Source: Minisyncoccota bacterium (GTDB taxonomy: Bacteria; Patescibacteriota; Minisyncoccia; Phycocordibacterales; UBA12088). Taken from it: a DNA stretch of 64,000 nucleotides. A program made the translations under genes and the position numbers. The stretch is from the NCBI GenBank assembly GCA_041920275.1, contig JAYRSE010000007.1, positions 20,517-84,516 on the forward strand, read 5' to 3'. Each line of letters starts with the position of its first letter. The stretch's first letter is position 1. The notes below the pieces were generated by a model that saw nothing but the letters and a program-made list of their open reading frames with translations, did not search any database and was not told the origin of the DNA. This document shows positions 1 to 64,000 of this stretch, one piece after another.

Positions 1-260
1 TGGTCGAGCGCCTGCTCTTCCGCCGGGGATGGAAAACCGGCCTCGACATAACCCACGAGCGGCACTTCGTCACCGAGCGTAAGTGGGAGCAGCTTACCCT
101 TTCCGTCCTTACGTATGACACCCGCTTCCACCAATTTGTCGACCACCTTGGCGACCGCGTTCTTCGAAGCGAAACCGAACAGCTCGCACATCTCACTGTA
201 GCCGGGCATGCGATGGTGCATGCGGTAGTAGTGCTGTAATTTTTGTTTATATTCTTCCAT
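1..260 (-). CDS. lexA: LexA repressor, N-terminal wHTH domain and hinge (partial; the C-terminal peptidase part lies beyond the window start)
   Basis: Reverse-complement translation of 1-260 gives MEEYKQKLQHYYRMHHRMPGYSEMCELFGFASKNAVAKVVDKLVEAGVIRKDGKGKLLPLTLGDEVPLVGYVEAGFPSPAEEQALD. This matches the LexA N-domain pattern (MPG.s..E...fGF.S.NA....L..L...G.I) followed by the VEAG hinge before the S24 peptidase domain. ATG is at 258-260 (alternative ATG at 220-222). Confidence 0.6.
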   Translation of the reverse strand, partial: MEEYKQKLQHYYRMHHRMPGYSEMCELFGFASKNAVAKVVDKLVEAGVIRKDGKGKLLPLTLGDEVPLVGYVEAGFPSPAEEQALD

Positions 261-404
261 GGTGAACATATGATCCGATACATCTTATGGTATGAGCGAG
301 TCCTTGCCTGTCGAGTGGTTGCCGCTCATCGGCGTGCGGTCCGAAAGATCGTCTCGACCTATGCGGTATTCATTCGAAGTATATGGTTATTGTTTTCATG
401 CGCT

Positions 405-674
405 CTAGGCTATCCCCATTCTGAATATCCTCGCCACCGCTCCACCCGCCAAACTGCGACGCGCGGGGCTTTTCGGGATACGTCGTGCCGGTCGACGAGT
501 GGCGCTCGCATCATTGTCCGCGTCGGCCGTGATGCGCGCAAGTGTGGCGAGAAGTTCCCTGTGTCGGCGCGCCTCGTCACGGAACGACTGACCTTTGATG
601 ATCTTGCGGTCGATGCGATCGTTCAAACGTGCGAGCTCGCGTTGTATCTCTTTTCCAAGGGTGTTCTTGCTCAT
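405..674 (-). CDS. hypothetical small charged protein (start MSKNTLGKEIQRELARLNDRI...)
   Basis: ORF on the same strand as lexA and upstream of it. Plausible coiled-coil-like N-terminus, but the tail is R/A-rich and no family was recognised. Confidence 0.25.
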   Translation of the reverse strand: MSKNTLGKEIQRELARLNDRIDRKIIKGQSFRDEARRHRELLATLARITADADNDASATRRPARRIPKSPARRSLAGGAVARIFRMGIA

Positions 675-956
675 AGGCCGAAGTGTTAGCTGATATGCAT
701 GCAGTATAGGTGAACGGACGTTCACCTGCAAGCGCACAGCATGTGGAATACGTACTTTCAAATGACATACTCGACTCTGTCAAGTCGAGATGCGGCGAAA
801 CATACCAAACGACATCCAAGTTCTCCGATGCTGAACAAACCGATGCACCCGTCGAGTAACAGAAATCGGCCAAGCACCACGAAGTATTCTTTTGGAAAGG
901 TCCGACAATGCATCGAACTGTTATGTAGATACGGTATCACCTGCCCGAGCGCACAA

Positions 957-2741
957 TCATTCCTCCGTACGATCGGCAATAAACCCGCCGACCTGGCTGT
1001 GCCAGAACTCGGCGTAGATCCCGTTTCGCGCGATCAATTCCTTGTGCGAGCCCATCTCGACCACCCCGCCGTTCTCGAGCACAATGATCCTGTCCATGTG
1101 TCGGATGGTTGAAAGTCGGTGCGCGATCACTATCGTGGTGCGTCCTTGCATGAGCGCATCGAACGCGCTCTGGATATGTCGCTCTGACACGGAATCGAGC
1201 GATGATGTCGCCTCATCCAGTATGACGATCGGGGCATCCTTGAGGAGTGCGCGCGCGATCGCAATGCGCTGGCGCTCTCCACCGGAAAGCTTCACGCCGC
1301 GTTCCCCCACGAGCGTGTCGTACCCCTCTCGATTCCTCATGATGAACTCATGCGCATGAGCACGTCGCGCAGCCTCTTCCACCTCCTCCCGCTTCGCACC
1401 TTCCTTTCCGTACGCGATGTTCTCGAAAAAGGTGCGATGAAAGAGACCGGGCTCCTGTGGCACATAGGCGATCCTGCGACGAAGCTCATCCTGTCGCACC
1501 TTGGTGATGTCCTGCCCGTCGATACGAATGCTCCCGCTCTCCACATCGAGAAAGCGCAGCAAAAGTTTTACAATGGTCGACTTCCCCGCTCCGGAATGCC
1601 CCACGAAGGCCACCTTTTCGCCGGGTTGTATGTCGAGCGAAAGATCCTCGAACACGTACCGGCCGTTATCGTACCCGTGCCTCACGTTCGAGAACACGAT
1701 GTGTCCCTTCGAAACGCGCACCTGCTCCGGCTCGAGCGGATCCAGCACCTCGACCGGCGTGTCGAGGAGTTCCACCATCTCGTTCGCGTCGGTGAGCGCC
1801 CGGCTTATGTTAAGCACGTTGCGACTGATCTGCCACACAATATTGAAGCTACGCAACACATACAGGACCACGAGCGTCATGAGTCCCGCACTTGCCGACC
1901 CCCGCATCCACAGCACCGCGACACCCGCGATGATCGCGATCTCGAACGCATTGATGGTGACACCTTGGAACGCACTGTTCCAAAAGCCGTTCTGCATCCA
2001 CGCGCGACGCGCGGTGGTGAGCTGGTACGCGGTCGTTTCCTCGAAACTCGCCCGCTCCCGCGAAGAAGCACCGAACATCTTTACGGTCAAAATGTTCGCA
2101 AGGATGTCGGAAAGGTGTGCGGTCACCTTCGAATCCGCCTCGGCGTTCTCGAGTGACTTCGGTATCGTCCAACGCACCATGCCGTACACCAGCCCCCCAT
2201 AGAAAAACAACCACATGAGAAAGAACACCCCTAACTGCCACGAATGGTACCAGAGCACCGCGACCGCACTGAGAAGCGCGAGCCCTTGCATCCACAGCTG
2301 AAATACGATCTGATCGTGCAGCTCCTCGAACGCACGCACGAAACGCTTCACCTTGGCGACGAGACCGCCCGTGAATGTGTCGCTGTAGAAACGGTAGGAC
2401 TTCCCAATGAGTCCGGAAAGCGCGTAGTCGGCAAGGTGCTTCAATGCATCGCATTGCATAGTAATGATGCAGTAATCGCCGATGCGGTAGAATACGTTGT
2501 AGATCACAACGGCGCCAACCAGGTACCAAAGCATAAGCACAAGCAAGCGCGGCGCATCACTACCGCCGGTCGCTATGATATCCACCATCTCTTTGTACAA
2601 GAGTGGTACCACTATGGCACTCACAAGCGAACCCAGACCATAGGAAAAGAATATCAGCACCTGCTTGACCGGATACATTCGCACGAACGGCCAGTAGTGC
2701 TTGAGTATGGAACACCAGTGAAGTTTTTCATTCTTTTTCAT
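957..2741 (-). CDS. ABC transporter, fused permease and ATP-binding protein (MsbA-like exporter)
   Basis: Six-TM N-terminal half. Walker A GHSGAGKST, ABC signature LSGGERQRIAIARALL, Walker B IVILDEATSSLD. Start chosen at MKKNEKL. Confidence 0.85.
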   Translation of the reverse strand: MKKNEKLHWCSILKHYWPFVRMYPVKQVLIFFSYGLGSLVSAIVVPLLYKEMVDIIATGGSDAPRLLVLMLWYLVGAVVIYNVFYRIGDYCIITMQCDALKHLADYALSGLIGKSYRFYSDTFTGGLVAKVKRFVRAFEELHDQIVFQLWMQGLALLSAVAVLWYHSWQLGVFFLMWLFFYGGLVYGMVRWTIPKSLENAEADSKVTAHLSDILANILTVKMFGASSRERASFEETTAYQLTTARRAWMQNGFWNSAFQGVTINAFEIAIIAGVAVLWMRGSASAGLMTLVVLYVLRSFNIVWQISRNVLNISRALTDANEMVELLDTPVEVLDPLEPEQVRVSKGHIVFSNVRHGYDNGRYVFEDLSLDIQPGEKVAFVGHSGAGKSTIVKLLLRFLDVESGSIRIDGQDITKVRQDELRRRIAYVPQEPGLFHRTFFENIAYGKEGAKREEVEEAARRAHAHEFIMRNREGYDTLVGERGVKLSGGERQRIAIARALLKDAPIVILDEATSSLDSVSERHIQSAFDALMQGRTTIVIAHRLSTIRHMDRIIVLENGGVVEMGSHKELIARNGIYAEFWHSQVGGFIADRTEE

Positions 2742-2952
2742 GATGTATGCTAAACGGGTGCTCCGGATACCCGACAATATGCAAACCGCGCGATGACATG
2801 GCCGAGTCAAAGATCCGATGGAGCCACTCTACCGAATCAAACGGCAGACCGTTTGTGGGTCATACTGTTTAGGGTATACTCTCGGTACACTTGAAGGAAC
2901 TTCGGTGCATGGTCGCGCCATCCACACACCTTATATTATCTATTTACGACGT

Positions 2953-3525
2953 ATGAAAACACGCATTCTTTCCCTCTTGCTCGCGGTATCGCTCGGAACG
3001 AACGCATACCTCATTGCACGACTTCAACATACTACTGCAGACGTTTCCCCGGACACATCGCAAGAAACCCCGGCAAAAGAAGAATCGACACCGTATGCAA
3101 GCGGAGGCACCTACCCGTTCATTCGCGTGGTCGATGGCGACACGGTCATCGTGGGGATCGCGGGACGAAGCGAGTATGTACGCCTGATCGGGATCGACTC
3201 CCCCGAACCGAACGACCCTGACGGGCCCGAGTGCTACGCCACGGAAGCGACCGAGCACATGAAGGAACTTGCCCATACCGGTACGGTAGTGCTTCGCTTC
3301 GAACCTGCACAAGGATACCGCGACACCTACGGTCGCTTACTCGCGTACGTGGAGCTTACGGACGGTACCGACCTTGGTGAGCGCATGCTTGGCGACGGGT
3401 ACGCCCGAGAGTTCACCTACGGGCAAGGCCACGCGCGACGTGAGCAATACCTTGCGGCGGAGAACGACGCACGCACCAACGCGCGCGGTCTGTGGGCACC
3501 GGAAACCTGCTCCTCGACGGAATGA
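2953..3525 (+). CDS. secreted thermonuclease (SNase-like nuclease)
   Basis: Signal-peptide-like start MKTRILSLLLAVSLG. SNase core FIRVVDGDTVIVGIAGRSEYVRLIGIDSPEP ... YGRLLAYVEL. Confidence 0.75.
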   Translation: MKTRILSLLLAVSLGTNAYLIARLQHTTADVSPDTSQETPAKEESTPYASGGTYPFIRVVDGDTVIVGIAGRSEYVRLIGIDSPEPNDPDGPECYATEATEHMKELAHTGTVVLRFEPAQGYRDTYGRLLAYVELTDGTDLGERMLGDGYAREFTYGQGHARREQYLAAENDARTNARGLWAPETCSSTE

Positions 3526-3551
3526 TCGCGATCGAAGGATGCTCGATCCGC

Positions 3552-4031
3552 CTATCGATCGAGTGGACACAACGCTCGCACCGTGGCGAGCACTTCCTGC
3601 GGATGTCCCACCGGAGTGACCTTCTCCCACACCTCCGCCACCTTACCCTGCGGATCGACGAGGAACGTACTTCGCGAGGTACCCATGTACGTGCGCCCCA
3701 TGAATGTCCGCTCACCCCAAGTGCCGAACGCTTCCATGAGAACATGCTCGGTATCGGCGACCAATGTGAACACGAGCTTCTTCTTTTCGATAAACTTTCG
3801 ATGCGACGCACACGTGTCTTTACTCACCCCCAACACACGCACCCCGAGCTCTTTGAATGCGCTCGCATGATCGCGAAACCCTTCGGCCTCAAGCGTACAA
3901 CCGGGAGTATCGTCCTTTGGATAAAAGTACACCACCGCCCACGAACCGAGCAATTCGCGCAAGGTAAACCGCGCACCGTTCTCATCAACGAGCGCAACAT
4001 CGAGCGGCACAGTATCACCCTTCTGCAACAT
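3552..4031 (-). CDS. bcp: peroxiredoxin Bcp (AhpC/TSA family thiol peroxidase)
   Basis: VVYFYPKDDTPGCT active-site motif. Length 159 aa. Confidence 0.85.
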   Translation of the reverse strand: MLQKGDTVPLDVALVDENGARFTLRELLGSWAVVYFYPKDDTPGCTLEAEGFRDHASAFKELGVRVLGVSKDTCASHRKFIEKKKLVFTLVADTEHVLMEAFGTWGERTFMGRTYMGTSRSTFLVDPQGKVAEVWEKVTPVGHPQEVLATVRALCPLDR

Positions 4032-4103
4032 ACACCCATGCTACCACGGATCGACAACGCACGGAACACCGGGCATGTGCGCCCCGTAAAGTGCATTCCG
4101 GTA

Positions 4104-4946
4104 TCACTCGTCCGCATCAACAACGCCGATACGGTCGTCTTCGACCTCGATGTATCCGGTCGCCGCACTTTCGACGCATTCGCGAACAAGGTAGTTCGTC
4201 TTTGAGAGTGCGTCGTAGGTCATGCGATAGTACTCTCTGGACAATCGCGCGAGCGCGAGCGCCATGGATTCGGTCTCGTATGGATTGTCGGAGAGTTGCG
4301 GCAAGCGATCGATCGGGTTCGTCACAAAAAGCGTACTTGCGGATGTAAAGGACGCACCATACTCGGTCGAAACATTATGCGCGACCACAAGCCCCGTTTC
4401 GACATCGACAAGTGCATATCGCTTACAATTCGTACCGCACGCAAGTTCGGCTACTGCGAAACGCCCTGCAAAATTCACCCCCTCTCGCAGTGCCCGCTCG
4501 AGCGCAGGTGCGTTTTCTTTCGCCTCCGGAAAAAGTGCGAGGTCCAACTTCGAAGCCGGCACCCCTTCGTATGGAATGATCGTCGCGTCGGTACCGGTCG
4601 CCTTTCGGCCCTCGGTACGCTCCAAGACCGCTTCACAGGTGAGCGCTTTCGAACGGACAGGGTGTATCTCGGAGGGCTTTTTGCTCACCCCACCGATCTC
4701 TTTCACATCACCCCACATCCATAGCACAAAATCACCTGCACAGGTGTGAACCAGCCGCCCCATTGGGTACCAACTCACCGTAAGGCCATCGTACACTTGC
4801 TTTCCCTCGGCATCGTAGCACGTGGCGGGAAGCGGACCGAACGCGACCAGTGTCGTTTCGACCGCACGTCGCACCCCGCCGTCATCCATCCACGGCGCCC
4901 ATACCACACATGCGAAACACACAAGGACGATGAGACTGCGTAGCAT
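4104..4946 (-). CDS. hypothetical secreted protein
   Basis: N-terminal hydrophobic segment MLRSLIVLVCFACVVWAPW. No family recognised. Confidence 0.45.
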   Translation of the reverse strand: MLRSLIVLVCFACVVWAPWMDDGGVRRAVETTLVAFGPLPATCYDAEGKQVYDGLTVSWYPMGRLVHTCAGDFVLWMWGDVKEIGGVSKKPSEIHPVRSKALTCEAVLERTEGRKATGTDATIIPYEGVPASKLDLALFPEAKENAPALERALREGVNFAGRFAVAELACGTNCKRYALVDVETGLVVAHNVSTEYGASFTSASTLFVTNPIDRLPQLSDNPYETESMALALARLSREYYRMTYDALSKTNYLVRECVESAATGYIEVEDDRIGVVDADE

Positions 4947-5053
4947 ACGAGGTTACAGTATACCACCCGAACACAGCGTGCCGCGAATGCACGGGATGCG
5001 AGTCGGCGCGCAAAGCTCGCGACCCTTTACCGAGGACCAAGGGCACACCTTGC

Positions 5054-5977
5054 TCAGAACAAGGCACCGAGGCCGCTTTCGTACGCATCACAGAGCACCA
5101 CCTCGTCCCCGCCCTTTCCAACCTTTTTGCCCACCCACACAAGCGCCTCATCGAACCCGCCGAGCGCGTCGACAAGCCTGAGCCGAAGCGCTTCGGTGCC
5201 TACATACGCACGACCGTCGGCAAGCGCCGCAACCTCTTCACGCGTGAGCACGGGACGCGCTTGTGCGATACGATCCACCATGTACTCGTGCACGCTTTCA
5301 ACCTGCATCTTGAAGAAGTCGCGTTCCTCGTTCCGCAACGAACGTTCGGGGTGCCCCGCGTCTTTGTATGCCCCGCTCGAAAGGTCAACCCATCGCGACC
5401 CTTCTATGTCGCTCGAACTCGCGACCTCGAGGTACGACATGGTGACACCGATCGAACCGACATCGGACACAGGCGATGCGATGATGTGGTCGGCACCTGC
5501 CGCGACCCAGTATGCGGCACTTGCACCCATCTCGCGCACGACCGCAACGACCGGCTTGTTCGCCTTGAGAAGCGCTTCGAGCATCTCGTCGGCGGCGACC
5601 GGCGTACCGCCGGGCGAATCGATCTCTACAAGTATGGCGTCGATTTCGGGATCTTCCTCGGCCCATCGCACGCTCGCCACGAAGTCGTCCGCGCTCGAGA
5701 TCATGCCGTACTCAAGTAAAGGGCCGATACCGGAGTCGGTCGTCGTAACAATGCCGGTGAGCGGCACCCGTGCGACCGTGCAGTACGCATCCTCGTCGCC
5801 AAAAACGCTGACCACGACAAGGAACAGGAACACGGTCACACACCAGAACAGAAACGCCGGCACCCCTACGAAAAGCGCGATACTCGCTGTGACGACCTTC
5901 GACACCCATCCATGGTGACCGCGCAAGACGGATGCATGAACCGAACGCGTTTCCATATATGATGGTGTTTCATCCAT
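5054..5977 (-). CDS. sppA: signal peptide peptidase SppA (36K type)
   Basis: DAILVEIDSPGGTPVAADEM ... ASAAYWVAAGADHIIASPVSDVGSIGV, a ClpP/crotonase-fold serine peptidase. N-terminal TM. Start approximate (METRSV or MDETPS). Confidence 0.75.
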   Translation of the reverse strand: MDETPSYMETRSVHASVLRGHHGWVSKVVTASIALFVGVPAFLFWCVTVFLFLVVVSVFGDEDAYCTVARVPLTGIVTTTDSGIGPLLEYGMISSADDFVASVRWAEEDPEIDAILVEIDSPGGTPVAADEMLEALLKANKPVVAVVREMGASAAYWVAAGADHIIASPVSDVGSIGVTMSYLEVASSSDIEGSRWVDLSSGAYKDAGHPERSLRNEERDFFKMQVESVHEYMVDRIAQARPVLTREEVAALADGRAYVGTEALRLRLVDALGGFDEALVWVGKKVGKGGDEVVLCDAYESGLGALF

Positions 5978-6085
5978 GTCGTGGTAGTATAGCACCTGCC
6001 AAGCGGCACGTACGAGCATGTATCCACATCGGGTGCGAGCGTGCCGCAAATAAATTTTATTTACGATCGATTAAACACGCCCACT

Positions 6086-7513
6086 ATGCGCAACCCCGTC
6101 TCGTATCGTTCAAAAACAAAGATAGTCGCCACACTCGGTCCTCGCTCCGCAAGCAAAGAGGTCATCATGGACATGCTCGACGCCGGCATGACCGTTGCGC
6201 GCTTCAACATGAGCCACGGCAGCCATGCGGAGCATGCGGAACTCATGCGCACCGCTCGCCTCGCCGCCAAAGCGGCGAAACGACCGCTCGCGATCCTGCA
6301 AGACCTCTCGGGCCCCAAGATCCGCATCGGCGACTTCGAGACCGAGACGGTCACCCTTGAAGAAGGTGCCGAGCTGACGCTCACCACCGTACCCTGCACC
6401 GGCACTCAAACACAAGTATTCGTGAACTACAAAAAACTGCCACAGGAAGTGCGTGCGGGTATGACCGTGTTCCTGAACGACGGCAAGATCATGCTCAAGG
6501 TAACCGAAGTGACCGACACCGACATACGCACGATCGTTCAGAACGGGGGCGAGATCCGCGGCAGGCGCGGCGTGAATGTGCCGGACGGCGACCTTTCGAT
6601 CGCATCACTTACCGCCAAGGACCGTAAGGACCTTATGTTCGGCCTCGAGCAAGGAGTCGACTTCGTCACCCTTTCGTTCGTCCGGAGCGCAAAAGATGTG
6701 CGTGACCTTCGCAAATTGATCGGTTCCGAACATGCGGTGACCATCGTGGCGAAGATCGAGACGAAGAATGCGATCGACAACATAGACGAGATCATTGAAG
6801 CGGCGGACGCGATCATGGTCGCTCGCGGCGATCTTGCGATCGAAGTGCCCGCGGCACGCGTGCCGCTACTCCAGAAGCGCATCATCCGCAAAGCGAACCA
6901 TGCAGGCAAACCCGTCATCACCGCGACCCAGATGCTCGACTCGATGCGCGTCGCTCCGGTGCCCACCCGCGCCGAAGTGAACGATGTTGCGAACGCGATA
7001 CTCGACGGTACCGATGCGGTCATGCTATCCGACGAGTCCGCCATGGGCGAGCATCCTGCACGCGCGGTGCGCACCATGTCGCGCATCGCGCACGAAACGG
7101 AGAACGACCCGCTCTTTGCTGAACGTGCGAACTCATGGGACTTTCCGCCGCGCACCACGTGCGATGCGGTGAGTCGAGCGATCGTGCAGGCAATACCGGT
7201 CGTGGGAGCGCGCGCAGTGGTCGCCTTCAGCGAAAGCGGCCACACCGGCAGAATGGTCGCTCGTTATCGTCCGCTTGTTCCTGTTCTGGTGCTCACACCC
7301 CATCAAAAGACCTACAACCGCAGCCTCGTGACCTACGCCTGCGAACCGGTCTTGGTGCGTCCAGCGAAACAGCTTTCCGACGCTCAGACCATGGCACGTA
7401 AAGCGCTTCTCTCTCGCTCGCTCGCGAACGAGGGTGATGTGTACATTCTCGGTGCGGGTATACCGTTCGGTGCACCGGGCGCTACAAACCTGATGCTGGT
7501 CGAAAAGGTGTAG
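6086..7513 (+). CDS. pyk: pyruvate kinase
   Basis: KIVATLGPRS ... ARFNMSHGSH ... MVARGDLAIE motifs. Start at MRNPVSYRSKTKIV. Confidence 0.9.
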   Translation: MRNPVSYRSKTKIVATLGPRSASKEVIMDMLDAGMTVARFNMSHGSHAEHAELMRTARLAAKAAKRPLAILQDLSGPKIRIGDFETETVTLEEGAELTLTTVPCTGTQTQVFVNYKKLPQEVRAGMTVFLNDGKIMLKVTEVTDTDIRTIVQNGGEIRGRRGVNVPDGDLSIASLTAKDRKDLMFGLEQGVDFVTLSFVRSAKDVRDLRKLIGSEHAVTIVAKIETKNAIDNIDEIIEAADAIMVARGDLAIEVPAARVPLLQKRIIRKANHAGKPVITATQMLDSMRVAPVPTRAEVNDVANAILDGTDAVMLSDESAMGEHPARAVRTMSRIAHETENDPLFAERANSWDFPPRTTCDAVSRAIVQAIPVVGARAVVAFSESGHTGRMVARYRPLVPVLVLTPHQKTYNRSLVTYACEPVLVRPAKQLSDAQTMARKALLSRSLANEGDVYILGAGIPFGAPGATNLMLVEKV

Positions 7514-8570
7514 TGTAGAGCGTGCGTGCACGCTCCCACATACTCGAGTCGCCTTGCGTCTCCTTGAGCCAGTACCACCACTCCGCCCCCCACAGGTACT
7601 GCGTGTCGAAGCGGGTGTGTCGCGCATAGCTGAGTATCTCTTCGAACATCGATACGTTCATACGCTCGAGCTGAAGCGCAAGCGGTGCGTCGCGCAAGGA
7701 CCTGTCGAGCCACGGCTCGGCCGAAAGCTCGATGAGCACCGACTCCTTCTCACCATATAAGAGACGCATGAGCGCGCGCTTAAGCACGTATGTTTGTGCC
7801 GGAAGTATGCTTTTGATCGGACCCGTCACTTCGTTCCACAGATAGAGATATACACTCGTTCCGAACTTATCCCCGCTCCGGTACGCGCCGTGCCAAAGGC
7901 CCAAGTTGCCACTGTCAGTGACGAGTATCTTCCGCGACGGGTCGAGCTCGCGCACAAGTGCCACTTCGCGCGCGAGGAACGTACGGTCGAGCTCCCCGCA
8001 ATGCTCATACGCAAAGACGGTAAGGTACGGTTCGTTCTCCACTTGCCACTCCTCGACCGCCGGATGGCCCTTGTACCGTGACACCACCGTCTCGAGGTAT
8101 GCGAGAATGCGCGCTTGTTGCTCTTCCTTGGTGAGACCTTTCGCCCACTCCGGCACGTGACATTCAGGCCATCGCGGGAGGCGCCTACCGACCGCAAGCA
8201 CGACCGTGGCTCCGCGCTCCTGCGCCATGTCGAGCTGCGTATCAAGCTCGGCAAAGTTCCATACATCAGCTTCCGGCTCCACCATCGGCCAGTGCGCCGC
8301 AAGGCGAAGACGACGCACTTTGAGATCATCCAAGATCGCGGTATATACGGCTTGCCAGTCGAGCCCGAGCTCGCGTGCATAGGGGGTATTGAAGGAAACG
8401 CCATAGGTGACCGTTTCCGGCATGGGAACCGCGAAGTGCGCGTATGTTCCGAACACGACCGCAAGCGTAAGTCCTAAGAGCGCTACGAAAAAGGACCACC
8501 GAATGACCGCACGGAGCGCACGCCGCCATCTCCCGTTCTCGCGAGGCGAACGTGCGGCCGTGTTCATAGA
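7482..8570 (-). CDS. membrane-anchored glycoside hydrolase, clan GH-A TIM-barrel type (GH5/GH113-like)
   Basis: N-terminal TM (WSFFVALLGLTLAVVFG). WQVENEPY acid/base-type NEP motif. AEWWYWL aromatic C-terminus. Family assignment tentative. Confidence 0.5.
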   Translation of the reverse strand, partial: SMNTAARSPRENGRWRRALRAVIRWSFFVALLGLTLAVVFGTYAHFAVPMPETVTYGVSFNTPYARELGLDWQAVYTAILDDLKVRRLRLAAHWPMVEPEADVWNFAELDTQLDMAQERGATVVLAVGRRLPRWPECHVPEWAKGLTKEEQQARILAYLETVVSRYKGHPAVEEWQVENEPYLTVFAYEHCGELDRTFLAREVALVRELDPSRKILVTDSGNLGLWHGAYRSGDKFGTSVYLYLWNEVTGPIKSILPAQTYVLKRALMRLLYGEKESVLIELSAEPWLDRSLRDAPLALQLERMNVSMFEEILSYARHTRFDTQYLWGAEWWYWLKETQGDSSMWERARTLYTTPFRPASGL

Positions 8571-9499
8571 AACATGAGAAAAAGACCGAGCGCGATAAAT
8601 GGAATGGAGATCGCTTTGTGTACGATCTCTTCCACGGAAAGGTTCTCGCCCGCGTCTTTCGAAAGAGCCCTGCCGCAACACACGCTCACACCGAGCAGAA
8701 AGAGGTACTGCACACCCCCGAGTGCCTGCACGAGTGCCACATCTCCATGCTCGATCGCCTTGAGGATGATCAAGCTTGCAAGGCCCGCGAGAAGCTTGTT
8801 ACCAACGACAAAAAACCCATCGCGCATGCTCGCACGTTTGGTGTGTCCGATAATGTTCTCGTAGTACTCCGGAACGAGGAGCATTGACAGTGCAACCCCC
8901 ACGATCGCAAGGCGAGACCAGAAGAATGCGGTGTCAAAGTTGGTGGCATCAAAGAGCGCCTTGATCGCGATGTGGTGGATGCCGTACATGAGACCGGCAT
9001 GAGTTGCGGAAAGCATCGTATGCTTGGTGAAGCGGAAACGAGAGACGATGATCGTGCCGACGACGAGCAAACCGAAGCCGAGCAAGAAATTGCCCGAAAG
9101 CATTCCGTCCAAAAAGAAGTACGAGAGCAGCAGGGTGAAAAAGGCGTTCAAACCACCCACGACCGGCGCCACATCGGACGCGTCGCTCTTTTGCAGTGCG
9201 TGAAAAAATGACACGAGCGCCGTGAAGAAGGAGTAACCGGCCGTGATGGACAGCGCGAACACGAGGAGTGATGGCGCTTCGACATTACTGAACGAAGGAA
9301 TGGACAGGCCGTCGATCGGGACTTTGAGCCAGCTGAAGAAAAAGACAACGATGGAACCAGAGGACAAGATGCTGATCCAGAACGAGTACGAGAGCGGGCG
9401 CAGTGCGACCGTATTGCTCGTGATCACGTACTTATCCACAAGCGCCACGAGCGCCAAAAGCAGTTGTCCCGCGATCGCGAGTCCGAGCCAGAGGTCCAT
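8564..9499 (-). CDS. multi-pass membrane protein (about 10 TM), function unknown
   Basis: Hydrophobic segments throughout. The ORF-track N-terminus MTSIISLLWRRGWLGYNTR is translated from the REP repeat, so the start was moved to MDLWLGLAIAG. Confidence 0.5.
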   Translation of the reverse strand: MDLWLGLAIAGQLLLALVALVDKYVITSNTVALRPLSYSFWISILSSGSIVVFFFSWLKVPIDGLSIPSFSNVEAPSLLVFALSITAGYSFFTALVSFFHALQKSDASDVAPVVGGLNAFFTLLLSYFFLDGMLSGNFLLGFGLLVVGTIIVSRFRFTKHTMLSATHAGLMYGIHHIAIKALFDATNFDTAFFWSRLAIVGVALSMLLVPEYYENIIGHTKRASMRDGFFVVGNKLLAGLASLIILKAIEHGDVALVQALGGVQYLFLLGVSVCCGRALSKDAGENLSVEEIVHKAISIPFIALGLFLMFL

Positions 9500-9542
9500 G
9501 CGAGTATTGTACCCGAGCCACCCCCTCCTCCACAAAAGACTG

Positions 9543-9567
9543 ATGATTGAAGTCAACCTCCAATCAT
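9543..9567 (+). repeat. REP-like 25-nt hairpin ATGATTGAAGTCAACCTCCAATCAT, copy 1
   Basis: Identical 25-mer also at 47344 (same orientation) and as its reverse complement at 9901 and 10426. The stem ATGATTG/CAATCAT is imperfect. Confidence 0.8.
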
Positions 9568-9704
9568 TTTTTATACACCTCCCCTGCTTGACTTAGGATA
9601 CTACGTTAATCAACATAATATAGAGTGACTGATTTCCTAGTAGTTGAATAATTTAATTGCGTTGCATAGTTCTGACCGAGTGCTCACTTAAAAACAAAGA
9701 ATAT

Positions 9705-10418
9705 ATGAACCGAGTAACTTGCGCCACCGACGAAACATACCACGTATTCAATCGCGGCGTAGACAAGAGAGAAATCTTTTTAACAGACGAAGAACGCATG
9801 TACTTCATCCATCTGCTCTATGTACTCAACGACGTCCATTCCACCTACAACATTCATCGCCATTTTATACAGCATGCAGAACACAACCTGATCAATGGAT
9901 ATGATTGGAGGTTGACTTCAATCATATCCAAACGAGAAACTTTGGTGGACATACTTGCGTTTGTACTCATGCCAAACCATTTTCATCTCATGTTGACCCA
10001 GCGAAGCGAGAATGGTATCTCAGCATTTATGCACCGGCTTGGCACAGGGTTTACCAACTATTTTAATCAGGCACACGAAAGAAGCGGTGCCCTGTTCCAA
10101 GGAACCTACAAACGGGTGCACGTATCCTCTCCAGAATTTTATAATTACCTACCACACTACATACACTTAAACCCCCTGTCAATCGTGGGCACAAAAGAAA
10201 AAACCGCACCGGAGAACATTCGAGCCCTCCTCTCGTACAGATGGAGCAGTTTCCCAGACTACATGGGCAAGAAAAACTTTCCTTCGGTCATCAACACATC
10301 CGCCATACTGAAGTTACCCGATAATACACACGGGTATCGAGAAAGCATACTCAAATACATTGAACCCTCTCCACTCAACTATGCGCCTGAAAAAACAGCG
10401 CTTATCGACTATGATTGA
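9705..10418 (+). CDS. IS200/IS605-like HuH tyrosine transposase (REP-associated tyrosine transposase, RAYT; COG1943-type)
   Basis: YHVFNRGVDKREIF N-motif. HuH motif LMPNHFHLML. Conserved C-terminal block FQGTYKRVHV. AT-rich compared with its flanks. Bracketed by inverted REP copies. Confidence 0.8.
   Translation: MNRVTCATDETYHVFNRGVDKREIFLTDEERMYFIHLLYVLNDVHSTYNIHRHFIQHAEHNLINGYDWRLTSIISKRETLVDILAFVLMPNHFHLMLTQRSENGISAFMHRLGTGFTNYFNQAHERSGALFQGTYKRVHVSSPEFYNYLPHYIHLNPLSIVGTKEKTAPENIRALLSYRWSSFPDYMGKKNFPSVINTSAILKLPDNTHGYRESILKYIEPSPLNYAPEKTALIDYD
9897..9929 (-). repeat. REP copy 2, inside the RAYT coding sequence and in frame, with an extended 33-nt palindrome GGAT...ATCC
   Basis: Reverse-complement 25-mer at 9901-9925 plus 4-bp flanking complementarity. 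Encodes GYDWRLTSIIS within the RAYT ORF. Confidence 0.75.
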
Positions 10419-11662
10419 ATGGGTGATGATTGGAGGTTGACTTCAATCATGCGAGAAGTGATAAGGTCGCGATAGACATAGGCGGAGGGGCGAATGGTGC
10501 GTACGAGCGTGTCGAAGTCGACCTCCACAAGCCCGAAGCGCTTGTCGAAGCCGTGTGCCCACTCGTAGTTGTCGAGAAGCGACCAGTACATGAAGCCGTG
10601 CACGTCGACACCATGTTCGATCGCCCGCTCGATACCCTGCACCGTTTTTCGTATGTAATCCGCACGAAAGCGGTCATGTGCATCCGCACAGCCGCACTCC
10701 TCCACGATGACCGGTTTTCCATACCGCTTCACCGCCATGAGCGCATCGTAGATCTTTTCGGGGCGCGCGTCCCACCCCATGTCGGTTTTTGGATGCACCT
10801 CATGGTCGTCGAAGTCGGTATAGAAGTAATAGTTCAAACCGAGCGTATCACACTCGCGCACCACCCGCTTCAAAAAGCGGTGGTTGTTGTTCCACATCAT
10901 GAAGCGCGCCTTGAGCTTGCCCCACCACCTGCGCCCGGTGAACACGTGCACCTGAAAGGTGATGCCGACGTCGACCGTTGGCGCCTCGGCCTTAATGGCA
11001 CGGTAGGCGCACACGTGTGCATGGGCGAGCGTGTTTGCGAGGGTGAAAAATTTGATGATGCCGAACCAATCGCGCACGGCGCCGCGCGAAAGTTCCGCAT
11101 CGCTCGGGATACGCGCGAGATCCGTAAGCGGAAACCGATGGAACGGTGGAAAGGTGCCACGCACCCAGCCGTTTATCACCGTACTGTACGGCTCGTTGAG
11201 CGTGGTGAAATACTGTGCGTGGGTACCGAGCTTGGACACCACGTGCCCACAGTACCGCGCGAACACCTCGGGAAAATCCTTTCGTTCGATGCCACCACGT
11301 TGCGAAAGCCAGAGCGGCAACGTCCAGTGCCAGAGCGTCACCACCGGCTCGAGGCCGCGCTCTCGAAGCGCACGGAGGACCTCGCGATAGTGCTCGATCG
11401 CGCTCTCGTTGAACACCCCTTCTTCCGGCTCGATACGTGCCCACTCGATAGAAAAGCGATGCGCGTTGTGCCCCAACGCTTGTGCGATATCGAAGTCTTC
11501 ACGAAAGCGCTCGAAGTGCCCGCACGCCCGCCCGCACACGGGCACCTTGCCTTCGCGTGCCGCCTGCGCCCAATCATTGTTTTCTATCCCACCCTCCACC
11601 TGGAAAGATGCCGTAGCTGCGCCCCAAAGGAATTTGTTTGAAACACCCACACCCTTGTTCAT
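10409..11662 (-). CDS. GH1 beta-glucosidase / 6-phospho-beta-glucosidase family
   Basis: FLWGAATASFQVEGG N-terminal signature. TLNEPY acid/base motif. VIVEECG nucleophile region. Start at MNKGVGVSNKF. The last about 13 aa (MIEVNLQSSPIQS) are REP-derived. Confidence 0.85.
   Translation of the reverse strand: MNKGVGVSNKFLWGAATASFQVEGGIENNDWAQAAREGKVPVCGRACGHFERFREDFDIAQALGHNAHRFSIEWARIEPEEGVFNESAIEHYREVLRALRERGLEPVVTLWHWTLPLWLSQRGGIERKDFPEVFARYCGHVVSKLGTHAQYFTTLNEPYSTVINGWVRGTFPPFHRFPLTDLARIPSDAELSRGAVRDWFGIIKFFTLANTLAHAHVCAYRAIKAEAPTVDVGITFQVHVFTGRRWWGKLKARFMMWNNNHRFLKRVVRECDTLGLNYYFYTDFDDHEVHPKTDMGWDARPEKIYDALMAVKRYGKPVIVEECGCADAHDRFRADYIRKTVQGIERAIEHGVDVHGFMYWSLLDNYEWAHGFDKRFGLVEVDFDTLVRTIRPSAYVYRDLITSRMIEVNLQSSPIQS
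10426..10450 (-). repeat. REP copy 3 (reverse complement), preceded by the half-repeat ATGATTGAA at 10411-10419
   Basis: Exact reverse-complement 25-mer. The RAYT stop codon TGA (10416-10418) lies in the half-repeat. Confidence 0.8.
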
Positions 11663-11792
11663 ACTGATAATAGTATCACAAAGGTGGATCGTCTGATCAG
11701 TACTAGTCGAATACAAAAAAGAGAGACGTCCTGTCTCTCTTTTCACTGTTTTAAACACACATCATCCGTGACGTGTGACTGCCACTCGGATG

Positions 11793-12125
11793 CTACTCGT
11801 CACAACCCGAGAGACAACTACCAAAATCGATCTCGATTGCGCCGCCGAAGCCAGCGCCGGCTTTGCCGAGACCTTCGTCCCAGGCTTCGCCCTCGATGTG
11901 ACCCCCCGCTGTTCCATGCCCGTTGGGCAGGTCAACATGAAGGTCGCCGACCCCGTAGACGTTCACGGCGGCGTACCCCCCATTCAGCGACTCGGCCATC
12001 GCGACCGATTTGACGCTGAGTTTCGTGAATTGCTTTCCACCACACTCGCCCTCACAGGCGAACGCAGTCCCTGCGAAAAACGCGAAGGCGATGGCGAACA
12101 GCATGATGCTGATAATTTTTTTCAT
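11793..12125 (-). CDS. small secreted Cys-containing protein, hypothetical
   Basis: Signal peptide MKKIISIMLFAIAFAFFAGTAFA. 110 aa. Confidence 0.45.
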   Translation of the reverse strand: MKKIISIMLFAIAFAFFAGTAFACEGECGGKQFTKLSVKSVAMAESLNGGYAAVNVYGVGDLHVDLPNGHGTAGGHIEGEAWDEGLGKAGAGFGGAIEIDFGSCLSGCDE

Positions 12126-12310
12126 CTCTATCTCCGTCTTTTTTGGAAGTACAAAAGGATTGTCGACACGACAAGCCCTTCACCACATGCGATACTAGCA
12201 TAGTATCAGTTGTGTGTCAAGCATGTGTAGCATGGCGCTATTTGCTTTTTTTTTGGAAATGTGCTATACTATTTAGCAGATTCATTACAAACCACGGAGG
12301 CGACACTACT

Positions 12311-12871
12311 ATGTATGTCCTACTCATCCTCGCGCTACTCACGGGAGGAGCAACAAACGCAGTTGGGGGAGAGCTGAAGCCCTTTCTCGAACACGCTCAC
12401 GGACGAGCACCTCACGAAGCGTGGCAAACGTTGCAGCATACACCATATGCGCAAGCGTTTACCGAAGGCCTCGCCCACCATCAAGGATGGACGAGAGCCC
12501 ACGCAAGTGAAGTGCTCGCAGCAAGAAGCTATTCTACGTGCTCGTATCAGGGATGGTTCTGGAGCGACGGGCTTCGTTTTGCGGACGGCACATGGAGTGT
12601 CGGCACCATCTACCGGCAAGCATACCCGGACGAGCGCTTCGCATGTATCAACGGCAACCCAATCTTCAGCGGCACATGCGGAAACGCTGTGCGCGCCAAG
12701 GGTGGTGACCCCCGCATGGTCTGCCGTGACACAGGTAAAGAACAAGGCTCTATTACCGTAGGCGGTGCAGGTGCGGGAGTGGGGTCTACTTTTGTCGGCG
12801 GTACCGCAACGACAACCACCTTTGACAGCAATTTGTTTGAATGCCAATTCACCACCGGGGGAAAGAAATGA
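12311..12871 (+). CDS. secreted hypothetical protein
   Basis: Signal-peptide-like start MYVLLILALLTGGATNA. ATGA overlap with the next gene. Confidence 0.45.
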   Translation: MYVLLILALLTGGATNAVGGELKPFLEHAHGRAPHEAWQTLQHTPYAQAFTEGLAHHQGWTRAHASEVLAARSYSTCSYQGWFWSDGLRFADGTWSVGTIYRQAYPDERFACINGNPIFSGTCGNAVRAKGGDPRMVCRDTGKEQGSITVGGAGAGVGSTFVGGTATTTTFDSNLFECQFTTGGKK

Positions 12872-13290
12872 AAATCGTACTAATCAGTAGCACAATCGCA
12901 CTTCTCGCACTTGTGGGTTGTGCGAACAAACCGACATCGGAATGCGTTGAAGTCGGCCCTCAAGGAAGTACTCGCCTAACACACTGCTACGTCGACAACG
13001 GCATCCGTGGACACGGCGGACCTGTTGTCATCGATCGCTATGCGTTCGTAAAGGACGGGGCTTCCACACAGGTGAAGCATATCGGTGGTGCTGCGAACGT
13101 CGGCACCGCACAAGGCGTGCTTCAAAATCTGGCGAGCTCTGTGCCTGTTGCGACAGCGAGCGTCATCGGGGATCACATGAAGGCGCAGGCCATGTCCGAG
13201 TCTTCCGGTGGAAATCCCGTTTTTGTCAACGTCGGCACCCGTGTCGACGTCGACCAAAATGGAGGATGCAAAGGAGACTGCGACCTCTAG
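12868..13290 (+). CDS. lipoprotein, hypothetical
   Basis: MKIVLISSTIALLALVGC lipobox. Translationally coupled to the upstream gene. Confidence 0.5.
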   Translation: MKIVLISSTIALLALVGCANKPTSECVEVGPQGSTRLTHCYVDNGIRGHGGPVVIDRYAFVKDGASTQVKHIGGAANVGTAQGVLQNLASSVPVATASVIGDHMKAQAMSESSGGNPVFVNVGTRVDVDQNGGCKGDCDL

Positions 13291-13310
13291 CTCTAGTCAT
13301 GCGTAACACG

Positions 13311-13346
13311 CCGCCGTACACCAAACAAGGTGCACGGCGGTTTTTT
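13311..13346 (+). terminator. rho-independent terminator for the 12311-13290 operon
   Basis: Stem CCGCCGTACACC / GGTGCACGGCGG (one mismatch), loop AAACAA, then TTTTTT. Confidence 0.6.
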
Positions 13347-13348
13347 AT

Positions 13349-14422
13349 TTATCGTGCAAGCGCACGAGTCAGCACATGGTCTACAAATTGGGGCAACGTA
13401 GCGCCAACGGATTCGACCGCCTTTGGCAAGAGTGACGTGTTGGTAAGCCCCGGAAGTGTGTTCACCTCGAGAAAGTATATGCCGTCGCGTCCCAGTATGA
13501 AATCGCTTCGCGAGTAGTCGCGCAAACCGAGTGCCCGGTGCACGTAGCGCGCAAGCGCGATGAGCGCACGAGTGGTTTCCGGCCGCACGGGCGCCGGGCA
13601 GAGCTCACGCGCATGGCCGGCGTACTTTTCCTCATAGTCGAACCAGGTATTCTTGGTGGGTACCACCTCGACCGGCGGAAACACGTAGTGCTCCTCCCCG
13701 CGAAAATCGTCGAGGACCGCGACCGTCACTTCTCTGCCCCTCACATACTGTTCCACCAATATCTGCTCCGCATGTTCGAACGCAAAGAGCACCGCATACA
13801 AGAACTCGTCGCGCGAACGCACCACGCTCATCCCGAGCGACGAGCCGCCGTTCATGGGCTTCACCACAAGCGGTGGAGAAAGCCGCTCGAAGACACGACT
13901 AAGCTCGTCCTCATCGGCGGGCGCACTGAGCACGACGTCGGCGGGAAAGAGCATTTGTACCCGCCCCTCACTCTGCACCGCCCCCATGTCGACTCCCCGA
14001 CGAAGCGAGGGGTCGTACACGTACACCGGTCGGTACCCCGCTCCCGTGTGCGACAGGTCTCCATCATACGACCTGCGAAAAAGCTCTCGTTTGGTAAGCT
14101 CCTTGTGGGTGGCCACACCCGAAGCGAGCGCGGACGAGCCGGTATACCGCACCCGATGCATGTCCATGTACCGTTGAAGCGCTCCGTCTTCACCATACTT
14201 ACCGTGGAGTGCGTTGAACACCACGTCCACCTGCCCCAATGCGCGAGCGGGCTCGATCGGCTTGCCGCGTATGTGCCACACGCCTTGCCGGTCGATAAAG
14301 AGATCAACCGGCTCATAGCGCTCCCGTGGGACCTGCTGCAGGACATTTCTTCCGGTCTTCAGAGAGACCTCGTACTCGGGCGAAGGGCCGCCGCGCATCA
14401 CTCCCACACGTGGCTTGAACAT
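13349..14422 (-). CDS. ddl: D-alanine--D-alanine ligase
   Basis: VDVVFNALHGKYGEDG ... LVVKPMNGGSSLGMSVV ... YFLEVNTLPGLT. Start at MFKPRVGVMRGG. Confidence 0.85.
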   Translation of the reverse strand: MFKPRVGVMRGGPSPEYEVSLKTGRNVLQQVPRERYEPVDLFIDRQGVWHIRGKPIEPARALGQVDVVFNALHGKYGEDGALQRYMDMHRVRYTGSSALASGVATHKELTKRELFRRSYDGDLSHTGAGYRPVYVYDPSLRRGVDMGAVQSEGRVQMLFPADVVLSAPADEDELSRVFERLSPPLVVKPMNGGSSLGMSVVRSRDEFLYAVLFAFEHAEQILVEQYVRGREVTVAVLDDFRGEEHYVFPPVEVVPTKNTWFDYEEKYAGHARELCPAPVRPETTRALIALARYVHRALGLRDYSRSDFILGRDGIYFLEVNTLPGLTNTSLLPKAVESVGATLPQFVDHVLTRALAR

Positions 14423-14518
14423 GACTACAGTATACCAGCTGTCACCGCCTCGATACCACTCCCCACAATGCACCGCGGTCGACATAGTGCGAGCGTTGCC
14501 AAAGGAGGTGCACCCCGC

Positions 14519-15835
14519 TCACGCCTCTCGCGCGCGTTTCCCCACGAGCGCACGTCGCCTCACTGCGCGGTGTTTGGCGATCGAAAAGCGGTGCGCTTCG
14601 GCGTTCGCAAGGAGCGCCTCGCGCGCATGGGTGGTGCGCCACGTGAGCGCGCCGATAAGCTCCTTGGGTCGGTGATGCTCGTCCTTGGTGACCGCGACCA
14701 CGGGTAATTCGATACCAATCTCGCGCATGACCGCGCGTGCGACATTGAGCTGTGCCTTACCACCATCGACCACGAGCACGCGCGGATACTCCCACTCCGG
14801 ATGGCCGAAACGCCGCATCAGCACCTCGCGCAACGCCGCAGTGTCGTTGCTCTGCGTCACGCTGCGGATTGTGAACGAGCGGTACTCGCTCGTGCGCGGC
14901 TCCCCGCCCACGACGACCGTCATGACCCCGACCATATCCCCGCCCTGCAAATGCGCCACGTCGTACGCTTCCACACGTACCTCGTCGCACTCGCGCTCCG
15001 CATCGTCCGCACCCCGACGAAGAAGCGATACGTCGTTTATGTGTCGCAATGCTTCGATCTGTCGTTTGATGCGCTGTGCCTCCTCGAACGCTTCTTTGCG
15101 CGCGCACGCATGCATATCGCGCTCCAGACTTCGCAGCAGATGTTGCTTCTTTCCTTCGAACAAAAGCCGCAGGTGCTTTACCGTGCGCGCATACTCATTT
15201 TCGGTCGTACCTTCGGGCGGATACACGCCGATCGACTCGTTGAAACGGAGCTTTCGATCCGCTCGCGCACGAAGAGAAAGCACGGGAAGCGTGGTATCGT
15301 AAAATGGAAATATTTTTCGAATGAGCTTGAGCGCTTCTTTGAGTTGTGCGGCGTGAACGAACGGGCCGAAGTATGGCGGTTCCGCATCCACATTCGACGT
15401 CGATGCATGCTCGCGCAGTTTCGCTTCGAGCTCCTTCCCTCGCACCACGAGCACTCGTGGAAACGGTTCGTGAACGGTCAACACCACATAGTTCCAACTC
15501 TTGTCGTCCTTGTCGCGCGTATTGTAGCGGGGCTTGAGCTCCTTGATACACTTCGCCTCCAGAATGAGCGCCTCGAGCACGCTATCGGTCGCACGGAAGT
15601 CCACCCGCTTCGCCTCCTCCACCATGTGCACCATGTGAAGACCGCGTGTCGTCGCAAGGTCTGCCGCAAAGTAACTGCGCACCCGATCGGTAAGCGACGT
15701 CGCCTTGCCTACATAGAGCACCTCGCGGCGAGCACCGATGAAAAAATACACGCCCGGAGTATCGGGCAAGGCGGAAACACTGGGGTGAGCGCGCAACATA
15801 CGCACTGATGATACCAACATATCCACCATGCGCAA
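14519..15835 (-). CDS. uvrC: excinuclease ABC subunit C, short form without the C-terminal (HhH)2 region
   Basis: GIY-YIG nuclease motif PGVYFFIGARREVLYVGKATSL. UVR-like helix EEAQRIKRQIEALRH. RNase-H-like endonuclease block VEAYDVAHLQGGDMVG. Only 438 aa. Confidence 0.7.
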   Translation of the reverse strand: MRMVDMLVSSVRMLRAHPSVSALPDTPGVYFFIGARREVLYVGKATSLTDRVRSYFAADLATTRGLHMVHMVEEAKRVDFRATDSVLEALILEAKCIKELKPRYNTRDKDDKSWNYVVLTVHEPFPRVLVVRGKELEAKLREHASTSNVDAEPPYFGPFVHAAQLKEALKLIRKIFPFYDTTLPVLSLRARADRKLRFNESIGVYPPEGTTENEYARTVKHLRLLFEGKKQHLLRSLERDMHACARKEAFEEAQRIKRQIEALRHINDVSLLRRGADDAERECDEVRVEAYDVAHLQGGDMVGVMTVVVGGEPRTSEYRSFTIRSVTQSNDTAALREVLMRRFGHPEWEYPRVLVVDGGKAQLNVARAVMREIGIELPVVAVTKDEHHRPKELIGALTWRTTHAREALLANAEAHRFSIAKHRAVRRRALVGKRAREA

Positions 15836-15889
15836 ATGGATCGCAGAAAAACGATCGTCGCCCGTACGGGCGACGAAGGCGCTTCTCCA

Positions 15890-16228
15890 TTACATTCTCC
15901 GAGTCATGCGACGCTTCGCGGCATCGATACGGAGGCCACGCTCTTTTGCGGCAATGAGGAACGCCTTATACATGCGACGGTACAGGAGACCGCGAACATT
16001 CTCTCGCTCGAAGAGCGAACGTATGAACGCGACATCCTCGGGGGTGTTGATCCATCTGAATTTCTTGTACGCGAACAGGTCCGCAAGCGGTCTCGGCCCG
16101 TACGCGAGCAAGGCGCTCAGGTGATGCATGGTGCGGTTCGAAATGCTCATCGAACGCTCCTTCGGCATAGCGCCGACGCGGCAAAGAAAGGGCGATGTTC
16201 TAGACTGCAAGTATACACCACACGCCAC
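15890..16228 (-). CDS. hypothetical protein between uvrA and uvrC
   Basis: ORF in the operon gap. No family recognised. Start uncertain (possibly MSISNRTMHH). Confidence 0.3.
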   Translation of the reverse strand: MACGVYLQSRTSPFLCRVGAMPKERSMSISNRTMHHLSALLAYGPRPLADLFAYKKFRWINTPEDVAFIRSLFERENVRGLLYRRMYKAFLIAAKERGLRIDAAKRRMTRRM

Positions 16229-16243
16229 GTCGATCCAAGCGCA

Positions 16244-18832
16244 CTATCCCAAGACCTTTTTCAGATACGCACCCGTGTACGAGCCCTTGCTTCGCGCCAC
16301 CTGCTCCGGGGTGCCCTTCGCCACGATCCTGCCTCCACCCGTACCGCCGTCGGGGCCGATATCGATGAGCCAGTCGCACGACTTGATCACCTCCATATTG
16401 TGCTCGATCAAGAGCACCGTATTACCGCGCTTCACGAGCTCTTGCAGGATATCGATCAACCGGCGTACATCGTCGTAGTGAAGACCGATCGTCGGCTCGT
16501 CGAGAAGGTATATGGTCTTTTGGGTGTACGGTCGGTAGAGCTCGCTCGAGATCTTCACCCGTTGCGCCTCACCTCCGGAAAGCGTGTTCGCACTTTGACC
16601 AAGCTCCAGGTACCCGAGCCCCACATCGGAAAGCGTTTTCAGTCTATCGTAGATCTGCGGAATGTCGACGAAAAAATCAAGCGCTTCATCGACCGACAGG
16701 TGTAGCACATCGTACACATTCTTCTTCTTGTACCGCACCTCGAGCGTGTCCTTGGTGAAGCGCTTGCCGTCGCACACATCACAGGTCACGTAGACGGTCG
16801 GCAGAAAGTGCATCTCGACCGCGATGGTGCCGTTGCCCTGGCACGCCTCGCACCGACCGCTCCCTCTGTTCTGGGCCACATTGAAAGAAAAGCGAGATGC
16901 TTTCCACCCCCGTGCGCGTGACTCCTCCAAAGCGGCGAAGAGCTCGCGAATGTACGACCATGCGCCGGTGTAGGTGGCGGGGTTGCTGCGCGGAGTACGG
17001 CCGATCGGCGACTGATCGATAAGAACGACCCGCGAAAGATACTCCGTCCCGGTCATACCACCGATATTGAAAAGTTCGTTCGAACGATGCTCCTTCTCCA
17101 ACCGTGCACGGAGGTTCTTATACAAGAGCTCGTACATGAACGTCGATTTTCCCGAACCGGAAACACCGGTCACACACACGAGGCGTCCGAGTGGCACGTC
17201 CGCATTGAGGTCACGGATATTGAACGCACTGCCGCCACGAATACGCACCCAGCCGCGGTCCTCATCTCGCCGCTTTTCCGGAACGGGTATCTCTTCCTCT
17301 TTGCGCAGGTACGCGAGCGTTCGCGAACCGCTCTCGTTCTTCTTTGCTGTGAGGAGCTCTTCGAGCCAGCCGGACACCACGACCTTACCACCATGCACTC
17401 CCGCGCCGGGCCCGATGTCCACGATATAGTCGGAAGCGAAAATCGTGTCCTCGTCGTGCTCGACCACGATAATGGTGTTGCCGAGGTCGCGAAGCGCGGT
17501 CAGGGTCTTGATGAGCCGATCGTTGTCGCGCTGGTGCAGGCCTATCGTCGGTTCGTCGAGCACATAAAGCGCCCCCACCAGTCCGCTCCCGAGCTGACTT
17601 GCAAGACGGATGCGCTGCGCTTCCCCACCCGAGAGCGTGTTCGCGCGACGATCGAGCGTCAGGTACTCGATGCCGACGTTTTGCATGAACGTGAGCCGCG
17701 CTTCGATCTCTTTAAGGACCACGCTCGCTATCTCGCGCTCCTTTTCGGAAAGCGAGAGGTCACGCATGAAGGTGTGCGCGTCATCGATCGAGAGCGCAGT
17801 GAGCTCCACGATGTTCTTGCCGGCACCCGCACCGCCACCCACAAGTACGTGGAGGGCCTCCGGACGCAATCGTGCGCCACTACATACGGCACATGTCTCC
17901 TCATGAAAAAAACCGGTGGTGCCGAGTCCGTTGCATGCTTCGCACGCACCATACGGAGAGTTGAAAGAAAAGAGGCGCGGTTCCACCTCCGGAAACGCAA
18001 CACCGCACGCCGCGCACACGAACTTCGAAGAAAGCGTCTGTGCGGTACCGTCGGGAGACTCGATCTCTATGAGACCGTCGGACTCGCGGAGTGCAAGCTC
18101 GATCGCTTCCGCAAGTCGCTCACGTGCATCCCGTTCTCCCGACCGCAGTGCGCTTGCGTGAATCTCATCCACGAGCGCGCTGATCGTGTGCCGCACATGC
18201 TTGGCAAGCACGATCTTCTCCCGAAGCGGGTACTCGACGCCATCGATCCGCACCCGCTCGTATCCCTTACCCAGCAGATCGTAGAGCAACTGGTAATACT
18301 CACCCTTACGTCCCACCACAATGGGCGACCAAAGTCGCACCTTGCCACTGTCGTAGGTTACTCCGAGCACCTCCTTGGTATGTTTCTGAGCACCGCCCTC
18401 GACCGCATCGAACACCACACGCTGCATCTCCTCGCGCGAGAGCTTACGTACCGGCTTGCCACACCCGACACAATATGCGACTCCGATGCGGGCATACAGT
18501 ATGCGGAGATAATCATAGATCTCCGTGATCGTAGCGACCGTCGAGCGCGGGTTGTTCGAGCGCGACTTCTGATCGATGGATATGGCAGGCGAAAGGCCGC
18601 GTATCTCATCGACGTCGGGCTTCTGCATTTGATTCAGGAATTGGCGCGCGTACGCAGAAAGCGACTCGACGTAGCGCCGCTGTCCTTCGGCGAAGATCGT
18701 GTCGAACGCGAGTGACGACTTGCCGGATCCGGAAAGACCGGTGAACACGATCATTTTATTTCGCGGCATCTCGACCGTGACATTCCGCAGATTGTGGGTG
18801 CGCGCACCTTTGACGATGATAATATCTTGCAT
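16244..18832 (-). CDS. uvrA: excinuclease ABC subunit A
   Basis: Start [18 protein letters not shown]. Two ABC modules ([30 protein letters not shown]). Zn-finger Cys pairs. LSGGEAQR signatures twice. Confidence 0.9.
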
Positions 18833-19178
18833 GAGGTAATGTGCGGAACAGTAACGAGTGTCCGCAGCACGAGTGTACCACTCTCTTATCCACACTCCAA
18901 CCGTGTTACAACTCGGGTCTGTGCGGTACGCTTATCATGCAAGTCGTTCGTTTTAGAAACGACACGCTTTTCAAACATCCATATGATACACATGCGACAA
19001 CCATTCTACTCGATCGCTTCCGCTGCGACGTACCTGTTGTGCGCCATCGGTCTCGGCTTGCTTGCCGCCACACCCGATGCGGTTTTACTGTTCGGCACGA
19101 CCGCCCCATCCTCCGCTCTATGGGCTCTGTGCGGACTCATGTTCCTTATGGCGTACTTTTCGCTCGTACACCTGAAGT

Positions 19179-21227
19179 TCAAGTAGCGGTCTTCCCGACC
19201 TCGTGTTCCGATTCAAGCGCGCGTATCTCATCGCGTAGCAATGCCGCAGTCTCAAAGTCCAACCGTTTGACCGCTTGTTGCATCTGAGCGCGCTTTTCCT
19301 TAATGAGCGCGGAGACACTCTTCCCGCGCGCATGGTCGAGAACGAGCAATGAGTGCACGGCCTTTTGGTGCTCGTTGCGCATGGTCTCGGTGATATCTTT
19401 GATCGCTTTGCGGACCGTGGTCGGGGTGATGTGGTGTTTGGAGTTGTACGCCTGCTGTATCACGCGACGCCGTTCCGTTTCGTCGATCGCGCGACGCATC
19501 GACTCGGTCATCCCATCGGCGTAAAGCAATACCCTGCCGTTCACATTGCGTGCGGCCCTGCCTATCGTCTGTATGAGCGACGTCTCCGAACGCAAGAATC
19601 CTTCTTTGTCGGCATCGAGTATTCCCACCAGAGAAACTTCCGGCAGATCGAGCCCTTCTCGAAGCAGGTTCACTCCCACAAGCACATCGAACTCGCCTTT
19701 GCGAAACTTGGTGAGTATCTCGATGCGGTCGATCGTCTTTATGTCGCTGTGCAGGTACTCCGCCGCAACTCCTTTATCGCGCAAAAAGCCCGCGAGGTCC
19801 TCCGCCATCTTTTTCGTGAGCGTGGTCACAAGCGCACGTTCCCCCGCTTTCATCGCCCTCTGCGCTTCAATGATGAAATCGCGCACCTGCCCTTGGTAGG
19901 AGCCACCGCTCACGATCGGTCGCACGATGATCTCGGGGTCCAAAAGTCCCGTGGGGCGAATGATCTGCTCGACCGTGGCACCGTTGGGGGGCACGGAAAG
20001 CCCGCGCTCGTAGGCGGCAGGAGTCGCACTCGTGTAGATGATCTGCCCGACCCGTTCGTTGAACTCATCGAACATGAGCGGGCGATTGTCGAGCGCGGAA
20101 GGAAGACGAAACCCGTGCTCGACCAATGTTTCCTTCCGAGCCCGATCTCCCGCATACATACCCGAAAGTTGCGGCACGGTCACATGCGACTCATCGATCA
20201 CGGTGAGAAAGTCAGGTGTTCCATCGGGCAGGTGCGGAAAATACGAGAGCAGGCTGTGCGGTGGCTCACCCGCTTTTCTCCCGTCAAAATGGCGAGAATA
20301 GTTCTCGATGCCGTTGCAGTACCCAACCTCGCGAATGAGTGCGAGATCGTGCATGGTGCGCCGTTTCAAACGCTCATGTTCAAGCACTTTGCCACGCTTT
20401 TCGAGCTCCTTGAGGCGGACGGTAAGCTCGTGCCGTATGTCATGAAGCGCCCGCTTCGTGTCTTCCGCTGAAGTGATGAAATGTTTGGCCGGAAAGAGGA
20501 AAAGGGTGTCATGCGTGCGTACGATCACCCGCGATATGGCGTCGATCTCTTCGATCGCTTGCAGTCGATCTCCAGAAAAAGTGTACCGATAGATCACACG
20601 CTCGTTGGTCGGCATCACCTCGACCATACTACCGCGCGCACGGAAAAGACCGGGCTCAAGGTCCGCACTCGTCCGGGAGAAGTGAATGCGTACCAGCTCC
20701 CGAATGAACGCCGTGCGATCGAGCGGCATACCGCATTCGGAGCGCAGGTGCACTTTCTCATACTCCGCGGGACTTCCAAGGCCGTAGATGCACGACACGG
20801 ACGCGACCACGATCACATCGCGTCGGGTAAGGAGCGCCTGGGTCGACGCGTGTCGCAAGCGCTCTATCTCCGCGTTCACCATCGCTTCCTTTTCTATGTA
20901 GGTGTCGGAAACCGGCATGTACGCTTCCGGTTGATAGAAGTCATAGTAGGACACGAAGTAGTGCACCGCATTGTCGGGAAAGAACTCGCGATACTCCTGT
21001 GCCAGTTGCGCTGCAAGTGTTTTGTTATGGGCGATCACGAGCGCGGGCTTTCGCACCTGAGCTATCACGTTGGCGATCGTGTAGGTCTTGCCGGTGCCGG
21101 TCGCCCCGAGGAGTGTCTGATGCCGCAGTCCGTCTTGCACGCCCGACACCAGTGCGCGTATCGCTTCCGGCTGGTCGCCGGCGGGAGGAAACGGGCTGTG
21201 GAGAGAAAAGTCGGGTGATGTTGACAT
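19179..21227 (-). CDS. uvrB: excinuclease ABC subunit B
   Basis: GATGTGKTYTIANVI helicase motif I. C-terminal UVR domain ETAALLRDEIRALE. Start at MSTSPDFSLHS. Confidence 0.9.
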   Translation of the reverse strand: MSTSPDFSLHSPFPPAGDQPEAIRALVSGVQDGLRHQTLLGATGTGKTYTIANVIAQVRKPALVIAHNKTLAAQLAQEYREFFPDNAVHYFVSYYDFYQPEAYMPVSDTYIEKEAMVNAEIERLRHASTQALLTRRDVIVVASVSCIYGLGSPAEYEKVHLRSECGMPLDRTAFIRELVRIHFSRTSADLEPGLFRARGSMVEVMPTNERVIYRYTFSGDRLQAIEEIDAISRVIVRTHDTLFLFPAKHFITSAEDTKRALHDIRHELTVRLKELEKRGKVLEHERLKRRTMHDLALIREVGYCNGIENYSRHFDGRKAGEPPHSLLSYFPHLPDGTPDFLTVIDESHVTVPQLSGMYAGDRARKETLVEHGFRLPSALDNRPLMFDEFNERVGQIIYTSATPAAYERGLSVPPNGATVEQIIRPTGLLDPEIIVRPIVSGGSYQGQVRDFIIEAQRAMKAGERALVTTLTKKMAEDLAGFLRDKGVAAEYLHSDIKTIDRIEILTKFRKGEFDVLVGVNLLREGLDLPEVSLVGILDADKEGFLRSETSLIQTIGRAARNVNGRVLLYADGMTESMRRAIDETERRRVIQQAYNSKHHITPTTVRKAIKDITETMRNEHQKAVHSLLVLDHARGKSVSALIKEKRAQMQQAVKRLDFETAALLRDEIRALESEHEVGKTAT

Positions 21228-21285
21228 AATACATATTGTATCGTATCTTGCGTACAGTTTCAACCTGTCAAAGAGGGTGTGGCGC

Positions 21286-21579
21286 ATGGAGACTGAGAAT
21301 ACCCATGTTCAGGAAGGCGACCATGTCATCCATGATGAGCAGTATGGCACTGTGAAGATCGTGCGCGATCTGCACGGCCATCATCCGAAGATCCTGTACC
21401 GGGGAGACAAGAAATTTCGAGACGATAAGGAGAGTTGGCATCATGGAACAGAAGCACTCCATGAGGCATTCTCCCTCATGGGGTTTCGCCTTAACCCGAT
21501 CTTCCGGAATTTCCGCATCACCACTTATGAAGTGACGCGCGGTGGTCCTTGCGGACTGTTCCTCCTCAAGAAGGAATGA
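21286..21579 (+). CDS. hypothetical small His-rich protein
   Basis: ORF with AAGAGGG upstream. No family recognised. Confidence 0.3.
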   Translation: METENTHVQEGDHVIHDEQYGTVKIVRDLHGHHPKILYRGDKKFRDDKESWHHGTEALHEAFSLMGFRLNPIFRNFRITTYEVTRGGPCGLFLLKKE

Positions 21580-21648
21580 ACGGCAATCGGCGTCGAGCAA
21601 CCCGCTCGGTGCCGATCTTTGTTTCGGACATTCGGCATGAAAAAATTT

Positions 21649-22824
21649 TCACAGTAGCTCCTGTCGCAATCGTCGCACCAAGCTCGCGAGGAAATAAAGA
21701 TTGTGTACGCTCGCAAATGTCGCACCGAGCATCTCATGCGCGATGAAAAGATGCCGAAGGTATGCGCGTGTGTAGCCGGCCCCGCAGACCATGCACGCAC
21801 ACCCGGGGTCGACCGGCGAAAAGTCTCGCGTATAGCACTCGTTCGTGAGTGACATCTTTACACCTTCGGGTCCGTAGACCATGCCGGTTCGGGCAAGTCG
21901 TGTGGGCTGCACACAGTCGAACAGGTCGACACCCTGCTCCACCCCGCGGATCAAGTCCTCCGGCTCACCGATCCCGAGCAAGTGACGCGGCTTCTCGGGC
22001 GGGAGCTCATCGGTCACCCACCCGACCGCGGTATCGAGGTCGAGCTTTCGGTAACTGCCTCCGATACCGTACCCGTCGAACTCCATGCGGGCGAGCGTGC
22101 GAGCGCTTTCCCGGCGCAGGTCCTCGAATCTGCCGCCCTGCACGATACCGAATATCCCTTGTCGCGTCCCCGCTTCAACATTTTGCCGGTGTGCACGCAG
22201 CGAACGTTCCGCCCACCGGTGCGTGCGTTCCATCGCCTCCCGCTGGTACGCGTGGTCCGCTTCGGCTCCGGTGCATTCATCGAACGCGAAGAAGATGTCC
22301 GCGCCGAGCGCATGTTGTATCTCAACACTCCGCTCGGGAGTGAAGCGGTGGAGCGAGCCGTCGATATGCGACGTGAAGCTCACCCCCTCTTCGTCGATCT
22401 GTGCGAGTTTGCCGTGCGAGGTGGCAACATCCGGATCGAACACACTTGCCACACGCGTATCCGCGTCCAACTCTTCGCGCGACACCTTGGAGACCGTTTT
22501 TCCGTATGCGGCGCCGAGCGAAAATACCTGAAACCCACCCGAGTCGGTGAGGAGCGGACCGTTCCACCCCATAAACGCATGCAGTCCGCCGGCGGAGCGG
22601 ACCGCTTCGCTGCCGGGCTGCAGATGCAAATGGTAGGTGTTCGCGATGATCGTCTGCACACCAACCCCGTGCAGCATATCGACGGTCACACCCTTCACGG
22701 TCGCCTTGGTGCCGACCGCCACGAAGGCAGGCGTCTCGATGTCGCCATGCGGCGTTCGAATGACACCGGCTCGGGCTTTGGAACCTCTTGAACGAGCGAG
22801 TATCTCGAAAGTGATGGGTTGCAT
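21649..22824 (-). CDS. tgt: queuine tRNA-ribosyltransferase (tRNA-guanine transglycosylase)
   Basis: TPAFVAVGTKATVKGV ... LTDSGGFQVFSLG. C-terminal Zn site CACMVCGAGYTRAYLRH. Confidence 0.9.
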   Translation of the reverse strand: MQPITFEILARSRGSKARAGVIRTPHGDIETPAFVAVGTKATVKGVTVDMLHGVGVQTIIANTYHLHLQPGSEAVRSAGGLHAFMGWNGPLLTDSGGFQVFSLGAAYGKTVSKVSREELDADTRVASVFDPDVATSHGKLAQIDEEGVSFTSHIDGSLHRFTPERSVEIQHALGADIFFAFDECTGAEADHAYQREAMERTHRWAERSLRAHRQNVEAGTRQGIFGIVQGGRFEDLRRESARTLARMEFDGYGIGGSYRKLDLDTAVGWVTDELPPEKPRHLLGIGEPEDLIRGVEQGVDLFDCVQPTRLARTGMVYGPEGVKMSLTNECYTRDFSPVDPGCACMVCGAGYTRAYLRHLFIAHEMLGATFASVHNLYFLASLVRRLRQELL

Positions 22825-22871
22825 GGATAGCTTGATACGTGTCGACAGCAGCGCGACAGGTGTTTCGTATC

Positions 22872-23408
22872 CTATCGCTCACGCATGCGCCACGCAAGGA
22901 ACGCGAGGAGTGTGAAAAGCGTGAATCCCATCCACGGCAAGGTGACAAACCCGAACTCGAACACATACCGTGCCACACAATCACCCCCGTCCGCAAACGC
23001 ACCACACAATGCGCCGTCCGTCACCCCCATCTGGTAGAGATGGTGGTACAGTGTGATCGCCATGCCCGCCACGGAAAGCGAAAGAAGGTACGGCCACACG
23101 TTCTTGTCCTTGCGCACCCATGCCACGCTCGCAATGAGCGCGTAGGGAAAAAGCATGGTTCGTGAAAGCCAACACAACACGCAGGTTGGGAAACCAACGA
23201 CTTCCGAATAGAAGAGCGAAAGCAATACTCCCAACAATGCGCTTACACTTGCGAACGGTAGTATGTGAGTAAGAAGTGGGCGATCGAATGCGGACGGCAA
23301 CCACGCATGCATCATGGCTCGGGAGACGGCAAGAAAGACCAGGACCACACCCAAACACACCGTAACGACCGCAAAAAGATACGTGAGCGATGCAACGTAC
23401 GGTTCCAT
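22872..23408 (-). CDS. disulfide bond formation protein, DsbB family (BdbC-like)
   Basis: Four to five TM segments. PTCVLCWLSRTMLFP matches the BdbC PCELCWYQRILMYP motif. A second Cys pair CGAFADGGDC follows. Confidence 0.65.
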   Translation of the reverse strand: MEPYVASLTYLFAVVTVCLGVVLVFLAVSRAMMHAWLPSAFDRPLLTHILPFASVSALLGVLLSLFYSEVVGFPTCVLCWLSRTMLFPYALIASVAWVRKDKNVWPYLLSLSVAGMAITLYHHLYQMGVTDGALCGAFADGGDCVARYVFEFGFVTLPWMGFTLFTLLAFLAWRMRER

Positions 23409-23412
23409 ACAC

Positions 23413-23832
23413 CTACTCTGCCGCCTGTGCCGGAACGGGGCAGTCGGTCGCCTCGGCTAGACCCGCAAGCGCCACCCTGCCCACCACCTGCTCACCACTG
23501 GAAAACACCCACGTGGGATATGCGGTTATCTGCGCATCAGCACATGCTTGTGTCTGCCCGCGACCATCCGGTGTCGTGCATTCAACGTATGGGAGCATTT
23601 TTGCTGCATCGCCGAAATCTCTTTTCTGCGCTTGACAGTGTGAGCAAGTGAACGAGCCATAGAACTTAGCGCCGCGTTCGGTGAGACAAGTGGCAAGCGC
23701 CGCAAGCCCTTGCGTATCTTTTGACGCCGCACCCGAACCACTGTTGCCCGTGAAGTAAAAGATACCCACAAGTGCGCCAACGATGATCGCGGTCGCAAGC
23801 AAGGTGAAAATGAGTGATTTATGTTTTTTCAT
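23413..23832 (-). CDS. membrane-anchored thioredoxin-fold thiol-disulfide oxidoreductase (BdbD/VKOR-partner type)
   Basis: TM anchor, then FYGSFTCSHCQAQKRDFG CxxC motif and AYPTWVF cis-Pro region. Start at MKKHKSLIF. Confidence 0.65.
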   Translation of the reverse strand: MKKHKSLIFTLLATAIIVGALVGIFYFTGNSGSGAASKDTQGLAALATCLTERGAKFYGSFTCSHCQAQKRDFGDAAKMLPYVECTTPDGRGQTQACADAQITAYPTWVFSSGEQVVGRVALAGLAEATDCPVPAQAAE

Positions 23833-23931
23833 ATAAATTACCATTAAGCTCTTCAATATCGCTCCTCTATGATACCCGCAAAACCTATCGAAACCAAATC
23901 GTTAGATCGCGCTGTGAAATTTTCCACCGCT

Positions 23932-24540
23932 CTATTGCCCTGTGCTGGTATTGAATCGCACCATCGCGACCTCCCTGCCCTCGTCGATGATCGCGAGCGC
24001 CGCCTGGGCCGCTCTGTCGGCGCTTGTGAGAAGTTCCTCCCATACCGCACCACGCAACGAACGAAGGACGAAGTTGTCCAACTCCTCACCTTTCGCGGGC
24101 TTGGCAATGGTGCCGTCTTGAGCGCGCGGAGCGATGCCGATACGTACCCGCACGAACGCCTTGCTCGCAAACGCTCGCTCGAGCGACAGCACACCATTGT
24201 GGCCACCGGCTCCACGATCGAATGCGACCCGCACGACCCCTTGTGGCAGATCGATGTCATCATGCAGTACGATCACGTGCGCAAGGTCATCCACCCGCTC
24301 TCTGAATGGTCGCACTGAAACTCCCGATCGGTTCATGAACGTCTCGGGCAAGAGAAATGTGACGCTCGCACCACCACGCGTCACTCCTCGCGTCACCCGC
24401 GCTCGAGCGAGCGTATCGGTGTGCCATTCCGCACACGAGCACATGACCGATAGACGTTCAACAGCGACCCTGCCCACATTGTGCCTGCTGGTGGCATACC
24501 GATCACCCGGATTCCCAAGACCGACTACGAGATACTCCAT
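23932..24540 (-). CDS. pth: peptidyl-tRNA hydrolase
   Basis: MEYLVVGLGNPGDRYATSRHNVG N-terminal signature. Confidence 0.85.
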   Translation of the reverse strand: MEYLVVGLGNPGDRYATSRHNVGRVAVERLSVMCSCAEWHTDTLARARVTRGVTRGGASVTFLLPETFMNRSGVSVRPFRERVDDLAHVIVLHDDIDLPQGVVRVAFDRGAGGHNGVLSLERAFASKAFVRVRIGIAPRAQDGTIAKPAKGEELDNFVLRSLRGAVWEELLTSADRAAQAALAIIDEGREVAMVRFNTSTGQ

Positions 24541-24570
24541 GCGTTGCAGTATACAAAATGATCGTAGTCC

Positions 24571-25350
24571 ATGAAAGCGGATCAAAGTGATATGCGGAGC
24601 ATGTTGCAACACTTGCACACTTCATTTTTGTGGTATACTTACCATATCGTTCACCTCTCCTGTTCTATGGATCCGCTTAACATACAACCGCGCTCCACGT
24701 ATCGCGCATTGCAGAACTCACAATCGTTCGAAAGCGACACGGAGGATTGGAACGAGATTGACCGTAACGAAGTGCCCGAAGCCGATCGACCACAGGAAAG
24801 CATCATCAGCGAGATATTCAAGTTCTCCGTACTCGCGATCGCGATCGTCATCCCGTTCCGCATCTACATCGCACAACCGTTCGTGGTGAGCGGTGCATCG
24901 ATGGCGCCCACCTTCGAAACCGGCGAGTACCTCATCGTCGACCGCGCCACCTACCATTTTGAACAACCGCAACGGGGCGATGTGGTCATATTTCGCTACC
25001 CCAGCGACCCGTCGAAATTTTTCATTAAGCGAATCATCGGTCTTCCGGGTGAGACTGTCGAACTTGCCAACGGCGTAAGTTCGATCGTGGGAACGAACGG
25101 TGAACGTGTCTCGCTCGACGAACCGTACCTCAAGACCGACCGCACGGACGACCACATCACCACCCGACTATCCTCGGACGAATACTTCGTGATGGGTGAC
25201 AACCGTGGTGCGAGCTCCGACTCGAGAACATGGGGACCCGTTCCTCGCGAGAACATCGTGGGAAGGGCGCTCATTCGTCTTTTGCCTCCGACACACTTCG
25301 GCATATTTCCCGGGAGCTACACATATACTCGGGAAGTGCCCGCTTCATAA
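24571..25350 (+). CDS. lepB: signal peptidase I
   Basis: VSGASMAPTF (Ser box). GDVVIFRYP. VMGDNRGASSDSRTWGPV (box E). Confidence 0.8.
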   Translation: MKADQSDMRSMLQHLHTSFLWYTYHIVHLSCSMDPLNIQPRSTYRALQNSQSFESDTEDWNEIDRNEVPEADRPQESIISEIFKFSVLAIAIVIPFRIYIAQPFVVSGASMAPTFETGEYLIVDRATYHFEQPQRGDVVIFRYPSDPSKFFIKRIIGLPGETVELANGVSSIVGTNGERVSLDEPYLKTDRTDDHITTRLSSDEYFVMGDNRGASSDSRTWGPVPRENIVGRALIRLLPPTHFGIFPGSYTYTREVPAS

Positions 25351-25359
25351 CGTCGTCCC

Positions 25360-26541
25360 ATGAGATCGACATCGCTGCCAACACAAACATTCTTCAAGCG
25401 CGCCATGGCGGTCGCAGAACATTACGGCTTTTGCAACGTCGACGACCTCGCGTTGCACGAGCACCCCTCTTGTACGAGCGCACACACGATCGATGCGCCG
25501 CTCCCCGAACCGAACAAGATCGACTCGCACGTCATAGAACACGCACTTGCGCGCCTGACCGAGTCGATCGAACTTCGCAAACGGAACGCCATCTTGTTCT
25601 ACACACCATCTCTCGTGCGACATGCGAGCGCGCCCGGCTCGACACTTTCCGCACTCACCTTGAATGCTATCGGCTCATCCGACCCGCTCACTGAAATAGT
25701 CGTCATCAAAAGCACCGCCACCATCCTCGAAGAACTCGGGAACCGTAACGTGACATTGCGCATCAACAGTCTCGGGGACGGTGACTCCGCCACCCGTTTC
25801 GTCCGTGAAGTGGGGACAAAACTTCGTCAGTGCGCAAAAGACCTACCACACCATCTCTCCGAGTTATTGCGGCACGATGTGCGTGCCGCAATAACGCGAT
25901 GCTACGAAGATCGTCATCCCGTGACCGAGAACCTACCGCGGCCCATCGAGTTCCTCACCGCACCAAGTCGCCGGCACTTCAAGCAGATACTTGAGCTCCT
26001 GGAACAAGCGAGTATCCCGTTCGAGATCGACGACATGCTGTACGGCAATCAAAGTATGTACGCACACACGATCTTCGAGTTCATAAACCAACCACTCACC
26101 CCGAATACAGCACCGATCACGCTTGCTCGTGGCGGTCGCTACGATACGCTTACCCGTTCACACGCGCGCACCATGGTACCCGCGACCGGTGCGGTCATTG
26201 CCCTCCCGACCGATCACGGGGCTTCCGATGGTGACATAGCACGTCCGCGGATCAAGAAACCATCCACCTGCTTGGTGCATATCGGTCGTGAGGCGCGTAT
26301 CAAGAGCATCTCCATCATCGAAGCGTTCAGGCGAGCGAAAATACCCATCGGTCAGTGCCTGCAATTCGAACGGTTCTCCGAGCAGGTCGCCTATGCGGAG
26401 TCCCGTGGCGCGCGGTACATCATCATACTTGGTCAACGCGAAGTGCATGATAATGTGGTGATGATCCGCGATGTGAGCGACCGTTCGCAAAGGACCATCC
26501 CCATTACCGCACTTACCGACTTTGTCCGCTCCGCATTATAA
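25360..26541 (+). CDS. histidyl-tRNA synthetase-like class II aaRS paralogue with degenerate catalytic motifs and an intact anticodon-binding domain
   Basis: MLYGNQSMYAHTIFEF resembles HisRS LVRGLDYYT.TVFE. LARGGRYDTL resembles the GGRYDGL motif 3. C-terminal GARYIIILGQREVHDNVVMIRDVSD is anticodon-binding-domain-like. The motif-2 region reads LFYTPSLVRHASAP instead of the conserved RHERPQ. Confidence 0.5.
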   Translation: MRSTSLPTQTFFKRAMAVAEHYGFCNVDDLALHEHPSCTSAHTIDAPLPEPNKIDSHVIEHALARLTESIELRKRNAILFYTPSLVRHASAPGSTLSALTLNAIGSSDPLTEIVVIKSTATILEELGNRNVTLRINSLGDGDSATRFVREVGTKLRQCAKDLPHHLSELLRHDVRAAITRCYEDRHPVTENLPRPIEFLTAPSRRHFKQILELLEQASIPFEIDDMLYGNQSMYAHTIFEFINQPLTPNTAPITLARGGRYDTLTRSHARTMVPATGAVIALPTDHGASDGDIARPRIKKPSTCLVHIGREARIKSISIIEAFRRAKIPIGQCLQFERFSEQVAYAESRGARYIIILGQREVHDNVVMIRDVSDRSQRTIPITALTDFVRSAL

Positions 26542-26669
26542 ATTATAACAATGCCGTGACGTGCGACCCCGGCGCCACTTGACGCCGATTCGCGCCGTGT
26601 CAACTCACGAAACCATGACACCGAAGCGCGCTTGCACGACGCTTTCCCCCATGGTACAGTGGGGGCACT

Positions 26670-26915
26670 ATGATAGTTCACACTGAAGTCGTTCGACACG
26701 GCAACGAGAACGTGCTCGGCATGATGCGCAGATTTACCCGCAAATCACAAGGGAGCGGGGTCGTGAAGCGGGTACGCTCTCTGCGGTACCACGAACGCAC
26801 TCCTTCGTCAACCCGCAAAAAATTGGACGCCCTCACCCGCATCAAACGCACGGAAGAGTACATGGCACTCTACAAACTCGGGCGCGAACCGCAAACGAAA
26901 AAGAAACGTCGATAG
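26670..26915 (+). CDS. rpsU: 30S ribosomal protein S21
   Basis: 81-aa basic protein. V.RHGNENVLGMMRRFTRK ... RKK..AL.R pattern typical of S21. Confidence 0.7.
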   Translation: MIVHTEVVRHGNENVLGMMRRFTRKSQGSGVVKRVRSLRYHERTPSSTRKKLDALTRIKRTEEYMALYKLGREPQTKKKRR

Positions 26916-26920
26916 ACACC

Positions 26921-27316
26921 ATGACGGAACGACCGTCGAATTGCGTGATAACGAGCACGGTCCGAAGGTCGGTCGATACCGGCGACCTTTGCGGTATCGC
27001 ACAGCACATACTCGGTAAAGAGTATCAGCTTTCGATAGTCATCACCGGTGACATGCGCGCACGCCGCATCAACCGTACCTACCGCCACAAGGACTACGCT
27101 CCGAACGTCCTCTCCTTCCCGCTCGATGAACGATCGGGGGAAATATATTTGAACATCGCACGCATCACGCGCGAATGCCATTCGTTCAAACTCTCTCCGA
27201 AGGGCCATCTGCGCTACTTGCTTATCCACGGATGTCTCCATTTGAAGGGGTACCGCCATGGGAGTACAATGGACCATACGGAGCAGGAACTCATTGAGCG
27301 ATTCAATATCGTATAG
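26921..27316 (+). CDS. ybeY: rRNA maturation endoribonuclease YbeY
   Basis: HGCLHLKGYRHG metal-binding motif. 131 aa. Confidence 0.85.
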   Translation: MTERPSNCVITSTVRRSVDTGDLCGIAQHILGKEYQLSIVITGDMRARRINRTYRHKDYAPNVLSFPLDERSGEIYLNIARITRECHSFKLSPKGHLRYLLIHGCLHLKGYRHGSTMDHTEQELIERFNIV

Positions 27317-27383
27317 GATCGCCCACTCGGACACATGCTTTCGTGCGAATGACGCCGCATGGTATGGCGCCCCTTGTATTACT

Positions 27384-28544
27384 ATGTCACGAACTCATGC
27401 CGTCGGAATCGATATAGGCACCTACCAGATAAAGGTGGTGGTCGCTTCGACTTCGAAAAAAGACCAGCGCCCTATCATTATGGGTACCGGATACGCACAA
27501 TCCCGCGGTATACGCCATGGCTACATCATCAATAAGGATGACATGGTGCGTACACTTCAAGCGGCTATCAAGCAAGCGGAAAAGGAGTCGGGATTCGCGA
27601 TCCGTCACGCATTCCTTTCAGTTGGAGGTATCGGTCTTGAAGAGTACCGTTCACGCGCAGAGATCATCATATCGCGAGCGGACGGTGAAGTGACCGAGCT
27701 CGACACCAAGAATGTCCTCGACGAGAGCGAGCGCAAGATCTCCTCACGCCTCACCAACCGCAAAGTGATCCACGCAATACCGCTTTCGCACCGCATCGAC
27801 GGAGAGCGAGTGCTCGGGCGTCCCGTGGGCATGAAGGGTACCAAGCTCGAAGTGGAAGCGCTGTTCGTAACGAGTCTGGAGCAACATGTGAACGACCTCA
27901 TAGCGGTGGTCGAAGAACTCGGCATTTCGGTGACGGATGTCATGGCAAGCCCCATCGCGGGGAGTTTCGTGACACTCACCAAGGCGCAGAAGATCGCCGG
28001 TGTGGTCCTTGCGAACATCGGAGCGGAGACCGTGTCCATCGCGGTCTTCGAGAACGAAACACCCATCAGTGTACGCGTATTTCCCATCGGTTCGACCGCC
28101 ATTACGCACGACATCGCGCTCGGACTCAAACTCTCTCTCGAAGATGCCGAGGAAGCGAAGGTGGGTTCTCAGAATGCACCGGTCGGATCGCAAAAGCGCT
28201 TGGATGAGATCATCACCAACCGTCTCTCGGACATTTTCCGCCTCATCGACGCACATCTTAAAAAGATCGGCAAGAATGGTCTGTTGCCCGCCGGCATCGT
28301 TATATCGGGCGGCGGATCAGGTGTCACCACGATCGAGGACGTGGCAAAGGTCGCACTCAGGCTTCCCAGTAAGCGCGCAACGTTCACGACACCACAGCCG
28401 ACCAAACTCAAAGATTCAAGCTGGGCGGTTGCGTACGGTCTGTGCATTTGGGGACTTCGGAACGAAACGCAGACGAACACGTTCTCCACTTTGCGCGAGA
28501 ACGCATCCGGCGCACTCCAATGGTTCAAACAATTTCTACCCTAG
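27384..28544 (+). CDS. ftsA: cell division protein FtsA
   Basis: Actin-fold start MSRTHAVGIDIGTYQIKVVVA. Immediately upstream of ftsZ. Confidence 0.85.
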   Translation: MSRTHAVGIDIGTYQIKVVVASTSKKDQRPIIMGTGYAQSRGIRHGYIINKDDMVRTLQAAIKQAEKESGFAIRHAFLSVGGIGLEEYRSRAEIIISRADGEVTELDTKNVLDESERKISSRLTNRKVIHAIPLSHRIDGERVLGRPVGMKGTKLEVEALFVTSLEQHVNDLIAVVEELGISVTDVMASPIAGSFVTLTKAQKIAGVVLANIGAETVSIAVFENETPISVRVFPIGSTAITHDIALGLKLSLEDAEEAKVGSQNAPVGSQKRLDEIITNRLSDIFRLIDAHLKKIGKNGLLPAGIVISGGGSGVTTIEDVAKVALRLPSKRATFTTPQPTKLKDSSWAVAYGLCIWGLRNETQTNTFSTLRENASGALQWFKQFLP

Positions 28545-28664
28545 CAGCCAAAAGCATAGCGCTTCCTCTTGTGCCGCATGATACATGCGGACTTTTTGTC
28601 AACAGTTACGCTTCTCTTTTTATTTGCTATAGTGCATACCACATAACGATCAAGCACAATACAT

Positions 28665-29942
28665 ATGCCCCAAGTTCAACCAGAGGTGGAATCCTTCGCA
28701 CGCATTCGCGTGGTGGGAGTCGGCGGTTCTGGAGGCAACGCCATCAACCACATGATCAACTCCGATGTCAAGGGGGTTGAGTTCATCGCGATCAACACCG
28801 ACGCGCAGGATCTCCAGCATTCGAAAGCGAAAAAGAAAGTGCATGTGGGCAAAAACCTCACACGCGGCCTCGGTGCGGGCGGTAATCCCGATTTCGGCCG
28901 TCGTGCCGCGGAAGAGACGCAGGAGGAGGTCCTTGAAGCACTTCGCGATTCCGACATGGTGTTCATCGCGTGCGGCATGGGTGGCGGCACCGGCACCGGC
29001 GCCGCACCGATCATAGCGAAACTTGCCAAGGAGGCGGGGGCGCTCACGGTGGGAGTGGTTACGAAACCCTTCACCTTCGAAGGACAGCAACGTATGCGCT
29101 CAGCGGAGGAAGGTATCACTGCACTCAAGGCGGAAGTGGACGCCATCATCACCATACCGAACGATCGACTGCTTGCGATCGTCGATCGTGACACGTCGGT
29201 CCTCAACGCATTTGCGCTCTGTGACGACGTACTACGTCAAGCGGTCGAGGGTATCTCGGATCTCATCACCTCTCCGGGTATCGTGAACGTAGACTTCGCG
29301 GATATCAAGACCGTCATGCAAAGCGCCGGCTCCGCACTCATGGGAATCGGCCTCGCGTCGGGAGAAAAACGCGCAGAGGAAGCGGCGCAACGAGCGATCA
29401 ATTCACCACTACTCGAGGTCTCCATCTCGGGTGCGCGCGGCGTACTCTTTGCGATAGCGGGGGGCGAGGATCTCGGTATGCTTGAGGTGCAAGATGCTGC
29501 ACGCATCATCACCGAAAGTATCGATCCGAACGCGCGCGTCATATTCGGTGCGTTCCGTGATGACAAGTTGAAGAAAGATGAGATCAAGGTGACCGTTATC
29601 GCCACCGGGTTCATTGAGGATTCGCACACTGATATCGAAACACCGTTCACAAGCATCGCAAGGCCGATCGAGAAGCGTGAGGAAAGCGAACGCATCGGAC
29701 AGATCCACAACACCCTCATCGACAATCGTGACATTCGTCCCACCACCCCGCCCCGTCCGATCGCCCCGTTCGGTCGCCATAAAGAGCTTCCGATCGACGA
29801 ACCGGTACGTGAAGAAAAGCGCCCAACACGACCTTCCACACCCCAGGAACCCGCCGCTCCCGCAAAGCCTTCCGGCGAAGAGGAGGACGACGATTCGGAG
29901 TGGGGCATTCCACCGTTTCTCCGCCGCTCGAAGATCAAGTGA
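28665..29942 (+). CDS. ftsZ: cell division GTPase FtsZ
   Basis: GVGGSGGNAINHM and GGGTGTGAAPIIA tubulin signature motifs. Confidence 0.95.
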   Translation: MPQVQPEVESFARIRVVGVGGSGGNAINHMINSDVKGVEFIAINTDAQDLQHSKAKKKVHVGKNLTRGLGAGGNPDFGRRAAEETQEEVLEALRDSDMVFIACGMGGGTGTGAAPIIAKLAKEAGALTVGVVTKPFTFEGQQRMRSAEEGITALKAEVDAIITIPNDRLLAIVDRDTSVLNAFALCDDVLRQAVEGISDLITSPGIVNVDFADIKTVMQSAGSALMGIGLASGEKRAEEAAQRAINSPLLEVSISGARGVLFAIAGGEDLGMLEVQDAARIITESIDPNARVIFGAFRDDKLKKDEIKVTVIATGFIEDSHTDIETPFTSIARPIEKREESERIGQIHNTLIDNRDIRPTTPPRPIAPFGRHKELPIDEPVREEKRPTRPSTPQEPAAPAKPSGEEEDDDSEWGIPPFLRRSKIK

Positions 29943-30103
29943 TCGGAGCACCTCGAAGTACCACAGCACCGCGGTGCTGTGTGTGATATACTTAGCGACA
30001 TATCAACCATTAACGGTTTCGCACGTAGTTGCTCTTGTATTCACCTCGCCTCGACCGACGAGTAACCCTATGGGGTAACGCGTGCGATTCCCGATCACAC
30101 CTT

Positions 30104-31033
30104 ATGTCCACTTCACCTCAGTATGACCTGCTCATTATCGGCGGTGGCCCCGCCGCGTGCGCCGCCGCGGTGTACGCGGGTCGTAAGCAATTGCGCACCC
30201 TGCTCATCACCAAGGATTGGGGCGGTCAAAGCATCGTCTCGCCCGGGATACAGAACTGGATCGGCACCATCGAGATCCCCGGCGAGGAGCTCGCTCGTCA
30301 GCTGAAGCAGCATGCGCTTGCCTATGCAGGATCGTACGTTACGGTCAAGGAGGGTGTTACCGTCGACCGAGTGACCGGCTCGTCGGGAGCGTTCTCCGTC
30401 ACCCAGAGTGACGGAGAGACCGCAACGACACGTGCGGTCTTGGTGGCATCCGGCGCACGCAGACGCACGCTCACCGTACCGGGAGCGGACACCTTCGAAC
30501 ACAAGGGAGTCACCTACTGCGCCACTTGTGACGGGCCACTCTTCAGCGGCATGGACGTCGCAGTGATCGGGGGTGGCAATGCGGGTTTCGAATCCGCCGC
30601 GCAGCTCCTCGCATACGCAAAGAGCGTGACGTTGCTCGAACGGAACCCGAACTACCGCGCGGAACCCATCACGGTCGAAAAGGTACTTGCGCATCCGAAC
30701 ATGCGCGGCATCACCCAGGCGGAGCTTACGGAAGTGACCGGAGATCGTATGGTGAGCGGCATCACGTACCGCGACCTTGCGTCGGGCGTAACGCATACCC
30801 TGTCCGTTCAGGGCGTCTTTGTGGAGATCGGTGCGATACCGAACACCGACATGGTGAAGGGACTTGCAGAACTCGACGCATACGGACGGGTGAAGGTGGA
30901 TCCTCGTACGCAGCGCACGTCATGTGAGGGTATTTGGGCCGCAGGCGATTGCACCGACTGTCTCTACGCACAGAACAACATCGCGGTCGGCGATGCGGTG
31001 AAGGCGCTCGAGGACATCTATCGCGCACTCTGA
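30104..31033 (+). CDS. trxB: thioredoxin-disulfide reductase
   Basis: DLLIIGGGPAACAAAVYA FAD motif. CATCDG redox-active disulfide. GGGNAGFE NADPH motif. Confidence 0.85.
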   Translation: MSTSPQYDLLIIGGGPAACAAAVYAGRKQLRTLLITKDWGGQSIVSPGIQNWIGTIEIPGEELARQLKQHALAYAGSYVTVKEGVTVDRVTGSSGAFSVTQSDGETATTRAVLVASGARRRTLTVPGADTFEHKGVTYCATCDGPLFSGMDVAVIGGGNAGFESAAQLLAYAKSVTLLERNPNYRAEPITVEKVLAHPNMRGITQAELTEVTGDRMVSGITYRDLASGVTHTLSVQGVFVEIGAIPNTDMVKGLAELDAYGRVKVDPRTQRTSCEGIWAAGDCTDCLYAQNNIAVGDAVKALEDIYRAL

Positions 31034-31040
31034 CACTTCA

Positions 31041-32723
31041 CTACTCGTCTTGCCTCGAGACAAATAGCCGCAAAAAACGGATCTCTTCGTACGCGTAACG
31101 ATGCGAAAGGTGTGTACGCAATGTCGTGAGACCCCACCCATATGTTCGAACCGCTTCAGCAACCTCATCAACCGCTTCTTCGAACGACTCATCATCGGGA
31201 GCAAGGTGTGCGATGTTGTCAACACGGAGAACTCCATCACGCAACAGATGCTCAAGGTGTGTCATGATCGTACCCTCGGTCAACCCTCGCTCATCCGCCA
31301 TCTCGCGTATGGTGAGACCTCCTTGGACCAACACTCGCGTCTTTTCATAGGTGCTCGCTTTTTTTTCTTTCTTCGTTCCCGCCGAACCTCTTGCCGGATC
31401 CGGTTCACTCCCTCCGCATGCATGCACGAACGCGCGGGTGAGCTCCCGCAAACGTTCTTCCGGTGTCGCGGCAAGACGTCGTGCGACCCGCTCGGAAGAC
31501 TCCAGGAAGAACCGATCCGCCTCGGCTACCGCCGGATGCCGCAGGTACGCGAGCTCGGATATGCCCTCAAGGTAGATACCCGAAAGCGAACGTACGCGCG
31601 AGAGCGATACGTACCCCTGCCCCTCGACAAAGGTCTTGCGCAGGTCCATCCGGGCCGCGTCGAGGGTAAGCCCTTGACTTTTATGTACCGTGACCGCCCA
31701 CGCAAGGCGGAGCGGGATCTGGATGAGCTCCGCCTTCACCTTGTCACCTTCCTCCATTTTCCAACTGTCCTCCTCGAGCTCAAGCTCGAAACCGCCGTGC
31801 GTCTGAATGACCGGTGTCCCGAATGCGTTGAACCGCACGATCGTACCGAGCGTACCGTTCACATACTTTCCTTGAGGGTGATTTTTGATACACATCACCG
31901 CCGCACCCTCTTTGAGCTGCAAGACTTCCGGCACCGAGGTTCCGCGCTTCAGTACTTCAAGATGCTTCTTACTTCCTTTGGTGCGCATATGAAAGGAGCG
32001 CACCGACCCCGGCAATCGTGCGAGCTGCTCGTTGTTCAAACGGTCCACATCAACGTTGTGGGTATAGAGGTGAGGCACTTCGCGAGCGGGAACGCATCCG
32101 ATACGCTCTTCAAGCACCGCACGCAACTCACGCGGAACGTGACCGGCTCGGATCCCGTTCAAAATGGCAAGCAGGGTCTCATCATCTTGTCGGTACTGCT
32201 CGTGCAGGTAACACACGTTGGGTGCGAGCGCATGCCACGCATCACTCCCGAACGCAAAACGCATCGTATCACCCCCGCGCACAACGGGAGGAAGCTGAAA
32301 AAAATCTCCACAGAGCACGACCTGCATACCGCCGAACGGCACATCGCTCGAAAGTCCGGCACGGATCGCCTGATCGACCAAGTCGAGCGTGGTGCCCGAA
32401 AGCATGGAAACCTCGTCGATAATGAGGACTTGGGTGTCCCGAAAACGTTTGACCAGTCGCTCGTTCTGTGCAATGTGATCGAGCTCGTACGGACCGAGAT
32501 ACTCCTTGACCCCCACACCCGACCAGCTGTGTACCGTCTGCCCTCCTATGTGCGTCGAAGCGATGCCGGTCGATGCGGTGATCGCCGGCTCGATACCGCG
32601 TTCACGCAACCATCGCACGTACCGGTTGATCACGTACGTCTTGCCGCTTCCCGCCGCACCGGTCAAAAACACGTTCTTACCAAGGCAAAGCACGGAAAAA
32701 GCTTCATCTTGTGTCATGCTCAT
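31041..32723 (-). CDS. PIF1/RecD-family SF1 helicase with a C-terminal HTH domain
   Basis: GAAGSGKTY Walker A. IIDEVSML Walker B. C-terminal LTIREMADERGLTEGTIMTHLEHLL HTH. Start at MSMTQDEAF. Confidence 0.75.
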   Translation of the reverse strand: MSMTQDEAFSVLCLGKNVFLTGAAGSGKTYVINRYVRWLRERGIEPAITASTGIASTHIGGQTVHSWSGVGVKEYLGPYELDHIAQNERLVKRFRDTQVLIIDEVSMLSGTTLDLVDQAIRAGLSSDVPFGGMQVVLCGDFFQLPPVVRGGDTMRFAFGSDAWHALAPNVCYLHEQYRQDDETLLAILNGIRAGHVPRELRAVLEERIGCVPAREVPHLYTHNVDVDRLNNEQLARLPGSVRSFHMRTKGSKKHLEVLKRGTSVPEVLQLKEGAAVMCIKNHPQGKYVNGTLGTIVRFNAFGTPVIQTHGGFELELEEDSWKMEEGDKVKAELIQIPLRLAWAVTVHKSQGLTLDAARMDLRKTFVEGQGYVSLSRVRSLSGIYLEGISELAYLRHPAVAEADRFFLESSERVARRLAATPEERLRELTRAFVHACGGSEPDPARGSAGTKKEKKASTYEKTRVLVQGGLTIREMADERGLTEGTIMTHLEHLLRDGVLRVDNIAHLAPDDESFEEAVDEVAEAVRTYGWGLTTLRTHLSHRYAYEEIRFLRLFVSRQDE

Positions 32724-32960
32724 CAGCGTACCACACTCTCTGGAAAGAACACACTTTTCCACAGTGTCTCCCTTGCGCGACACATACACGACGCATATAT
32801 TTGGAATTATGCATAAGAGCAACGCATTCGTACTCCTACTCGTTGTCGGAACGCGCCATGCGTCAGGTCCTTGTGCATAAACAACCAAAAAGAACCGCAC
32901 AAAAAACCTGACGCAAGTCGGGGATTTTTTGTACAAACAGCTCTTTCAAGGAGAATCGGG

Positions 32961-33149
32961 ATGGTATATTACAGCATCGAATTGACGACCCCGTGTGGCG
33001 CTGAACTCAAAGAGTGCAATCGCCTACCGGGATCGAGCCGCTGTGCCAAGAAGGTGAGCAACTGCACGTGCCCCTCAAGCAATGGTGTCTGCATTTCTCG
33101 CTGGTGCATCGGTAAAAAGATCTGCGTAGACGCCACACCGAAGGCGTGA
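32961..33149 (+). CDS. 62-aa Cys-rich small protein (8 Cys); candidate precursor or carrier peptide of the downstream ATP-grasp operon
   Basis: ATG with AAGGAG SD 7 nt upstream. MVYYSIELTTPCGAELKECNRLPGSSRCAKKVSNCTCPSSNGVCISRWCIGKKICVDATPKA. No signal peptide. Not in the ORF track as a separate call. Confidence 0.45.
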   Translation: MVYYSIELTTPCGAELKECNRLPGSSRCAKKVSNCTCPSSNGVCISRWCIGKKICVDATPKA

Positions 33150-33263
33150 TCGCACCCATACGGTACGTGTTCACCAAACACCTCTGCCCGCACGAAGGTA
33201 CCCTCAAATCCTCGCGTGCGCAAAAGGCCGACTGGGATCGGCCTTTTCCTATGATTCTGATCC

Positions 33264-33647
33264 TCACACCGGATTGAGCTTACGAAGGAGCAAACGACGT
33301 TGCTCGAGTTCCTTTCTTTGCAGCTCGAAATACACTCGTCCGGCCTTAGTGATCGAATACCTCTCACCATCCTTGATGACGTGCCCAAGTCGCTCATGCA
33401 TGTCCATAAAATGTTCGAGTGAGCACCACAGGCACGCGATCACTCGTTCGTCAACGGCCTCATGCGAAGCACCGGAAAGTGTGCGTCCCTCAAGCCACTC
33501 CTTCACCCGATCATGCGTTTCGGGTTGGACTCTGTTAAAGGCGTCCATCTGCCTTTTGATCTCTGCAAGCGTGATACCGTCACCGTCACGACCGAGCAAG
33601 GAAACACCCACGACGGTCACCCCGATCAGGTGATGCATCTTTTTCAT
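33264..33647 (-). CDS. hypothetical 127-aa protein (possible winged-helix regulator)
   Basis: ORF between the peptide gene and the ATP-grasp operon on the opposite strand. GERYSITKAGRVYFEL resembles a wing. Weak. Confidence 0.35.
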   Translation of the reverse strand: MKKMHHLIGVTVVGVSLLGRDGDGITLAEIKRQMDAFNRVQPETHDRVKEWLEGRTLSGASHEAVDERVIACLWCSLEHFMDMHERLGHVIKDGERYSITKAGRVYFELQRKELEQRRLLLRKLNPV

Positions 33648-33762
33648 GCGTCATCCTCCAAATCCAAATCTGCCTACATCGATAATAGCACCAAATTCGC
33701 ACGACACAACATACCAACCAACCCTCAAACCACCATTCCCACACCATGGTGACTTTGTTCGA

Positions 33763-33790
33763 TTGACATATCATGTAATGTCGATATATT
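33763..33790 (+). promoter_or_regulatory. sigma70-like promoter TTGACA-N16/17-TATATT upstream of the ATP-grasp operon
   Basis: TTGACA at 33763-33768 and TATATT/ATATTT at about 33785-33791. First in-frame ATG of the downstream gene is at 33811. Confidence 0.35.
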
Positions 33791-33810
33791 TATCGTGCGA
33801 CCACATACGC

Positions 33811-36309
33811 ATGCGGAGTCACCGGTGCACGACAGCATCCGATACGTCCTCACCATCATATCCGACCCACAACGTGAAAAAGAGACAAAACACCGAACAC
33901 TCCGAATTATCCGGAAAGACTATCATATTGGTCAACACCGGTTCGATGAAGAAAAAGTTCATCGTACAGCGACTGAAACAGCTCGGTCTTCGTATCATCG
34001 CAATCCATCATGAAAAGAACTGGGCCGCACCGTATGTCGATCGCTGGATACTCACCGACACCAAAAATCACACCAAGGCACTTGAAGATGTCGATTCGTT
34101 CCTGCACACACATACCGATCTTTCCGTGGATGGCATTCTTACCTTTTGGGAGGACGACGTGCTCTTGACCTCGAAGATCGCCGAGGAGCTTGACCTGATC
34201 AGCGTGCCGGTCGCAATTGCGCGGCAGGTGCGTGACAAATTTTTATTCAGGACGTTCTGTACCGAGAACGACATCCGCACACCAGAACATTTGCTTATTA
34301 AGGACGAACGGGATCTTGATCACGTCGTCGCCAACTTCACCTTCCCCGTCGTACTCAAGCCCACATTCGGCTCCGGGAGTGCATTTGTCATCAAGGCGCA
34401 AGACAAAGAGGAATTCTTCAATACGTACGAGTATATCGATCGCAACATATCTCCCAACATTGAATCTTCACTCAATGAGGGTCTCGATGTGCTGGTTGAA
34501 AGTTATATCGACGGCGACGAGGTCGATATCGATATCCTGCTCCAGAACGGAAAGATCAAATACTTTGCCATCGTCGACAACTATCGAACCGAGGAACCTT
34601 TTTTCATCGAAACCCAGCAAGCGATCCCCTCTGAACTTCCACGGAAGGACCAAGACGCGCTCGTGGAGATGGCCGAAACGGTGCTCGAAAAGTTGGGAAT
34701 CCAGAACGGCTGTATCCACTTCGAAGCAAAGGCGACTCGCCGGGGACCGGTACCGATCGAGATAAACCTCCGCATGGGGGGCGATGAGACCTACACATTC
34801 AGCAAAGAGGCATGGGGTGTTGATTTGATCGAGGGTGCGGCGAAGATCGCACTTGGAATATACCTCCCGAAGGTGCAAAAGCCGGATACCCCTCGAAAAT
34901 ACCTTATGAGCAACACGTTCACTCCGAAACAATCGGGACTTCTCGTCAAACTCGATGTAGACGAGCAAATAAAGAAAGTACCGGGCGTAGAGGAACTCTG
35001 TCTTTTCAAGCAAGCGGGCGATGCGGTATTGGTACCTCCCGAAGGATACGAGTATCTCGGTTGGATCGTGGTCTCGGGTGAGAATCCGCTCGATACGGAA
35101 CACAACTTCAACGAGGCACTGAAATGCATACGCTATGATGTCGCCCGATTCCACTCATCCTCTTCAATCGGGAAGACGCTTCGGCGAAACCGTTTTTCCA
35201 TGGCATCCGCCAACAAGGAACTCCTTGAAGGGGCGGCAAAGATCGAACGCATGCGACGCACCTCGATCAAGAACCAACGAAACCTGCATGTCGGTGTGGT
35301 CTACAACATGTTCCAAGAAGAAGATGGGGTCGTGGAAGCGGCACTCTCGGCAATGGGTACCGATATTGAGGAGGCACTCCATGAGCGCGGATATCAAACC
35401 ACCCCATTCGACATGAACGAACCCGTGCGCTGTATTAACGAGCTCAAGGGCAGCAATGTCGATATTGTATTCAATGCGTGTGGCAGGATCAACAATTCAA
35501 GCATGCTCAAGCCGCATGCGGCAGCGATTCTCGATATGTTGCGAATACCGTATACCGGATCCAATCCATTCACCCTCGGTCTCTGCAATGATAAGATACG
35601 GATCAAAAAGCTGCTCTCGTTCCACGGCATACCGACTCCGCGCTGGGATTACGCCTACACCATCGAGGATGACATCGACCAGACGCTCAAGTATCCACTC
35701 ATCGTAAAGCCGGCGAATACCGACAACTCGATCGGTATTACCAATGACTCGGTCGTCACCGATCGCGCACAGCTCCAGCAGCGACTCGCGTATGTCATTC
35801 ACGAACTCGGGAGTCCCGCGCTCATCGAGGAATACATCGACGGCGATGAATACGCGGTGCCGATCATCGGGAGCGAGGAAGACGACCTCCGAGTCCTTCC
35901 CCTCTCCCGCATTACGTTCGACACCTTGCCGAACGAGCTGTGGCACATCCTTCCGTACGATGCGAAGTGGGGGGACAAAACACCGTACGAAAAGATCTCC
36001 GTTGAGGAACCCTCGAAGAACACGAACAAGAAACTCGAGTCACTGATCACCGAGATCGCTCTCGACACGTACAATATACTCGATTGCCACGATTATGGTA
36101 TCGTGGAGATCAAGGTGGACAAAAACAGCAACCCATACGTACTTGAACTCAACCCGAACCAACACATGCGTACCGAGGACATACTTCCCCGTGCCGCACG
36201 GCTGGTGAAAATGAGCTACGCGGACCTGGTAGAAGAGATCATCCGAATCGCGATCAAACGATACGAGAACAGGCCACACTATTACCACCTGCAAACCGAC
36301 TCCATGTAG
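33811..36309 (+). CDS. di-domain ATP-grasp ligase (N-terminal ATP-grasp, C-terminal D-Ala-D-Ala-ligase-like ATP-grasp)
   Basis: Domain 1: FPVVLKPTFGSGSAFV ... ESYIDGDEVDIDIL ... HFEAKATRRGPVPIEINLRMGG. Domain 2: HVGVVYNMFQEE ... IVFNACGRINN ... LIVKPANTDNSIGIT ... EEYIDGDEYAVPIIG ... YVLELNPNQHM. Start uncertain (33811 ATG; could be GTG 33884). Confidence 0.7.
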   Translation: MRSHRCTTASDTSSPSYPTHNVKKRQNTEHSELSGKTIILVNTGSMKKKFIVQRLKQLGLRIIAIHHEKNWAAPYVDRWILTDTKNHTKALEDVDSFLHTHTDLSVDGILTFWEDDVLLTSKIAEELDLISVPVAIARQVRDKFLFRTFCTENDIRTPEHLLIKDERDLDHVVANFTFPVVLKPTFGSGSAFVIKAQDKEEFFNTYEYIDRNISPNIESSLNEGLDVLVESYIDGDEVDIDILLQNGKIKYFAIVDNYRTEEPFFIETQQAIPSELPRKDQDALVEMAETVLEKLGIQNGCIHFEAKATRRGPVPIEINLRMGGDETYTFSKEAWGVDLIEGAAKIALGIYLPKVQKPDTPRKYLMSNTFTPKQSGLLVKLDVDEQIKKVPGVEELCLFKQAGDAVLVPPEGYEYLGWIVVSGENPLDTEHNFNEALKCIRYDVARFHSSSSIGKTLRRNRFSMASANKELLEGAAKIERMRRTSIKNQRNLHVGVVYNMFQEEDGVVEAALSAMGTDIEEALHERGYQTTPFDMNEPVRCINELKGSNVDIVFNACGRINNSSMLKPHAAAILDMLRIPYTGSNPFTLGLCNDKIRIKKLLSFHGIPTPRWDYAYTIEDDIDQTLKYPLIVKPANTDNSIGITNDSVVTDRAQLQQRLAYVIHELGSPALIEEYIDGDEYAVPIIGSEEDDLRVLPLSRITFDTLPNELWHILPYDAKWGDKTPYEKISVEEPSKNTNKKLESLITEIALDTYNILDCHDYGIVEIKVDKNSNPYVLELNPNQHMRTEDILPRAARLVKMSYADLVEEIIRIAIKRYENRPHYYHLQTDSM

Positions 36310-36357
36310 TAACGTACAAGAGAGCGGCATTACCGACGCTAATTAAACACAGATACC

Positions 36358-37761
36358 ATGAATACACCGAACAGGCCGCTACCACAAGAGCTCGTTGTTG
36401 ACGGCAAAATCACCGACAGCGGGATCACGGTCGTCGTGAACAAAGAACGTTTTCCTATCCGCTATCCGAAGGCCATTTGGGCGAGCTACCCCGAGGATGC
36501 AAAGGCGGCGCTTTGCGATGCTCTGACGGTGAGTTCGACCATGTTCCTTCCCCAGATCTTGTCCCTTCCCGAAATACGCTACAAGACCGCACGAACCCTT
36601 GCCGAAACGTTCTTTTTCAAGAACGGCATCTACGACATGCCTTGCACGGCCATCTCGGATAAGAAATCGTCGATCACATACATCAAGGATTTCTTCAATG
36701 TTCGCTCGCATTTCGGCACCAATGTGATCCGAACCGTCCATACCGAACGTCCGATCTCGGACACGCCGACCGCCATCATCCCCTTCTCTTTCGGCAAAGA
36801 GAGCATGCTCACACTTGCCCTCTGTAAGGAGCTCGGCATCAGACCGATCCCGATCATTTTCATCGAACCTTCACACACCTTCGAACATGCGCACAAAAAG
36901 AAAATGATCGCTCTCTTCGAAAAGGAGTTCGACGTAAAGATATACATCACAGAGAATGCACCGGGTATTTTCAGGTATGGAAAATACTGGGGGTTTTCGA
37001 CGGAGCTTGGGTGGGGACTCCACACCACGGAATGTGCACTGCTTACACTTCCGTTTGCACACCACTTCAATGCGGACTACATCATCCTTGGAAACGAACA
37101 ATCATGCAACGATTTCTACATGAACAAAGAGGGTGTGCTCACATACTCCGCAGCCTATGATCAACACACCGACTGGACCACTCAACAAGGACTCCTTGCT
37201 TCCCTGTTGCTCGGTAGGGAGATCGAGGTTGCAAGCTTCATGGAGCCGCTGTACGAACTCGCGATACTGAAGGTGCTACACACTCGTTATCCTGCATACG
37301 GCGCGTACCAAATGTCGTGCTTTGCGAACAATGAACAGGCGAAAGAGGTACGGTGGTGCCAGAACTGCTCGAAATGCGCGTACGTCTATGCACTCTCAGC
37401 GGCCTCCGACATCGACCTTGAGCGCATGGGCTTCACGGAAAACCTGTTTGACAACGCGCACGCACACCTGTACACAGATTTCTTCAAAAAAAATGTTCCG
37501 GGTCTTGAGTATGGGACCAAGGAAGAGCTTGGCCTTGCATTCTTACTTGCCACCGACCGTGGCCGAACCGGTCACACGATCGATCTATTTCGAAAAAAGT
37601 CGTACGCTCATTTCGCCACACAGAAAGAAGAGCTCATGCGTCGGTACCTGGGCATCCACCCGTTCCAGAACATCCCGAACGATGTTTCCCCTGAGATCGT
37701 GCGCATATACGAACAAGAGCTCGGGGTATCCAAAACGAAAACACGTTTCCGTTCAAAATAG
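36358..37761 (+). CDS. PP-loop (adenine nucleotide alpha-hydrolase / PAPS-reductase-like) superfamily protein, specificity unknown
   Basis: IIPFSFGKESMLTLALCKELG resembles the vSFSGGKDS PP-loop. C-terminal CQNCSKCAYVY Cys cluster. Assignment from motif only. Confidence 0.45.
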   Translation: MNTPNRPLPQELVVDGKITDSGITVVVNKERFPIRYPKAIWASYPEDAKAALCDALTVSSTMFLPQILSLPEIRYKTARTLAETFFFKNGIYDMPCTAISDKKSSITYIKDFFNVRSHFGTNVIRTVHTERPISDTPTAIIPFSFGKESMLTLALCKELGIRPIPIIFIEPSHTFEHAHKKKMIALFEKEFDVKIYITENAPGIFRYGKYWGFSTELGWGLHTTECALLTLPFAHHFNADYIILGNEQSCNDFYMNKEGVLTYSAAYDQHTDWTTQQGLLASLLLGREIEVASFMEPLYELAILKVLHTRYPAYGAYQMSCFANNEQAKEVRWCQNCSKCAYVYALSAASDIDLERMGFTENLFDNAHAHLYTDFFKKNVPGLEYGTKEELGLAFLLATDRGRTGHTIDLFRKKSYAHFATQKEELMRRYLGIHPFQNIPNDVSPEIVRIYEQELGVSKTKTRFRSK

Positions 37762-37826
37762 TCCTTCCGGCCACACCATGTCAAGACGGGTAACTCATGA
37801 AAAGTACACATTCCACTTCACGCACC

Positions 37827-39110
37827 ATGGCGGTTTGGCTCAACATGCTGGAGCCCATCTTTTTTCACGAACGTGACCGCGATGGACTCTTGATCATCGC
37901 ACTCGATCACACTCCGGTCGCAGAGTACGCGCGGAAACACTACCGTTCCGACGAACTGCTTTTGGTATCAAGTACTCGACCGCTCCCATGTCCCACGTTC
38001 GACGAACTCCTTACCGAGACCGACCTTGCGGATCGACTCATGGAGCGATCGGTCACCCAACTCGCGGTACCGTACCGCACCAAGAAAGAGTACCGCGTGT
38101 GGGCTCGCGCTCACCACATCACGCTCATAACCCCTTCGGCACATATACAGAATCGCCTCGAGAACAAACGAGCGTTCCAACGACTGCTCGAAGGCCATGG
38201 CGTGCGTACACCCGCAGTACTTCGTGAACGAGCGCAGGTGCTGCCGGGAAAAACATACGTGATCCAAAAGAGCGTCGGCTCGGGCATGCTTGGCACCGAG
38301 TTTCTTCGAGCGGATGACGTGCGAGACATTCACTTCACCCGTTCAACCCTTGTCCGCGAGTACGTGGAGGGAATCCCTATCGGCGTAAGCATCATCATCG
38401 ATCGAGCGGGAATTGCGATCTTTTCGGCGACGCGAAGACAGTGTTTTGAGTACGAGAACGGCTTTCCGAAGACATTCCTCGGCATACAGTGGCTCCCTGC
38501 CGACTTCCTTTCGAAACAGACGATCGAATCGATCCGCCACGAACTAATGCGTGTCTGCTCGTTACTTCACACTGCATCCTTCGCCGGCATGGCCAACATC
38601 GACCTCGTCATAGCACACGACCGCGCGTACGTACTTGAATGCAATCCGCGCCTCTCTGCGTCGACCCCACAACTCTTTTCCGTACCGGGACTCACCGCAC
38701 ATGCGGAACCGTGGCCACTCTATGTGCGCGCCTGTTTACGCAAGCGATTCGACCTGTCAAATACTCTTATTTGTCACATTCCCAAGAGCCCCTACATGGG
38801 CTCCACGCTCGATATCGACGTGCCTGCATGTTCCGACACAACACACGTTCCCCCCGTGGGGACCTACCGCCTCACCCCCGCCGGCGTGTCTTTTGTCGAA
38901 AAGGATCGACACCTATCGGATGATCACAACACGTTCTTCCTTTTTCACGAACTCAGCGAACCACATACCCGCATACAACAAGCATTCACGCTCGCGAGCA
39001 TCTACAGCAACACGCCACTCTACGACCACACCACCGGCACCTTGAACGCGCACGGATCAAAACTGCGCACTGCCGTATGTACCTTATTCGGTTACCATCC
39101 CACCCCATGA
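37827..39110 (+). CDS. ATP-grasp domain enzyme (third ATP-grasp module of the operon)
   Basis: NKRAFQRLLEGHGVRTP ... YVIQKSVGSGMLGTEF ... VREYVEGIPIGVSII ... MANIDLVIAHDRAYVLECNPRLS. Confidence 0.65.
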   Translation: MAVWLNMLEPIFFHERDRDGLLIIALDHTPVAEYARKHYRSDELLLVSSTRPLPCPTFDELLTETDLADRLMERSVTQLAVPYRTKKEYRVWARAHHITLITPSAHIQNRLENKRAFQRLLEGHGVRTPAVLRERAQVLPGKTYVIQKSVGSGMLGTEFLRADDVRDIHFTRSTLVREYVEGIPIGVSIIIDRAGIAIFSATRRQCFEYENGFPKTFLGIQWLPADFLSKQTIESIRHELMRVCSLLHTASFAGMANIDLVIAHDRAYVLECNPRLSASTPQLFSVPGLTAHAEPWPLYVRACLRKRFDLSNTLICHIPKSPYMGSTLDIDVPACSDTTHVPPVGTYRLTPAGVSFVEKDRHLSDDHNTFFLFHELSEPHTRIQQAFTLASIYSNTPLYDHTTGTLNAHGSKLRTAVCTLFGYHPTP

Positions 39111-40468
39111 ATACACACAATGACAGGACGCCACCACTCGTTTCCGAAGTGATGAAAGCGGAACTTCGTAAGAAATTCACGCGTATTTTGCGCGAAGAAT
39201 ATACCGGATCCGCACGAAGCTTGCTACCGGTCGTACGAGGCGTGCGCCGGAAGCGCGATCGATTCCTCGAGATCGTCCGGACGCATGGCACACCGTGCTT
39301 CGTGCTCGATGAAGAGGCGCTTGAAGACTCGCTCGAATCGTTCGATCGAGCGTTCAAGGCGATTCCCGACCTGGAAACATACTATGCGATAAAAGTGAAC
39401 GACCACCCGGTTGTATTGCGTACGATCGTTGAACATGGGTACGGACTGGACGCTTCGAGCGAACGTGAGCTCCGTCTTGCGATCGAAGCGGGAGCGAAAC
39501 GGATCATATACACCGGTCCCGCAAAGAGCCGCGCGGGACTTTCTCTTGCACTCGAACACGCCTCCAAGGTGGTAGTGCACCTCGACAGTTTTCACGAACT
39601 TGCACTCCTCGCGGAGGTCACTTCCGCACAAGAACGGGCAATCGTTGCGGGAGTACGGATCACCTCGGCGTCCGCGTGGAACAAATTCGGCATACCGCTT
39701 GAAGACCTGCGCCGATTCTATGACCTCGCCCGCAACCATCCGAGCATTGACCTATGCGGTATTCAGACACATCGGAGTTGGAACACGGACCACGAACCGT
39801 ACGTGGATACGATGCGTCAGGTTGCAACATACCTTGCGGACCATTTCACCACCGAAGAACGCGCCGGTTTCCGTTTTTACGACTTTGGTGGCGGTTTTGT
39901 CCCCGATGCAACGGAAGGAGAGCACCCGTGGTATTCGCCACAAGGAAAAGTGGTACGAGCCATCTACGAATACTTCGAGGAAGAAGCCCCCTTCCCCTAC
40001 AAACACCACACGTTCCGCTCATCACCACTGCGCGAATACGCACGCGGTATCGCCGTCGGTATAAAAAACCACCTCCGACCGACCCTTCCGAATGCACGGT
40101 ACATGACGGAGCCGGGTCGCATCATTGCCGACAGTGCGATGCATGTGCTGCTTCGTATAGCGGATCGCAAGGAAGGACTCATTATCGCGGATGGCGGCTT
40201 GAACATGATCGGATATGAGCGTTATGAAGATGAGTACTTTCCCATCGTAAACCTTACACATCCGGGAAAAAAGGAGATTGACTGCATGGTCTACGGCTCA
40301 CTCTGCATGATGCAAGACCGCTGGGGATACTCATGCTTCGCATCAAAACTCGAGATCGGTGACGTGCTCGTGGTACCGAACCAAGGCGCCTTGACCTACT
40401 CGCTCTCACAAGACTTCATTCACGGCAAACCCCCGGTGCACATACTTCCTCGTTCATCACGGAAGTGA
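39107..40468 (+). CDS. PLP-dependent decarboxylase, fold type III (diaminopimelate/ornithine decarboxylase family)
   Basis: TPCFVLDEEAL ... YAIKVNDHPVVLRTIVEHGYGLDASSERE (PLP lysine) ... FDFGGGF. Start ATG overlaps the upstream stop (ATGA). Confidence 0.75.
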   Translation: MNTHNDRTPPLVSEVMKAELRKKFTRILREEYTGSARSLLPVVRGVRRKRDRFLEIVRTHGTPCFVLDEEALEDSLESFDRAFKAIPDLETYYAIKVNDHPVVLRTIVEHGYGLDASSERELRLAIEAGAKRIIYTGPAKSRAGLSLALEHASKVVVHLDSFHELALLAEVTSAQERAIVAGVRITSASAWNKFGIPLEDLRRFYDLARNHPSIDLCGIQTHRSWNTDHEPYVDTMRQVATYLADHFTTEERAGFRFYDFGGGFVPDATEGEHPWYSPQGKVVRAIYEYFEEEAPFPYKHHTFRSSPLREYARGIAVGIKNHLRPTLPNARYMTEPGRIIADSAMHVLLRIADRKEGLIIADGGLNMIGYERYEDEYFPIVNLTHPGKKEIDCMVYGSLCMMQDRWGYSCFASKLEIGDVLVVPNQGALTYSLSQDFIHGKPPVHILPRSSRK

Positions 40469-40561
40469 GATTGTCGATCAGTTAAGACCTGGGGTGTTTA
40501 CTTGTATCTCAATATGTTGTATCTTCATGCAAGACCTACATAACCGATAGCGGAGGTACCC

Positions 40562-40699
40562 ATGCATCACTGCGAATGTGGAAAACGCATCACCAAGATC
40601 CTGGTGCGCGGCAAGCAAAGGCCGCCACCGGACATACATCACAACCTCTGTACGAGATGTTGGAGGAGGCTCCTCGAGACACTAAGATGGTATTATTGA
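40562..40699 (+). CDS. 45-aa zinc-ribbon-like micro-protein
   Basis: GGAGG SD 7 nt upstream. MHHCECGKRITKILVRGKQRPPPDIHHNLCTRCWRRLLETLRWYY (CxC ... CxxC). Below the ORF-track length cut-off. Confidence 0.3.
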   Translation: MHHCECGKRITKILVRGKQRPPPDIHHNLCTRCWRRLLETLRWYY

Positions 40700-40752
40700 T
40701 CCCGGAAACCCACGACGGCAACGTCGTGGGTCTGTTCGTATCTGACTACCGC

Positions 40753-41694
40753 CTAAAGCGGCATGAGGCCATTCACCACAAGCTCTGCACATACGAACGT
40801 GAGCCAAAAGAGAAAGAGTGCGCCCGCCTCTTTCTTTGAAATGACGTGCCCGGTCTTCATAAAACGGAACAACATGAACGATGCGACGACCATGAACATG
40901 CCGGTCACATAGATGATGCGGTGCGGGAAGTCGAACGGGTGAATAAGTGCCAAAAGCCCTACCACGACGGTCGCGTCCGCAAGGACCGTACCGAGTATGT
41001 CACCGAGTGCGAGCGAATCATCGCGCTTACGTACCGAACGAAGCGAGAAGAAGAGTTCCGGCATGGTGGTACCGAGCCCGATCACGAACATGCCGATCAA
41101 CACCACACTCACCCCGAGGTCCGACGCAAGCGCTTCAGCCGCGATGACGGCGAAATGGGCACCGACAAGCAAGGTCGCCATGCTGAGAAGAAGCATGAGG
41201 AACGATCGACGCCATCCGTCATGCTTTGGCACCGGCAAGGTGCCATCGGTACCATCACGGAGTGCGATGTAGTAGAACACCCCACCTGCAATGATGAGGG
41301 CAAGCCCGTCGAGGCGCGAATAGTGGCCGTTGAGACCGAGCACGACCGGGAGCAGCAGCATGAGCGGATACACGAGGTGATTTTTAACGATCTTTCCCTC
41401 GATCGAAAGTCCGCGCCGCGCAAAAAAGACGATGATCGCGACAATGAGCGTAAGGTCCGCAATATTCGAACCGAGCAAGGTACCGAGACCGAGCGATGGA
41501 ATACCTTCGAGCGCGGCGTTCACGGCGATCATGGTTTCGGGGAGTATGGAAATGACCGCCACGATGATGAAACCCACCGCATATTTCGAAAGGCGAAAAT
41601 GTCTTGCGAGCAACGCCGCGTACCGTGTCGCGAGCGTCGCCCCTTTCCCTACCAGAAAGAGTGCGGCCGCGAGAATGAAGAGGTCGTTCGTCAT
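40753..41694 (-). CDS. Na+/Ca2+ exchanger family (CaCA) membrane antiporter
   Basis: Two alpha-repeat motifs GSNIADLTLIVAII and GTTMPELFFSL. About 10 TM. Confidence 0.75.
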   Translation of the reverse strand: MTNDLFILAAALFLVGKGATLATRYAALLARHFRLSKYAVGFIIVAVISILPETMIAVNAALEGIPSLGLGTLLGSNIADLTLIVAIIVFFARRGLSIEGKIVKNHLVYPLMLLLPVVLGLNGHYSRLDGLALIIAGGVFYYIALRDGTDGTLPVPKHDGWRRSFLMLLLSMATLLVGAHFAVIAAEALASDLGVSVVLIGMFVIGLGTTMPELFFSLRSVRKRDDSLALGDILGTVLADATVVVGLLALIHPFDFPHRIIYVTGMFMVVASFMLFRFMKTGHVISKKEAGALFLFWLTFVCAELVVNGLMPL

Positions 41695-41708
41695 ATCGAT
41701 CCACGTGA

Positions 41709-43682
41709 CTATCGTCCCTCACCCGACGTCTTTTTTTTCAGAGTATCAAGCTTCTTCATGTACGCCAGGAACGTGAGAATGTACTGCGCGTGACTCCAGA
41801 TGAGCGGAGTGACCGAAGTTGGAGCGTGGGTTACAGGATGATACTGCTCGGCAAAAAGACCGGCCTCGTTCGCACGCCGCTTCATCCACTCGAGCCGTCG
41901 CCGAGGCATTTCCAGGTCCTGCAGGTCCTTTGCGCGCGCGATCTCATACTCTGCGACCCAACACGTGGTGACCACCCACGGATTACTTGCCGCATCGTGG
42001 TGTGCGAAGTATCGATCGCCATCGTAGCGCGCTATGCCGATACCCTCCACATCGGTCGTCAGCGCAGCACAGGTGCGTTCGTACACTCGCTCCAGGATCG
42101 GATCGTCCGGTGGGAGAACACCGAAGCGAAAGAGGCCGTAAAAGCTCGAGACGTCGACCGTCTCATCGAGCGATTGCTCGCCATGACTGGAAACAATGCA
42201 CTTCGCAGCGCGCCCATCTTGTGAGACAAGTGTACGCATGATACCATCACGCACCTCCTCGGCAGCAGTCCCCCATCTCCTGCAAGAAACCTCCTTACCA
42301 AGCAACTTGGCGAAAGATGCGGCGGTGGTAAGTGCCGCATATACCACACTTGACGTGTACGTGAACGCGCCCACACGCTCTTCCCACAGATCATGACTCG
42401 GAAGCGGCAGCTTCGTCTTTTTGTCTCTGTATCGAGCGAGAAAGTCGGCGACACGACGGATGTACGGGTTGTACATCTCCTCAATGAACTCGACATCATG
42501 CGTGAGCTCATAATGTCTCCCGAGGGCGATCAAAGTGATCGCGGTTTCATCTTCTTGAATGGGTGGCTGCGCACGTCCATCGCGCACCCACGGATGCCAC
42601 GAACTCCCGAGCGAACGATCGGTACGATATTTATGGAGCAGATATCCGTCGTCCGTAAGTGTTTCCTGTGCAAACTTGTGGAACGAACGCGAGATCGTGG
42701 TGTGACCGGTCTCCAAAAATGCGAGCACCACGTACGCCGAATCTCTGGGCCAACAGTAGCTGTAGGTATCACGCCCACTCTGCAAGATACTCGAATCGCC
42801 GGATGCGACCACCGCTCCGCCATTGTCCGTATGCGTGCGCATGACCAAAAGCGACCTGCGACACAATGTGACGAGCTCAGGATCGATACCTTCGGGGTGA
42901 CACCCCGGCCGATCCACCCAAGCCCTCCAGTAGTCCATAGTGGTCCTCAACAGATGCATGGGGCTTCTGGTCAAAATGTCACGATGGTGCCGTTCAACGA
43001 CGCGATACGACTGCCCCACCGCGATCCAGTATGAAAGCGAACGCGAACCCTTGCTTCGCACCGTCATGGTCAAGCCGAGCACCGAGTCGACACTGCCGTG
43101 TTCAATGCCGCTCTTCGAAAGAACGCCGTCCTCGGCATCACGCCACGTACCCTCTCTACCTTCGATACCCAGGAGACCAACCCCATAGTCATCAAAGAAG
43201 TCTTCGTCGCTTCGCGCTGAGACGAGGATGACTCGACGCCCCTTGTAGTGCACCAGTGCCTGCAACTCCGGCGAGTAGTACGCCGTATCCCCGCGCTCCG
43301 TCTCACTTATATGAAACTGTTGATTGAAAAAAACCTTGAACACGCGGTCGCGGTCGAAGAGATTCTCAACCGTTACCGAGCGCACGAAAATGTCATGTTC
43401 ATTGTAGACGATGTCGAAAAAAGAGAGAGCGATACCCGCCTCACGATGCACCGCGCGCACCGCACCGACCAACGTGTCCTTCTCATAGGTTACCTGCACC
43501 TCAAAGCCACCACCGGAAAGCCAGTGCATCGCACCGTCCACGAAAACACCAATACGATGCATGAGACGTTCACCAACATGGTTCTCAAGACCGACCTGGG
43601 GAAAATAGAAGTCGCGCACCTGACCCCACTCATCGTACACGATGAGGACATTCCCATTTCCCAATACGAGTGAGCGAGCCAT
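41709..43682 (-). CDS. GH15-family glycoside hydrolase (glucoamylase / glucodextranase / trehalase-like)
   Basis: DNGGAVVASGDSSILQSGRDTYSYCWPRDSAYVVLAF, including the GH15 WPRD block. 657 aa. Confidence 0.75.
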   Translation of the reverse strand: MARSLVLGNGNVLIVYDEWGQVRDFYFPQVGLENHVGERLMHRIGVFVDGAMHWLSGGGFEVQVTYEKDTLVGAVRAVHREAGIALSFFDIVYNEHDIFVRSVTVENLFDRDRVFKVFFNQQFHISETERGDTAYYSPELQALVHYKGRRVILVSARSDEDFFDDYGVGLLGIEGREGTWRDAEDGVLSKSGIEHGSVDSVLGLTMTVRSKGSRSLSYWIAVGQSYRVVERHHRDILTRSPMHLLRTTMDYWRAWVDRPGCHPEGIDPELVTLCRRSLLVMRTHTDNGGAVVASGDSSILQSGRDTYSYCWPRDSAYVVLAFLETGHTTISRSFHKFAQETLTDDGYLLHKYRTDRSLGSSWHPWVRDGRAQPPIQEDETAITLIALGRHYELTHDVEFIEEMYNPYIRRVADFLARYRDKKTKLPLPSHDLWEERVGAFTYTSSVVYAALTTAASFAKLLGKEVSCRRWGTAAEEVRDGIMRTLVSQDGRAAKCIVSSHGEQSLDETVDVSSFYGLFRFGVLPPDDPILERVYERTCAALTTDVEGIGIARYDGDRYFAHHDAASNPWVVTTCWVAEYEIARAKDLQDLEMPRRRLEWMKRRANEAGLFAEQYHPVTHAPTSVTPLIWSHAQYILTFLAYMKKLDTLKKKTSGEGR

Positions 43683-43709
43683 GGCATGTTACCGTACACC
43701 CCGGATGTA

Positions 43710-44132
43710 CTACTTGCAGCAGGGTGAACGCAGTGCTTGCATCGTCTTCGCACGACTCGTGGCACCCTCGACCCGCGAAGCAAGCGCGTCTTTACCAAAA
43801 CAATCACGGAGCCATACCGCAAAATCGTTTCCATTACGCCTCGTGTGGTAGGAATACTGCTCGTCGGTCATCTCCCCAAGGGCCTCCATGAGCTCCGCAA
43901 CCGAGGAGACCACCGGCCCGTGGTGGATCCAGAACGCTTCTTCCGGTTTACATGCGGCGCGACACACGCATGCTGTGTCCCTGGTCGATGTTTTCTTTAC
44001 GGCGACACGCTTGCTCGCAGTCGTCGTACGCTTCTCCTTCACTACGGTCGACGGCGTTCGTGTCTCTTTCTTCTGCTTTGGGGTGGACGCCTTTTCTTCC
44101 ACCTTTTTCTGAGCCGGGGTCTTTGTAGGCAT
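43710..44132 (-). CDS. hypothetical protein with Lys-rich N-terminal tail
   Basis: MPTKTPAQKKVEEKASTPKQKKETR ... followed by a C-terminal globular part. No family recognised. Confidence 0.4.
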   Translation of the reverse strand: MPTKTPAQKKVEEKASTPKQKKETRTPSTVVKEKRTTTASKRVAVKKTSTRDTACVCRAACKPEEAFWIHHGPVVSSVAELMEALGEMTDEQYSYHTRRNGNDFAVWLRDCFGKDALASRVEGATSRAKTMQALRSPCCK

Positions 44133-44136
44133 ATGT

Positions 44137-45411
44137 TTATGACTTAATGGCTTGTAATACGGAACGAGTTTTATGTGAAAGGGCTTCCAGGAACGTACGC
44201 TTGTGCCGCCGTTCCGGAAGTGCACGCACACGCATGGTGAGGTCGTTGAGCACGTTCATGTACGCTATGAACGCTTCATAGGGGGAATCGTACGGACTGA
44301 AATACTTATGTACATCACCATCCTCCCACCATTTGGTGCACATGTAGTAGAAATGGTCCGAGGTGGTGAGTCGACGCCAATCACGCAAAAGCTCAGGGTC
44401 GTTGGCACTTTTGACCTCGCCCTCAATGGCATACAACGCGCGAAGTGCGTCGTGCTGTATCGGATTGCTGCGCCACGCGGAAAGGTCACGTTCGACGTCG
44501 GCCCACGAAACGTAGTCCGGCACATCGATCTCACCGACCGCGGGGTACCGCGTAAGCGCTTCCGTGGGAGTGACGAAGCCATTGTCCGGATAGCGCGTGA
44601 CTTCGTGCGGCAATGCCCGAAGAAAGTCAAAAATGCCCGTATCTTCCCACTGGTGCTCGCCGAACGTCTCGTAGTCCATGAAAAGGTTGATGACGTGCCC
44701 ATCGCCATTGTGCGCATCCACCCACTGGGCGAACTTCGGTGCCGTGAGCGGCCACTCTTCCCATCCGCGATTTGAAAACCGGAACGCGATGTCGTCGGAG
44801 AGTTTGTAGTGCTTGAGCAGCAAGCGAAAACCGGGATCGTTGCGCGCATGGTACACGTAGGTCGGTTTTCGCCAACCGAGCACATGGTCGGCCCCTTCCG
44901 CAAGCATGCCGAGGTACCCCATGTCGGCGACCATGGCGGCGATGTCGTTGCGGTAGATAAGCTCCGTATTGCGAAACACGTACGGCCGCACGCCGAACAA
45001 CTCGCGCACCTTACGCGCGTGCATCCGCACCTGTTCGCGAAACTCATCGGGTGACTCGAGGAACGCAAGCGAGTGATAGTAGGTCTCCGAAAGCACTTCC
45101 ACACGGCCGGTGTCAATGAGACGTTTGAAAGACTCCACCACCTCGGGCGCATACTCTTCGAACTGTTCAAGCGCGATCCCGGAGAACGAGAACGCGACCT
45201 TGAAATCCGGATGTGTCCTCAGGCTTTCAAGCAACGTGGCGTTTGCCGGCAAGTAACACTTTTCTGCCACCTTACGCACGATACGGGCGTTGTTGGTGTC
45301 ACGCTCCGAGTCGTCGTTGAAGTACCGATGATCGGCACCGATATCAAAAAAGCCGTAACGCTTGACGCGTCGTGGCTGATGGACTTGAAAATACATGCAC
45401 ACCGCACTCAT
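44137..45411 (-). CDS. GH57-family alpha-glucan-active enzyme (alpha-amylase / 4-alpha-glucanotransferase / branching-enzyme-like)
   Basis: N-terminal YFQVHQP motif typical of GH57. 424 aa. Confidence 0.75.
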   Translation of the reverse strand: MSAVCMYFQVHQPRRVKRYGFFDIGADHRYFNDDSERDTNNARIVRKVAEKCYLPANATLLESLRTHPDFKVAFSFSGIALEQFEEYAPEVVESFKRLIDTGRVEVLSETYYHSLAFLESPDEFREQVRMHARKVRELFGVRPYVFRNTELIYRNDIAAMVADMGYLGMLAEGADHVLGWRKPTYVYHARNDPGFRLLLKHYKLSDDIAFRFSNRGWEEWPLTAPKFAQWVDAHNGDGHVINLFMDYETFGEHQWEDTGIFDFLRALPHEVTRYPDNGFVTPTEALTRYPAVGEIDVPDYVSWADVERDLSAWRSNPIQHDALRALYAIEGEVKSANDPELLRDWRRLTTSDHFYYMCTKWWEDGDVHKYFSPYDSPYEAFIAYMNVLNDLTMRVRALPERRHKRTFLEALSHKTRSVLQAIKS

Positions 45412-46634
45412 ACTCGTAGAACGGTCTTTTTCAAAGACCTATAGATCATCATACAGCGTTCCGCCACTCTTCTCCAAGTCTGTGCCCCCGCCTCGCGACG
45501 CCCCTCGCGGGAAAGTGTTTCGCGCAGCGAGGGATGGTCGAGCACCGCGGCGATCTTGTTCGCCATATCATCGGTATCCCAAAAATCGACCTTGAGCGCG
45601 TTGTGTATCACCTCGGAAACACCCGACTGTTTCGAAATGAGAACCGGGGTGCCATTCAAAAGCGACTCGAGCGGCACGATACCGAACGGCTCCGAGACCG
45701 AGGGCATGACGACCACATCGGCCAATCCATAAAGTCGCGCGAGCTGCTTGTCACGCAAGAAACCGGTGAAAAGCACCCGATCTCCGATGCCGAGGTACGC
45801 CGCACGATCGATGACCGCCTGCGCCATGTCGCCCGAACCGGATACCACGAACAGTGTGTTCGTACGCCGAGAGAGGACCTTCTTCGCCGCTTCCAAAAAG
45901 TAGTCGGGGCCCTTCTGCAGTGTGAGTCGACCAACAAAAAGCACGATGCTCCACCCGAGACCCTTGAACCTGCGCATATCGGACTCGGTGGCGCTTGCGA
46001 CCGCAATGTCATCCGAATCGATACCGTTGTGCACCACCACCACCTTGTCGGGATCGATGCCGTACCGATCGACAACGATGCGCTTCGTGTATTCGGAGAC
46101 GGTCACCACGACATCCGCCTCGTACATACCTCGACGTTCGATATCGTAAATGGACTGATTCACCTTACCGAAACCGGTACGGTCGAACTCGGTGGCATGA
46201 ACATGAGCCACGAGCGGAGCTCCCGTAGCACGCTTTGCCGCCATTCCGGCCGGGTAGCAGAGCCAGTCATGCATGTGAATCACATCCGGCTGTTGTGCCA
46301 ATGCGACCATGGGCGAAAGTGCGGCGTAGCGGAGCACCTCGTCGAACAGGCTCGGACCGTACTGCAACTCCGGGTATTGGCCACGCAAGAAACGCAGCCG
46401 GTCATCGGTCATGTATCCGTTCGCAAAGGAATCCGCCTCTACGGCAGTAAGCGGGCGTGCTTCATCGGCAAAGAGCATACGTGCGCCACTATTTGCGACC
46501 GGATACTTGCGCGGGAGCACAAAGCGAACGTCGGCACCCTCGGCAACGAGGCCGCGTGCCAGGCCATGGCACGCAACGCCAAGACCACCACTGTTGTGCG
46601 GTGGGTACTCCCAGCCGTACATAAGTACACGCAT
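45408..46634 (-). CDS. GT4-family glycosyltransferase (glycogen/alpha-glucan synthase-like)
   Basis: MRVLMYGWEYPPHNSGGLGVACHGLARGL N-terminus. EX7E-type C-terminal half. 4-nt overlap with the GH57 gene. Confidence 0.75.
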   Translation of the reverse strand: MRVLMYGWEYPPHNSGGLGVACHGLARGLVAEGADVRFVLPRKYPVANSGARMLFADEARPLTAVEADSFANGYMTDDRLRFLRGQYPELQYGPSLFDEVLRYAALSPMVALAQQPDVIHMHDWLCYPAGMAAKRATGAPLVAHVHATEFDRTGFGKVNQSIYDIERRGMYEADVVVTVSEYTKRIVVDRYGIDPDKVVVVHNGIDSDDIAVASATESDMRRFKGLGWSIVLFVGRLTLQKGPDYFLEAAKKVLSRRTNTLFVVSGSGDMAQAVIDRAAYLGIGDRVLFTGFLRDKQLARLYGLADVVVMPSVSEPFGIVPLESLLNGTPVLISKQSGVSEVIHNALKVDFWDTDDMANKIAAVLDHPSLRETLSREGRREAGAQTWRRVAERCMMIYRSLKKTVLRV

Positions 46635-46868
46635 TGTATGAACTATGCCGGCACGCGCGTTACGGCTTGCACGCCCCGCATTGCTTTTCAGTATACACCA
46701 AAACGGTATTCGGCATGCCGAACGCTGTGCATAACTCACAAATTCCTCTGATCGAGCGTCGCGAACGAGGTGTTGTCATACGAAAGAAACCGGGTATCTG
46801 CCGCGTAGTACACAGCAGACCGATCGGAAATACATTACCTATTCAACAATAAATAATGAACTAAACGT

Positions 46869-47288
46869 ATGGAAACGAACATCATCAACACGAAAGTCAT
46901 AGCGTTCAGCACGGTTGCGGCGCTGTTAGGGGCGGGTTTCGCCATGGCCATGAGCGCCTCGGCGGCCGGCCCGCAGGGCGGTCTTGCGCGCGGCACCTGT
47001 GACCCTGAGCGGCACGAAGCCGTCGAGAAGGCCATGGAGGATGGCGACTATGAGGCATGGAAGGAACTACATGGCGGCCGCGGGCGCATCGCGAGCGTTG
47101 TAAATGAGGATAACTTTGACACCTTCGTCGCGATGCACGAGGCGATGGAAAGCGGTGACACGGAGAAAGCCGCCGAACTGCGCGAGGAACTCGGCCTCAA
47201 CGCCTCAGGTCACCGCGGTGGCGGTCGAGGTGGCATGCACCGCGGCATGGGTGCCGGGGATGGTGTGCAGAACAACTGGGGCAACTAA
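46869..47288 (+). CDS. small secreted protein, Gly-rich C-terminus, hypothetical
   Basis: Hydrophobic N-terminus VIAFSTVAALLGAGFAMAMSASAAG. Confidence 0.45.
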   Translation: METNIINTKVIAFSTVAALLGAGFAMAMSASAAGPQGGLARGTCDPERHEAVEKAMEDGDYEAWKELHGGRGRIASVVNEDNFDTFVAMHEAMESGDTEKAAELREELGLNASGHRGGGRGGMHRGMGAGDGVQNNWGN

Positions 47289-47307
47289 AACTTGTGTGAA
47301 CATCTGA

Positions 47308-47345
47308 AACAGAGGCGGGCGAATCGCCCGCCTCTGTTCGTTCAT
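47308..47345 (+). terminator. hairpin terminator after the 46869-47288 gene
   Basis: AACAGAGGCGGGCG-AATC-GCCCGCCTCTGTT. Perfect 13-bp stem. T-tract weak. Confidence 0.55.
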
Positions 47346-47368
47346 GATTGAAGTCAACCTCCAATCAT
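47344..47368 (+). repeat. solo REP copy 4, followed by partial repeat CCAATCAT (47369-47376)
   Basis: Exact 25-mer, same orientation as copy 1. Confidence 0.8.
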
Positions 47369-47529
47369 CCAATCATGGTGTGTTGGGGACTCGCAAAAGC
47401 AAGGAGGAGCCGCGCGGCGGTTCCGTTCGCTCTCGCCACACCACGAGGTGCAAAACGGTAGCGGAGCGACACAGCATCCATGGGTCACTCCGTTCAGTGT
47501 CGACACTGCGCACAATGAAATACTAGTAT

Positions 47530-47556
47530 TAATTACTGTACTAATTACAGTAATTA
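47530..47556. promoter_or_regulatory. AT-rich perfect inverted repeat TAATTACTGTA-CTAAT-TACAGTAATTA
   Basis: 11-bp arms, 5-nt spacer, in a convergent intergenic region. Contains CTGT-N7-ACAG. Confidence 0.3.
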
Positions 47557-47603
47557 TATCGAGACGTCGGTAGTGTCTGCTCGAAACGAATAGCACGAGA
47601 ACC

Positions 47604-50144
47604 CTAATCGACCAACTTCCACCCTTCAGCCAAAAGCTGCTCGGCTTTTTTGTACTTCATCTCTCGTACCTCACCGTCTTTTGTGACCCGGACCGTATCA
47701 TTGCGACCGTACTGCCGCGCAGATGTTCGGCTACGAACGACCGGCCCCGACATGCCCGTGGTAACGGTCGCGGACACCTGCTGGGCCTTCTCGCTCTCTC
47801 GACGCATGCGCTCCTCCTCGCTCACGAACGCACCTGCGCCGATCTGCGGCAAAAGTTGTGCGATGTGTTCGCCAATATTCGATTCAAGCGCACGAAACAT
47901 CCGTAGTCCTTCCTTGCGGTACTCAATGAGCGGATCGCGCTGCCCTATCGCGCGCAAACGTACCGACCCTCGCAGGTACTCCATCGTCTCAAGATGCTCG
48001 AGCCAAAAGAGGTCGATCGTCTGCATGAGGAGCCGTCGCAACGCCGCATAGAATTCATCCTCACCGAGCTGCTTCTTTTTTTCCTCGACGATCGACATGA
48101 TCGCCTCATCCTGTGCACCGAGCTCGAACAAGAACGCTTCCATGGCCGAACGATCGCCAAGCAGATACCTCCTACGTCGATCATAGATCGCCACACGCTG
48201 GTGGTTCAGGACGTCGTCATAGGCAAGCACGTGCTTCCTTGAGTCGAAATGAAAACCCTCGATGCGCTTTTGCGCACCTTCGATCTGTCGTGAAATGAGG
48301 CGATGCTCGATCGGTGTATCATCCGCTTCGGTCATTCGCTGCATCAGGTTCTTGATGGTCTCATGGTTGCCGAACACCCGCATGAGCTGATCGTCGAGCG
48401 ACACACAGAAAAGCGTTTCTCCGGGATCACCCTGGCGTCCCGCACGGCCACGTAGCTGGTTGTCGATACGTCGCGCCTCATGACGCTCGGTACCGAGCAC
48501 AAAAAGGCCACCGAGCGCACGCACCTCGTCGGCCGCTCCCGGAAGTGCGGGACTTCCGCCAAGCTTGATGTCGACCCCCCTTCCCGCCATGTTGGTCGCG
48601 ATCGTCACCGCACCCTTGCGGCCTGCCTGCGCAACGATCTCACCCTCGCGCTCATGATTCTTTGCGTTCAGCATCTCGTGTGGCACACCGGCACGCGTGA
48701 GATAGGCGGAAAGCTGCTCGTTCTTTTCAATGGAGGCGGTACCGATGAGGATCGGTTGCCCCTTTTCGTGCACCTCGCGCACCATGCGCGCGATGGCGGC
48801 GAATTTACCCGCCTCGTTGCGGAAAATAAGGTCGTTGCGATCGATACGAGCGATCGTCTTGTTGGTCGGTATCTGCACGACGTCGAGCTTGTACACGCTG
48901 TAGAACTCCTCGGCCGAGGTTTCCGCGGTACCGGTCATACCGGCAAGTTTCTCGTACATGCGGAAGAAATTCTGGTAGGTCACCGACGCATAGGTGCGAC
49001 TCTCGCGCTGCACCGTCACACCCTCTTTCGCTTCAACCGCCTGATGCAGCCCCTCGCTCCAGCGCCTTCCCGGTTGCATACGGCCGGTGAACTCATCAAC
49101 GATCACGATCTGGTCGTCGCGGACCACGTAGTGTCGGTCGCGCTCAAAAAGCGCCTTGGCGCGGACCGACGTTTCGAGGTGATGCACGTACTTGATACCG
49201 GCATCCGTGTAGATGTTCTCCACCCCGAGCGCTTGTTGCGCCTTCTCGATGCCGCTGTCGGTGAGCTGAACGGCACGAAGTTTTTCATCCTTGGTATAAT
49301 CTTCACCTTCGACAAGGGTGCGTGCGATCTTTGCGAACGTATCGTAGAGCGAGCCGCTCGCATCGGCGGGCGCACTGATGATGAGCGGGGTTCGCGCCTC
49401 ATCAATAAGAATGGAATCGACTTCGTCGATGATCGCAAAGTGCGGTGCACGTTGCCGAAGATTGTGCGCCTCGTACTCGATATTGTCACGCAGGTAGTCG
49501 AACCCGAACTCACTGTTGGTACCGTACGTGATGTCGGCCTCGTACGCCTCTTTGCGCGTGCAAGGGCGAAGAAATTCGTACGCCACTTTGTATGCACCCG
49601 TTTCGTCGCGCGCCGCATCCTCCGGGGAATCTTCTTTGTGCGACGGATCGTAGAGATACGACGCCTGCGTGTTCACAACCCCCACCGAAAGACCCAAAAA
49701 CGCGTACACCTGACCCATCCACACCGCATCACGGCGAGAGAGGTAATCGTTCACCGTGACCACGTGCACACCCTTGCGGGTAAGCGCATTCAAGTACGCC
49801 GGCAATGTGGCGACGAGCGTTTTTCCTTCACCGGTACGCATCTCGGCGATCGAGTGTCGATGCAACACCACACCACCCATGATCTGAACATCGTAATGCC
49901 GTTCACCGAGCACGCGCTTCGCCGCTTCACGCACCACCGCGAACGCCTCGGGGAGAATATGATCGAGCGCTTCACCTCCCAGCACTCGCTCGGAGAGATG
50001 CTGCGTCTGCTCGCGCAATCTCGCATCATCCATTGCCGCCACACGTGCTTCTTCGGCATTTACGGCTCGCACAACCTCTTCAAGCTCACGCAAGGTGCGC
50101 CTGTTGGTGTTGTCACGAAAAAACTGCTTCAGCGAGAATGAGAA
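47604..50144 (-). CDS. secA: preprotein translocase ATPase SecA
   Basis: Start MFSFSLKQ. EMRTGEGKTLVATLPAYLNAL and DExD motor motifs. 846 aa. Confidence 0.95.
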   Translation of the reverse strand, partial: FSFSLKQFFRDNTNRRTLRELEEVVRAVNAEEARVAAMDDARLREQTQHLSERVLGGEALDHILPEAFAVVREAAKRVLGERHYDVQIMGGVVLHRHSIAEMRTGEGKTLVATLPAYLNALTRKGVHVVTVNDYLSRRDAVWMGQVYAFLGLSVGVVNTQASYLYDPSHKEDSPEDAARDETGAYKVAYEFLRPCTRKEAYEADITYGTNSEFGFDYLRDNIEYEAHNLRQRAPHFAIIDEVDSILIDEARTPLIISAPADASGSLYDTFAKIARTLVEGEDYTKDEKLRAVQLTDSGIEKAQQALGVENIYTDAGIKYVHHLETSVRAKALFERDRHYVVRDDQIVIVDEFTGRMQPGRRWSEGLHQAVEAKEGVTVQRESRTYASVTYQNFFRMYEKLAGMTGTAETSAEEFYSVYKLDVVQIPTNKTIARIDRNDLIFRNEAGKFAAIARMVREVHEKGQPILIGTASIEKNEQLSAYLTRAGVPHEMLNAKNHEREGEIVAQAGRKGAVTIATNMAGRGVDIKLGGSPALPGAADEVRALGGLFVLGTERHEARRIDNQLRGRAGRQGDPGETLFCVSLDDQLMRVFGNHETIKNLMQRMTEADDTPIEHRLISRQIEGAQKRIEGFHFDSRKHVLAYDDVLNHQRVAIYDRRRRYLLGDRSAMEAFLFELGAQDEAIMSIVEEKKKQLGEDEFYAALRRLLMQTIDLFWLEHLETMEYLRGSVRLRAIGQRDPLIEYRKEGLRMFRALESNIGEHIAQLLPQIGAGAFVSEEERMRRESEKAQQVSATVTTGMSGPVVRSRTSARQYGRNDTVRVTKDGEVREMKYKKAEQLLAEGWKLVD

Positions 50145-50389
50145 CATTGCATCGATTGTACCATGTGTACCCCTCGACGCCAGTTGACATACCACATGCG
50201 TAGACTTATATACACTCGCTTTCACGCCGGTCACCGGTCGGTCGATTCACGGTCCATCCGCCTCACAAGGAACACGGTTGCGCATGGTGTTCAGATCGGT
50301 AGTACATCACAAAGATACCACCTCGCGAAAGATCGCGCACTCCCTCCGCATAAACATGATGCAGATTGCCCATGATCCACATATGTTCC

Positions 50390-50434
50390 ATGACCACGAA
50401 ACAAGCCGCTGGAGGCGGCTTGTTTCGTGGTCAT
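50390..50434. terminator. 20-bp perfect-stem hairpin ATGACCACGAAACAAGCCGC-TGGAG-GCGGCTTGTTTCGTGGTCAT
   Basis: Lies 10 nt downstream of the minus-strand KA-rich gene stop and upstream of secA. No clean U-tract on either side. Confidence 0.45.
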
Positions 50435-50443
50435 GAGAGAAGA

Positions 50444-50551
50444 CTATTTCTTCTTTGCAGCCTTCTTTGCTGCGGGCTTCTTTGCCGCCGTCTTCTTTGC
50501 TGCGGGCTTCTTGGCTGCAACCTTCTTTACCGCCTTTTTCTTTGCTGGCAT
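50444..50551 (-). CDS. 35-aa Lys/Ala-rich histone H1-like basic micro-protein
   Basis: MPAKKKAVKKVAAKKPAAKKTAAKKPAAKKAAKKK with KKPAAKK repeats. Confidence 0.45.
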   Translation of the reverse strand: MPAKKKAVKKVAAKKPAAKKTAAKKPAAKKAAKKK

Positions 50552-50581
50552 GGTTGTGGTGGTTATGTGGGAAGTAATGAA

Positions 50582-50756
50582 CGACGTCGACCAAACTTTC
50601 GTCGTTAACTCATCAACATTATCATGCAAACGCATGTGTGACACAATGCACAATCGATAGCATGAGTGTGGATAAGTGCTTCGACGTCGATGTGTGTTTA
50701 GCGTGCCACACTGCCTGTTCGACGTCGATACTTTACATGGTCATTTCGACGTCGAA
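50582..50756. promoter_or_regulatory. cluster of four palindromic sites with core CGACGTCG (50582, 50680, 50718, 50745)
   Basis: TTCGACGTCGAA perfect 12-mer palindrome at 50745-50756. TTCGACGTCGAT at 50680 and 50718. aCGACGTCGAc at 50582. Confidence 0.4.
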
Positions 50757-51087
50757 AGACGTTTAGCGCTTATGTAGCTTCGATAATTTGCCTTGCTTAT
50801 ATAAGTACTTCCACTGCGTTCGTATCCATGACCATGGATTGCTTCGCTGCGGCTCGGAAAGACGACGATGGACCGAACGGTGGGTCGCGAATGGTGTGCA
50901 CCTGTACATACTTCCACGCAATCGTCCGTCTTCGCGAGGAGCGTAACCGCAGTGGAGCGATGTGGCGACACGGGGTCGTCGCAGCCTCATTTCTTCACAC
51001 GAGCCGAGTTAAGAGATCCGGGTCGTCGTTTCGCAAGTTTGTACTCGGAGAGTGCGGTTGCAGCGGGTAACGCGATCGATCACCACT

Positions 51088-52140
51088 TTATGAAACGGTG
51101 TCGAAACCTGCGGGCGGTCGCGCGATGCAGACCTCCGGTTCAATATGTATCGCGGTACGCCGCTTCACATCGTCCTCAATATCCCGCGCAAGCGCAAGGA
51201 GGTCATTTGCGGTACCCCCACCGTAATGCACAAGCACAAGCGCATGAGCATCCCAAGTACCGACCGAACCCACACGCTTCCCTTTCCATCCAAGAGTCTC
51301 GAGCAGCCATGCAAGAGGGATCTTGACTCGCACATCATCCACCGGGTACTGCGGTACCGGCTGTTTGAGCCATTGCTCAATGACCTGAATGGAAGACCTG
51401 CTCACCACCGGATTCTTAAAGAATGAACCCGCGGTACCCACCGAAGCGAGGTCCGGGAATTTCCTACCTCGTATTTCACGAAGCGCCTCACGCACTTCAA
51501 GCGGACTTTGCGGCGCCTTGTTCGCAAATCGCTCCGCCAGATCTTTATACTCGATCACCGGCGCATGATGTGTTCTCATGCGGTAGGCAACACGAGTGAC
51601 GATGTACGACATGCCTTCCGCATGTTTAAAAATGCTGTCTCGATACCCGAACGCACACGCACTCGGCGACAAGATATGAAGCGCCTCATCTCGACGATCG
51701 TAGACCTCCACCCAGTCGATACGATCACTTACGGAGACGCCATAACAACCCACATTTTGAACCGGTGTGGCACCGACACTGCCGGGCACGTAGGAGAGAT
51801 TTTCCAAACCCCAAAAACCCTGCGAGACGGTCTCTTCCACAAGCGCATCCCAGCGCATGCCGGCACCCGCCACAACTCGCGCATCACCTTTGGTGTCCTC
51901 TTTGTACTCGGTACCTGCAATGGCGATATGAATCACCAGGCCGGGCCAACCTTCTTCGGTAAAGAGCGTGTTGGACCCGCCACCGAGCACCCACACCGGC
52001 AGACGCTTTTCTTTTGCGAAAGCCATCGCTTCGCGGAGATCGGCTATGGAATATACCGAAACATAAAAACGTGCCACACCACCGAGGCGTAGCGTCGTGA
52101 GTTCCGCAAGGGAGACATTTTCGAGTACCTGCATGAACAT
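51088..52140 (-). CDS. murB: UDP-N-acetylenolpyruvoylglucosamine reductase
   Basis: FAD-binding PCMH domain LRLGGVARFYVSVYSIADLREAMAFAKEKRLPVWVLGGGSN. Start at MFMQVLENVSL. Confidence 0.85.
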   Translation of the reverse strand: MFMQVLENVSLAELTTLRLGGVARFYVSVYSIADLREAMAFAKEKRLPVWVLGGGSNTLFTEEGWPGLVIHIAIAGTEYKEDTKGDARVVAGAGMRWDALVEETVSQGFWGLENLSYVPGSVGATPVQNVGCYGVSVSDRIDWVEVYDRRDEALHILSPSACAFGYRDSIFKHAEGMSYIVTRVAYRMRTHHAPVIEYKDLAERFANKAPQSPLEVREALREIRGRKFPDLASVGTAGSFFKNPVVSRSSIQVIEQWLKQPVPQYPVDDVRVKIPLAWLLETLGWKGKRVGSVGTWDAHALVLVHYGGGTANDLLALARDIEDDVKRRTAIHIEPEVCIARPPAGFDTVS

Positions 52141-52423
52141 GACCGGTACCCCGTATGGAACGCCGGTGCGAGCTCCACGAAAAACTATTTTGTGAGTGCC
52201 GCGGCGCTCCATGCGAGGAGCCGTGCACGGAGTATAGCATGGTGCAGTAAGTGGGGCAAAACAGACACGTAAAATCCCCACGAGGGGGATTTTACGCAGT
52301 TTTTCGTTAGGCAGAGTTTTGCACTCTGGCACTCACCCCCACAGTATAGCACAATTCCTTAAACATGCAAATGGTGGTGACTGTCGTGCCCCGCTACACT
52401 GTCGCACCAAAACACTACTGCCC

Positions 52424-52470
52424 GAAAAAACGGCGGAGGGGCACACAAAACATACTCCCCAACCTCCGCT
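52424..52470 (-). terminator. hairpin (GCGGAGG ... CCTCCGC) followed by TTTTTT on the minus strand, right after the AbrB-like gene stop
   Basis: Minus-strand reading GCGGAGG-loop-CCTCCGCCGTTTTTTCGGG. Confidence 0.4.
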
Positions 52471-52678
52471 ACTTTTTCTTCGAAGTCCGCAAGTCACTGA
52501 TCATGATCGCGTCATTTCGACGTCGAACAATGACCTTCTGCCCATCTTTCCATTTCAGCTCACGCAAGAGATCGGGCGGCAAGACCACGGTCGTTGAACC
52601 ATTCGCCTGTTCCTGTATCCTACGGATGGCATGCCCCTCCGCAGACACCCTCTCTTGCGCGCTCTTTTTTTCAGCCAT
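52469..52678 (-). CDS. AbrB/MazE (SpoVT-AbrB fold) family DNA-binding protein, stand-alone
   Basis: STTVVLPPDLLRELKWKDGQKVIVRRRNDAIMISD fits the swapped-hairpin AbrB-N pattern. 69 aa. Confidence 0.55.
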   Translation of the reverse strand: MAEKKSAQERVSAEGHAIRRIQEQANGSTTVVLPPDLLRELKWKDGQKVIVRRRNDAIMISDLRTSKKK

Positions 52679-52725
52679 AGTTTGGTGTACTTATTGCTCG
52701 TCTAAACCACCCACTCGGGTGCCGG

Positions 52726-55014
52726 CTACTGTTGAATCGGTGCCGATGCGCTTTGCACTTCGCGAATGAACGCATCCATTTGATCCTTGAACTCGGGCTT
52801 TCGCTCAGCAACTCCGCGCAAGAGAGCGACCGCTTCGTTCACACGGCCGAGCTCACGATATGCCGCAGCGAGCGACACGATCTCCTGCATGTTCTCGGGA
52901 TCCTTCTCGACCCGCTGCTCCAAGATCTTGGAAGCGATGTCGTAGCGTTTCGCCTGCACCCATGCCATAAAGAGGCGCGAATCGTCGACCGCGGGTGTAC
53001 CGAAGCGTTCCGTAAGCATGTCGACCGCTTCTTTGTCCCTACCGGTACGCACCAGTGCCGTGGCGTACAACCGCGCAAGATCATCGAACTGCGGCGCCGA
53101 CTCATACGCACGTTTGAAAAGCTCCATACCCTCCTCGCTCTTGCCGCGCAAGATACGCAGCTCACCGAGCTGCATGAGCGCGTGCTGCTTGGTGGGGGTA
53201 AGCTCCACCGCCCGCTCAAAGGCCTTTTCCGAATCTTCCAAACGTCCGGTGTTCGCAAGGAGCGAACCATGGAAAAGCCACAGACGTGCCGACTCACCAT
53301 TGCGCCCAAGCTCGCGTTCCATCTCGGATACGGCGAGGGTCACGAACGCGTCCTTGGTCGCCTGATCGATCCCCTGCGCGCGCGACATGTCCGCCGCACG
53401 TTGCACCAGCTGTTCACGCACCTCTTGCCTGCCAAGCGCATCTATCGCGAGCGCTTGTTTGTACTTCTCGAGCATCTCCTCGGGAGACTGTTCCACCACC
53501 GAACCATCGGCAAGTGCACGCTGCGGCACCAGTGCAGAGATCAGCAACCGCGAGGTGGTGATGCCCGGGATGTTCACGTACCAGATCACAAACCCGCCGA
53601 CCACTAGCGCCACCGGGAGCGCCACCGCCACGGCCGTCTGCTCGCTCATTTCGTGCTTTGTACACAGCGGTGCGTGCCCCTGGGTGACCCGCCAGTGCAG
53701 GTACGCAAGCACGCTCGCATACATGAAGTAGCTCACCAGGTTGTCGAAAACGAAGAGGTTGTGGAACATGTAGGCCGCAAGCAAGCCGGTCCACAGTGCG
53801 CGCTCCGTGGCGGAAAATTCATCATTGCGCTTTGATGCAAGTGCACGAATTGCTTGGAACGACACGAGCATGCGCCACGACCAGGTGCGTTCACGCGGGT
53901 CGAGGAACCAGAGATGCACCACAAGAGCGAGAGGTACAAGAAGGTAGGTAATGAGGCCGAGGAAACCGGCGGAAATGAGCCAGTCGAAGAAGATGTTGTG
54001 CGTACGGTCGAACCACGGCTCCTCGCCATACATGTTGGGATCGTAATGCTTGGAAAACACGTATTCGTAGTTGTCCTGACCCCAGCCTAAAATGGGGCGC
54101 TCTTTCACACCCTGCCATGCCATGCCCCAGTTCATGAAGCGCGCATGGACCGTGCCGGTCGAGAGTTCGATCTGGGTGAAGCGGCTGATGACCGGAGTGT
54201 TTTTTCCAAACTCGGTGTCGCGTATCGCGTACCCGCCACCAACGATCAGTGCGACAAGTACCAAACCGCCCAGTGCGACCTTGCGCAACACGGGACGCTC
54301 ACGCTCAAAGATCGCAATGAGAAGCGTGGTGATGAGCGCACCACCCAAAAAGCCGAGCACGGTACCGCGCGTGGCGGTGATCACCATCGTGAGTATGTGC
54401 AAAAGCGCGATAAAGCCCATGAGAGCCTGGTGCCATGCGGCTCCACGCCACCGCACCATGAGCAGAAACGCAATGAAAACATGGAAGAGCGTATATACCG
54501 CGAGATAGATCGGGTTGCCAAAGGTACCATCGATGCGAGGAAACACGAAGGAAGGAAGCACCTCAAACGCCGGCTTCAAGCCCACAAAGGCGATGATCAC
54601 GCTCACGCCGAGCGAAGAGTACCAAAACGCATTCCATAATCGCTCAGTGGAGAGCATCACCGAAGCCACCACGAAGTACGCAAAGACGTGGAGCAAGCCG
54701 ACATACCCTTCCATGCGCTCGAAATTGCTCCAAAAACTCTTGAACGGATTGGCACTGAAGATGGTCGCCAAACCGACCGCAAGCATGAAGAGCGTCATTG
54801 AGGCAAGTACCCACGAAAAGCGTGGCCGGTACCGAGCGTCGAGCAGGGCGAGCAGCGTCCATCCCACGAGCGCCACTTCCACCAATATGCGAAACGTGAA
54901 GTTTTTGCCCGTGATATACGGGAAGAACATCGTAGCGGAGACAATAAAGGGAATAATGATCGGCACCGCAAAGAGAGCGCCGAGGGTCACCCAGCGAAGT
55001 GTTTGTTGTAGCAT
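52726..55014 (-). CDS. O-antigen ligase/polymerase-like (Wzy_C) multi-TM protein fused to C-terminal TPR repeats
   Basis: About 12 TM in the N-terminal 450 aa, with a periplasmic loop typical of the Wzy/WaaL family. The C-terminal third is TPR-like (AYESAPQFDDLARLYATALVRTG ...). Start at MLQQTLRW. Confidence 0.65.
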   Translation of the reverse strand: MLQQTLRWVTLGALFAVPIIIPFIVSATMFFPYITGKNFTFRILVEVALVGWTLLALLDARYRPRFSWVLASMTLFMLAVGLATIFSANPFKSFWSNFERMEGYVGLLHVFAYFVVASVMLSTERLWNAFWYSSLGVSVIIAFVGLKPAFEVLPSFVFPRIDGTFGNPIYLAVYTLFHVFIAFLLMVRWRGAAWHQALMGFIALLHILTMVITATRGTVLGFLGGALITTLLIAIFERERPVLRKVALGGLVLVALIVGGGYAIRDTEFGKNTPVISRFTQIELSTGTVHARFMNWGMAWQGVKERPILGWGQDNYEYVFSKHYDPNMYGEEPWFDRTHNIFFDWLISAGFLGLITYLLVPLALVVHLWFLDPRERTWSWRMLVSFQAIRALASKRNDEFSATERALWTGLLAAYMFHNLFVFDNLVSYFMYASVLAYLHWRVTQGHAPLCTKHEMSEQTAVAVALPVALVVGGFVIWYVNIPGITTSRLLISALVPQRALADGSVVEQSPEEMLEKYKQALAIDALGRQEVREQLVQRAADMSRAQGIDQATKDAFVTLAVSEMERELGRNGESARLWLFHGSLLANTGRLEDSEKAFERAVELTPTKQHALMQLGELRILRGKSEEGMELFKRAYESAPQFDDLARLYATALVRTGRDKEAVDMLTERFGTPAVDDSRLFMAWVQAKRYDIASKILEQRVEKDPENMQEIVSLAAAYRELGRVNEAVALLRGVAERKPEFKDQMDAFIREVQSASAPIQQ

Positions 55015-55115
55015 GGGACCACTATACCACGGGGCATGCCGACGTCGAAGACTTGACGTACGCGCGCGGGAGTGTGGCGCATACAAGCGCCACAATCTCC
55101 CCCGCCCTTCCACCG

Positions 55116-58100
55116 CTACAGCCCCGCACCCACCGCACGAGCAAGCGTCGCTATCGTTTTCGCCGCACCCGGCTCCACACCCTTGCCACTTTGCAGCTCC
55201 GCACTCCTTGCTACGCTTTCGAGCACCACTTTCGCACTGATCACATTTCCTTTTCCACTCTTTTTGTAGAGCTGCTGTGCGAGCGTCACCCGCGCCAGGA
55301 ACCACGTCTCGAGCGACGTTGCCATCTTCGCGTCCCGTATCGCTTCACGCAAGCCGACAAAGGAAACCTCATATGCCATCCATGGCTCAAAGACCTCCCC
55401 GGAGGCAAGTGTGCGGTCCACATCACCATCACCGTCGTAGTCGTAGGCAAGCTTCGGCTCCCCACCCTCCTCCACGAAGAGCGAGCCCCTCGAAACGGCA
55501 CGGACCGGAACCCGGTGCCAACGATACGGCACCATGTGATTCCCGCCCTCGTACTTATCGATCTCGAGCGTAAACTCACCCTCATCCGTACCGTCAAGCG
55601 CGAGCTCGACCGGATCCGAGGAAAGAACCGCTCCGGCGTACTTCACATCCGCCCATTCTTCGTAATAACTGTTCGGTATCTCCGCCTCGTAGTACCTGCC
55701 AAGGTCGGTCGGCGACTCACCGGTCACGCCGGTGTGCTTTCCACCACCACCATACAGGTGTATGTCGACCGGCGAATACACTCGCGCCTCGAAGCGCGGC
55801 GGTCGCTCCGTCTCCATGGTCGTGCTCAGGTGGAGTGGCACGTTCGGTAACCCCTTCAGGACCACCTGCTCGATGAGCACCTGCGCCGGTGTTGTCGACA
55901 GTATGTTTCCATGTGCGTGATTCTCCTGCGTGAACTCGTTGTACCTCCGCATGTTGAGGTAGTATGTTTCATCCGCTTCCCCGCTCTCCGCCGATCTCGC
56001 GAGCACCGTTCCGTCTCCATCCATGTTTGCCAACCATTCGGTGCGGAGCGACTTGAGCGTGGTACCCGAGCTCGTACGCCTATCGTAGGCACTGTATGCG
56101 ATACCGCGCGGTGTCCATAAGCCCGCACCCACCATCTGCACCACACGTACGCCCGCGGGGGCTTTCCACGTGTCCACGCCCGCATGCATCGCGGTACTTG
56201 AAGCAAGAAGTGGGGCGTTCAGCAGGTTTGGGTGCAGGTACCCCAAGGTCGAGAGCTCAGAGCGTGTGCCAAGCTCGCCGATGAGAAATTTGCGTAAATC
56301 CTCGTGCGCTGTGATGTTCCTGCCCGCCATGTCTTGCATAAGCGGAAGCGTGCGCACATTTTCAGACGCTTCCACGACCGGCTCCGTGAGGAGTGTCATC
56401 AAGTGTGGCGAGGGCAAAAGACCGTATGCGCCCGGCATATCCACGACCACATCGCGCAGCGTTTGCTGTGCGGGCATGTCCATGCCGTGGAGCATCTCGC
56501 GTAGCGCTTTCGGCGTACCCGCCTGCGGAGAAGCCACCAACACCAATGCGTCGATCTTCCCAAGGAGCGGATGGTCCGTCGCTTCAAGATACCTGAGCAA
56601 GTTCTTCGCGACCAGTCCGCCATTGCTGTGCGCCACGATCGTGACCTTTCCCGTGGGTGAACGTTCGGCAAGCCCCGTAAGCTCGGAAAGCAAGAACGGC
56701 ACCGCACCTTCTCCCTCCGTGGGGAGCGGGGTAACGTACGACACTCTGCCTTCACCCAAGTCGCGCCCGTGCAGAAAGAGCTCATCCGTCGCCAAACGCC
56801 AATCGTACGGAAGCGCTTTCCATTCTTTGAGCGTACCTTCCGTAACGAGGTCGTTCATAAAACGGATCCACCCGCCATACGCGTCCCCAAAAGAGCCGAG
56901 GCCGTCCACGGGGCGGATCTCGTCGATCACATCCCTTGTGTAGAGCGCGGTACTTTGGCTTGTGCCATCCTCGCGCATCGCAAGCGTGAGGATGTCTCCC
57001 GCAAGCACGCTCTCCCACCGCTTCTGCTCTTCCCCCTCTCCGTTCGCCGTGTACAACCTACTCCCCATGATGCCGGGCAGAAATGCTACCGAGGATACCG
57101 CGTCATCGGGCTCCCCGCCGACTCCATATGGCAAACCCTTGCCGTCGTTGTACAGCATCGCGACCTCTTCCGCGGTCAGTGCGCGGTTCCACACACCGAC
57201 TTCGTCGACAAGACCATCAGTATACCGCGGAAGAATATTCCCGTTACCATCCCGAAATCTTCCAATTTCAAAAAAAGAATTTTCGATTCCATGTGCATCA
57301 CCGAAATCAACACCAGTACTTCCCACCAGTAAGCCATTTATATACAATTTCGCCTTTTGTGTTCCTGGGTCTACAACAGCTACAACATGATGGAATGATA
57401 GTGCAATGTCTTGTACGGGGAAAATTACAACATATTCGGAATTAGAGGCATAGTACAATCTCAAGATGTTCGTTCCATTATCATGAACGTAATCGATATT
57501 AAAATATGTCCCACGATTCTCAGATTTTACCCACCGTGAGAGTATGGTATAGAAGTTATCATTGCTTGGATAATTATTTAGACGCACCCAAAATGAATAT
57601 GAGAATGGAGCACTTGAACTCTCTGCTTCCATATCAGATTGATTTGCTGCCAAGTAAGAATGTTCTGCGGCGCGCAATTCAAGCGCCCTGTTTTGTACTC
57701 CCGAGCTTGAATGAGCATTCATGGATTGCAGATCACCTCCTCCGTGAACATCCTCTCGTACTCCGCTCTCCTCATCCATCGGCCAATACGACACCAAGCC
57801 ATTCAGCAACTCCTCGCTCGCACTGATCGCATCCGGTTGCTCACCCCCAGGCCCATCACCCTCGAAAAACGGCACATCTTCTGAAAATGTCGGCCCGTTC
57901 TCAGGGATCAAATGGTTGCCGTTCGGCGAGAGGTCATTGAAATCGTTTTCCATCCGCCAATAGCCCTCCAATCCCGGCTCACTGCCCGTAAGCACCCTCC
58001 GCATGTCCCGCCGTATCTCCTCCCCAGTCCGCGCAACCGACCATACCCGCACTTCGTCAATGAGGCCGTCAAAGAATCCGCCCGTCTTCGACCCCACACT

Positions 58101-58622
58101 CGTTGCACCGATCCTAAACGGAATATCACTTTCATGAATACTGTTTGGTGCCCCCTCAATTCTACCCAAGGACAAACCGTCGAGATAGAACTCAACCGTG
58201 CCACTACTCGCGGAATAAACCCCCGCAAGGTGGTGCCACTCTCGAACCGGTATGGCATGGTCAAGAGAAATCCATTTATGCGAACTGCCATCTGATATGA
58301 GCACATTTATCTGTCCGGCATGCTCCGCATTGAGCGAGAGTGCATAACTTCGCTTATCTGAACCGGCATCACCATCATATTTTCCGACAACAACCATATC
58401 CCGTTCAGTTTCCGCACTAACCTTGATCCACGCTTCCAATGTACTATCCGAGGCAACATCGAGACCTTGCTCACAGCAATCCCGCACTTCCAAGTAGGTA
58501 CGGTTTGCGGCAATGAGTTCGGAAGAAGTTGCATTTGATGCTGCGTACATGTGGGTCGGACTGATGCTCCACAACAGCGCAAGTACGTACAATAATTTAT
58601 TTCTGTGAGTTTCCAGAAACAT
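55116..58622 (-). CDS. 1168-aa secreted multidomain protein: two LamG/ConA-like lectin domains plus an alpha/beta-hydrolase (LCAT/PGAP1-like lipase, GxSxG = AHSNGG) plus a C-terminal region
   Basis: Signal peptide MFLETHRNKLLYVLALLWSIS. Two LamG blocks with LDGLSLGRIEG and LVDEVGVWNRALTAEEV. Then KVTIVAHSNGGLVAKNLLRYL. Confidence 0.7.
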   Translation of the reverse strand: MFLETHRNKLLYVLALLWSISPTHMYAASNATSSELIAANRTYLEVRDCCEQGLDVASDSTLEAWIKVSAETERDMVVVGKYDGDAGSDKRSYALSLNAEHAGQINVLISDGSSHKWISLDHAIPVREWHHLAGVYSASSGTVEFYLDGLSLGRIEGAPNSIHESDIPFRIGATSVGSKTGGFFDGLIDEVRVWSVARTGEEIRRDMRRVLTGSEPGLEGYWRMENDFNDLSPNGNHLIPENGPTFSEDVPFFEGDGPGGEQPDAISASEELLNGLVSYWPMDEESGVREDVHGGGDLQSMNAHSSSGVQNRALELRAAEHSYLAANQSDMEAESSSAPFSYSFWVRLNNYPSNDNFYTILSRWVKSENRGTYFNIDYVHDNGTNILRLYYASNSEYVVIFPVQDIALSFHHVVAVVDPGTQKAKLYINGLLVGSTGVDFGDAHGIENSFFEIGRFRDGNGNILPRYTDGLVDEVGVWNRALTAEEVAMLYNDGKGLPYGVGGEPDDAVSSVAFLPGIMGSRLYTANGEGEEQKRWESVLAGDILTLAMREDGTSQSTALYTRDVIDEIRPVDGLGSFGDAYGGWIRFMNDLVTEGTLKEWKALPYDWRLATDELFLHGRDLGEGRVSYVTPLPTEGEGAVPFLLSELTGLAERSPTGKVTIVAHSNGGLVAKNLLRYLEATDHPLLGKIDALVLVASPQAGTPKALREMLHGMDMPAQQTLRDVVVDMPGAYGLLPSPHLMTLLTEPVVEASENVRTLPLMQDMAGRNITAHEDLRKFLIGELGTRSELSTLGYLHPNLLNAPLLASSTAMHAGVDTWKAPAGVRVVQMVGAGLWTPRGIAYSAYDRRTSSGTTLKSLRTEWLANMDGDGTVLARSAESGEADETYYLNMRRYNEFTQENHAHGNILSTTPAQVLIEQVVLKGLPNVPLHLSTTMETERPPRFEARVYSPVDIHLYGGGGKHTGVTGESPTDLGRYYEAEIPNSYYEEWADVKYAGAVLSSDPVELALDGTDEGEFTLEIDKYEGGNHMVPYRWHRVPVRAVSRGSLFVEEGGEPKLAYDYDGDGDVDRTLASGEVFEPWMAYEVSFVGLREAIRDAKMATSLETWFLARVTLAQQLYKKSGKGNVISAKVVLESVARSAELQSGKGVEPGAAKTIATLARAVGAGL

Positions 58623-58815
58623 ATGATGTGGTTTTTACTTAGTAAATTTTGATACATACTATCACGCAATAATGAAGTGAGGGTAGCGGTGCTATGTGGG
58701 TATCAAACCAAAGTCGAATACACCTGAGCGGTCTGCGCCCCCAACATAACGATCGCTGATATTTTCTACAGCGACATCAGCGCAGCATTGCCCTTGGCAT
58801 CCATGTGCCGTATGC

Positions 58816-60099
58816 TTGAATCACTTTCAAAAACGCATGGGATCGATACGAGAAAAAATATATCAACTCCTTCGCCGAAGCGAGAAATACACCAAAACAG
58901 ACATGGTCTACCTGGTGCGCGGCGGCACCTGGCTCGGTGTCGGACAAGTCTTGACCACGCTTCTAAGTTTCACGCTCACGGTCGCACTTGCGCATTTCCT
59001 TGCAAAGACCGAGTACGGCGACTATCGGTACGTACTTTCCGTATTTGCTATCCTCAGCGCCTTTACCCTCACCGGCATCAGTACTGCCATTGTACAGTCC
59101 GTTGCACACGGCTACGAGGGGGCACTGCGCCAAGGCGTACGCCTCACCGTGCGCTGGAGCATGCCTGCAGTCACACTCTCCCTCATTGGCGCCGGCTACT
59201 ACGCATGGCGTGGTAACTTTTTTCTTGCGTCTTCACTCATGCTGGTGGCATGCATCATGCCCCTCATCCACACCTTCGGTCTCTATGCAAGCTACCTCAA
59301 CGGGAAAAAGGATTTCAAACGCCTGAGTTTCTATAACTTCATAGACAATGCGGTGCCCATCATCGCAGTGCTCTGCTCCCTCATCTTCACCACGAACGTC
59401 CTTGTGCTCCTCGTTGTGTACTTTGCCTCAAGCACCCTTGTCGGTCTCGCTATGTACATCCGCACACTCGTGCACTACAAACCTGTCCAAAACGAGGACC
59501 CGGGACTGAAACGCTACAGCAAACGCCTGAGTCTTCTCAATATCGTTTCACTTGTCACCCAGCACGTGGACAAGGTTATCGTGTACACCACAATCGGCAG
59601 TATCGAACTTGCGATCTACGGCTTTGCGATAGCCTTCCCCGACCAGATACGTGCACTCCTCAAGAACCTCACCACGCTCATGGTACCGAAACTTGCCGAG
59701 CCGTCGCGGGCGCACGCACGTCTCGAGATAGGTCGAAAAACCCTCCTCTTGGGAGGAGGGCTTGTCGTCATAACGCTAGCATATATCGGGGTCGCGCCAT
59801 TCTTGTACCAGATATTCTTCCCTCAGTACGCCACCGAGTCGGTCGGCTACTCAAGAATACTGGCACTCATGATACTCTCATCACTCGTGGTCATCCCGAC
59901 CGCATACTTCACGGCGCGCAAGGAAGAAACAAAACTCGCATCCGCAACTATCGGCAGTTCCCTGGCACAGCTTGCGATACTCTGGCCAGCGGCACACTAC
60001 GGGGGGCTCACCGGTGTCTGTGTTGCACGCGTCCTCTCATCCTTCGTGATGACGGGTATTTCATACCGCCTGCTGCGCGATTGTCTGCAGAAAAAGTAG
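58816..60099 (+). CDS. Wzx-like oligosaccharide flippase (MOP superfamily polysaccharide biosynthesis protein)
   Basis: About 12-14 TM. N-terminus typical of polysaccharide biosynthesis exporters. Confidence 0.7.
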   Translation: MNHFQKRMGSIREKIYQLLRRSEKYTKTDMVYLVRGGTWLGVGQVLTTLLSFTLTVALAHFLAKTEYGDYRYVLSVFAILSAFTLTGISTAIVQSVAHGYEGALRQGVRLTVRWSMPAVTLSLIGAGYYAWRGNFFLASSLMLVACIMPLIHTFGLYASYLNGKKDFKRLSFYNFIDNAVPIIAVLCSLIFTTNVLVLLVVYFASSTLVGLAMYIRTLVHYKPVQNEDPGLKRYSKRLSLLNIVSLVTQHVDKVIVYTTIGSIELAIYGFAIAFPDQIRALLKNLTTLMVPKLAEPSRAHARLEIGRKTLLLGGGLVVITLAYIGVAPFLYQIFFPQYATESVGYSRILALMILSSLVVIPTAYFTARKEETKLASATIGSSLAQLAILWPAAHYGGLTGVCVARVLSSFVMTGISYRLLRDCLQKK

Positions 60100-60119
60100 T
60101 AGCGAGTGCCGGCAGATGC

Positions 60120-61796
60120 CTACTTCGGCACCATATACTTGTCTTGATATCGTTCGTACTCCCACGTCTTCCATGGCATGAAGTCGAAGATGTCGGTGTG
60201 TGTGTCCATGGTCCCCGCGCTCAAGGGCGCCTGCTCATACACAACCACATGGTCAAACTCGTTCGCACATTCTTGCGTATACTGCGACCTCTCTCTTAGA
60301 TACGTCACATCCAAAAGTTCTACACCGTTCGGCGGTTCACTTTCGAGCAGTTGGGTCCACGTGGTCGCTTCGCGCTCCACCGGGGTCAAGAACCTATGGT
60401 ACGCCTCGTAAGTGTGCGGATGACCGAGCGGTCCGTGCTGTACGACCAATACTTCTGTACCGGGGTCTTCCTGTTGCCATGCAAGAATACTTGCGACAAC
60501 CCGCTTGTCCGGCGGACCGGCAAGCATCATACGCTCACGACCAATCAGATAGTACCCATTCACAAGAGATGCCACGATGCCCGTAACCACAATGAGTTTG
60601 TATCCCCACATGCGTAGACCACCCCGTGCGTGCAGATGCGCAAACAATCCCACTCCAAAGACTAAGAGGAGAGCGACAGTGGGCAACATGTACCTGCTTA
60701 CGTGCTGTGTGGGAATGCTGAATACAAGATAGTGTGTAAGTGCGGGCAACACAATCACCGGAACCCATAGCTGTTCGCGCCACCAGAGACGTGGCAACCG
60801 GTAGATGACATACGCGAACGCAACAACCAGCGCATGCATACTACTGAGTATGACGAGCGCATACGGTACCAACGAGTTTGTTACACCACCGACCGAGGTC
60901 ACATCAAGAATAGCACCCAGGTCGTCCAACGGCTCACCAATCCCTACCATACCAAGCATGCGTATGAACGCATAGGGATGCCAAAACACAACAAGCGCAC
61001 AGCCCGCACCATAGAGTGCCCCAAACCATGCAAACTCCTTCAAGCGTGCCACATCTTTCTTCAAGATCCATACCGCCAAGAGTGGTATCCACATCACCTG
61101 GTACATAATAGGCAGGTAGCTCACCCCGAAGGATATGATTCCCAAGATAACACTTGCGATCCAATACCGCTTGCGCCCCTCTGCTTCATAGATACGAAGC
61201 GCGCAGTACAACTGCCACAACAGCACCGTAACCACGACGACCCAATGTTTGAACAGTGCACCATAGGAAAAGTAGAGGTAGTTTGTGGCAAGCAACCCTG
61301 TGGCAAGCCACGGCAACCAAGGCGCACCGCTCGGATTCAGAGTGCGGGTGTGAAAGAGTGTGAACATGGCAATCAACCCGGCAAAACTTATGAGCGCCGC
61401 GATCACACGCAAAAGCACAATTACTCCACCCCAGTCCCACAGCAAAAAATCACGGTACTCGGCGGGACTACGTATCCCATGCCACACAGCTTCCGCGACA
61501 AGGTCACCAGCTATTGCAGGTAAAGCAACGACCGAGAGTATCGGACCATAATATACGGATGTCTCGTTCCTCAGGCCGAGCGGGTTCATGTCCCGCAACA
61601 TGAACAGCGCACCATACACCGGCGCTTGCTCATCTCCCACGTACGACATGTAGAGGGGTGTTTGTTGCGCCCCGTACGTGATGCTCCCCAAGTGGCCGAG
61701 GGCCCAAAGCCCTGCAAACACCACCACAAAGAGCACGTGTTGGTACCGCTTCACATACTGCACACACCCTGCAATGCTATGGCCACCGTGTTGCAT
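60120..61796 (-). CDS. GT-C fold membrane glycosyltransferase (ArnT/PMT-like), paralogue 1
   Basis: Multi-TM. ITYGAQQTPLYMSYVGDEQAPVYGALFMLRDMNPLGLRNETSVYYGP block shared with the paralogue. Start moved to MQHGGHS. Confidence 0.6.
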   Translation of the reverse strand: MQHGGHSIAGCVQYVKRYQHVLFVVVFAGLWALGHLGSITYGAQQTPLYMSYVGDEQAPVYGALFMLRDMNPLGLRNETSVYYGPILSVVALPAIAGDLVAEAVWHGIRSPAEYRDFLLWDWGGVIVLLRVIAALISFAGLIAMFTLFHTRTLNPSGAPWLPWLATGLLATNYLYFSYGALFKHWVVVVTVLLWQLYCALRIYEAEGRKRYWIASVILGIISFGVSYLPIMYQVMWIPLLAVWILKKDVARLKEFAWFGALYGAGCALVVFWHPYAFIRMLGMVGIGEPLDDLGAILDVTSVGGVTNSLVPYALVILSSMHALVVAFAYVIYRLPRLWWREQLWVPVIVLPALTHYLVFSIPTQHVSRYMLPTVALLLVFGVGLFAHLHARGGLRMWGYKLIVVTGIVASLVNGYYLIGRERMMLAGPPDKRVVASILAWQQEDPGTEVLVVQHGPLGHPHTYEAYHRFLTPVEREATTWTQLLESEPPNGVELLDVTYLRERSQYTQECANEFDHVVVYEQAPLSAGTMDTHTDIFDFMPWKTWEYERYQDKYMVPK

Positions 61797-61800
61797 GTTC

Positions 61801-63447
61801 TTATCGCAATCGCTCGTATCGAGGCATAAGCATGTCCCAATGCCACAACCTGAGTAGATTTTGGTCCATGTAGTCGAACTGGTTGATCTCGGGCTCCCGG
61901 GGAATGACGTGCATGAAAACTGCGTCGTACCCATCGATACTTCCCGGGTTGGGTCCGTACTCTTGTGGCCACACGTAGCGCACATTGAGTGGCTCCACAC
62001 CCTCCGGAAGAGCGGTCTCCATGATTGCTTTATACAGATTGGTGTCTTGCCTTCCCCGCTTTTCAATATACGCCGCGTACGCCTCTTTGGTGTGCACGTG
62101 CCCGAATATGTACCCCTGAATCAGCGCGACCGGTGTATCGGATGTTTTCTGTGCCGCAAGAATTTCAGGCAGTACCACGTGCTCCGCTGGGCCCCGAGCG
62201 TATATGCTCATCCACCGTGCGATGTGTATTCCGTGATACAGCGCATAGAGAATGAACAACCCGGAGAGCACGATACCCGCCTTGGTAAGTCCAGGAGTCT
62301 GTTGGCGATACTGCATCCACGCAACAATCGTTGCAAGAAGTAGCATGAGTATCACCGGCAACATGTACCGACCTTCGTGATGAGCGGAAGGTGCGAAGAG
62401 AAGGAGTGTGGTGATGGTGACAGCACCAAACATCCAAAGCCATGCAACATGCTTGCGCAAACCCGCACGGGAAAGCACATAGAGCAGTACGCCAAAAGCA
62501 AGCACAAGAGGCGCGTGATTGAGTAATATTTCAGTGCCGTAATACCCCCACGAGGATGCCCCACCCGCGAGAGGATTTTGCGTTGTTCCCAGACCCCCCG
62601 CAGTTCCACTATTTAAACCAACGAAACCAAGTAATCTAAAAAATGCGTACGGATGCCACCACAAGACGAGCGCGCATCCTGCCGTGAAGCCCATTGCATA
62701 GCGATAGAGATGACGTCGCACAACCGTTTCGCCCGCACGCCACAATGTGAATGCGATTGGCAAAAATGCAACCATGTACATCGCACTGATGTAGCTTATT
62801 CCAAAACTTGCCACGGAAAGTGCGCCATGCATCCACCACAAAAAAGCCCGCTTTCCTTCCGTTTCTTTAATACGTATTGCAAGATACAGTTGCGCAAAGA
62901 GAATTACGAGTACAAAAAGCCAGTGTTTGAAAAAGTGGGAATATTGAAAATAGTAGTAATTCAGCGCCACAAGCCCAACACCAAATAATGCATAGCGTTG
63001 CACGCCAAGAGGGTTGAGTGTCTTGGTCATAAAGAGCAGATACAAAATGTACAGACCGAGCACAGACGCAAGCACGCTTGTAAGGCGTATCCCTACTACT
63101 ATTCCACCCCAATCCCACAAGATGCTGTCGCGATACGCTTCCGCCGAACATGCTTTTTCGCTGACACACTTATATACAAAATCCCCTACCACCGCAGGCA
63201 GAGCAAGTGTAGCAAATACTGGGCCGTAGTAGAGCGTGGTTACATTGCGAAGTCCGAGAGGACTCTTCTCCTGAAGCATGTGTAGTGCACCATTTACCGG
63301 CGACTGCTCATCGCCCACATAGGATTGATGTAAGGGAAGCTCGCGCGTGCCATAGGTGATGCCCACTGTATGGAGCGCTAGCCATCCGAAAACAAGAGTC
63401 CCCAGCAAGATCCTCTTCTTAAAAATTCCCATTACTTCTTTTTGCAT
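61801..63447 (-). CDS. GT-C fold membrane glycosyltransferase (ArnT/PMT-like), paralogue 2
   Basis: ITYGTRELPLHQSYVGDEQSPVNGALHMLQEKSPLGLRNVTTLYYGP. Collinear with paralogue 1. 4-nt intergenic spacing. Confidence 0.6.
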   Translation of the reverse strand: MQKEVMGIFKKRILLGTLVFGWLALHTVGITYGTRELPLHQSYVGDEQSPVNGALHMLQEKSPLGLRNVTTLYYGPVFATLALPAVVGDFVYKCVSEKACSAEAYRDSILWDWGGIVVGIRLTSVLASVLGLYILYLLFMTKTLNPLGVQRYALFGVGLVALNYYYFQYSHFFKHWLFVLVILFAQLYLAIRIKETEGKRAFLWWMHGALSVASFGISYISAMYMVAFLPIAFTLWRAGETVVRRHLYRYAMGFTAGCALVLWWHPYAFFRLLGFVGLNSGTAGGLGTTQNPLAGGASSWGYYGTEILLNHAPLVLAFGVLLYVLSRAGLRKHVAWLWMFGAVTITTLLLFAPSAHHEGRYMLPVILMLLLATIVAWMQYRQQTPGLTKAGIVLSGLFILYALYHGIHIARWMSIYARGPAEHVVLPEILAAQKTSDTPVALIQGYIFGHVHTKEAYAAYIEKRGRQDTNLYKAIMETALPEGVEPLNVRYVWPQEYGPNPGSIDGYDAVFMHVIPREPEINQFDYMDQNLLRLWHWDMLMPRYERLR

Positions 63448-64000
63448 ACTGCCAAGATAGAGACTCCGAGAGGAAACGAAACATAGCGAAGGAGCTTAAT
63501 TTCAAGGGAAAATATTTTATATAGCAACAAATTAACAAAACCATTCCTCGGCTTGTACTCATCAACAACCTTGTGTCGTATTACCCTTGTCAAAAGCCGT
63601 GTTGCAAGAATAGGAAAAAATAGAATGGAGTTAAAATAAGAAAATTTTTGGATCGAGAATCCACCACTTTCAAGAGTTCTTCGAAACATTCTTTTTGTAT
63701 ACCGCCTCTTGTGTTGACTCACATCATCTGTCTCACCCCACAAAATCATAAGTGCAGGTACAAACAATATTGCAACACCTCCTGGCTTTAAAATTCTATA
63801 AATTTCTCGTGCTCCCAGAGTATCATTGTCAATATGCTCAAGCACATCAAGGCAAACCACGACATCAAAATAATTATCTTCAAAAGGAATGCTCGTTACA
63901 TCGCCAATCTGCACATTTTGCAAGCCCCTTTCGTGACAAAATTTTACTGATTCTTCTGAAAAATCTACTCCATACACGACACCCTTTTCACTGAGTTCAT
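63432..64000 (-). CDS. class I SAM-dependent methyltransferase (partial; N-terminus beyond the window end)
   Basis: VVVCLDVLEHIDND and LKPGGVAILFVPA post-motif blocks of Methyltransf_11 type. AT-rich. Overlaps the start of paralogue 2 by 16 nt. Confidence 0.6.
   Translation of the reverse strand, partial: ELSEKGVVYGVDFSEESVKFCHERGLQNVQIGDVTSIPFEDNYFDVVVCLDVLEHIDNDTLGAREIYRILKPGGVAILFVPALMILWGETDDVSQHKRRYTKRMFRRTLESGGFSIQKFSYFNSILFFPILATRLLTRVIRHKVVDEYKPRNGFVNLLLYKIFSLEIKLLRYVSFPLGVSILAVCKKK

What the first reader, a model, noticed from the sequence alone, without database searches (positions are those of the whole stretch)
9543..10450. RAYT (IS200-like HuH transposase) gene bracketed by inverted 25-nt REP hairpins
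The transposase (HuH motif NHFHLML, YHVFNRG N-motif) is AT-rich. It is flanked at 9543-9567 and 10426-10450 by exact inverted copies of ATGATTGAAGTCAACCTCCAATCAT, an imperfect hairpin. This is the canonical RAYT/REP or IS200/IS605-end organisation. A half-repeat ATGATTGAA supplies the transposase stop codon.
Basis: partly seen in the sequence, partly recalled or inferred. Interest (0 to 1): 0.6.

Follow-up and report, generated by a model that had tools for sequence, protein, structure and literature searches.

The report
Hairpin-flanked domesticated transposase with internal hairpin
This is a long-resident, transposase-derived gene (a RAYT) in a Patescibacteria genome, sitting between two copies of its own 25-base DNA hairpin.

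Summary
The exact 25-mer lies at 9543-9567 (+) and 10426-10450 (-), around a 237-aa HUH/Tyr (Y1) gene at 9705-10418.

- One is inside the gene, in frame, at 9901-9925.
- One is intergenic, at 47344-47368.

The protein carries the motifs of REP-associated tyrosine transposases (NHFH, YIHLNP). Its predicted fold best matches E. coli RAYT bound to a REP hairpin (4ER8).

The gene is not a hopping IS:
- Relatives with 88%, 74% and 47% protein identity hold it at the same EamA|GH1 site.
- dN/dS is about 0.1.

The hairpins co-evolve. In the 47% relative, three stem pairs are changed on both sides in all three copies.

Across 66 related loci, 47 share an exact 14-mer or longer between their own flanks and one of three fixed sites inside the gene. 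Only 2.3% of mismatched gene/flank pairs do.

In-frame REPs inside tnpA(REP) were already described, but for subclass 2.4 and as unique to it (Quentin et al. 2018). This family has subclass-2.1-like motifs, and no REP was reported for that subclass.

Verdict: a new variant of a known kind. The role of the internal copy is unresolved.

The parts
9543..9567 (+). Upstream (left) copy of the 25-nt hairpin. It lies 138 nt before the RAYT ATG and 44 nt upstream of the divergent EamA start.
   Evidence: Exact match and fold. The copy is conserved in orthologs L004 (0 mismatches) and L006 (1 mismatch) in the same orientation.
9568..9704 (+). AT-rich leader between the left hairpin and the start codon. 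It presumably holds the promoter and RBS; this is not shown.
   Evidence: GC is 0.38-0.40. TTGACT is conserved in L004. The promoter scan is not above chance.
9705..10418 (+). RAYT-type Y1 HUH gene, 237 aa. The HuH motif N91-H92-F93-H94 is at 9975-9986. The catalytic Tyr152, in YIHLNP, is at 10158-10160. The WSS tail motif is at residues 180-182.
   Evidence: dN/dS is 0.13 and 0.10 against orthologs.
9896..9930 (-). In-frame intragenic hairpin. The exact 25-mer is at 9901-9925, and the stem is extended by 5 bp on each side. It encodes residues 66-74 (YDWRLTSII).
   Evidence: -12.3 kcal/mol, z = -5.9. The low-confidence segment of the AF2 model, residues 64-73 (pLDDT < 50), largely coincides with this peptide. 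The copy is 25/25 identical in L006 although adjacent 30-nt windows match at only 13-16 positions. In L004 the stem extension carries a compensatory change.
10411..10419 (+). Half-repeat ATGATTGAA, which contains the RAYT stop codon.
   Evidence: Seen directly in the sequence. It is partly conserved in L004 and L006 and absent in L091. Its significance is uncertain.
10426..10450 (-). Downstream (right) copy of the hairpin, 8 nt after the RAYT stop. It is read through by the convergent GH1 ORF and supplies part of that ORF's last 13 codons.
   Evidence: It shares 27 nt with the 47344 copy. The synteny break in L089 falls inside it.
47344..47368 (+). Dispersed copy of the hairpin between convergent genes. 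It follows a terminator-like hairpin and is followed by a duplicated CCAATCAT at 47369-47376.

Best explanation
The locus is a REPtron: a vertically inherited, domesticated Y1 HUH enzyme (RAYT / TnpA-REP class 2) together with its own cognate hairpin repeats.

Inferred by homology to E. coli TnpA-REP and IS608 TnpA:
- The protein binds the 25-nt hairpin when the DNA is single-stranded.
- It cuts next to the hairpin, using H92/H94 to bind the metal ion and Tyr152 as the nucleophile, and it rejoins the DNA.
- This activity copies or renews hairpins, mostly close to its own gene and occasionally elsewhere, as at 47344.

Shown here:
- One copy sits in frame inside the gene, and the low-confidence, probably exposed segment of the model (residues 64-73) largely coincides with its peptide (residues 66-74).
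- The three local copies are kept matched to one another over long evolutionary time.
- The same layout recurs across a large family that is mostly from Patescibacteria.

Not shown: what the internal copy is for. The most economical reading is that it is a tolerated product of cis-biased hairpin proliferation and is kept uniform with the flank copies.
For: Enzyme identity:
- Pfam Y1_Tnp scores above its cutoff.
- The motifs NHFH, LFQG, YIHLNP and WSS are invariant in 112 homologs.
- The AF2 model has pLDDT 83.8, and its best PDB match is 4ER8_A (E = 1.4e-6), followed by IS608 and ISDra2 TnpA.

Vertical inheritance:
- The exact protein is found only in the EamA|GH1 context, on 4 contigs.
- Orthologs at 88%, 74% and 47% identity occupy the same site.
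- dN/dS is 0.10-0.13, with dS up to 1.58.
- The gene's GC3 tracks the host's GC3.

Hairpins are cognate to the gene:
- The 25-mer has 4 exact copies against 0 expected.
- In 47 of 66 loci, an exact 14-mer or longer is shared between the gene and its own +-150-nt flanks, against 2.3% of 4290 non-cognate pairs.
- Window versus L091: three stem pairs are changed on both sides in all three copies.
- Each locus has 2-7 copies within 300 nt of the gene, but only 12 distal copies occur in 628 kb.

Selection acts on the nucleic acid:
- The hairpin is read in different codon phases in different lineages (21, 9 and 1 loci).
- It is 25/25 identical in L006 within the least conserved part of the gene.
- The stem extension in L004 carries a compensatory change.

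Precedent: in-frame REPs inside tnpA-REP are described for subclass 2.4 (PMC6006769). REPs clustered around tnpA are described in Marinomonas (PMC8266576).
Against: - No biochemical activity is shown.
- There is no GTAG-type tetranucleotide next to the hairpin.
- The NCBIfam REP_Tyr_transpos score of 43.9 is below the cutoff of 80.
- Only one dispersed copy occurs in 64 kb. The genome-wide count could not be made, because the 25-mer is absent from the JGI metagenome collection.
- The orientation of the copies is not conserved between loci, or even between the orthologs in the window and L091. A strand-specific mechanism like that of IS608 therefore does not map on simply.
- The gene stays 0.09-0.20 lower in GC3 than its neighbours in all four lineages, which is unexplained.
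Confidence: 0.82

Rival explanations
1. The internal hairpin is a functional cis element, not a tolerated passenger. It could be a site where the RAYT binds its own gene or mRNA to limit its expression. It could be a protected master copy that keeps the hairpin and enzyme inherited together. It could be one arm of a RAYT-driven inversion or deletion switch, since the left and internal copies are 25-bp inverted repeats 333 nt apart. This rival concerns only the role of the internal copy and is compatible with the REPtron reading.
For: - The position is fixed across proteins only 35-47% identical. Site 1 centres lie 48-106 nt before the HuH motif (median 63), and 48 of 66 loci have a copy at one of three sites at K = 12.
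- The copy is retained at the same codon phase in the window and in L091, and it has changed in step with the flank copies.
- It is 25/25 identical in L006 at saturated dS.
- In L004 the internal copy changed G.T to G-C, and its 5-bp stem extension changed on both sides from TGGAT/ATCCA to TGGGT/ACCCA.
- Linker length is the same with or without a detectable copy (72 against 70.5 aa, p = 0.12). This argues against repeated fresh insertions.
Against: - There is no expression or binding data.
- Internal stems are not systematically longer than flank stems (16 loci longer, 26 shorter).
- About a quarter of loci show no internal copy.
- The authors who described in-gene REPs in subclass 2.4 judged them to be peripheral and probably neutral.
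- No inverted or deleted variant was seen in the four independent assemblies of this locus.
Confidence: 0.3
2. The cassette from 9543 to 10450 is an autonomous IS200/IS605-like insertion sequence. It inserted between EamA and GH1 and can still move as a unit.
For: - The layout is hairpin, gene, hairpin, and the cassette is AT-rich in a GC-rich genome.
- A relative has an empty site, with GH1 followed by 72 nt and then EamA, and no hairpin (L090).
- One family member has two identical tandem cassettes (L016).
- The predicted fold also matches IS608 and ISDra2 TnpA.
Against: - The Tyr motif is Y---NP, not Y---Q (classification).
- NCBIfam IS200 scores 14.7 against a cutoff of 55.
- There is no tnpB, and only one copy in the window.
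- The gene holds the same site in lineages with dS up to 1.58 and in a relative with 47% protein identity.
- The left and right hairpins are inverted relative to each other rather than co-oriented.
- What is dispersed is the hairpin alone, not the cassette.
Confidence: 0.07
3. The hairpins are ordinary host signals, such as terminators or protein-binding sites, that happen to lie near the gene and have nothing to do with the enzyme.
For: - The left copy is followed by T5 and is called terminator-like on the minus strand.
- The 47344 copy and the right copy both lie between convergent genes.
Against: - A copy lies inside the coding sequence.
- Each RAYT lineage has its own hairpin sequence, matched between gene and flanks in 47 of 66 loci against 2.3% of non-cognate pairs.
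- The relative with the empty site has no hairpin.
- There is no Rfam match.
Confidence: 0.03

Closest known systems
REPtron of E. coli: TnpA-REP / RayT (subclass 2.2, PDB 4ER8) with its REP/BIME sequences
   Same: - HUH/Y1 fold; 4ER8 is the best structural match.
- Y---NP tyrosine motif.
- Single-copy, vertically inherited gene.
- Cognate imperfect hairpins flank the gene in inverted orientation.
   Different: - No GTAG tetranucleotide at the foot of the hairpin.
- Few dispersed copies: one in 64 kb here, and about 0.2 per 10 kb across the family, against hundreds in E. coli.
- A C-terminal tail of about 77 aa.
- One hairpin lies inside the gene.
- The NCBIfam equivalog cutoff is not met.
TnpA-REP subclass 2.4 (Bertels group 4) with REPs inserted in frame in the tnpA-REP gene (Quentin, Siguier, Chandler and Fichant 2018, PMC6006769)
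   Same: - A cognate REP lies inside the RAYT gene without breaking the frame, in a region modelled as peripheral.
- REPs also flank the gene.
   Different: [quoted passage not shown] Here the sites are before HuH (the window's copy), just after the Y motif, or near the C-terminus.
- The 2.4 motifs are WQ and YIxNNP, with a HuH-Y distance of about 88 aa, a length of about 194 aa and no tail. Here the motifs are FQ and YIHLNP, the distance is 60 aa, the length is 237 aa and there is a WSS tail.
- The taxa are Cyanobacteria and Bacteroidetes for 2.4, against mostly Patescibacteria here.
TnpA-REP subclass 2.1 (Bertels group 1; the TIRYT proteins of Di Nocera et al.)
   Same: - The motif signature NH[YF]H, FQ, Y[IV]HLNP and an SS-containing tail matches.
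- The median length of 238 aa matches this protein.
- Flanking 16-mers have a low copy number, about 12 per replicon for group 1.
   Different: - Subclass 2.1 was reported to have no REP-like sequences near the gene, and to be associated with terminal inverted repeats and HTH-like C-terminal domains.
- Here clear cognate hairpins flank and enter the gene, and Pfam finds no HTH domain.
- Formal assignment with the authors' profiles was not possible.
IS200/IS605 insertion sequences (IS608, ISDra2 TnpA)
   Same: - Same catalytic fold.
- Hairpins near the ends of the gene cassette.
- ssDNA chemistry, by inference.
   Different: - Those enzymes have a Y---Q motif.
- They are multi-copy and mobile, and are often paired with tnpB.
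- Their end hairpins lie on the same strand.
- None of these features holds here.
Rickettsia palindromic elements and other REPs found in frame inside host genes (Di Nocera et al. 2013, PMC3733652)
   Same: A palindromic repeat is translated as part of a protein without destroying it.
   Different: Those insertions lie in unrelated host genes. Here the host gene is the enzyme presumed to act on the repeat, and the position recurs across a whole family.

Membership tests
RAYT / TnpA-REP (TnpAY1 class 2) | Y1_Tnp (IS200-like) HUH domain with a HuH motif | tested here: met
   Pfam PF01797 scores 29 bits against a cutoff of 23. N91, H92 and H94 are invariant in 112 sequences. The predicted fold matches 4ER8.
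RAYT / TnpA-REP (TnpAY1 class 2) | Tyrosine motif Y---NP, the class 2 signature in PMC6006769 | tested here: met
   The motif is YIHLNP. Y152, H154 and N156 are invariant, and P157 is conserved in at least 90% of sequences. The signature itself is quoted.
RAYT / TnpA-REP (TnpAY1 class 2) | Gene flanked by cognate hairpin repeats (REPtron arrangement) | tested here: met
   Exact copies lie at 9543 and 10426. The arrangement is conserved in orthologs and holds family-wide.
RAYT / TnpA-REP (TnpAY1 class 2) | Single-copy, vertically inherited gene | tested here: met
   There is one copy in the window. The gene holds the same site in relatives at 88%, 74% and 47% identity, and dN/dS is about 0.1. 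Whole-genome copy number was not tested.
RAYT / TnpA-REP (TnpAY1 class 2) | Repeat dispersed at high copy number through the genome | tested here: inconclusive
   There is one distal copy in 64 kb, and 12 distal copies in 628 kb across family loci. The source genome is not available, and the 25-mer is absent from the JGI metagenomes.
RAYT / TnpA-REP (TnpAY1 class 2) | Conserved GTAG (or similar) tetranucleotide 5' of the hairpin foot | tested here: not met
   The four copies share nothing beyond the 25-mer, except that two copies share 27 nt. There is no GTAG.
RAYT / TnpA-REP (TnpAY1 class 2) | NCBIfam equivalog NF047646 at its curated cutoff | tested here: not met
   The score is 43.9 bits against a cutoff of 80. 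The model appears to be centred on E. coli-type proteins, so this protein is a distant relative.
RAYT / TnpA-REP (TnpAY1 class 2) | Site-specific ssDNA cleavage and rejoining at the hairpin | not testable with these tools
   This needs purified protein and oligonucleotides.
TnpA-REP subclass 2.4 | REP inserted in frame inside the tnpA-REP gene | tested here: met
   The copy at 9901-9925 is in frame. The feature holds family-wide.
TnpA-REP subclass 2.4 | Motifs WQ and YIxNNP, HuH-Y spacing of about 88 aa, no C-terminal extension | tested here: not met
   This protein has LFQG and YIHLNP, a spacing of 60 aa and a 77-aa tail with WSS (against the table).
TnpA-REP subclass 2.1 (Bertels group 1) | Motifs NH[YF]H, FQ, Y[IV]HLNP, an SS tail, and a length of about 238 aa | tested here: met
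   Assessed by inspecting the alignment against the published table. The authors' HMM profiles were not available.
TnpA-REP subclass 2.1 (Bertels group 1) | No REP near the gene, and an HTH-like distal C-terminal domain | tested here: not met
   Cognate hairpins are present. Pfam finds no HTH domain at E <= 0.1.
IS200/IS605 insertion sequence | TnpA with a Y---Q motif that meets NF033573 | tested here: not met
   The motif is YIHLNP. NF033573 scores 14.7 bits against a cutoff of 55.
IS200/IS605 insertion sequence | Several near-identical copies of the whole element, often with tnpB | tested here: not met
   There is one gene in the window, the neighbours are EamA and GH1, and the locus is syntenic in diverged relatives. 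Whole-genome copy number was not available.

The most novel reading that the evidence does not exclude
The in-frame hairpin is a selected part of the system. It would be a copy of the enzyme's own target, kept inside the enzyme's gene and held identical to the flank copies, through which the RAYT senses or limits itself. The route could be binding or cutting its own gene or transcript, or RAYT-driven inversion or deletion between the local copies. Alternatively, the copy could guarantee that enzyme and hairpin are always inherited together. This would make a large Patescibacteria RAYT clade a natural model for self-targeting control in domesticated HUH enzymes.
Probability: 0.25. Interest if true: 0.7.

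Novelty: new variant of a known kind. Interest (0 to 1): 0.45.

Why it matters
RAYTs and their REP hairpins are a leading example of a transposase that has settled into bacterial genomes, yet how the hairpins are copied and maintained is still unknown.

This locus extends the 'hairpin inside its own transposase gene' arrangement, which was previously called unique to one subclass. It now also applies to a large, mostly Patescibacteria clade whose motifs match a subclass reported to have no REPs.

The locus also offers a clean natural series:
- The same site is occupied in relatives at 88%, 74% and 47% protein identity.
- One relative has an empty site.
- One relative has a synteny break inside the hairpin.
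- All three local copies change in step.

This series makes concerted hairpin-enzyme co-evolution, and any self-regulation, directly testable with short oligonucleotides and one small protein.

Tried and rejected
1. Genome-wide count of the 25-mer. Exact scans of the JGI metagenome collection with the 25-mer and with a 23-nt core found nothing. The source species was not among the 80 genome-contig loci returned.
2. 'Internal hairpins have longer stems than flank copies.' Not supported: 16 loci longer, 26 shorter, 8 equal, Wilcoxon p = 0.07.
3. 'The hairpin is a simple 8-10 codon insertion, so loci with it have longer linkers.' Not supported: 72 against 70.5 aa, p = 0.12. At site 2 the segment is shorter when the hairpin is present. 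This corrects my earlier notebook remark.
4. A fixed orientation pattern of upstream, internal and downstream copies. The pattern varies between loci, and even between the orthologous window and L091 loci. The window, L004 and L006 all share +,-,-.
5. A profile search of PDB sequences gave no hit at E <= 0.01. The link to 4ER8 came only from the fold search.
6. An Rfam scan of 9000-11000 gave only chance-level hits. The promoter and terminator scan was not above shuffles.
7. A conserved tetranucleotide next to the hairpin, as GTAG is in classical REPs. None was found in the four window copies.
8. Formal assignment to the Quentin or Bertels subclasses. Their profiles are not available here, so the comparison rests on motifs only.
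Full report
**1. What is in the sequence**

The 25-mer ATGATTGAAGTCAACCTCCAATCAT occurs exactly four times in the window, against none expected in shuffles. The copies are at:
- 9543-9567 (+)
- 9901-9925 (-)
- 10426-10450 (-)
- 47344-47368 (+)

It is the only exact multi-copy repeat in the 64 kb. As single-stranded DNA it folds into a 10-bp stem with a 5-nt loop. The stem has one A.C mismatch, which reads as G.T on the other strand. The energies are -3.4 and -5.5 kcal/mol.

The first and third copies bracket an ORF whose likely start is the ATG at 9705 and whose stop is at 10416-10418 (237 aa). The ORF and its leader are AT-rich, at GC 0.38-0.47 against 0.55-0.64 around them. The 9-mer ATGATTGAA at 10411-10419 does include the stop codon.

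It encodes residues 66-74 (YDWRLTSII). There the palindrome is 5 bp longer on each side (9896-9930; -12.3 kcal/mol, z = -5.9).

The fourth copy lies between convergent genes, just after a terminator-like hairpin, and is followed by a duplicated CCAATCAT.

**2. What the protein is**

- Pfam Y1_Tnp scores 29 bits against a cutoff of 23.
- NCBIfam's RAYT equivalog scores 43.9 against a cutoff of 80, and its IS200 model 14.7 against 55.
- A search found 2253 homologs, almost all unnamed or labelled 'transposase', and mostly from Patescibacteria MAGs.
- In an alignment of 112 homologs, the invariant residues include H13, N16, R17, N91, H92, H94, Y152, H154, N156, W180 and S182.
- The motifs are NHFH, LFQG, YIHLNP and WSS.
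- The AlphaFold model is confident (pLDDT 83.8, pTM 0.81). Its best PDB match is 4ER8_A, E. coli RAYT bound to a REP hairpin (E = 1.4e-6), followed by IS608 and ISDra2 TnpA.
- The low-confidence segment at residues 64-73, the only one away from the C-terminal tail, largely coincides with the hairpin-encoded peptide.

**3. It is resident, not hopping**

The exact protein is found on four contigs from different runs, always between an EamA-type membrane protein and a GH1 glycosidase. Orthologs with 88% identity (P0001; L004, L005) and 74% identity (P0002; L006-L008) sit at the same place.

dN/dS is 0.13 and 0.10, with dS of 0.43 and 1.58.

I traced GH1 homologs to extend the series. Three further loci were informative:
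- **L091** (GH1 71% identical) has a RAYT of 47% identity at the same site and on the same relative strand.
- **L090** (GH1 74% identical) has an empty site. GH1 is followed by 72 nt and then EamA, with no hairpin.
- **L089** (GH1 84% identical) loses homology to the window at window position 10430. That point is inside the right hairpin: 21 of its 25 nt are kept, and unrelated genes follow.

The RAYT's GC3 tracks the host's in all four lineages but stays 0.09-0.20 lower.

**4. The hairpins belong to the gene and evolve with it**

- L004 and L006 keep the three copies in the same +,-,- orientation, with 0-2 changes each.
- The internal copy is 25/25 identical between the window and L006. The adjacent 30-nt windows match at only 13-16 positions, and synonymous sites are saturated.
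- In L004 the internal copy has changed G.T to G-C. Its 5-bp stem extension has changed on both sides, from TGGAT/ATCCA to TGGGT/ACCCA.
- In L091 all three copies read ATGGTAGAGGTT[G/C]AACCTCTACCAT. Compared with the window, stem pairs 4-22, 6-20 and 9-17 are changed on both sides in every copy. The internal copy sits at the same codon phase.

This is concerted evolution of the three copies.

**5. The layout holds across the family**

I analysed 80 related loci from species-representative genomes, with 34-46% protein identity to the window. In these loci, exact words shared between a gene and its own +-150-nt flanks pile up at three places:
- Site 1 is 60-120 nt before the HuH motif. The window's internal copy is here.
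- Site 2 is 207-248 nt after the HuH motif, just past the Tyr motif.
- Site 3 is near the C-terminus.

With words of 14 nt or more, 47 of 66 loci show such a match: 34 at site 1, 13 at site 2 and 6 at site 3. Only 2.3% of 4290 mismatched gene/flank pairs do.

Perfect stems of 8 bp or more occur at site 1 in 22 of 73 genes, and of 10 bp or more at site 2 in 10 of 73. In the rest of the gene, 2 genes have stems of 8 bp or more and none has 10 bp or more.

The hairpins share an apical core (GARGT ... ACYTC) but differ in the lower stem, with several pair types per position. Positions that were not used to select the hairpins still pair in 68-87% of loci, against 26-39% when the partner is slid.

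The centre of the hairpin falls in codon phase 0 in 21 loci, phase 1 in 9 and phase 2 in 1. The same DNA structure is therefore translated as EVGL/EVQP-type or as RGSTS/WRLTS-type peptides. The constraint is on the nucleic acid, not on the peptide.

Copies are concentrated at the gene, with 2-7 within 300 nt. They are rare elsewhere, with 12 in 628 kb.

**6. Comparison with what is known**

Quentin, Siguier, Chandler and Fichant (2018, PMC6006769) divide the TnpAY1 family into 12 subclasses.
[quoted passage not shown] They call this a unique feature of that subclass and suggest that the insertions are peripheral and harmless.
- The present protein does not fit 2.4, which has WQ, YIxNNP, a HuH-Y spacing of about 88 aa, a length of about 194 aa and no tail.
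- Its motifs and length match their subclass 2.1 (NH[YF]H, FQ, Y[IV]HLNP, SS tail, median 238 aa). For that subclass they found no REP near the gene.
- Bertels et al. (2017, PMC5581495) report about 12 genome-wide occurrences of flanking 16-mers for the corresponding group 1. This agrees with the low density seen here.
- Corneloup et al. (2021, PMC8266576) describe REPs clustered around tnpA-REP in Marinomonas, and the central role of GTAG in classical REPs. No such tetranucleotide accompanies the hairpin here.

I found no paper linking RAYTs to Patescibacteria.

**7. How it most likely works**

Shown:
- a conserved, selected Y1 HUH gene at a stable locus
- cognate hairpins at both ends, one inside the gene and at least one elsewhere
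- concerted change of the local copies
- the low-confidence segment of the protein model largely coinciding with the internal hairpin's peptide

Inferred from E. coli TnpA-REP and IS608:
- The enzyme binds the folded hairpin on single-stranded DNA.
- It cuts beside the hairpin through Tyr152 and rejoins the DNA.
- This activity, acting mostly in cis, makes and renews copies near the gene.

Unresolved: whether the internal copy is only tolerated or has a role such as self-limitation, co-inheritance or a switch. Its fixed position, its retention at saturated dS and the compensatory changes lean towards maintenance. Two simple predictions of special status failed: internal stems are not longer than flank stems, and linkers are not longer when a hairpin is present.

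**8. Verdict**

The locus is a REPtron-type RAYT, not an active IS.

The new elements are:
- the in-frame internal hairpin in a subclass and phylum where it had not been described
- three recurrent in-gene sites
- an orthologous series that shows concerted evolution

This is a new variant of a known kind and is of moderate interest.

Noticed in passing
L089:7213-7237 (aligned to window 10430-10450): In a relative whose GH1 is 84% identical, synteny with the window ends inside the right hairpin. Twenty-one of its 25 nt are kept (GTGATTGAAGTCAACCTCCAA|GTAG), and unrelated T2SSE and response-regulator genes follow. This suggests that the hairpin can be a rearrangement breakpoint. It is a single case.
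   Followed up: partly
window 10409-10450 (minus strand): The convergent GH1 ORF reads through the right hairpin and ends ...SRMIEVNLQSSPIQS. Relatives without the hairpin end about 10 residues earlier with unrelated tails. The hairpin has therefore replaced the natural C-terminus and stop codon of the neighbouring gene.
   Followed up: partly
window 9705-10418 and orthologs in L004, L006 and L091: The RAYT gene's GC3 follows the host's GC3 but is 0.09-0.20 lower than both neighbours in all four lineages. This holds despite saturated synonymous divergence at a stable locus. The persistent AT offset is unexplained.
   Followed up: partly
window 47343-47376: The dispersed hairpin copy shares 27 nt, not just 25, with the right-end copy. 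It is followed directly by a second CCAATCAT, a duplicate of its last 8 nt. The right-end copy has a comparable partial repeat 6 nt away, at 10411-10419.
   Followed up: no
L018, L021, L023, L028, L031, L034, L037, L040, L046, L050, L056, L075, L076, L080-L083: Other family members carry the in-frame hairpin at a second site just after the YIHLNP motif, or at a third site near the C-terminus. A few carry two internal copies.
   Followed up: partly
L016:1288-2990: Two identical RAYT cassettes lie in tandem, each with flanking and internal hairpins. This is the only sign of recent duplication of the whole cassette in the set.
   Followed up: no
window 10514-10527: GAAGTCGACCTCCA inside GH1 is 13/14 complementary to the hairpin core. 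It encodes the conserved GH1 motif VEVDF, so the match is probably coincidental.
   Followed up: no
window 50389-50549: A perfect 21-bp inverted repeat with a 5-nt loop lies at 50389-50435. It is followed by six tandem 15-nt units (TTCTTTGCTGCGGGC-like) at 50448-50549. The units probably lie in a coding sequence.
   Followed up: no
window 47520-47570: An AT-rich palindromic stretch (TAATTACTGTACTAATTACAGTAATTA) lies in the intergenic region just past the 3' end of secA.
   Followed up: no
L009-L088 record titles: Family members appear on contigs binned as Nitrospirota, Planctomycetia, Spirochaetia, Omnitrophota, Nanoarchaeota and others, besides Patescibacteria. It was not examined whether this reflects real spread or mis-binning.
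   Followed up: no

What the first reader, a model, noticed from the sequence alone, without database searches (positions are those of the whole stretch)
9897..9929. A REP copy inserted in frame inside the RAYT coding sequence
The reverse-complement 25-mer sits at 9901-9925 inside the transposase ORF. Here it is flanked by GGAT/ATCC, making a 33-nt perfect-stem palindrome (a multiple of 3). It is translated as GYDWRLTSIIS between the N-motif and the HuH motif. In-frame palindromic-element insertions into ORFs are known for Rickettsia RPEs. A RAYT carrying its own REP in its coding region is unusual and may reflect self-targeting or a tolerated loop insertion.
Basis: seen in the sequence. Interest (0 to 1): 0.55.

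Follow-up and report, generated by a model that had tools for sequence, protein, structure and literature searches.

The report
Transposase gene carries its own hairpin
A domesticated transposase-like gene of a tiny uncultured bacterium carries, in frame inside its own coding sequence, the same DNA hairpin that flanks it. About 40% of 123-127 sampled related genes from similar uncultured bacteria do the same, each with its own genome's version of the hairpin, so this is an old, co-evolving feature and not a one-off accident.

Summary
The 25-mer ATGATTGGAGGTTGACTTCAATCAT occurs four times in 64 kb (0 expected). Three copies sit at one RAYT-like Y1/HuH gene (9705-10418): 5' flank, in-frame internal, and 3' end. 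The internal copy extends to a 35-nt hairpin (9896-9930) and encodes residues 65-75, in a predicted disordered loop before the HuH strand.

The "fresh in-frame insertion" reading is only partly right. Syntenic orthologues (88% and 74% aa identity) carry the hairpin at the same codons. Against the 74% orthologue it is the only 25/25-identical stretch of the gene. All four changes in the 88% orthologue keep or improve pairing, three at the cost of amino-acid changes.

Among 127 non-redundant Patescibacteria relatives, 46 share at least 16 nt between this linker and their own flanks, against 6/2540 for other genes' flanks. The hairpin differs between genomes, but its position (about 21 aa before MPNH) and codon phase are conserved.

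I read it as a conserved multi-hairpin locus evolving in concert, probably through the enzyme's own cleavage and strand transfer. A cis-regulatory role is inferred, not shown. I found no published description. It is a new variant of a known kind.

The parts
9705..10418 (+). RAYT-like Y1 HuH enzyme gene (237 aa). N-motif YHVFNRG is at 9738-9758, HuH (H92, H94) at 9978-9986, and the catalytic Tyr152 in YIHLNP at 10158-10160.
   Evidence: ORF. Pfam Y1_Tnp E 1.2e-6. H92, H94 and Y152 are invariant in 112 homologues. The Foldseek best hit is 4er8_A, E. coli TnpAREP bound to a REP hairpin, E 7e-7. Third codon positions diverge far more than the gene average between orthologues, which I read as purifying selection on the protein.
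9896..9930 (+). Internal in-frame hairpin. The REP 25-mer is 9901-9925, with a stem extension TGGAT/ATCCA. It has 15 pairs (one G.T) and a 5-nt loop, and encodes residues 65-75 (GYDWRLTSIIS).
   Evidence: It lies in a disordered loop in the model. It is conserved in orthologues with pair-preserving changes.
9543..9567 (-). 5' flanking REP copy, inverted relative to the internal and 3' copies. It lies 138 nt upstream of the ATG, in the divergent intergenic region shared with an EamA-like gene.
   Evidence: It is identical in the orthologous locus L081.
10426..10450 (+). 3' flanking REP copy, in the same orientation as the internal copy. It starts 8 nt after the RAYT stop codon and lies inside the 3' end of the convergent GH1 ORF.
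   Evidence: It is present in L081 and L083, with only the first base changed.
47344..47368 (-). Solo dispersed copy of the same 25-mer, between a small ORF and secA. It is the only copy in the window away from the RAYT gene.
10411..10418 (+). 8-nt duplicate of a REP arm (ATGATTGA), 7 nt before the 3' REP. It overlaps the RAYT stop codon.
   Evidence: A second such duplicate (47369-47376, - strand) abuts the solo copy.

Best explanation
The 25-mer is the cognate hairpin (REP) of the Y1/HuH enzyme encoded at 9705-10418. The gene is a vertically inherited 'REPtron', meaning a transposase-like gene bracketed by inverted REPs. This one carries a third copy in frame, in the codons for a disordered surface loop just before the HuH beta-strand.

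Shown:
- The internal copy is old and fixed in position.
- It recurs in about 40% of 123-127 related genes from Patescibacteria (CPR) genome and metagenome contigs.
- Its sequence is specific to each genome and matches that genome's flanking copies.
- It is kept as a palindrome at nucleotide level, even at the cost of amino-acid changes.
- The catalytic block of the gene never contains such a copy.

Inferred:
- The copies at the locus evolve in concert because the enzyme acts on every cognate hairpin near its gene. It would do so on single-stranded DNA, cutting at both feet of a hairpin and rejoining. That swaps whole hairpin cassettes without changing register or reading phase.
- The protein tolerates whatever 7-12 residues the hairpin encodes.
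- The internal hairpin most likely serves as a cis site through which the enzyme, or the hairpin itself in the mRNA, limits expression of its own gene.
- For the REP lineage it is a copy that cannot be lost without destroying its enzyme.
For: Copies and chance: 4 exact copies in the window, 0 expected.

Age and vertical inheritance:
- Gene order EamA, RAYT, GH1 is the same in loci encoding proteins 88% and 74% identical.
- The internal hairpin is at the same codons in all of them.

Nucleotide-level constraint:
- Window against L083: 74% nt identity, 54% at third positions. The only 25/25-identical stretch of the gene, and its longest identical run (26 nt), is the REP.
- Window against L081: 4 differences in the 33-mer. 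A3:T31 became G:C, G12.T22 became G:C, and the G15/A19 mismatch became T:A. Three of the four are non-synonymous. L081's flanking REPs keep the window sequence.

Family scale:
- Of 127 non-redundant genes, 46 share an exact match of at least 16 nt between the N-motif-to-HuH linker and their own flanks, against 6/2540 for other genes' flanks.
- Of 123 genes, 105 have matching 5' and 3' flanks, 50 have a linker copy, 12 have a copy after the catalytic Tyr, and 0 have one in the catalytic block.
- Perfect stems of at least 9 bp: linker 24/127, HuH block 0/127.

Conserved position and phase:
- The hairpin centre lies 20.7 +/- 3.2 aa before MPNH.
- The central loop base is never at codon position 3 (0/45), although 34-37 of the 45 hairpins would be stop-free there.

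Concerted evolution:
- L044 against L048/L060/L146, L059 against L141/L145, and L108 against L116 each show different hairpins at the same offset, each matching its own flanks. L031 and L133 have REP doublets both internally and in the flanks.
- In 59 of 73 related pairs the internal copy is closer to its own flank than to the orthologue's internal copy.
- L020 carries two paralogous genes on one contig, each with its own hairpin at the 5' and internal positions. One also has 3'-end and post-Tyr copies.

Loop location: residues 61-73 have pLDDT below 50.

Enzymology precedent: E. coli TnpAREP cleaves on both sides of the REP palindrome and performs strand transfer in vitro (PMC3333891).
Against: - The internal copy is missing or decayed in about half of the family (L028, L090, L092, L005), so it is dispensable.
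- Its orientation relative to the flanking copies is not consistent.
- Internal stems are on average no longer than flanking ones (9.9 against 10.5 pairs).
- There is no direct evidence that this enzyme binds or cuts the hairpin, or that the hairpin affects expression.
- L081's internal copy differs from its own flanks at 2 positions, so homogenisation is not complete.
- Copy number outside the locus is low. The window has one extra copy in 64 kb, and most 10-20 kb loci have none. The element is therefore not a high-copy REP in the classical sense.
- The pairs counted are not phylogenetically independent, and they were pre-selected for an internal copy close to a flank.
Confidence: 0.55

Rival explanations
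1. Neutral passenger. A REP once landed in a loop that tolerates any peptide. It persists only because whatever process homogenises REPs (enzyme-driven exchange or short-patch conversion) keeps refreshing it. It has no effect on the gene or the cell.
For: It sits in a disordered loop. It is absent or decayed in about half of the relatives, and a second permissive site exists after the catalytic Tyr. Its orientation is variable. Di Nocera et al. regard intragenic REPs in other genes as probably neutral (PMC3733652).
Against: In the window/L081 lineage the stem was extended beyond the REP, and one extension pair covaries. All four changes improve or keep pairing, while L081's flanking copies stay unchanged. 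That is not what refreshment from flanking copies predicts. L048, L060 and L146 share an internal variant that differs from their own flanks.
Confidence: 0.28
2. Structure-only RNA element. The hairpins at the 5' end, inside and at the 3' end act in the mRNA (stability, processing, translation pausing), independently of the encoded enzyme.
For: The coding strand forms the better hairpin: G.T/G.U on the + strand against A/C on the - strand. The RNA fold z-score is -4.4. REPs have been proposed to affect mRNA decay and termination (abstracts listed).
Against: A structural role alone does not require the three or four copies of one locus to share sequence, nor two paralogues on one contig to each keep a private hairpin (L020). 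No T-tract follows the internal hairpin. There is no Rfam match.
Confidence: 0.1
3. One reading: a recent, one-off in-frame self-insertion of a mobile REP into its own transposase gene.
For: The copy is identical to the other three copies in the window. Its length in frame is a multiple of 3.
Against: The same hairpin is at the same codons in syntenic orthologues at 88% and 74% aa identity. Homologues at 41-54% identity have the same protein length and a hairpin at the homologous place.
Confidence: 0.03
4. Reverse direction. The coding segment is the original, and the flanking and dispersed hairpins were seeded from it. The gene holds the master copy.
For: Most copies of each hairpin lie at the gene itself, and few are dispersed. 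The internal position is conserved.
Against: The peptide is not conserved and only the palindrome is. Flanking pairs are much more widespread than the internal copy (105 against 50 of 123). Internal copies decay while flanks persist.
Confidence: 0.04

Closest known systems
REPtron: a RAYT/TnpAREP gene flanked by inverted REPs (Nunvar 2010, PMC2817692; Ton-Hoang 2012, PMC3333891; Di Nocera 2013, PMC3733652)
   Same: Y1 HuH fold with HuH and a catalytic Tyr. A single syntenic gene. Cognate palindromes immediately 5' and 3' in inverted orientation. The 3' copy lies 8 nt past the stop codon. REP and enzyme co-diversify.
   Different: A third copy (in some relatives a fourth) lies inside the ORF, at a conserved loop position. 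The hairpins carry no GTAG or CGTC tag and are low-copy. The protein has a distinct N-motif (YHxxNRG), a long linker and an ~80-aa C-terminal extension. It scores below the NCBIfam RAYT cutoff.
In-frame palindromic elements in genes (Rickettsia RPEs; intragenic GTAG/CGTC REPs, PMC3733652)
   Same: A palindromic repeat is translated in frame within a functional protein, presumably in a tolerant region.
   Different: Those elements insert in assorted unrelated genes and are not reported in the gene of their own enzyme. Here the host gene is the cognate enzyme, the site is conserved across a phylum-level radiation, and the sequence is kept in step with the flanking copies.
IS200/IS605 insertion sequences (TnpA with subterminal LE/RE hairpins)
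   Same: The same enzyme superfamily and the same logic of hairpin recognition on single-stranded DNA. Hairpins lie at both ends of the gene.
   Different: The IS elements are multi-copy and mobile, with their end hairpins on one strand. Here the gene is fixed in synteny, the flanking copies are inverted, and one lies inside the ORF.

Membership tests
Y1 HuH transposase superfamily (Pfam PF01797, Y1_Tnp) | Profile match above the curated cutoff | tested here: met
   29 bits against a cutoff of 23, E 1.2e-6, residues 47-153.
Y1 HuH transposase superfamily (Pfam PF01797, Y1_Tnp) | HuH motif and catalytic tyrosine present and conserved | tested here: met
   H92, H94 and Y152 are invariant in 112 homologues. 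The fold matches 4er8, 2a6m and 2xm3.
RAYT / TnpAREP (REP-associated tyrosine transposase) | NCBIfam equivalog NF047646 at its curated cutoff | tested here: not met
   43.9 bits against a cutoff of 80. Only the HuH-to-Tyr core (residues 76-158) aligns. A profile of 112 homologues finds no PDB sequence at E <= 0.01.
RAYT / TnpAREP (REP-associated tyrosine transposase) | [quoted passage not shown] | tested here: met
   9543-9567 (-) and 10426-10450 (+). In relatives, 105 of 123 genes have matching 5' and 3' flanks.
RAYT / TnpAREP (REP-associated tyrosine transposase) | Single-copy, vertically inherited gene | tested here: met
   One copy in 64 kb. The gene order EamA, RAYT, GH1 is kept in loci encoding proteins of 88% and 74% identity. 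Some relatives have duplicates or paralogues (L003, L020).
RAYT / TnpAREP (REP-associated tyrosine transposase) | Cognate REP highly over-represented in the genome (tens to hundreds of copies) | tested here: inconclusive
   Only one copy away from the gene in 64 kb. Most 10-20 kb loci of relatives show none. No whole genome was available.
RAYT / TnpAREP (REP-associated tyrosine transposase) | Conserved GTAG (or CGTC) tetranucleotide at the foot of the REP | tested here: not met
   The four copies share nothing beyond the 25-mer, and the 25-mer contains no GTAG or CGTC.
RAYT / TnpAREP (REP-associated tyrosine transposase) | Enzyme binds and cleaves its REP on single-stranded DNA | not testable with these tools
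   This needs purified protein and oligonucleotides.
Rickettsia palindromic elements (RPE) | Member of the RPE sequence families, inserted in many unrelated genes | tested here: inconclusive
   The element is 25 nt and, in the window, lies in coding sequence only in the RAYT gene and the 3' tail of GH1. RPE-like behaviour is a resemblance, not membership. No RPE sequences were compared.
IS200/IS605 insertion sequence | Multi-copy mobile unit with variable genomic location | tested here: not met
   Fixed synteny in three lineages. One copy in the window.

The most novel reading that the evidence does not exclude
The internal hairpin is a working part of a self-referential system. The enzyme recognises, cuts and rejoins the cognate hairpin inside its own ORF. 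This both throttles its own expression and keeps a master copy of the REP that cannot be lost. The concerted change of three or four hairpins per locus across Patescibacteria would then be a natural record of RAYT-catalysed hairpin-cassette exchange in vivo. To my knowledge REP mobilisation by a RAYT has not yet been demonstrated in cells.
Probability: 0.3. Interest if true: 0.8.

Novelty: new variant of a known kind. Interest (0 to 1): 0.62.

Why it matters
How RAYT enzymes act on REPs in living cells, and why single-copy RAYT genes are retained, are open questions. The retention problem is stated in PMC5581495. This family may help in three ways.

- **A specificity dataset.** Dozens of natural enzyme-hairpin pairs have the hairpin written inside the enzyme's own gene. 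They may help relate hairpin-recognition specificity to protein sequence.
- **Evidence of activity in vivo.** All hairpins of a locus are replaced together, with register and phase preserved. This is indirect evidence for in vivo exchange.
- **A testable regulatory hypothesis.** The hairpin can be recoded without changing the peptide.

It also warns annotators that peptide motifs such as GSTS or EVEP in these proteins reflect DNA palindromes, not protein function.

Tried and rejected
- **Consistent orientation.** I looked for a fixed orientation of the internal copy relative to the 5' and 3' copies, which would point to a strand-specific mechanism. There is none. For perfect stems, orientation is often decided by a single central base (L008 against L011).
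- **Longer internal stems.** I tested whether internal hairpins are systematically longer than flanking ones, which would show extra selection on structure. They are not (9.9 against 10.5 pairs, Wilcoxon p = 0.25). The extended stem is specific to the window/L081 lineage.
- **Shared flanking nucleotides.** I looked for nucleotides beside the four window copies that could mark cleavage sites. None are shared beyond the 25-mer.
- **Known RNA families and signals.** The Rfam scan of the locus gave nothing relevant. The promoter/terminator scan was at background level. Only the 5' copy scores as terminator-like, on the minus strand.
- **Solved structures by sequence.** A profile search of PDB sequences gave no hit. 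Only fold comparison links the protein to 4er8.
- **Literature.** Six searches were run, five of them for prior descriptions, and five papers were read. None mentions a REP inside a RAYT ORF. Absence from this library is not proof of absence.
- **Technical failures.** One Python run timed out and one had a parity bug. Both were redone.

Full report
**What is in the window.** The 25-mer ATGATTGGAGGTTGACTTCAATCAT occurs four times without a mismatch: 9543-9567 (-), 9901-9925 (+), 10426-10450 (+) and 47344-47368 (-). None is expected by chance, and no further copies appear at up to 3 mismatches. It is the only genuine interspersed repeat in the 64 kb. The four copies share nothing beyond the 25 nt.

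Three of the four copies belong to one gene, the ORF 9705-10418 (237 aa). That ORF matches Pfam Y1_Tnp (29 bits, cutoff 23). It has the N-terminal YHVFNRG motif, HuH (H92, H94) and the catalytic Tyr152 in YIHLNP. All three catalytic residues are invariant in 112 homologues.

The 5' copy is inverted relative to the 3' copy, which is the classical arrangement around a RAYT gene (PMC2817692). With its flanks it forms a 35-nt hairpin (9896-9930) of 15 pairs, one of them G.T, and a 5-nt loop. As DNA it folds at -12.3 kcal/mol, against about -6 for the other copies. As RNA the z-score is -4.4.

**It is not a recent insertion.** The protein has 2252 relatives at E <= 1e-5, and the 120 listed are nearly all between 220 and 265 aa. 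The two closest (88% and 74% identical) are encoded in the same gene order: EamA-like gene, RAYT, then a convergent GH1 gene. The gene is therefore single-copy and vertically inherited. Both orthologues carry the hairpin at the same codons.

- Against the 74% orthologue (L083) the gene is 74% identical in DNA and 54% at third positions. The only 25/25-identical stretch, and the longest identical run in the gene (26 nt), is the REP.
- Against the 88% orthologue (L081) the 33-mer differs at four positions. One A:T pair became G:C through changes on both sides. The G.T became G:C. The loop-closing G/A mismatch became T:A.
- Three of those four changes alter the amino acid (R to S, S to P, S to P). 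L081's flanking REPs keep the window's sequence.
- Here the nucleotides are being conserved as a palindrome, and the peptide is not.

**The family-wide pattern.** I fetched 80 loci from species-representative genomes and 80 from metagenomes. Most named records are Patescibacteria/CPR assemblies, 33-48% identical to the window protein.

- In 127 non-redundant genes, the longest exact match between the N-motif-to-HuH linker and the gene's own flanks is at least 16 nt in 46 genes. The control, linker against other genes' flanks, gives 6 of 2540.
- Of 123 genes, 105 have matching 5' and 3' flanks, 50 also have a copy in the linker, and 12 have one in a second site after the catalytic Tyr helix. 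None has one in the catalytic block.
- Perfect stems of at least 9 bp occur in 24/127 linkers and 0/127 HuH blocks.
- The hairpins differ from genome to genome. Matches of one genome's core in unrelated loci are 0 in most cases.
- They do share an apical core of the type GGT-NNN-ACC. That core is why the peptides look alike (GSTS, QGSTL, EVEP).
- The hairpin centre lies 20.7 +/- 3.2 aa before MPNH, whatever the linker length.
- The central loop base is at codon position 1 or 2 and never at position 3 (0/45), although 34-37 of the 45 hairpins would be stop-free there.
- Loci that my motif filter missed mostly have intact ORFs with variant motifs and show the same pattern.

**Concerted evolution.** In related lineages the hairpin at the homologous codons differs, and each version matches its own genome's flanks. 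Examples are L044 against L048/L060/L146, L059 against L141/L145, and L108 against L116 (same offset, unrelated hairpins).

- In L031 and L133 the internal element is a REP doublet, like their flanks.
- L020 has two paralogous genes on one contig. Each has a private hairpin in its 5' flank and linker, and one also has 3'-end and post-Tyr copies.
- In 59 of 73 related pairs the internal copy is nearer to its own flank than to the orthologue's internal copy. Eleven are equal and three go the other way.
- Those pairs are not independent, and they were selected for having an internal copy close to a flank. The count illustrates the pattern and is not a formal test.

**Where it sits in the protein.** The AlphaFold model (mean pLDDT 82.6) places residues 61-80 in a coil between a helix (50-60) and the strand (81-88) that leads into HuH. 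pLDDT is below 50 for residues 61-73. The best structural match is E. coli TnpAREP bound to a REP hairpin (4er8, E 7e-7), followed by the IS608 and ISDra2 transposases.

**How it most likely works.**

- Shown: a conserved locus with several hairpins, whose internal member is maintained as a palindrome and changes together with the flanking members.
- Inferred: the enzyme acts on all cognate hairpins at its own locus. E. coli TnpAREP cuts on both sides of the REP palindrome and transfers strands in vitro (PMC3333891). Exchange of whole hairpin cassettes would explain the joint replacement of both arms, the preserved register and phase, and the absence of flanking homology.
- Inferred more weakly: the internal hairpin acts in cis to limit expression of the enzyme, and it gives the REP lineage a copy that cannot be lost.

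**Evidence against a required role.** About half the family lacks the internal copy, and some copies are decaying while the flanks persist (L092, L090, L005, L028). Orientation is inconsistent. Internal stems are not generally longer than flanking ones. The neutral-passenger rival therefore remains strong.

**Comparison with what is known.** The locus works like a REPtron and belongs to the Y1 HuH superfamily. It fails two criteria of canonical RAYTs. It scores 43.9 bits against a cutoff of 80 for NCBIfam NF047646, and its hairpins have no GTAG or CGTC tag. High genomic copy number could not be shown.

In-frame REPs and RPEs in other genes, and REPs that overlap the ends of RAYT genes, have been described (PMC3733652). 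I found no description of a conserved cognate REP inside a RAYT ORF in the papers searched. I rate it a new variant of a known kind.

Noticed in passing
window 10409-10450: The 3' REP lies inside the last codons of the convergent GH1 ORF (10409..11758, - strand), which ends ...SRMIEVNLQSSPIQS*. That ORF overlaps the RAYT ORF by 10 nt. The called gene coordinates in the orthologous loci L081 and L083 show the same overlap. This REP is therefore translated too, as the C-terminal tail of a glycosidase.
   Followed up: partly
window 10411-10418 (+) and 47369-47376 (-): Two of the four REPs are preceded by a direct duplicate of the 8-nt arm ATGATTGR, at 7 nt and 0 nt. The window holds only 11 such 8-mers, 8 of them inside the REPs (4.65 expected). 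This may be a footprint of how copies are made, or a remnant of an older copy.
   Followed up: partly
L005, L020 (gene at 1764), L087, L090, L092, L098, L101; about +420 to +441 nt from the N-motif: A second in-frame site for the cognate hairpin lies just after the catalytic-Tyr helix (YIHLNP...). In protein it reads YRGSTSID or similar. It is found in 12 of 123 genes, often where the first site is decayed. It is not present in the window's gene.
   Followed up: partly
L031 3294-3331; L133 linker (offset about +161 nt from the N-motif): In these two relatives the internal element is a doublet of inverted hairpins (REPIN-like, 17-25 pairs) translated in frame. This matches the doublets in their own flanks.
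   Followed up: partly
L020 (genes at 1764 and 7279); L003 (genes at 1365 and 2290): L020 carries two paralogous RAYT-like genes, each with a different private hairpin in its 5' flank and linker. One also has 3'-end and post-Tyr copies. L003 carries two identical tandem copies of the gene with hairpins between them.
   Followed up: partly
hairpins of L004, L007-L009, L012, L019, L020, L023, L041, L044, L048, L076, L087-L104 and the window: Across genomes the apical part of the hairpins keeps a common form, (R)(R)GGT-NNN-ACC(Y)(Y) or AAGT-NNN-ACTT, while the outer stem varies. This suggests one ancient hairpin family that has co-diversified with the enzyme.
   Followed up: no
window 50448-50549: A 15-nt-period tandem repeat of about 6-7 units (TTCTTTGCNGCNGNC).
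   Followed up: no
window 47306-47334: A G+C-rich palindrome (ACAGAGGCGGGCGAATCGCCCGCCTCTGT on the + strand) lies 9 nt from the solo REP copy, in the gap between the small ORF at 46869-47288 and secA.
   Followed up: no

What the first reader, a model, noticed from the sequence alone, without database searches (positions are those of the whole stretch)
25360..26541. HisRS-like paralogue with degenerate catalytic core but conserved anticodon-binding domain
The C-terminal about 100 aa matches the class II anticodon-binding domain (GARYIIILGQREVHDNVVMIRDV). The HisRS-specific blocks are recognisable: MLYGNQSMYAHTIFEF for the RGLDYY..TVFE block, and LARGGRYDTL for the GGRYDGL motif 3. The motif-2 region reads LVRHASAP rather than the conserved FRHERPQ, losing the catalytic Glu/Arg. 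HisZ-type regulators lack the anticodon domain, so this looks like a different kind of pseudo-HisRS. It might be tRNA-binding and non-catalytic, or it might act on a non-canonical substrate. No canonical hisS is present in this window.
Basis: partly seen in the sequence, partly recalled or inferred. Interest (0 to 1): 0.5.

Follow-up and report, generated by a model that had tools for sequence, protein, structure and literature searches.

The report
Catalytically dead HisRS kept for tRNA binding
This gene sits where Parcubacteria (candidate phyla radiation) normally keep their histidyl-tRNA synthetase, but it has lost every residue needed to activate histidine while keeping the residues that read the tRNA-His anticodon, so how these bacteria charge tRNA-His is an open question.

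Summary
ORF 25360-26541 (+, 393 aa) has the full three-domain HisRS fold (AlphaFold pLDDT 88.7; best structural matches are bacterial HisRS). It lacks the LRPEGT loop, the motif-2 residues, the HisA arginine and the acceptor-stem contacts.

It keeps motif 1 (YGF), NSxGD, the motif-3 arginine and the anticodon-binding domain. The three residues that read the GUG anticodon (E361, R370, Q377) are invariant across the family.

It is not a paralogue at a new locus. It occupies the slot pth(-)|lepB|X|rpsU|ybeY|ftsA|ftsZ, where canonical Parcubacteria hisS lies (51 of 58 informative loci).

The family is large: at least 148 clusters at 50% identity, monophyletic and nested inside canonical Parcubacteria HisRS. 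All parts are under purifying selection. Other lineages have lost catalytic residues independently at the same slot, each replacing a glycine that contacts the histidine substrate (R257 here).

Best reading: a non-catalytic, HisRS-derived protein that binds the tRNA-His anticodon. I could not test whether a working HisRS lies elsewhere in these genomes. PGAP's name for relatives, "ATP phosphoribosyltransferase regulatory subunit", is not supported. I found no literature on this family.

The parts
25360..26541 (+). Pseudo-HisRS gene (393 aa plus stop). It has the full HisRS fold: class II core, helical insertion domain and C-terminal anticodon-binding domain.
25381..25431 (+). Motif-1 helix remnant, TQTFFKRAMAVAEHYGF (aa 8-24). 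Y22, G23 and F24 are shared with canonical HisRS. This is the likely dimer-interface element. The motif-1 proline that follows is lost.
   Evidence: G23 100% and F24 99% across 149 family representatives.
25591..25674 (+). Motif-2 beta-hairpin remnant (aa 78-105, ...ILFYTPSLVRHASAPGSTLSALTLNAIG). The strands are kept and the loop is 4 aa shorter. The canonical R, E, PQ, GR, R, Q and E residues are all replaced, and the loop is hypervariable within the family.
   Evidence: Alignments. Predicted strands E78-87 and E95-104.
25780..26013 (+). Helical insertion domain (aa 141-218). The canonical NPxRxLDxK acceptor-stem motif is lost. The family has its own conserved S143, R146, R149, E150, P195, S203 and R204.
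   Evidence: The role of the canonical motif comes from PMC4357726.
26038..26082 (+). HisA (histidine-1) remnant, LYGNQSMYAHTIFEF (aa 227-241). The catalytic Arg of RGLDYY is replaced by G229. The T-x-F-E part is kept.
26122..26151 (+). Motif 3 / histidine-2 block, LARGGRYDTL (aa 255-264). G258 is 100% and R260 99% conserved. R257 replaces a glycine of the histidine-2 dipeptide (T. thermophilus Gly284-Gly285), whose main chain contacts the histidine substrate.
   Evidence: Mapping through the alignment onto the T. thermophilus numbering of PMC4357726. The same position is replaced independently in other decayed lineages.
26266..26538 (+). Anticodon-binding domain (aa 303-393). It includes G358-Q-R-E361, R370 and Q377 (nt 26431-26490). 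These correspond to T. thermophilus G385-E-D-E388, K397 and Q404, which read G34, G36 and U35.
   Evidence: Pfam. Mapping. E361 100%, R370 99% and Q377 100% across 149 representatives.
23932..25350 (.). Upstream half of the conserved neighbourhood: pth (23932-24618, minus strand) and lepB signal peptidase I (24571-25350, plus strand). lepB ends 9 nt before the gene.
   Evidence: The same pair precedes canonical hisS.
26670..29942 (+). Downstream half of the conserved neighbourhood: rpsU (26670-26915), ybeY (26921-27316), ftsA (ORF 27258-28544) and ftsZ (28665-29942).

Best explanation
The gene encodes a pseudo-synthetase. It descends from the Parcubacteria histidyl-tRNA synthetase and stayed at the ancestral hisS locus. 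It kept the HisRS fold, the motif-1 dimer element and a working tRNA-His anticodon-reading domain. It lost the ability to bind or activate histidine and ATP, and to dock the G-1/CCA end of the tRNA in an active site.

Shown:
- Loss of all catalytic and acceptor-end contact residues.
- A bulky residue (R257) placed at a glycine that contacts the substrate.
- Invariance of the three anticodon-reading residues.
- Purifying selection on the whole protein.
- Positional orthology with hisS.
- Repeated independent decay of the same kind in sister lineages.

Inferred:
- The protein binds tRNA-His through the GUG anticodon, probably as a dimer.
- It serves as a tRNA-His-specific binding or adaptor module: sequestration, delivery to another enzyme, or sensing.
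- Histidylation itself is done by another protein encoded outside this window.

For: 2. Catalytic loss. Residues more than 85% conserved in canonical relatives are replaced and unconserved in the family: LRPEGT; motif 2 G, P, F, R, H, Q, R, Q and E; HisA V, R, G, L, Y; and the G..DR after motif 3. The motif-2 loop is hypervariable and shortened. All acceptor and G-1 contacts of T. thermophilus HisRS are lost (R7, E64, RGGR, E114, R115, Q117, K118, R120, R122, K209).

3. Blocked pocket. R257 aligns with a Gly of the histidine-2 dipeptide that hydrogen-bonds the substrate.

4. Anticodon-binding domain kept. E361, R370 and Q377 are 99-100% conserved in 149 representatives. In recently decayed lineages this domain keeps canonical-level identity (61-76%) while the N-terminal part of the catalytic core drops to 38-69%.

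5. Selection. pN against an 83%-identical orthologue is 0.10, within the range of lepB, rpsU, ybeY, ftsA and ftsZ (0.05-0.15). The N-terminal remnant gives 0.09.

6. Locus. The slot is the same as for canonical hisS.

7. Family. About 100 clusters at 90% identity and at least 148 clusters at 50% identity. It is monophyletic in 100 of 100 bootstraps.
Against: - No biochemistry exists. Inactivity is inferred from sequence alone.
- The motif-3 arginine (99%), G258 and the T-x-F-E strand stay conserved, so some nucleotide or phosphate binding cannot be excluded.
- No second HisRS was seen in the window (64 kb) or within about 10 kb (less where a contig ends) of the gene in the related loci examined. 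A replacement enzyme is therefore assumed, not observed.
- Several independent decays would each need a replacement enzyme, which is unparsimonious unless a common alternative exists.
- The anticodon-binding domain of the window's own lineage has also sped up (39-42% identity to canonical, against 58% between canonical pairs).
- The NJ tree may suffer from long-branch attraction.
Confidence: 0.68

Rival explanations
1. It is a very divergent but still functional HisRS and the only one in the genome. It would use a rewired active site, for example R257, R146, R149 and R204 standing in for the lost arginines.
For: - It occupies the hisS locus.
- No other HisRS was found in any sequence I could read.
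- The motif-3 Arg and G258 are about 100% conserved, and there are family-specific conserved arginines.
- Purifying selection acts on the catalytic-domain remnant.
- From my own knowledge, not checked here: HisRS is generally treated as a single-copy marker in CPR genomes.
Against: - No known class II synthetase works without the motif-2 arginine. The motif-2 loop here is shortened and hypervariable between family members, which is not how an active-site loop behaves.
- All histidine-contacting side chains are gone (Thr of LRPEGT, Glu130 and Arg259 equivalents), and a substrate-contacting glycine is replaced by R, K, Q, E or other residues.
- The catalytic core evolves faster than the anticodon-binding domain, the reverse of canonical HisRS.
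Confidence: 0.1
2. It is the tRNA-binding subunit of a two-component HisRS. A separate protein lacking an anticodon-binding domain would supply catalysis, as in PheRS alpha/beta or bacterial GlyRS alpha/beta.
For: - The dimer element (YGF helix) and the anticodon triad are retained while catalysis is lost.
- Decay is repeated but the gene is never deleted, so the protein appears to be needed.
Against: - No candidate partner was seen in the conserved neighbourhood.
- In T. thermophilus HisRS the tRNA contacts mostly one subunit, so trans catalysis would need a new geometry (PMC4357726).
- This is speculation without genome-wide data.
Confidence: 0.08
3. It is a HisZ-type regulatory subunit of ATP phosphoribosyltransferase, as PGAP names several family members.
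Against: - TIGR00443 scores 29.8 bits against a cut-off of 271.65. All HisZ NCBIfam models are far below their cut-offs, and the hisS model scores four times higher.
- The family profile finds HisRS (E = 8e-51) but no HisZ chain among PDB sequences.
- The anticodon-reading residues are invariant, which a HisG regulator would not need.
- No his genes are in the window or the related neighbourhoods.
- From general knowledge, not tested on these genomes: CPR bacteria generally lack amino-acid biosynthesis.
Confidence: 0.03
4. It is a decaying relic with no function, on its way to deletion.
For: The catalytic motifs are lost and evolution has sped up.
Against: - Full-length intact ORFs exist in at least 148 clusters at 50% identity.
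- pN is comparable with neighbouring essential genes.
- The anticodon triad and the motif-3 Arg are invariant.
- Genomes this small delete useless genes quickly.
Confidence: 0.02

Closest known systems
Canonical bacterial histidyl-tRNA synthetase (HisRS, TIGR00442), specifically the Parcubacteria/Paceibacteria clade (e.g. P0102, P0132, P0091)
   Same: It shares the three-domain fold and collinear homology over 387 columns. It shares the genomic slot. It shares motif 1 YGF, NSxGD, GGRYD and the anticodon-reading residues of the C-terminal domain.
   Different: It lacks the N-terminal GxRD segment, the motif-1 Pro, LRPEGT, the motif-2 catalytic and tRNA loop, NPxRxLDxK, the HisA arginine and the G..DR after motif 3. 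It scores 121 bits against the 287-bit cut-off. Identity is 19% in the N-terminal part of the catalytic core and about 40% in the anticodon-binding domain.
HisRS-like domain of the eukaryotic kinase GCN2
   Different: GCN2 is eukaryotic and is one domain of a multidomain kinase. By established knowledge it binds uncharged tRNAs in general. This protein is a stand-alone bacterial protein with no effector domain, and it keeps the histidine-specific anticodon triad. The two arose independently.
HisZ, regulatory subunit of ATP phosphoribosyltransferase
   Different: HisZ has no anticodon-reading domain and works with HisG in histidine biosynthesis. The HisZ models score far below threshold here. 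The profile search of PDB sequences finds no HisZ.
Non-catalytic class II-like subunits that carry the tRNA-binding function: PheRS beta, and POLG2 as a repurposed class IIa fold
   Different: They are different families. No partner has been identified here.

Membership tests
Histidine--tRNA ligase (functional HisRS; TIGR00442 / class IIa aaRS) | Whole-protein score above the curated family cut-off | tested here: not met
   TIGR00442 scores 121.1 bits against a cut-off of 286.75, aligned only from aa 102-381. Pfam tRNA-synt_His scores 25.4 against 25.
Histidine--tRNA ligase (functional HisRS; TIGR00442 / class IIa aaRS) | Class II motif 2 with its invariant arginine and the acidic and Gln residues (fRhErPQxGRxRxFxQxxxE) | tested here: not met
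   All these positions are replaced. The loop is 4 aa shorter and hypervariable in the family.
Histidine--tRNA ligase (functional HisRS; TIGR00442 / class IIa aaRS) | Class II motif 3 arginine (GGRYD) | tested here: met
   R260 is 99% and G258 100% conserved in 149 representatives. The preceding substrate-contacting Gly is replaced by R257.
Histidine--tRNA ligase (functional HisRS; TIGR00442 / class IIa aaRS) | Histidine-specific elements: LRPEGT loop (Thr/Glu) and HisA RGLDYY (catalytic Arg) | tested here: not met
   The LRPEGT region is replaced by unrelated sequence. HisA reads YGNQSMY, with G229 at the Arg position.
Histidine--tRNA ligase (functional HisRS; TIGR00442 / class IIa aaRS) | Class IIa anticodon-binding domain with residues that read GUG | tested here: met
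   HGTP_anticodon E = 3.6e-8. E361, R370 and Q377 correspond to T. thermophilus E388, K397 and Q404 and are invariant.
Histidine--tRNA ligase (functional HisRS; TIGR00442 / class IIa aaRS) | Histidine activation and tRNA-His aminoacylation activity | not testable with these tools
   This needs ATP-PPi exchange and aminoacylation assays.
HisZ (ATP phosphoribosyltransferase regulatory subunit; TIGR00443) | Score above the family cut-off | tested here: not met
   TIGR00443 scores 29.8 bits against 271.65. Seven other HisZ models score 21 bits or less against cut-offs of 335-643.
HisZ (ATP phosphoribosyltransferase regulatory subunit; TIGR00443) | Partner short-form HisG and histidine-biosynthesis genes in the genome or operon | tested here: inconclusive
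   None is in the 64-kb window or the related neighbourhoods. Whole genomes could not be read.
HisZ (ATP phosphoribosyltransferase regulatory subunit; TIGR00443) | No functional anticodon-binding domain | tested here: not met
   A complete anticodon-binding domain with an invariant anticodon triad is present.
Pseudo-synthetase that binds tRNA (functional analogy with the GCN2 HisRS-like domain) | HisRS fold with catalytic residues lost | tested here: met
Pseudo-synthetase that binds tRNA (functional analogy with the GCN2 HisRS-like domain) | Direct binding of tRNA | not testable with these tools
   Inferred only from conservation of the anticodon-contact residues.

The most novel reading that the evidence does not exclude
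The genomes that carry this family may have no other HisRS at all. His-tRNA(His) would then be made by an unrecognised route. One option is a two-component enzyme in which this protein only supplies tRNA-His recognition to a separate catalytic protein. Another is a radically rewired active site. The repeated independent decay of hisS in several Parcubacteria lineages would then reflect a shared alternative that makes canonical HisRS chemistry dispensable.
Probability: 0.15. Interest if true: 0.95.

Novelty: new variant of a known kind. Interest (0 to 1): 0.7.

Why it matters
Aminoacyl-tRNA synthetases are among the most universally conserved enzymes, and HisRS is used as a single-copy marker. 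In a large, ancient and diverse group of CPR bacteria, the gene at the hisS locus encodes a protein that cannot perform the canonical reaction, yet it is kept under selection with its anticodon-reading residues intact.

There are two possible outcomes, and both matter.
- These cells carry a replacement HisRS and use the old one as a tRNA-His-specific binding protein. That would be a free-standing bacterial counterpart of the GCN2 HisRS-like domain.
- They make His-tRNA(His) in an unknown way.

It also has practical consequences. JGI annotates these genes as "histidyl-tRNA synthetase" and PGAP as "ATP phosphoribosyltransferase regulatory subunit". Both names mislead metabolic reconstructions and completeness estimates.

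The graded series of independent decays is a natural experiment on the order in which a synthetase loses its functions. The tRNA acceptor-end contacts and the histidine pocket go first, and the anticodon-binding domain is not lost at all.

Tried and rejected
Rejected explanations:
- HisZ: NCBIfam scores, the PDB profile search and the presence of the anticodon-binding domain all argue against it.
- Decaying pseudogene: region-wise pN matches the neighbouring genes, though dS is saturated so dN/dS values are only rough.
- Regulatory RNA or T-box around the gene: Rfam found nothing at E <= 1 in 22-30 kb.
- Domain fusions that might hint at a partner: the long family members P0435 and P0474 show only the anticodon-binding domain.

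Attempts to find a second HisRS in the same genomes all failed:
- tblastn of canonical HisRS against the window and 26 related loci (466 kb) found one HisRS-like gene per locus.
- I looked for canonical HisRS clusters whose longest contig matches the long contigs that carry the family (651, 339, 224, 175, 156 kb and others). None appeared among the 120 rows shown per search.
With A3 it returned only 12 species loci.
- The metagenome scan with canonical HisRS showed that Parcubacteria-type hisS is nearly always at the same slot. There is therefore no sign of a relocated copy of that type. Three off-slot loci (L049, L102, L107) are distant types on short contigs.
- Look-ups of genes at the window ends, meant to read beyond the window, found nothing on record.
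- No tRNA-His gene lies in 1.1 Mb of fetched loci, so tRNA-His identity elements could not be examined.

Ten literature searches found nothing on a CPR pseudo-HisRS.

Full report
**1. What is there**

ORF 25360..26541 (+) encodes 393 aa. It starts 9 nt after the stop codon of lepB. The residues upstream of the alternative start M16 (F11, F12, A15) are conserved in relatives, so the long form is real.

Database matches are weak for a synthetase:
- Pfam finds the class IIa anticodon-binding domain (E = 3.6e-8, aa 321-390).
- Pfam tRNA-synt_His scores 25.4 bits against a cut-off of 25.
- The NCBIfam hisS model scores 121 bits against a cut-off of 287 and aligns only from residue 102.
- Solved HisRS chains align from residue ~99 on, with E about 1e-17.

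The window holds no other HisRS (tblastn with seven queries), no other synthetase among 30 further large ORFs and no tRNA gene.

**2. Fold**

An AlphaFold model built on 61 family sequences is confident (pLDDT 88.7, pTM 0.90). It shows the class II antiparallel sheet, a helical insertion domain and the alpha/beta C-terminal domain.

Profile-profile comparison with canonical Parcubacteria HisRS is collinear over 387 columns, probability 100%.

**3. What is lost and what is kept**

I compared about 100 family members column by column with about 50 canonical HisRS (motif views).

Residues more than 85% conserved in canonical enzymes but replaced and unconserved in the family:
- the N-terminal GxRD segment and the motif-1 proline;
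- the K-E-M-Y...LRPEGT block;
- motif 2 (G84, P85, F87, R88, H89, Q93, R94, Q98, E102 in window numbering, canonical residue given);
- the insertion-domain motif NPxRxLDxK;
- the HisA peptide V-R-G-L-D-Y-Y (G229 sits at the arginine);
- the G..DR after motif 3.

The motif-2 loop is four residues shorter and differs even between close relatives: VRHASAPG, LRDPSRPS, VSSPGAPN, VSHPAAPS. The "VRH" that looks like a relic of FRHE is found only in the window protein and its closest relative P0003 among the sequences examined.

I mapped positions through the HMMER alignment to T. thermophilus HisRS onto the published HisRS-tRNA complex (PMC4357726). All acceptor-end and G-1 contacts are gone: R7, E64, the 71-RGGR-74 peptide, E114, R115, Q117, K118, R120, R122 and K209. 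The histidine contacts Thr83 and Glu130 are gone too.

R257 aligns with a glycine of the histidine-2 dipeptide Gly284-Gly285, whose main chain hydrogen-bonds the substrate.

Kept:
- the motif-1 helix with Y-G-F;
- N-S-x-G-D;
- A256, G258 and R260 (the motif-3 arginine);
- T-x-F-E;
- the C-terminal domain.

In that domain G358, E361, R370 and Q377 correspond to T. thermophilus G385, E388, K397 and Q404. These residues read G34, G36 and U35 of the GUG anticodon. Across 149 representatives of 50%-identity clusters, E361 and Q377 are 100% and R370 is 99% conserved.

**4. It is the positional orthologue of hisS, not a paralogue**

In the window, the gene order is pth(-) | lepB | X | rpsU | ybeY | ftsA | ftsZ. 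The same order holds in an 83%-identical relative (L013) and in a 34%-identical "Kaiserbacteria" relative on a 651-kb contig (L001).

Canonical Parcubacteria HisRS genes occupy exactly this slot, with the same wider upstream context (methyltransferase, gyrA, Lactamase_B, S1):
- P0091;
- Wildermuthbacteria P0111;
- P0132;
- P0118.

A metagenome scan with a canonical alignment returned 80 loci. Of the 58 with at least 900 nt upstream, 51 have lepB directly upstream. Four of the remaining seven still have pth, ybeY or ftsA around them. The three true exceptions are distant HisRS types on short contigs.

**5. Size, age and selection**

The word-indexed search found about 100 clusters at 90% identity, all lacking LRPEGT, motif 2 and HisA. 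Nearly all carry A-R-G-G-R-[YFH]-[DN].

An exhaustive HMMER search of 1.84 billion cluster representatives shows the family is much larger. The top 150 all score at least 356 bits. Of the 145 not seen before, 144 lack all four canonical motifs tested. The list is truncated, so the true size is larger.

The names given by sources are "histidyl-tRNA synthetase" (JGI), "ATP phosphoribosyltransferase regulatory subunit" or "hypothetical protein" (PGAP). All are from Parcubacteria, Paceibacteria or "Kaiserbacteria".

In a neighbour-joining tree the family is monophyletic in 100 of 100 bootstraps and nested within canonical Parcubacteria HisRS, on long branches. Long-branch attraction is a caveat. 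The shared deletion in motif 2 and the shared N-terminal truncation also support a single origin. The Arg before GGR is less diagnostic, because it also arose in independent decays (section 6).

Against the 83%-identical orthologue, pN is 0.104 overall:

| Region or gene | pN |
|---|---|
| aa 1-104 | 0.090 |
| aa 105-220 | 0.099 |
| aa 221-295 | 0.185 |
| aa 296-393 (anticodon-binding domain) | 0.061 |
| neighbouring lepB, rpsU, ybeY, ftsA, ftsZ | 0.05-0.15 |

dS is saturated, so the ratios are only indicative. This is not a decaying pseudogene.

**6. Repeated decay in other lineages**

Other lineages have lost catalysis independently at the same slot.
- The P0107 group (P0107, P0255-P0265) is 58% identical to canonical P0102. 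Its motif 2 reads FFRD(K/R)N.Q...K-ESK and its HisA reads Q(G/E)SNYY. NPLRLLDCK has become NPLQLLTCQ, and GVDR has become (E/K)ID(H/N).
- P0288/P0309, P0273/P0274 and P0103 show further separate patterns.
- P0103 and the P0107 cluster sit at the lepB slot.

In nearly all of these lineages the Gly before G-G-R is replaced by Q, R, K, E, T or V. P0273 is an exception that still has GGGRYD.

Their anticodon-binding domains stay as similar to canonical P0102 (61-76%) as canonical ones are to each other (63-74%). The N-terminal part of the catalytic core falls to 38-69%, against 70-80% for canonical pairs.

For the window protein, identity to P0102 by region is 19% (N-terminal catalytic core), 18% (insertion domain), 28% (C-terminal catalytic core) and 39% (anticodon-binding domain). 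In canonical pairs the N-terminal part of the catalytic core is the best-conserved region.

**7. Interpretation**

The evidence supports a non-catalytic, HisRS-derived protein that still reads the tRNA-His anticodon. It is probably dimeric, because the motif-1 element is conserved.

What it does with the bound tRNA is inferred, not shown. Options are sequestration, delivery to another enzyme, sensing, or acting as the tRNA-recognition subunit of a split enzyme. The conserved basic residues of the insertion domain (R146, R149, R204) could still touch the acceptor stem.

The conserved motif-3 arginine is unexplained. It may be structural, or it may bind a phosphate.

**8. The open question**

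Histidine is used normally in these proteomes; the protein itself contains histidines. His-tRNA(His) must therefore be made somehow. I could not read whole genomes. No second HisRS was found in the window or within about 10 kb (less where a contig ends) of the gene in the related loci I examined. Parcubacteria-type hisS is essentially never found away from this slot.

A xenologous HisRS elsewhere in the genome is the conservative expectation. Five or more independent decays would each require such a replacement, which makes a shared alternative worth testing.

I put about 15% on there being no other HisRS in these genomes. That figure spans two of the rival readings scored separately in the report: a rewired but active enzyme, and a two-component enzyme.

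**9. Comparison with known systems and novelty**

- It fails the membership tests for functional HisRS: family cut-off, motif 2 and the histidine-specific motifs.
- It fails the tests for HisZ: cut-off, and the presence of an anticodon-binding domain.
- Functionally it most resembles the HisRS-like domain of GCN2. Unlike that domain it is a free-standing bacterial protein with histidine-specific anticodon residues and an independent origin.

Ten literature searches returned nothing on such a protein in CPR bacteria. I rate it a new variant of a known kind (a pseudo-synthetase). It could become categorically new if no replacement HisRS exists.

Noticed in passing
window 33646-40468 (+): A cluster of four co-directional genes. 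The first is an 887-aa fusion of an ATP-grasp_4/L-amino-acid-ligase module with a D-Ala-D-Ala-ligase-like module. The second is a 467-aa protein with no Pfam match. The third is a 437-aa ATP-grasp_3 protein. The fourth is a PLP-dependent Orn/DAP/Arg decarboxylase. This looks like a small peptide or amino-acid-ligation pathway, which is unusual for a reduced CPR genome. The start of the same fusion gene appears at the end of the related locus L014.
   Followed up: no
window 21649-22824 (-): A queuine tRNA-ribosyltransferase (TGT, E = 1.6e-127) lies 2.5 kb upstream of the pseudo-HisRS. It is conserved there in close relatives (L009-L011, L013). tRNA-His is one of the four TGT substrates, and TGT modifies G34, the base read by E361. 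This may be coincidence. The Kaiserbacteria locus L001 does not have it nearby.
   Followed up: partly
loci L012 and L027; proteins P0103, P0107, P0255-P0265, P0273/P0274, P0288/P0309: Independent, more recent losses of HisRS catalytic residues in other Parcubacteria lineages. L012 and L027 show this at the same pth|lepB slot. Nearly all replace the glycine before GGRYD. PGAP names P0288 'ATP phosphoribosyltransferase regulatory subunit'.
   Followed up: partly
L049 1695-3011; L107 955-2244: Canonical CPR-like HisRS genes that are not at the pth|lepB slot. One follows a RecG-like helicase and the other follows a RelA/SpoT-like gene. Both are on short contigs. They could be ordinary hisS of other CPR classes, or examples of relocated or replacement hisS.
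   Followed up: partly
window 1-64000: GC content is about 52-59% over most of the window, which to my knowledge is high for Parcubacteria/CPR. It drops to 47% in the last 2 kb. No tRNA gene is present in 64 kb.
   Followed up: no
window 55116-58622 (-): A 1168-aa protein with two Laminin_G_3 (concanavalin-like lectin) stretches and a weak lipase/LCAT-like region. It lies next to an 859-aa O-antigen-ligase/TPR protein (52726-55305) and polysaccharide-synthesis genes. This is a likely cell-surface locus.
   Followed up: no
window 27258-27316: The longest ftsA ORF (from 27258, 428 aa) overlaps the end of ybeY by 59 nt. Gene calls for identical-neighbourhood contigs differ: 428 aa in L010 and 386 aa in L009 and L013. 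The ftsA start is therefore uncertain.
   Followed up: no
loci L015, L022, L023, L025, L026 (GTDB records): Several third-party-assembly MAG records that carry this Parcubacteria-type locus are titled 'uncultured Candidatus Saccharibacteria bacterium'. The gene content and synteny look like Parcubacteria, so the record titles are probably generic or wrong.
   Followed up: no
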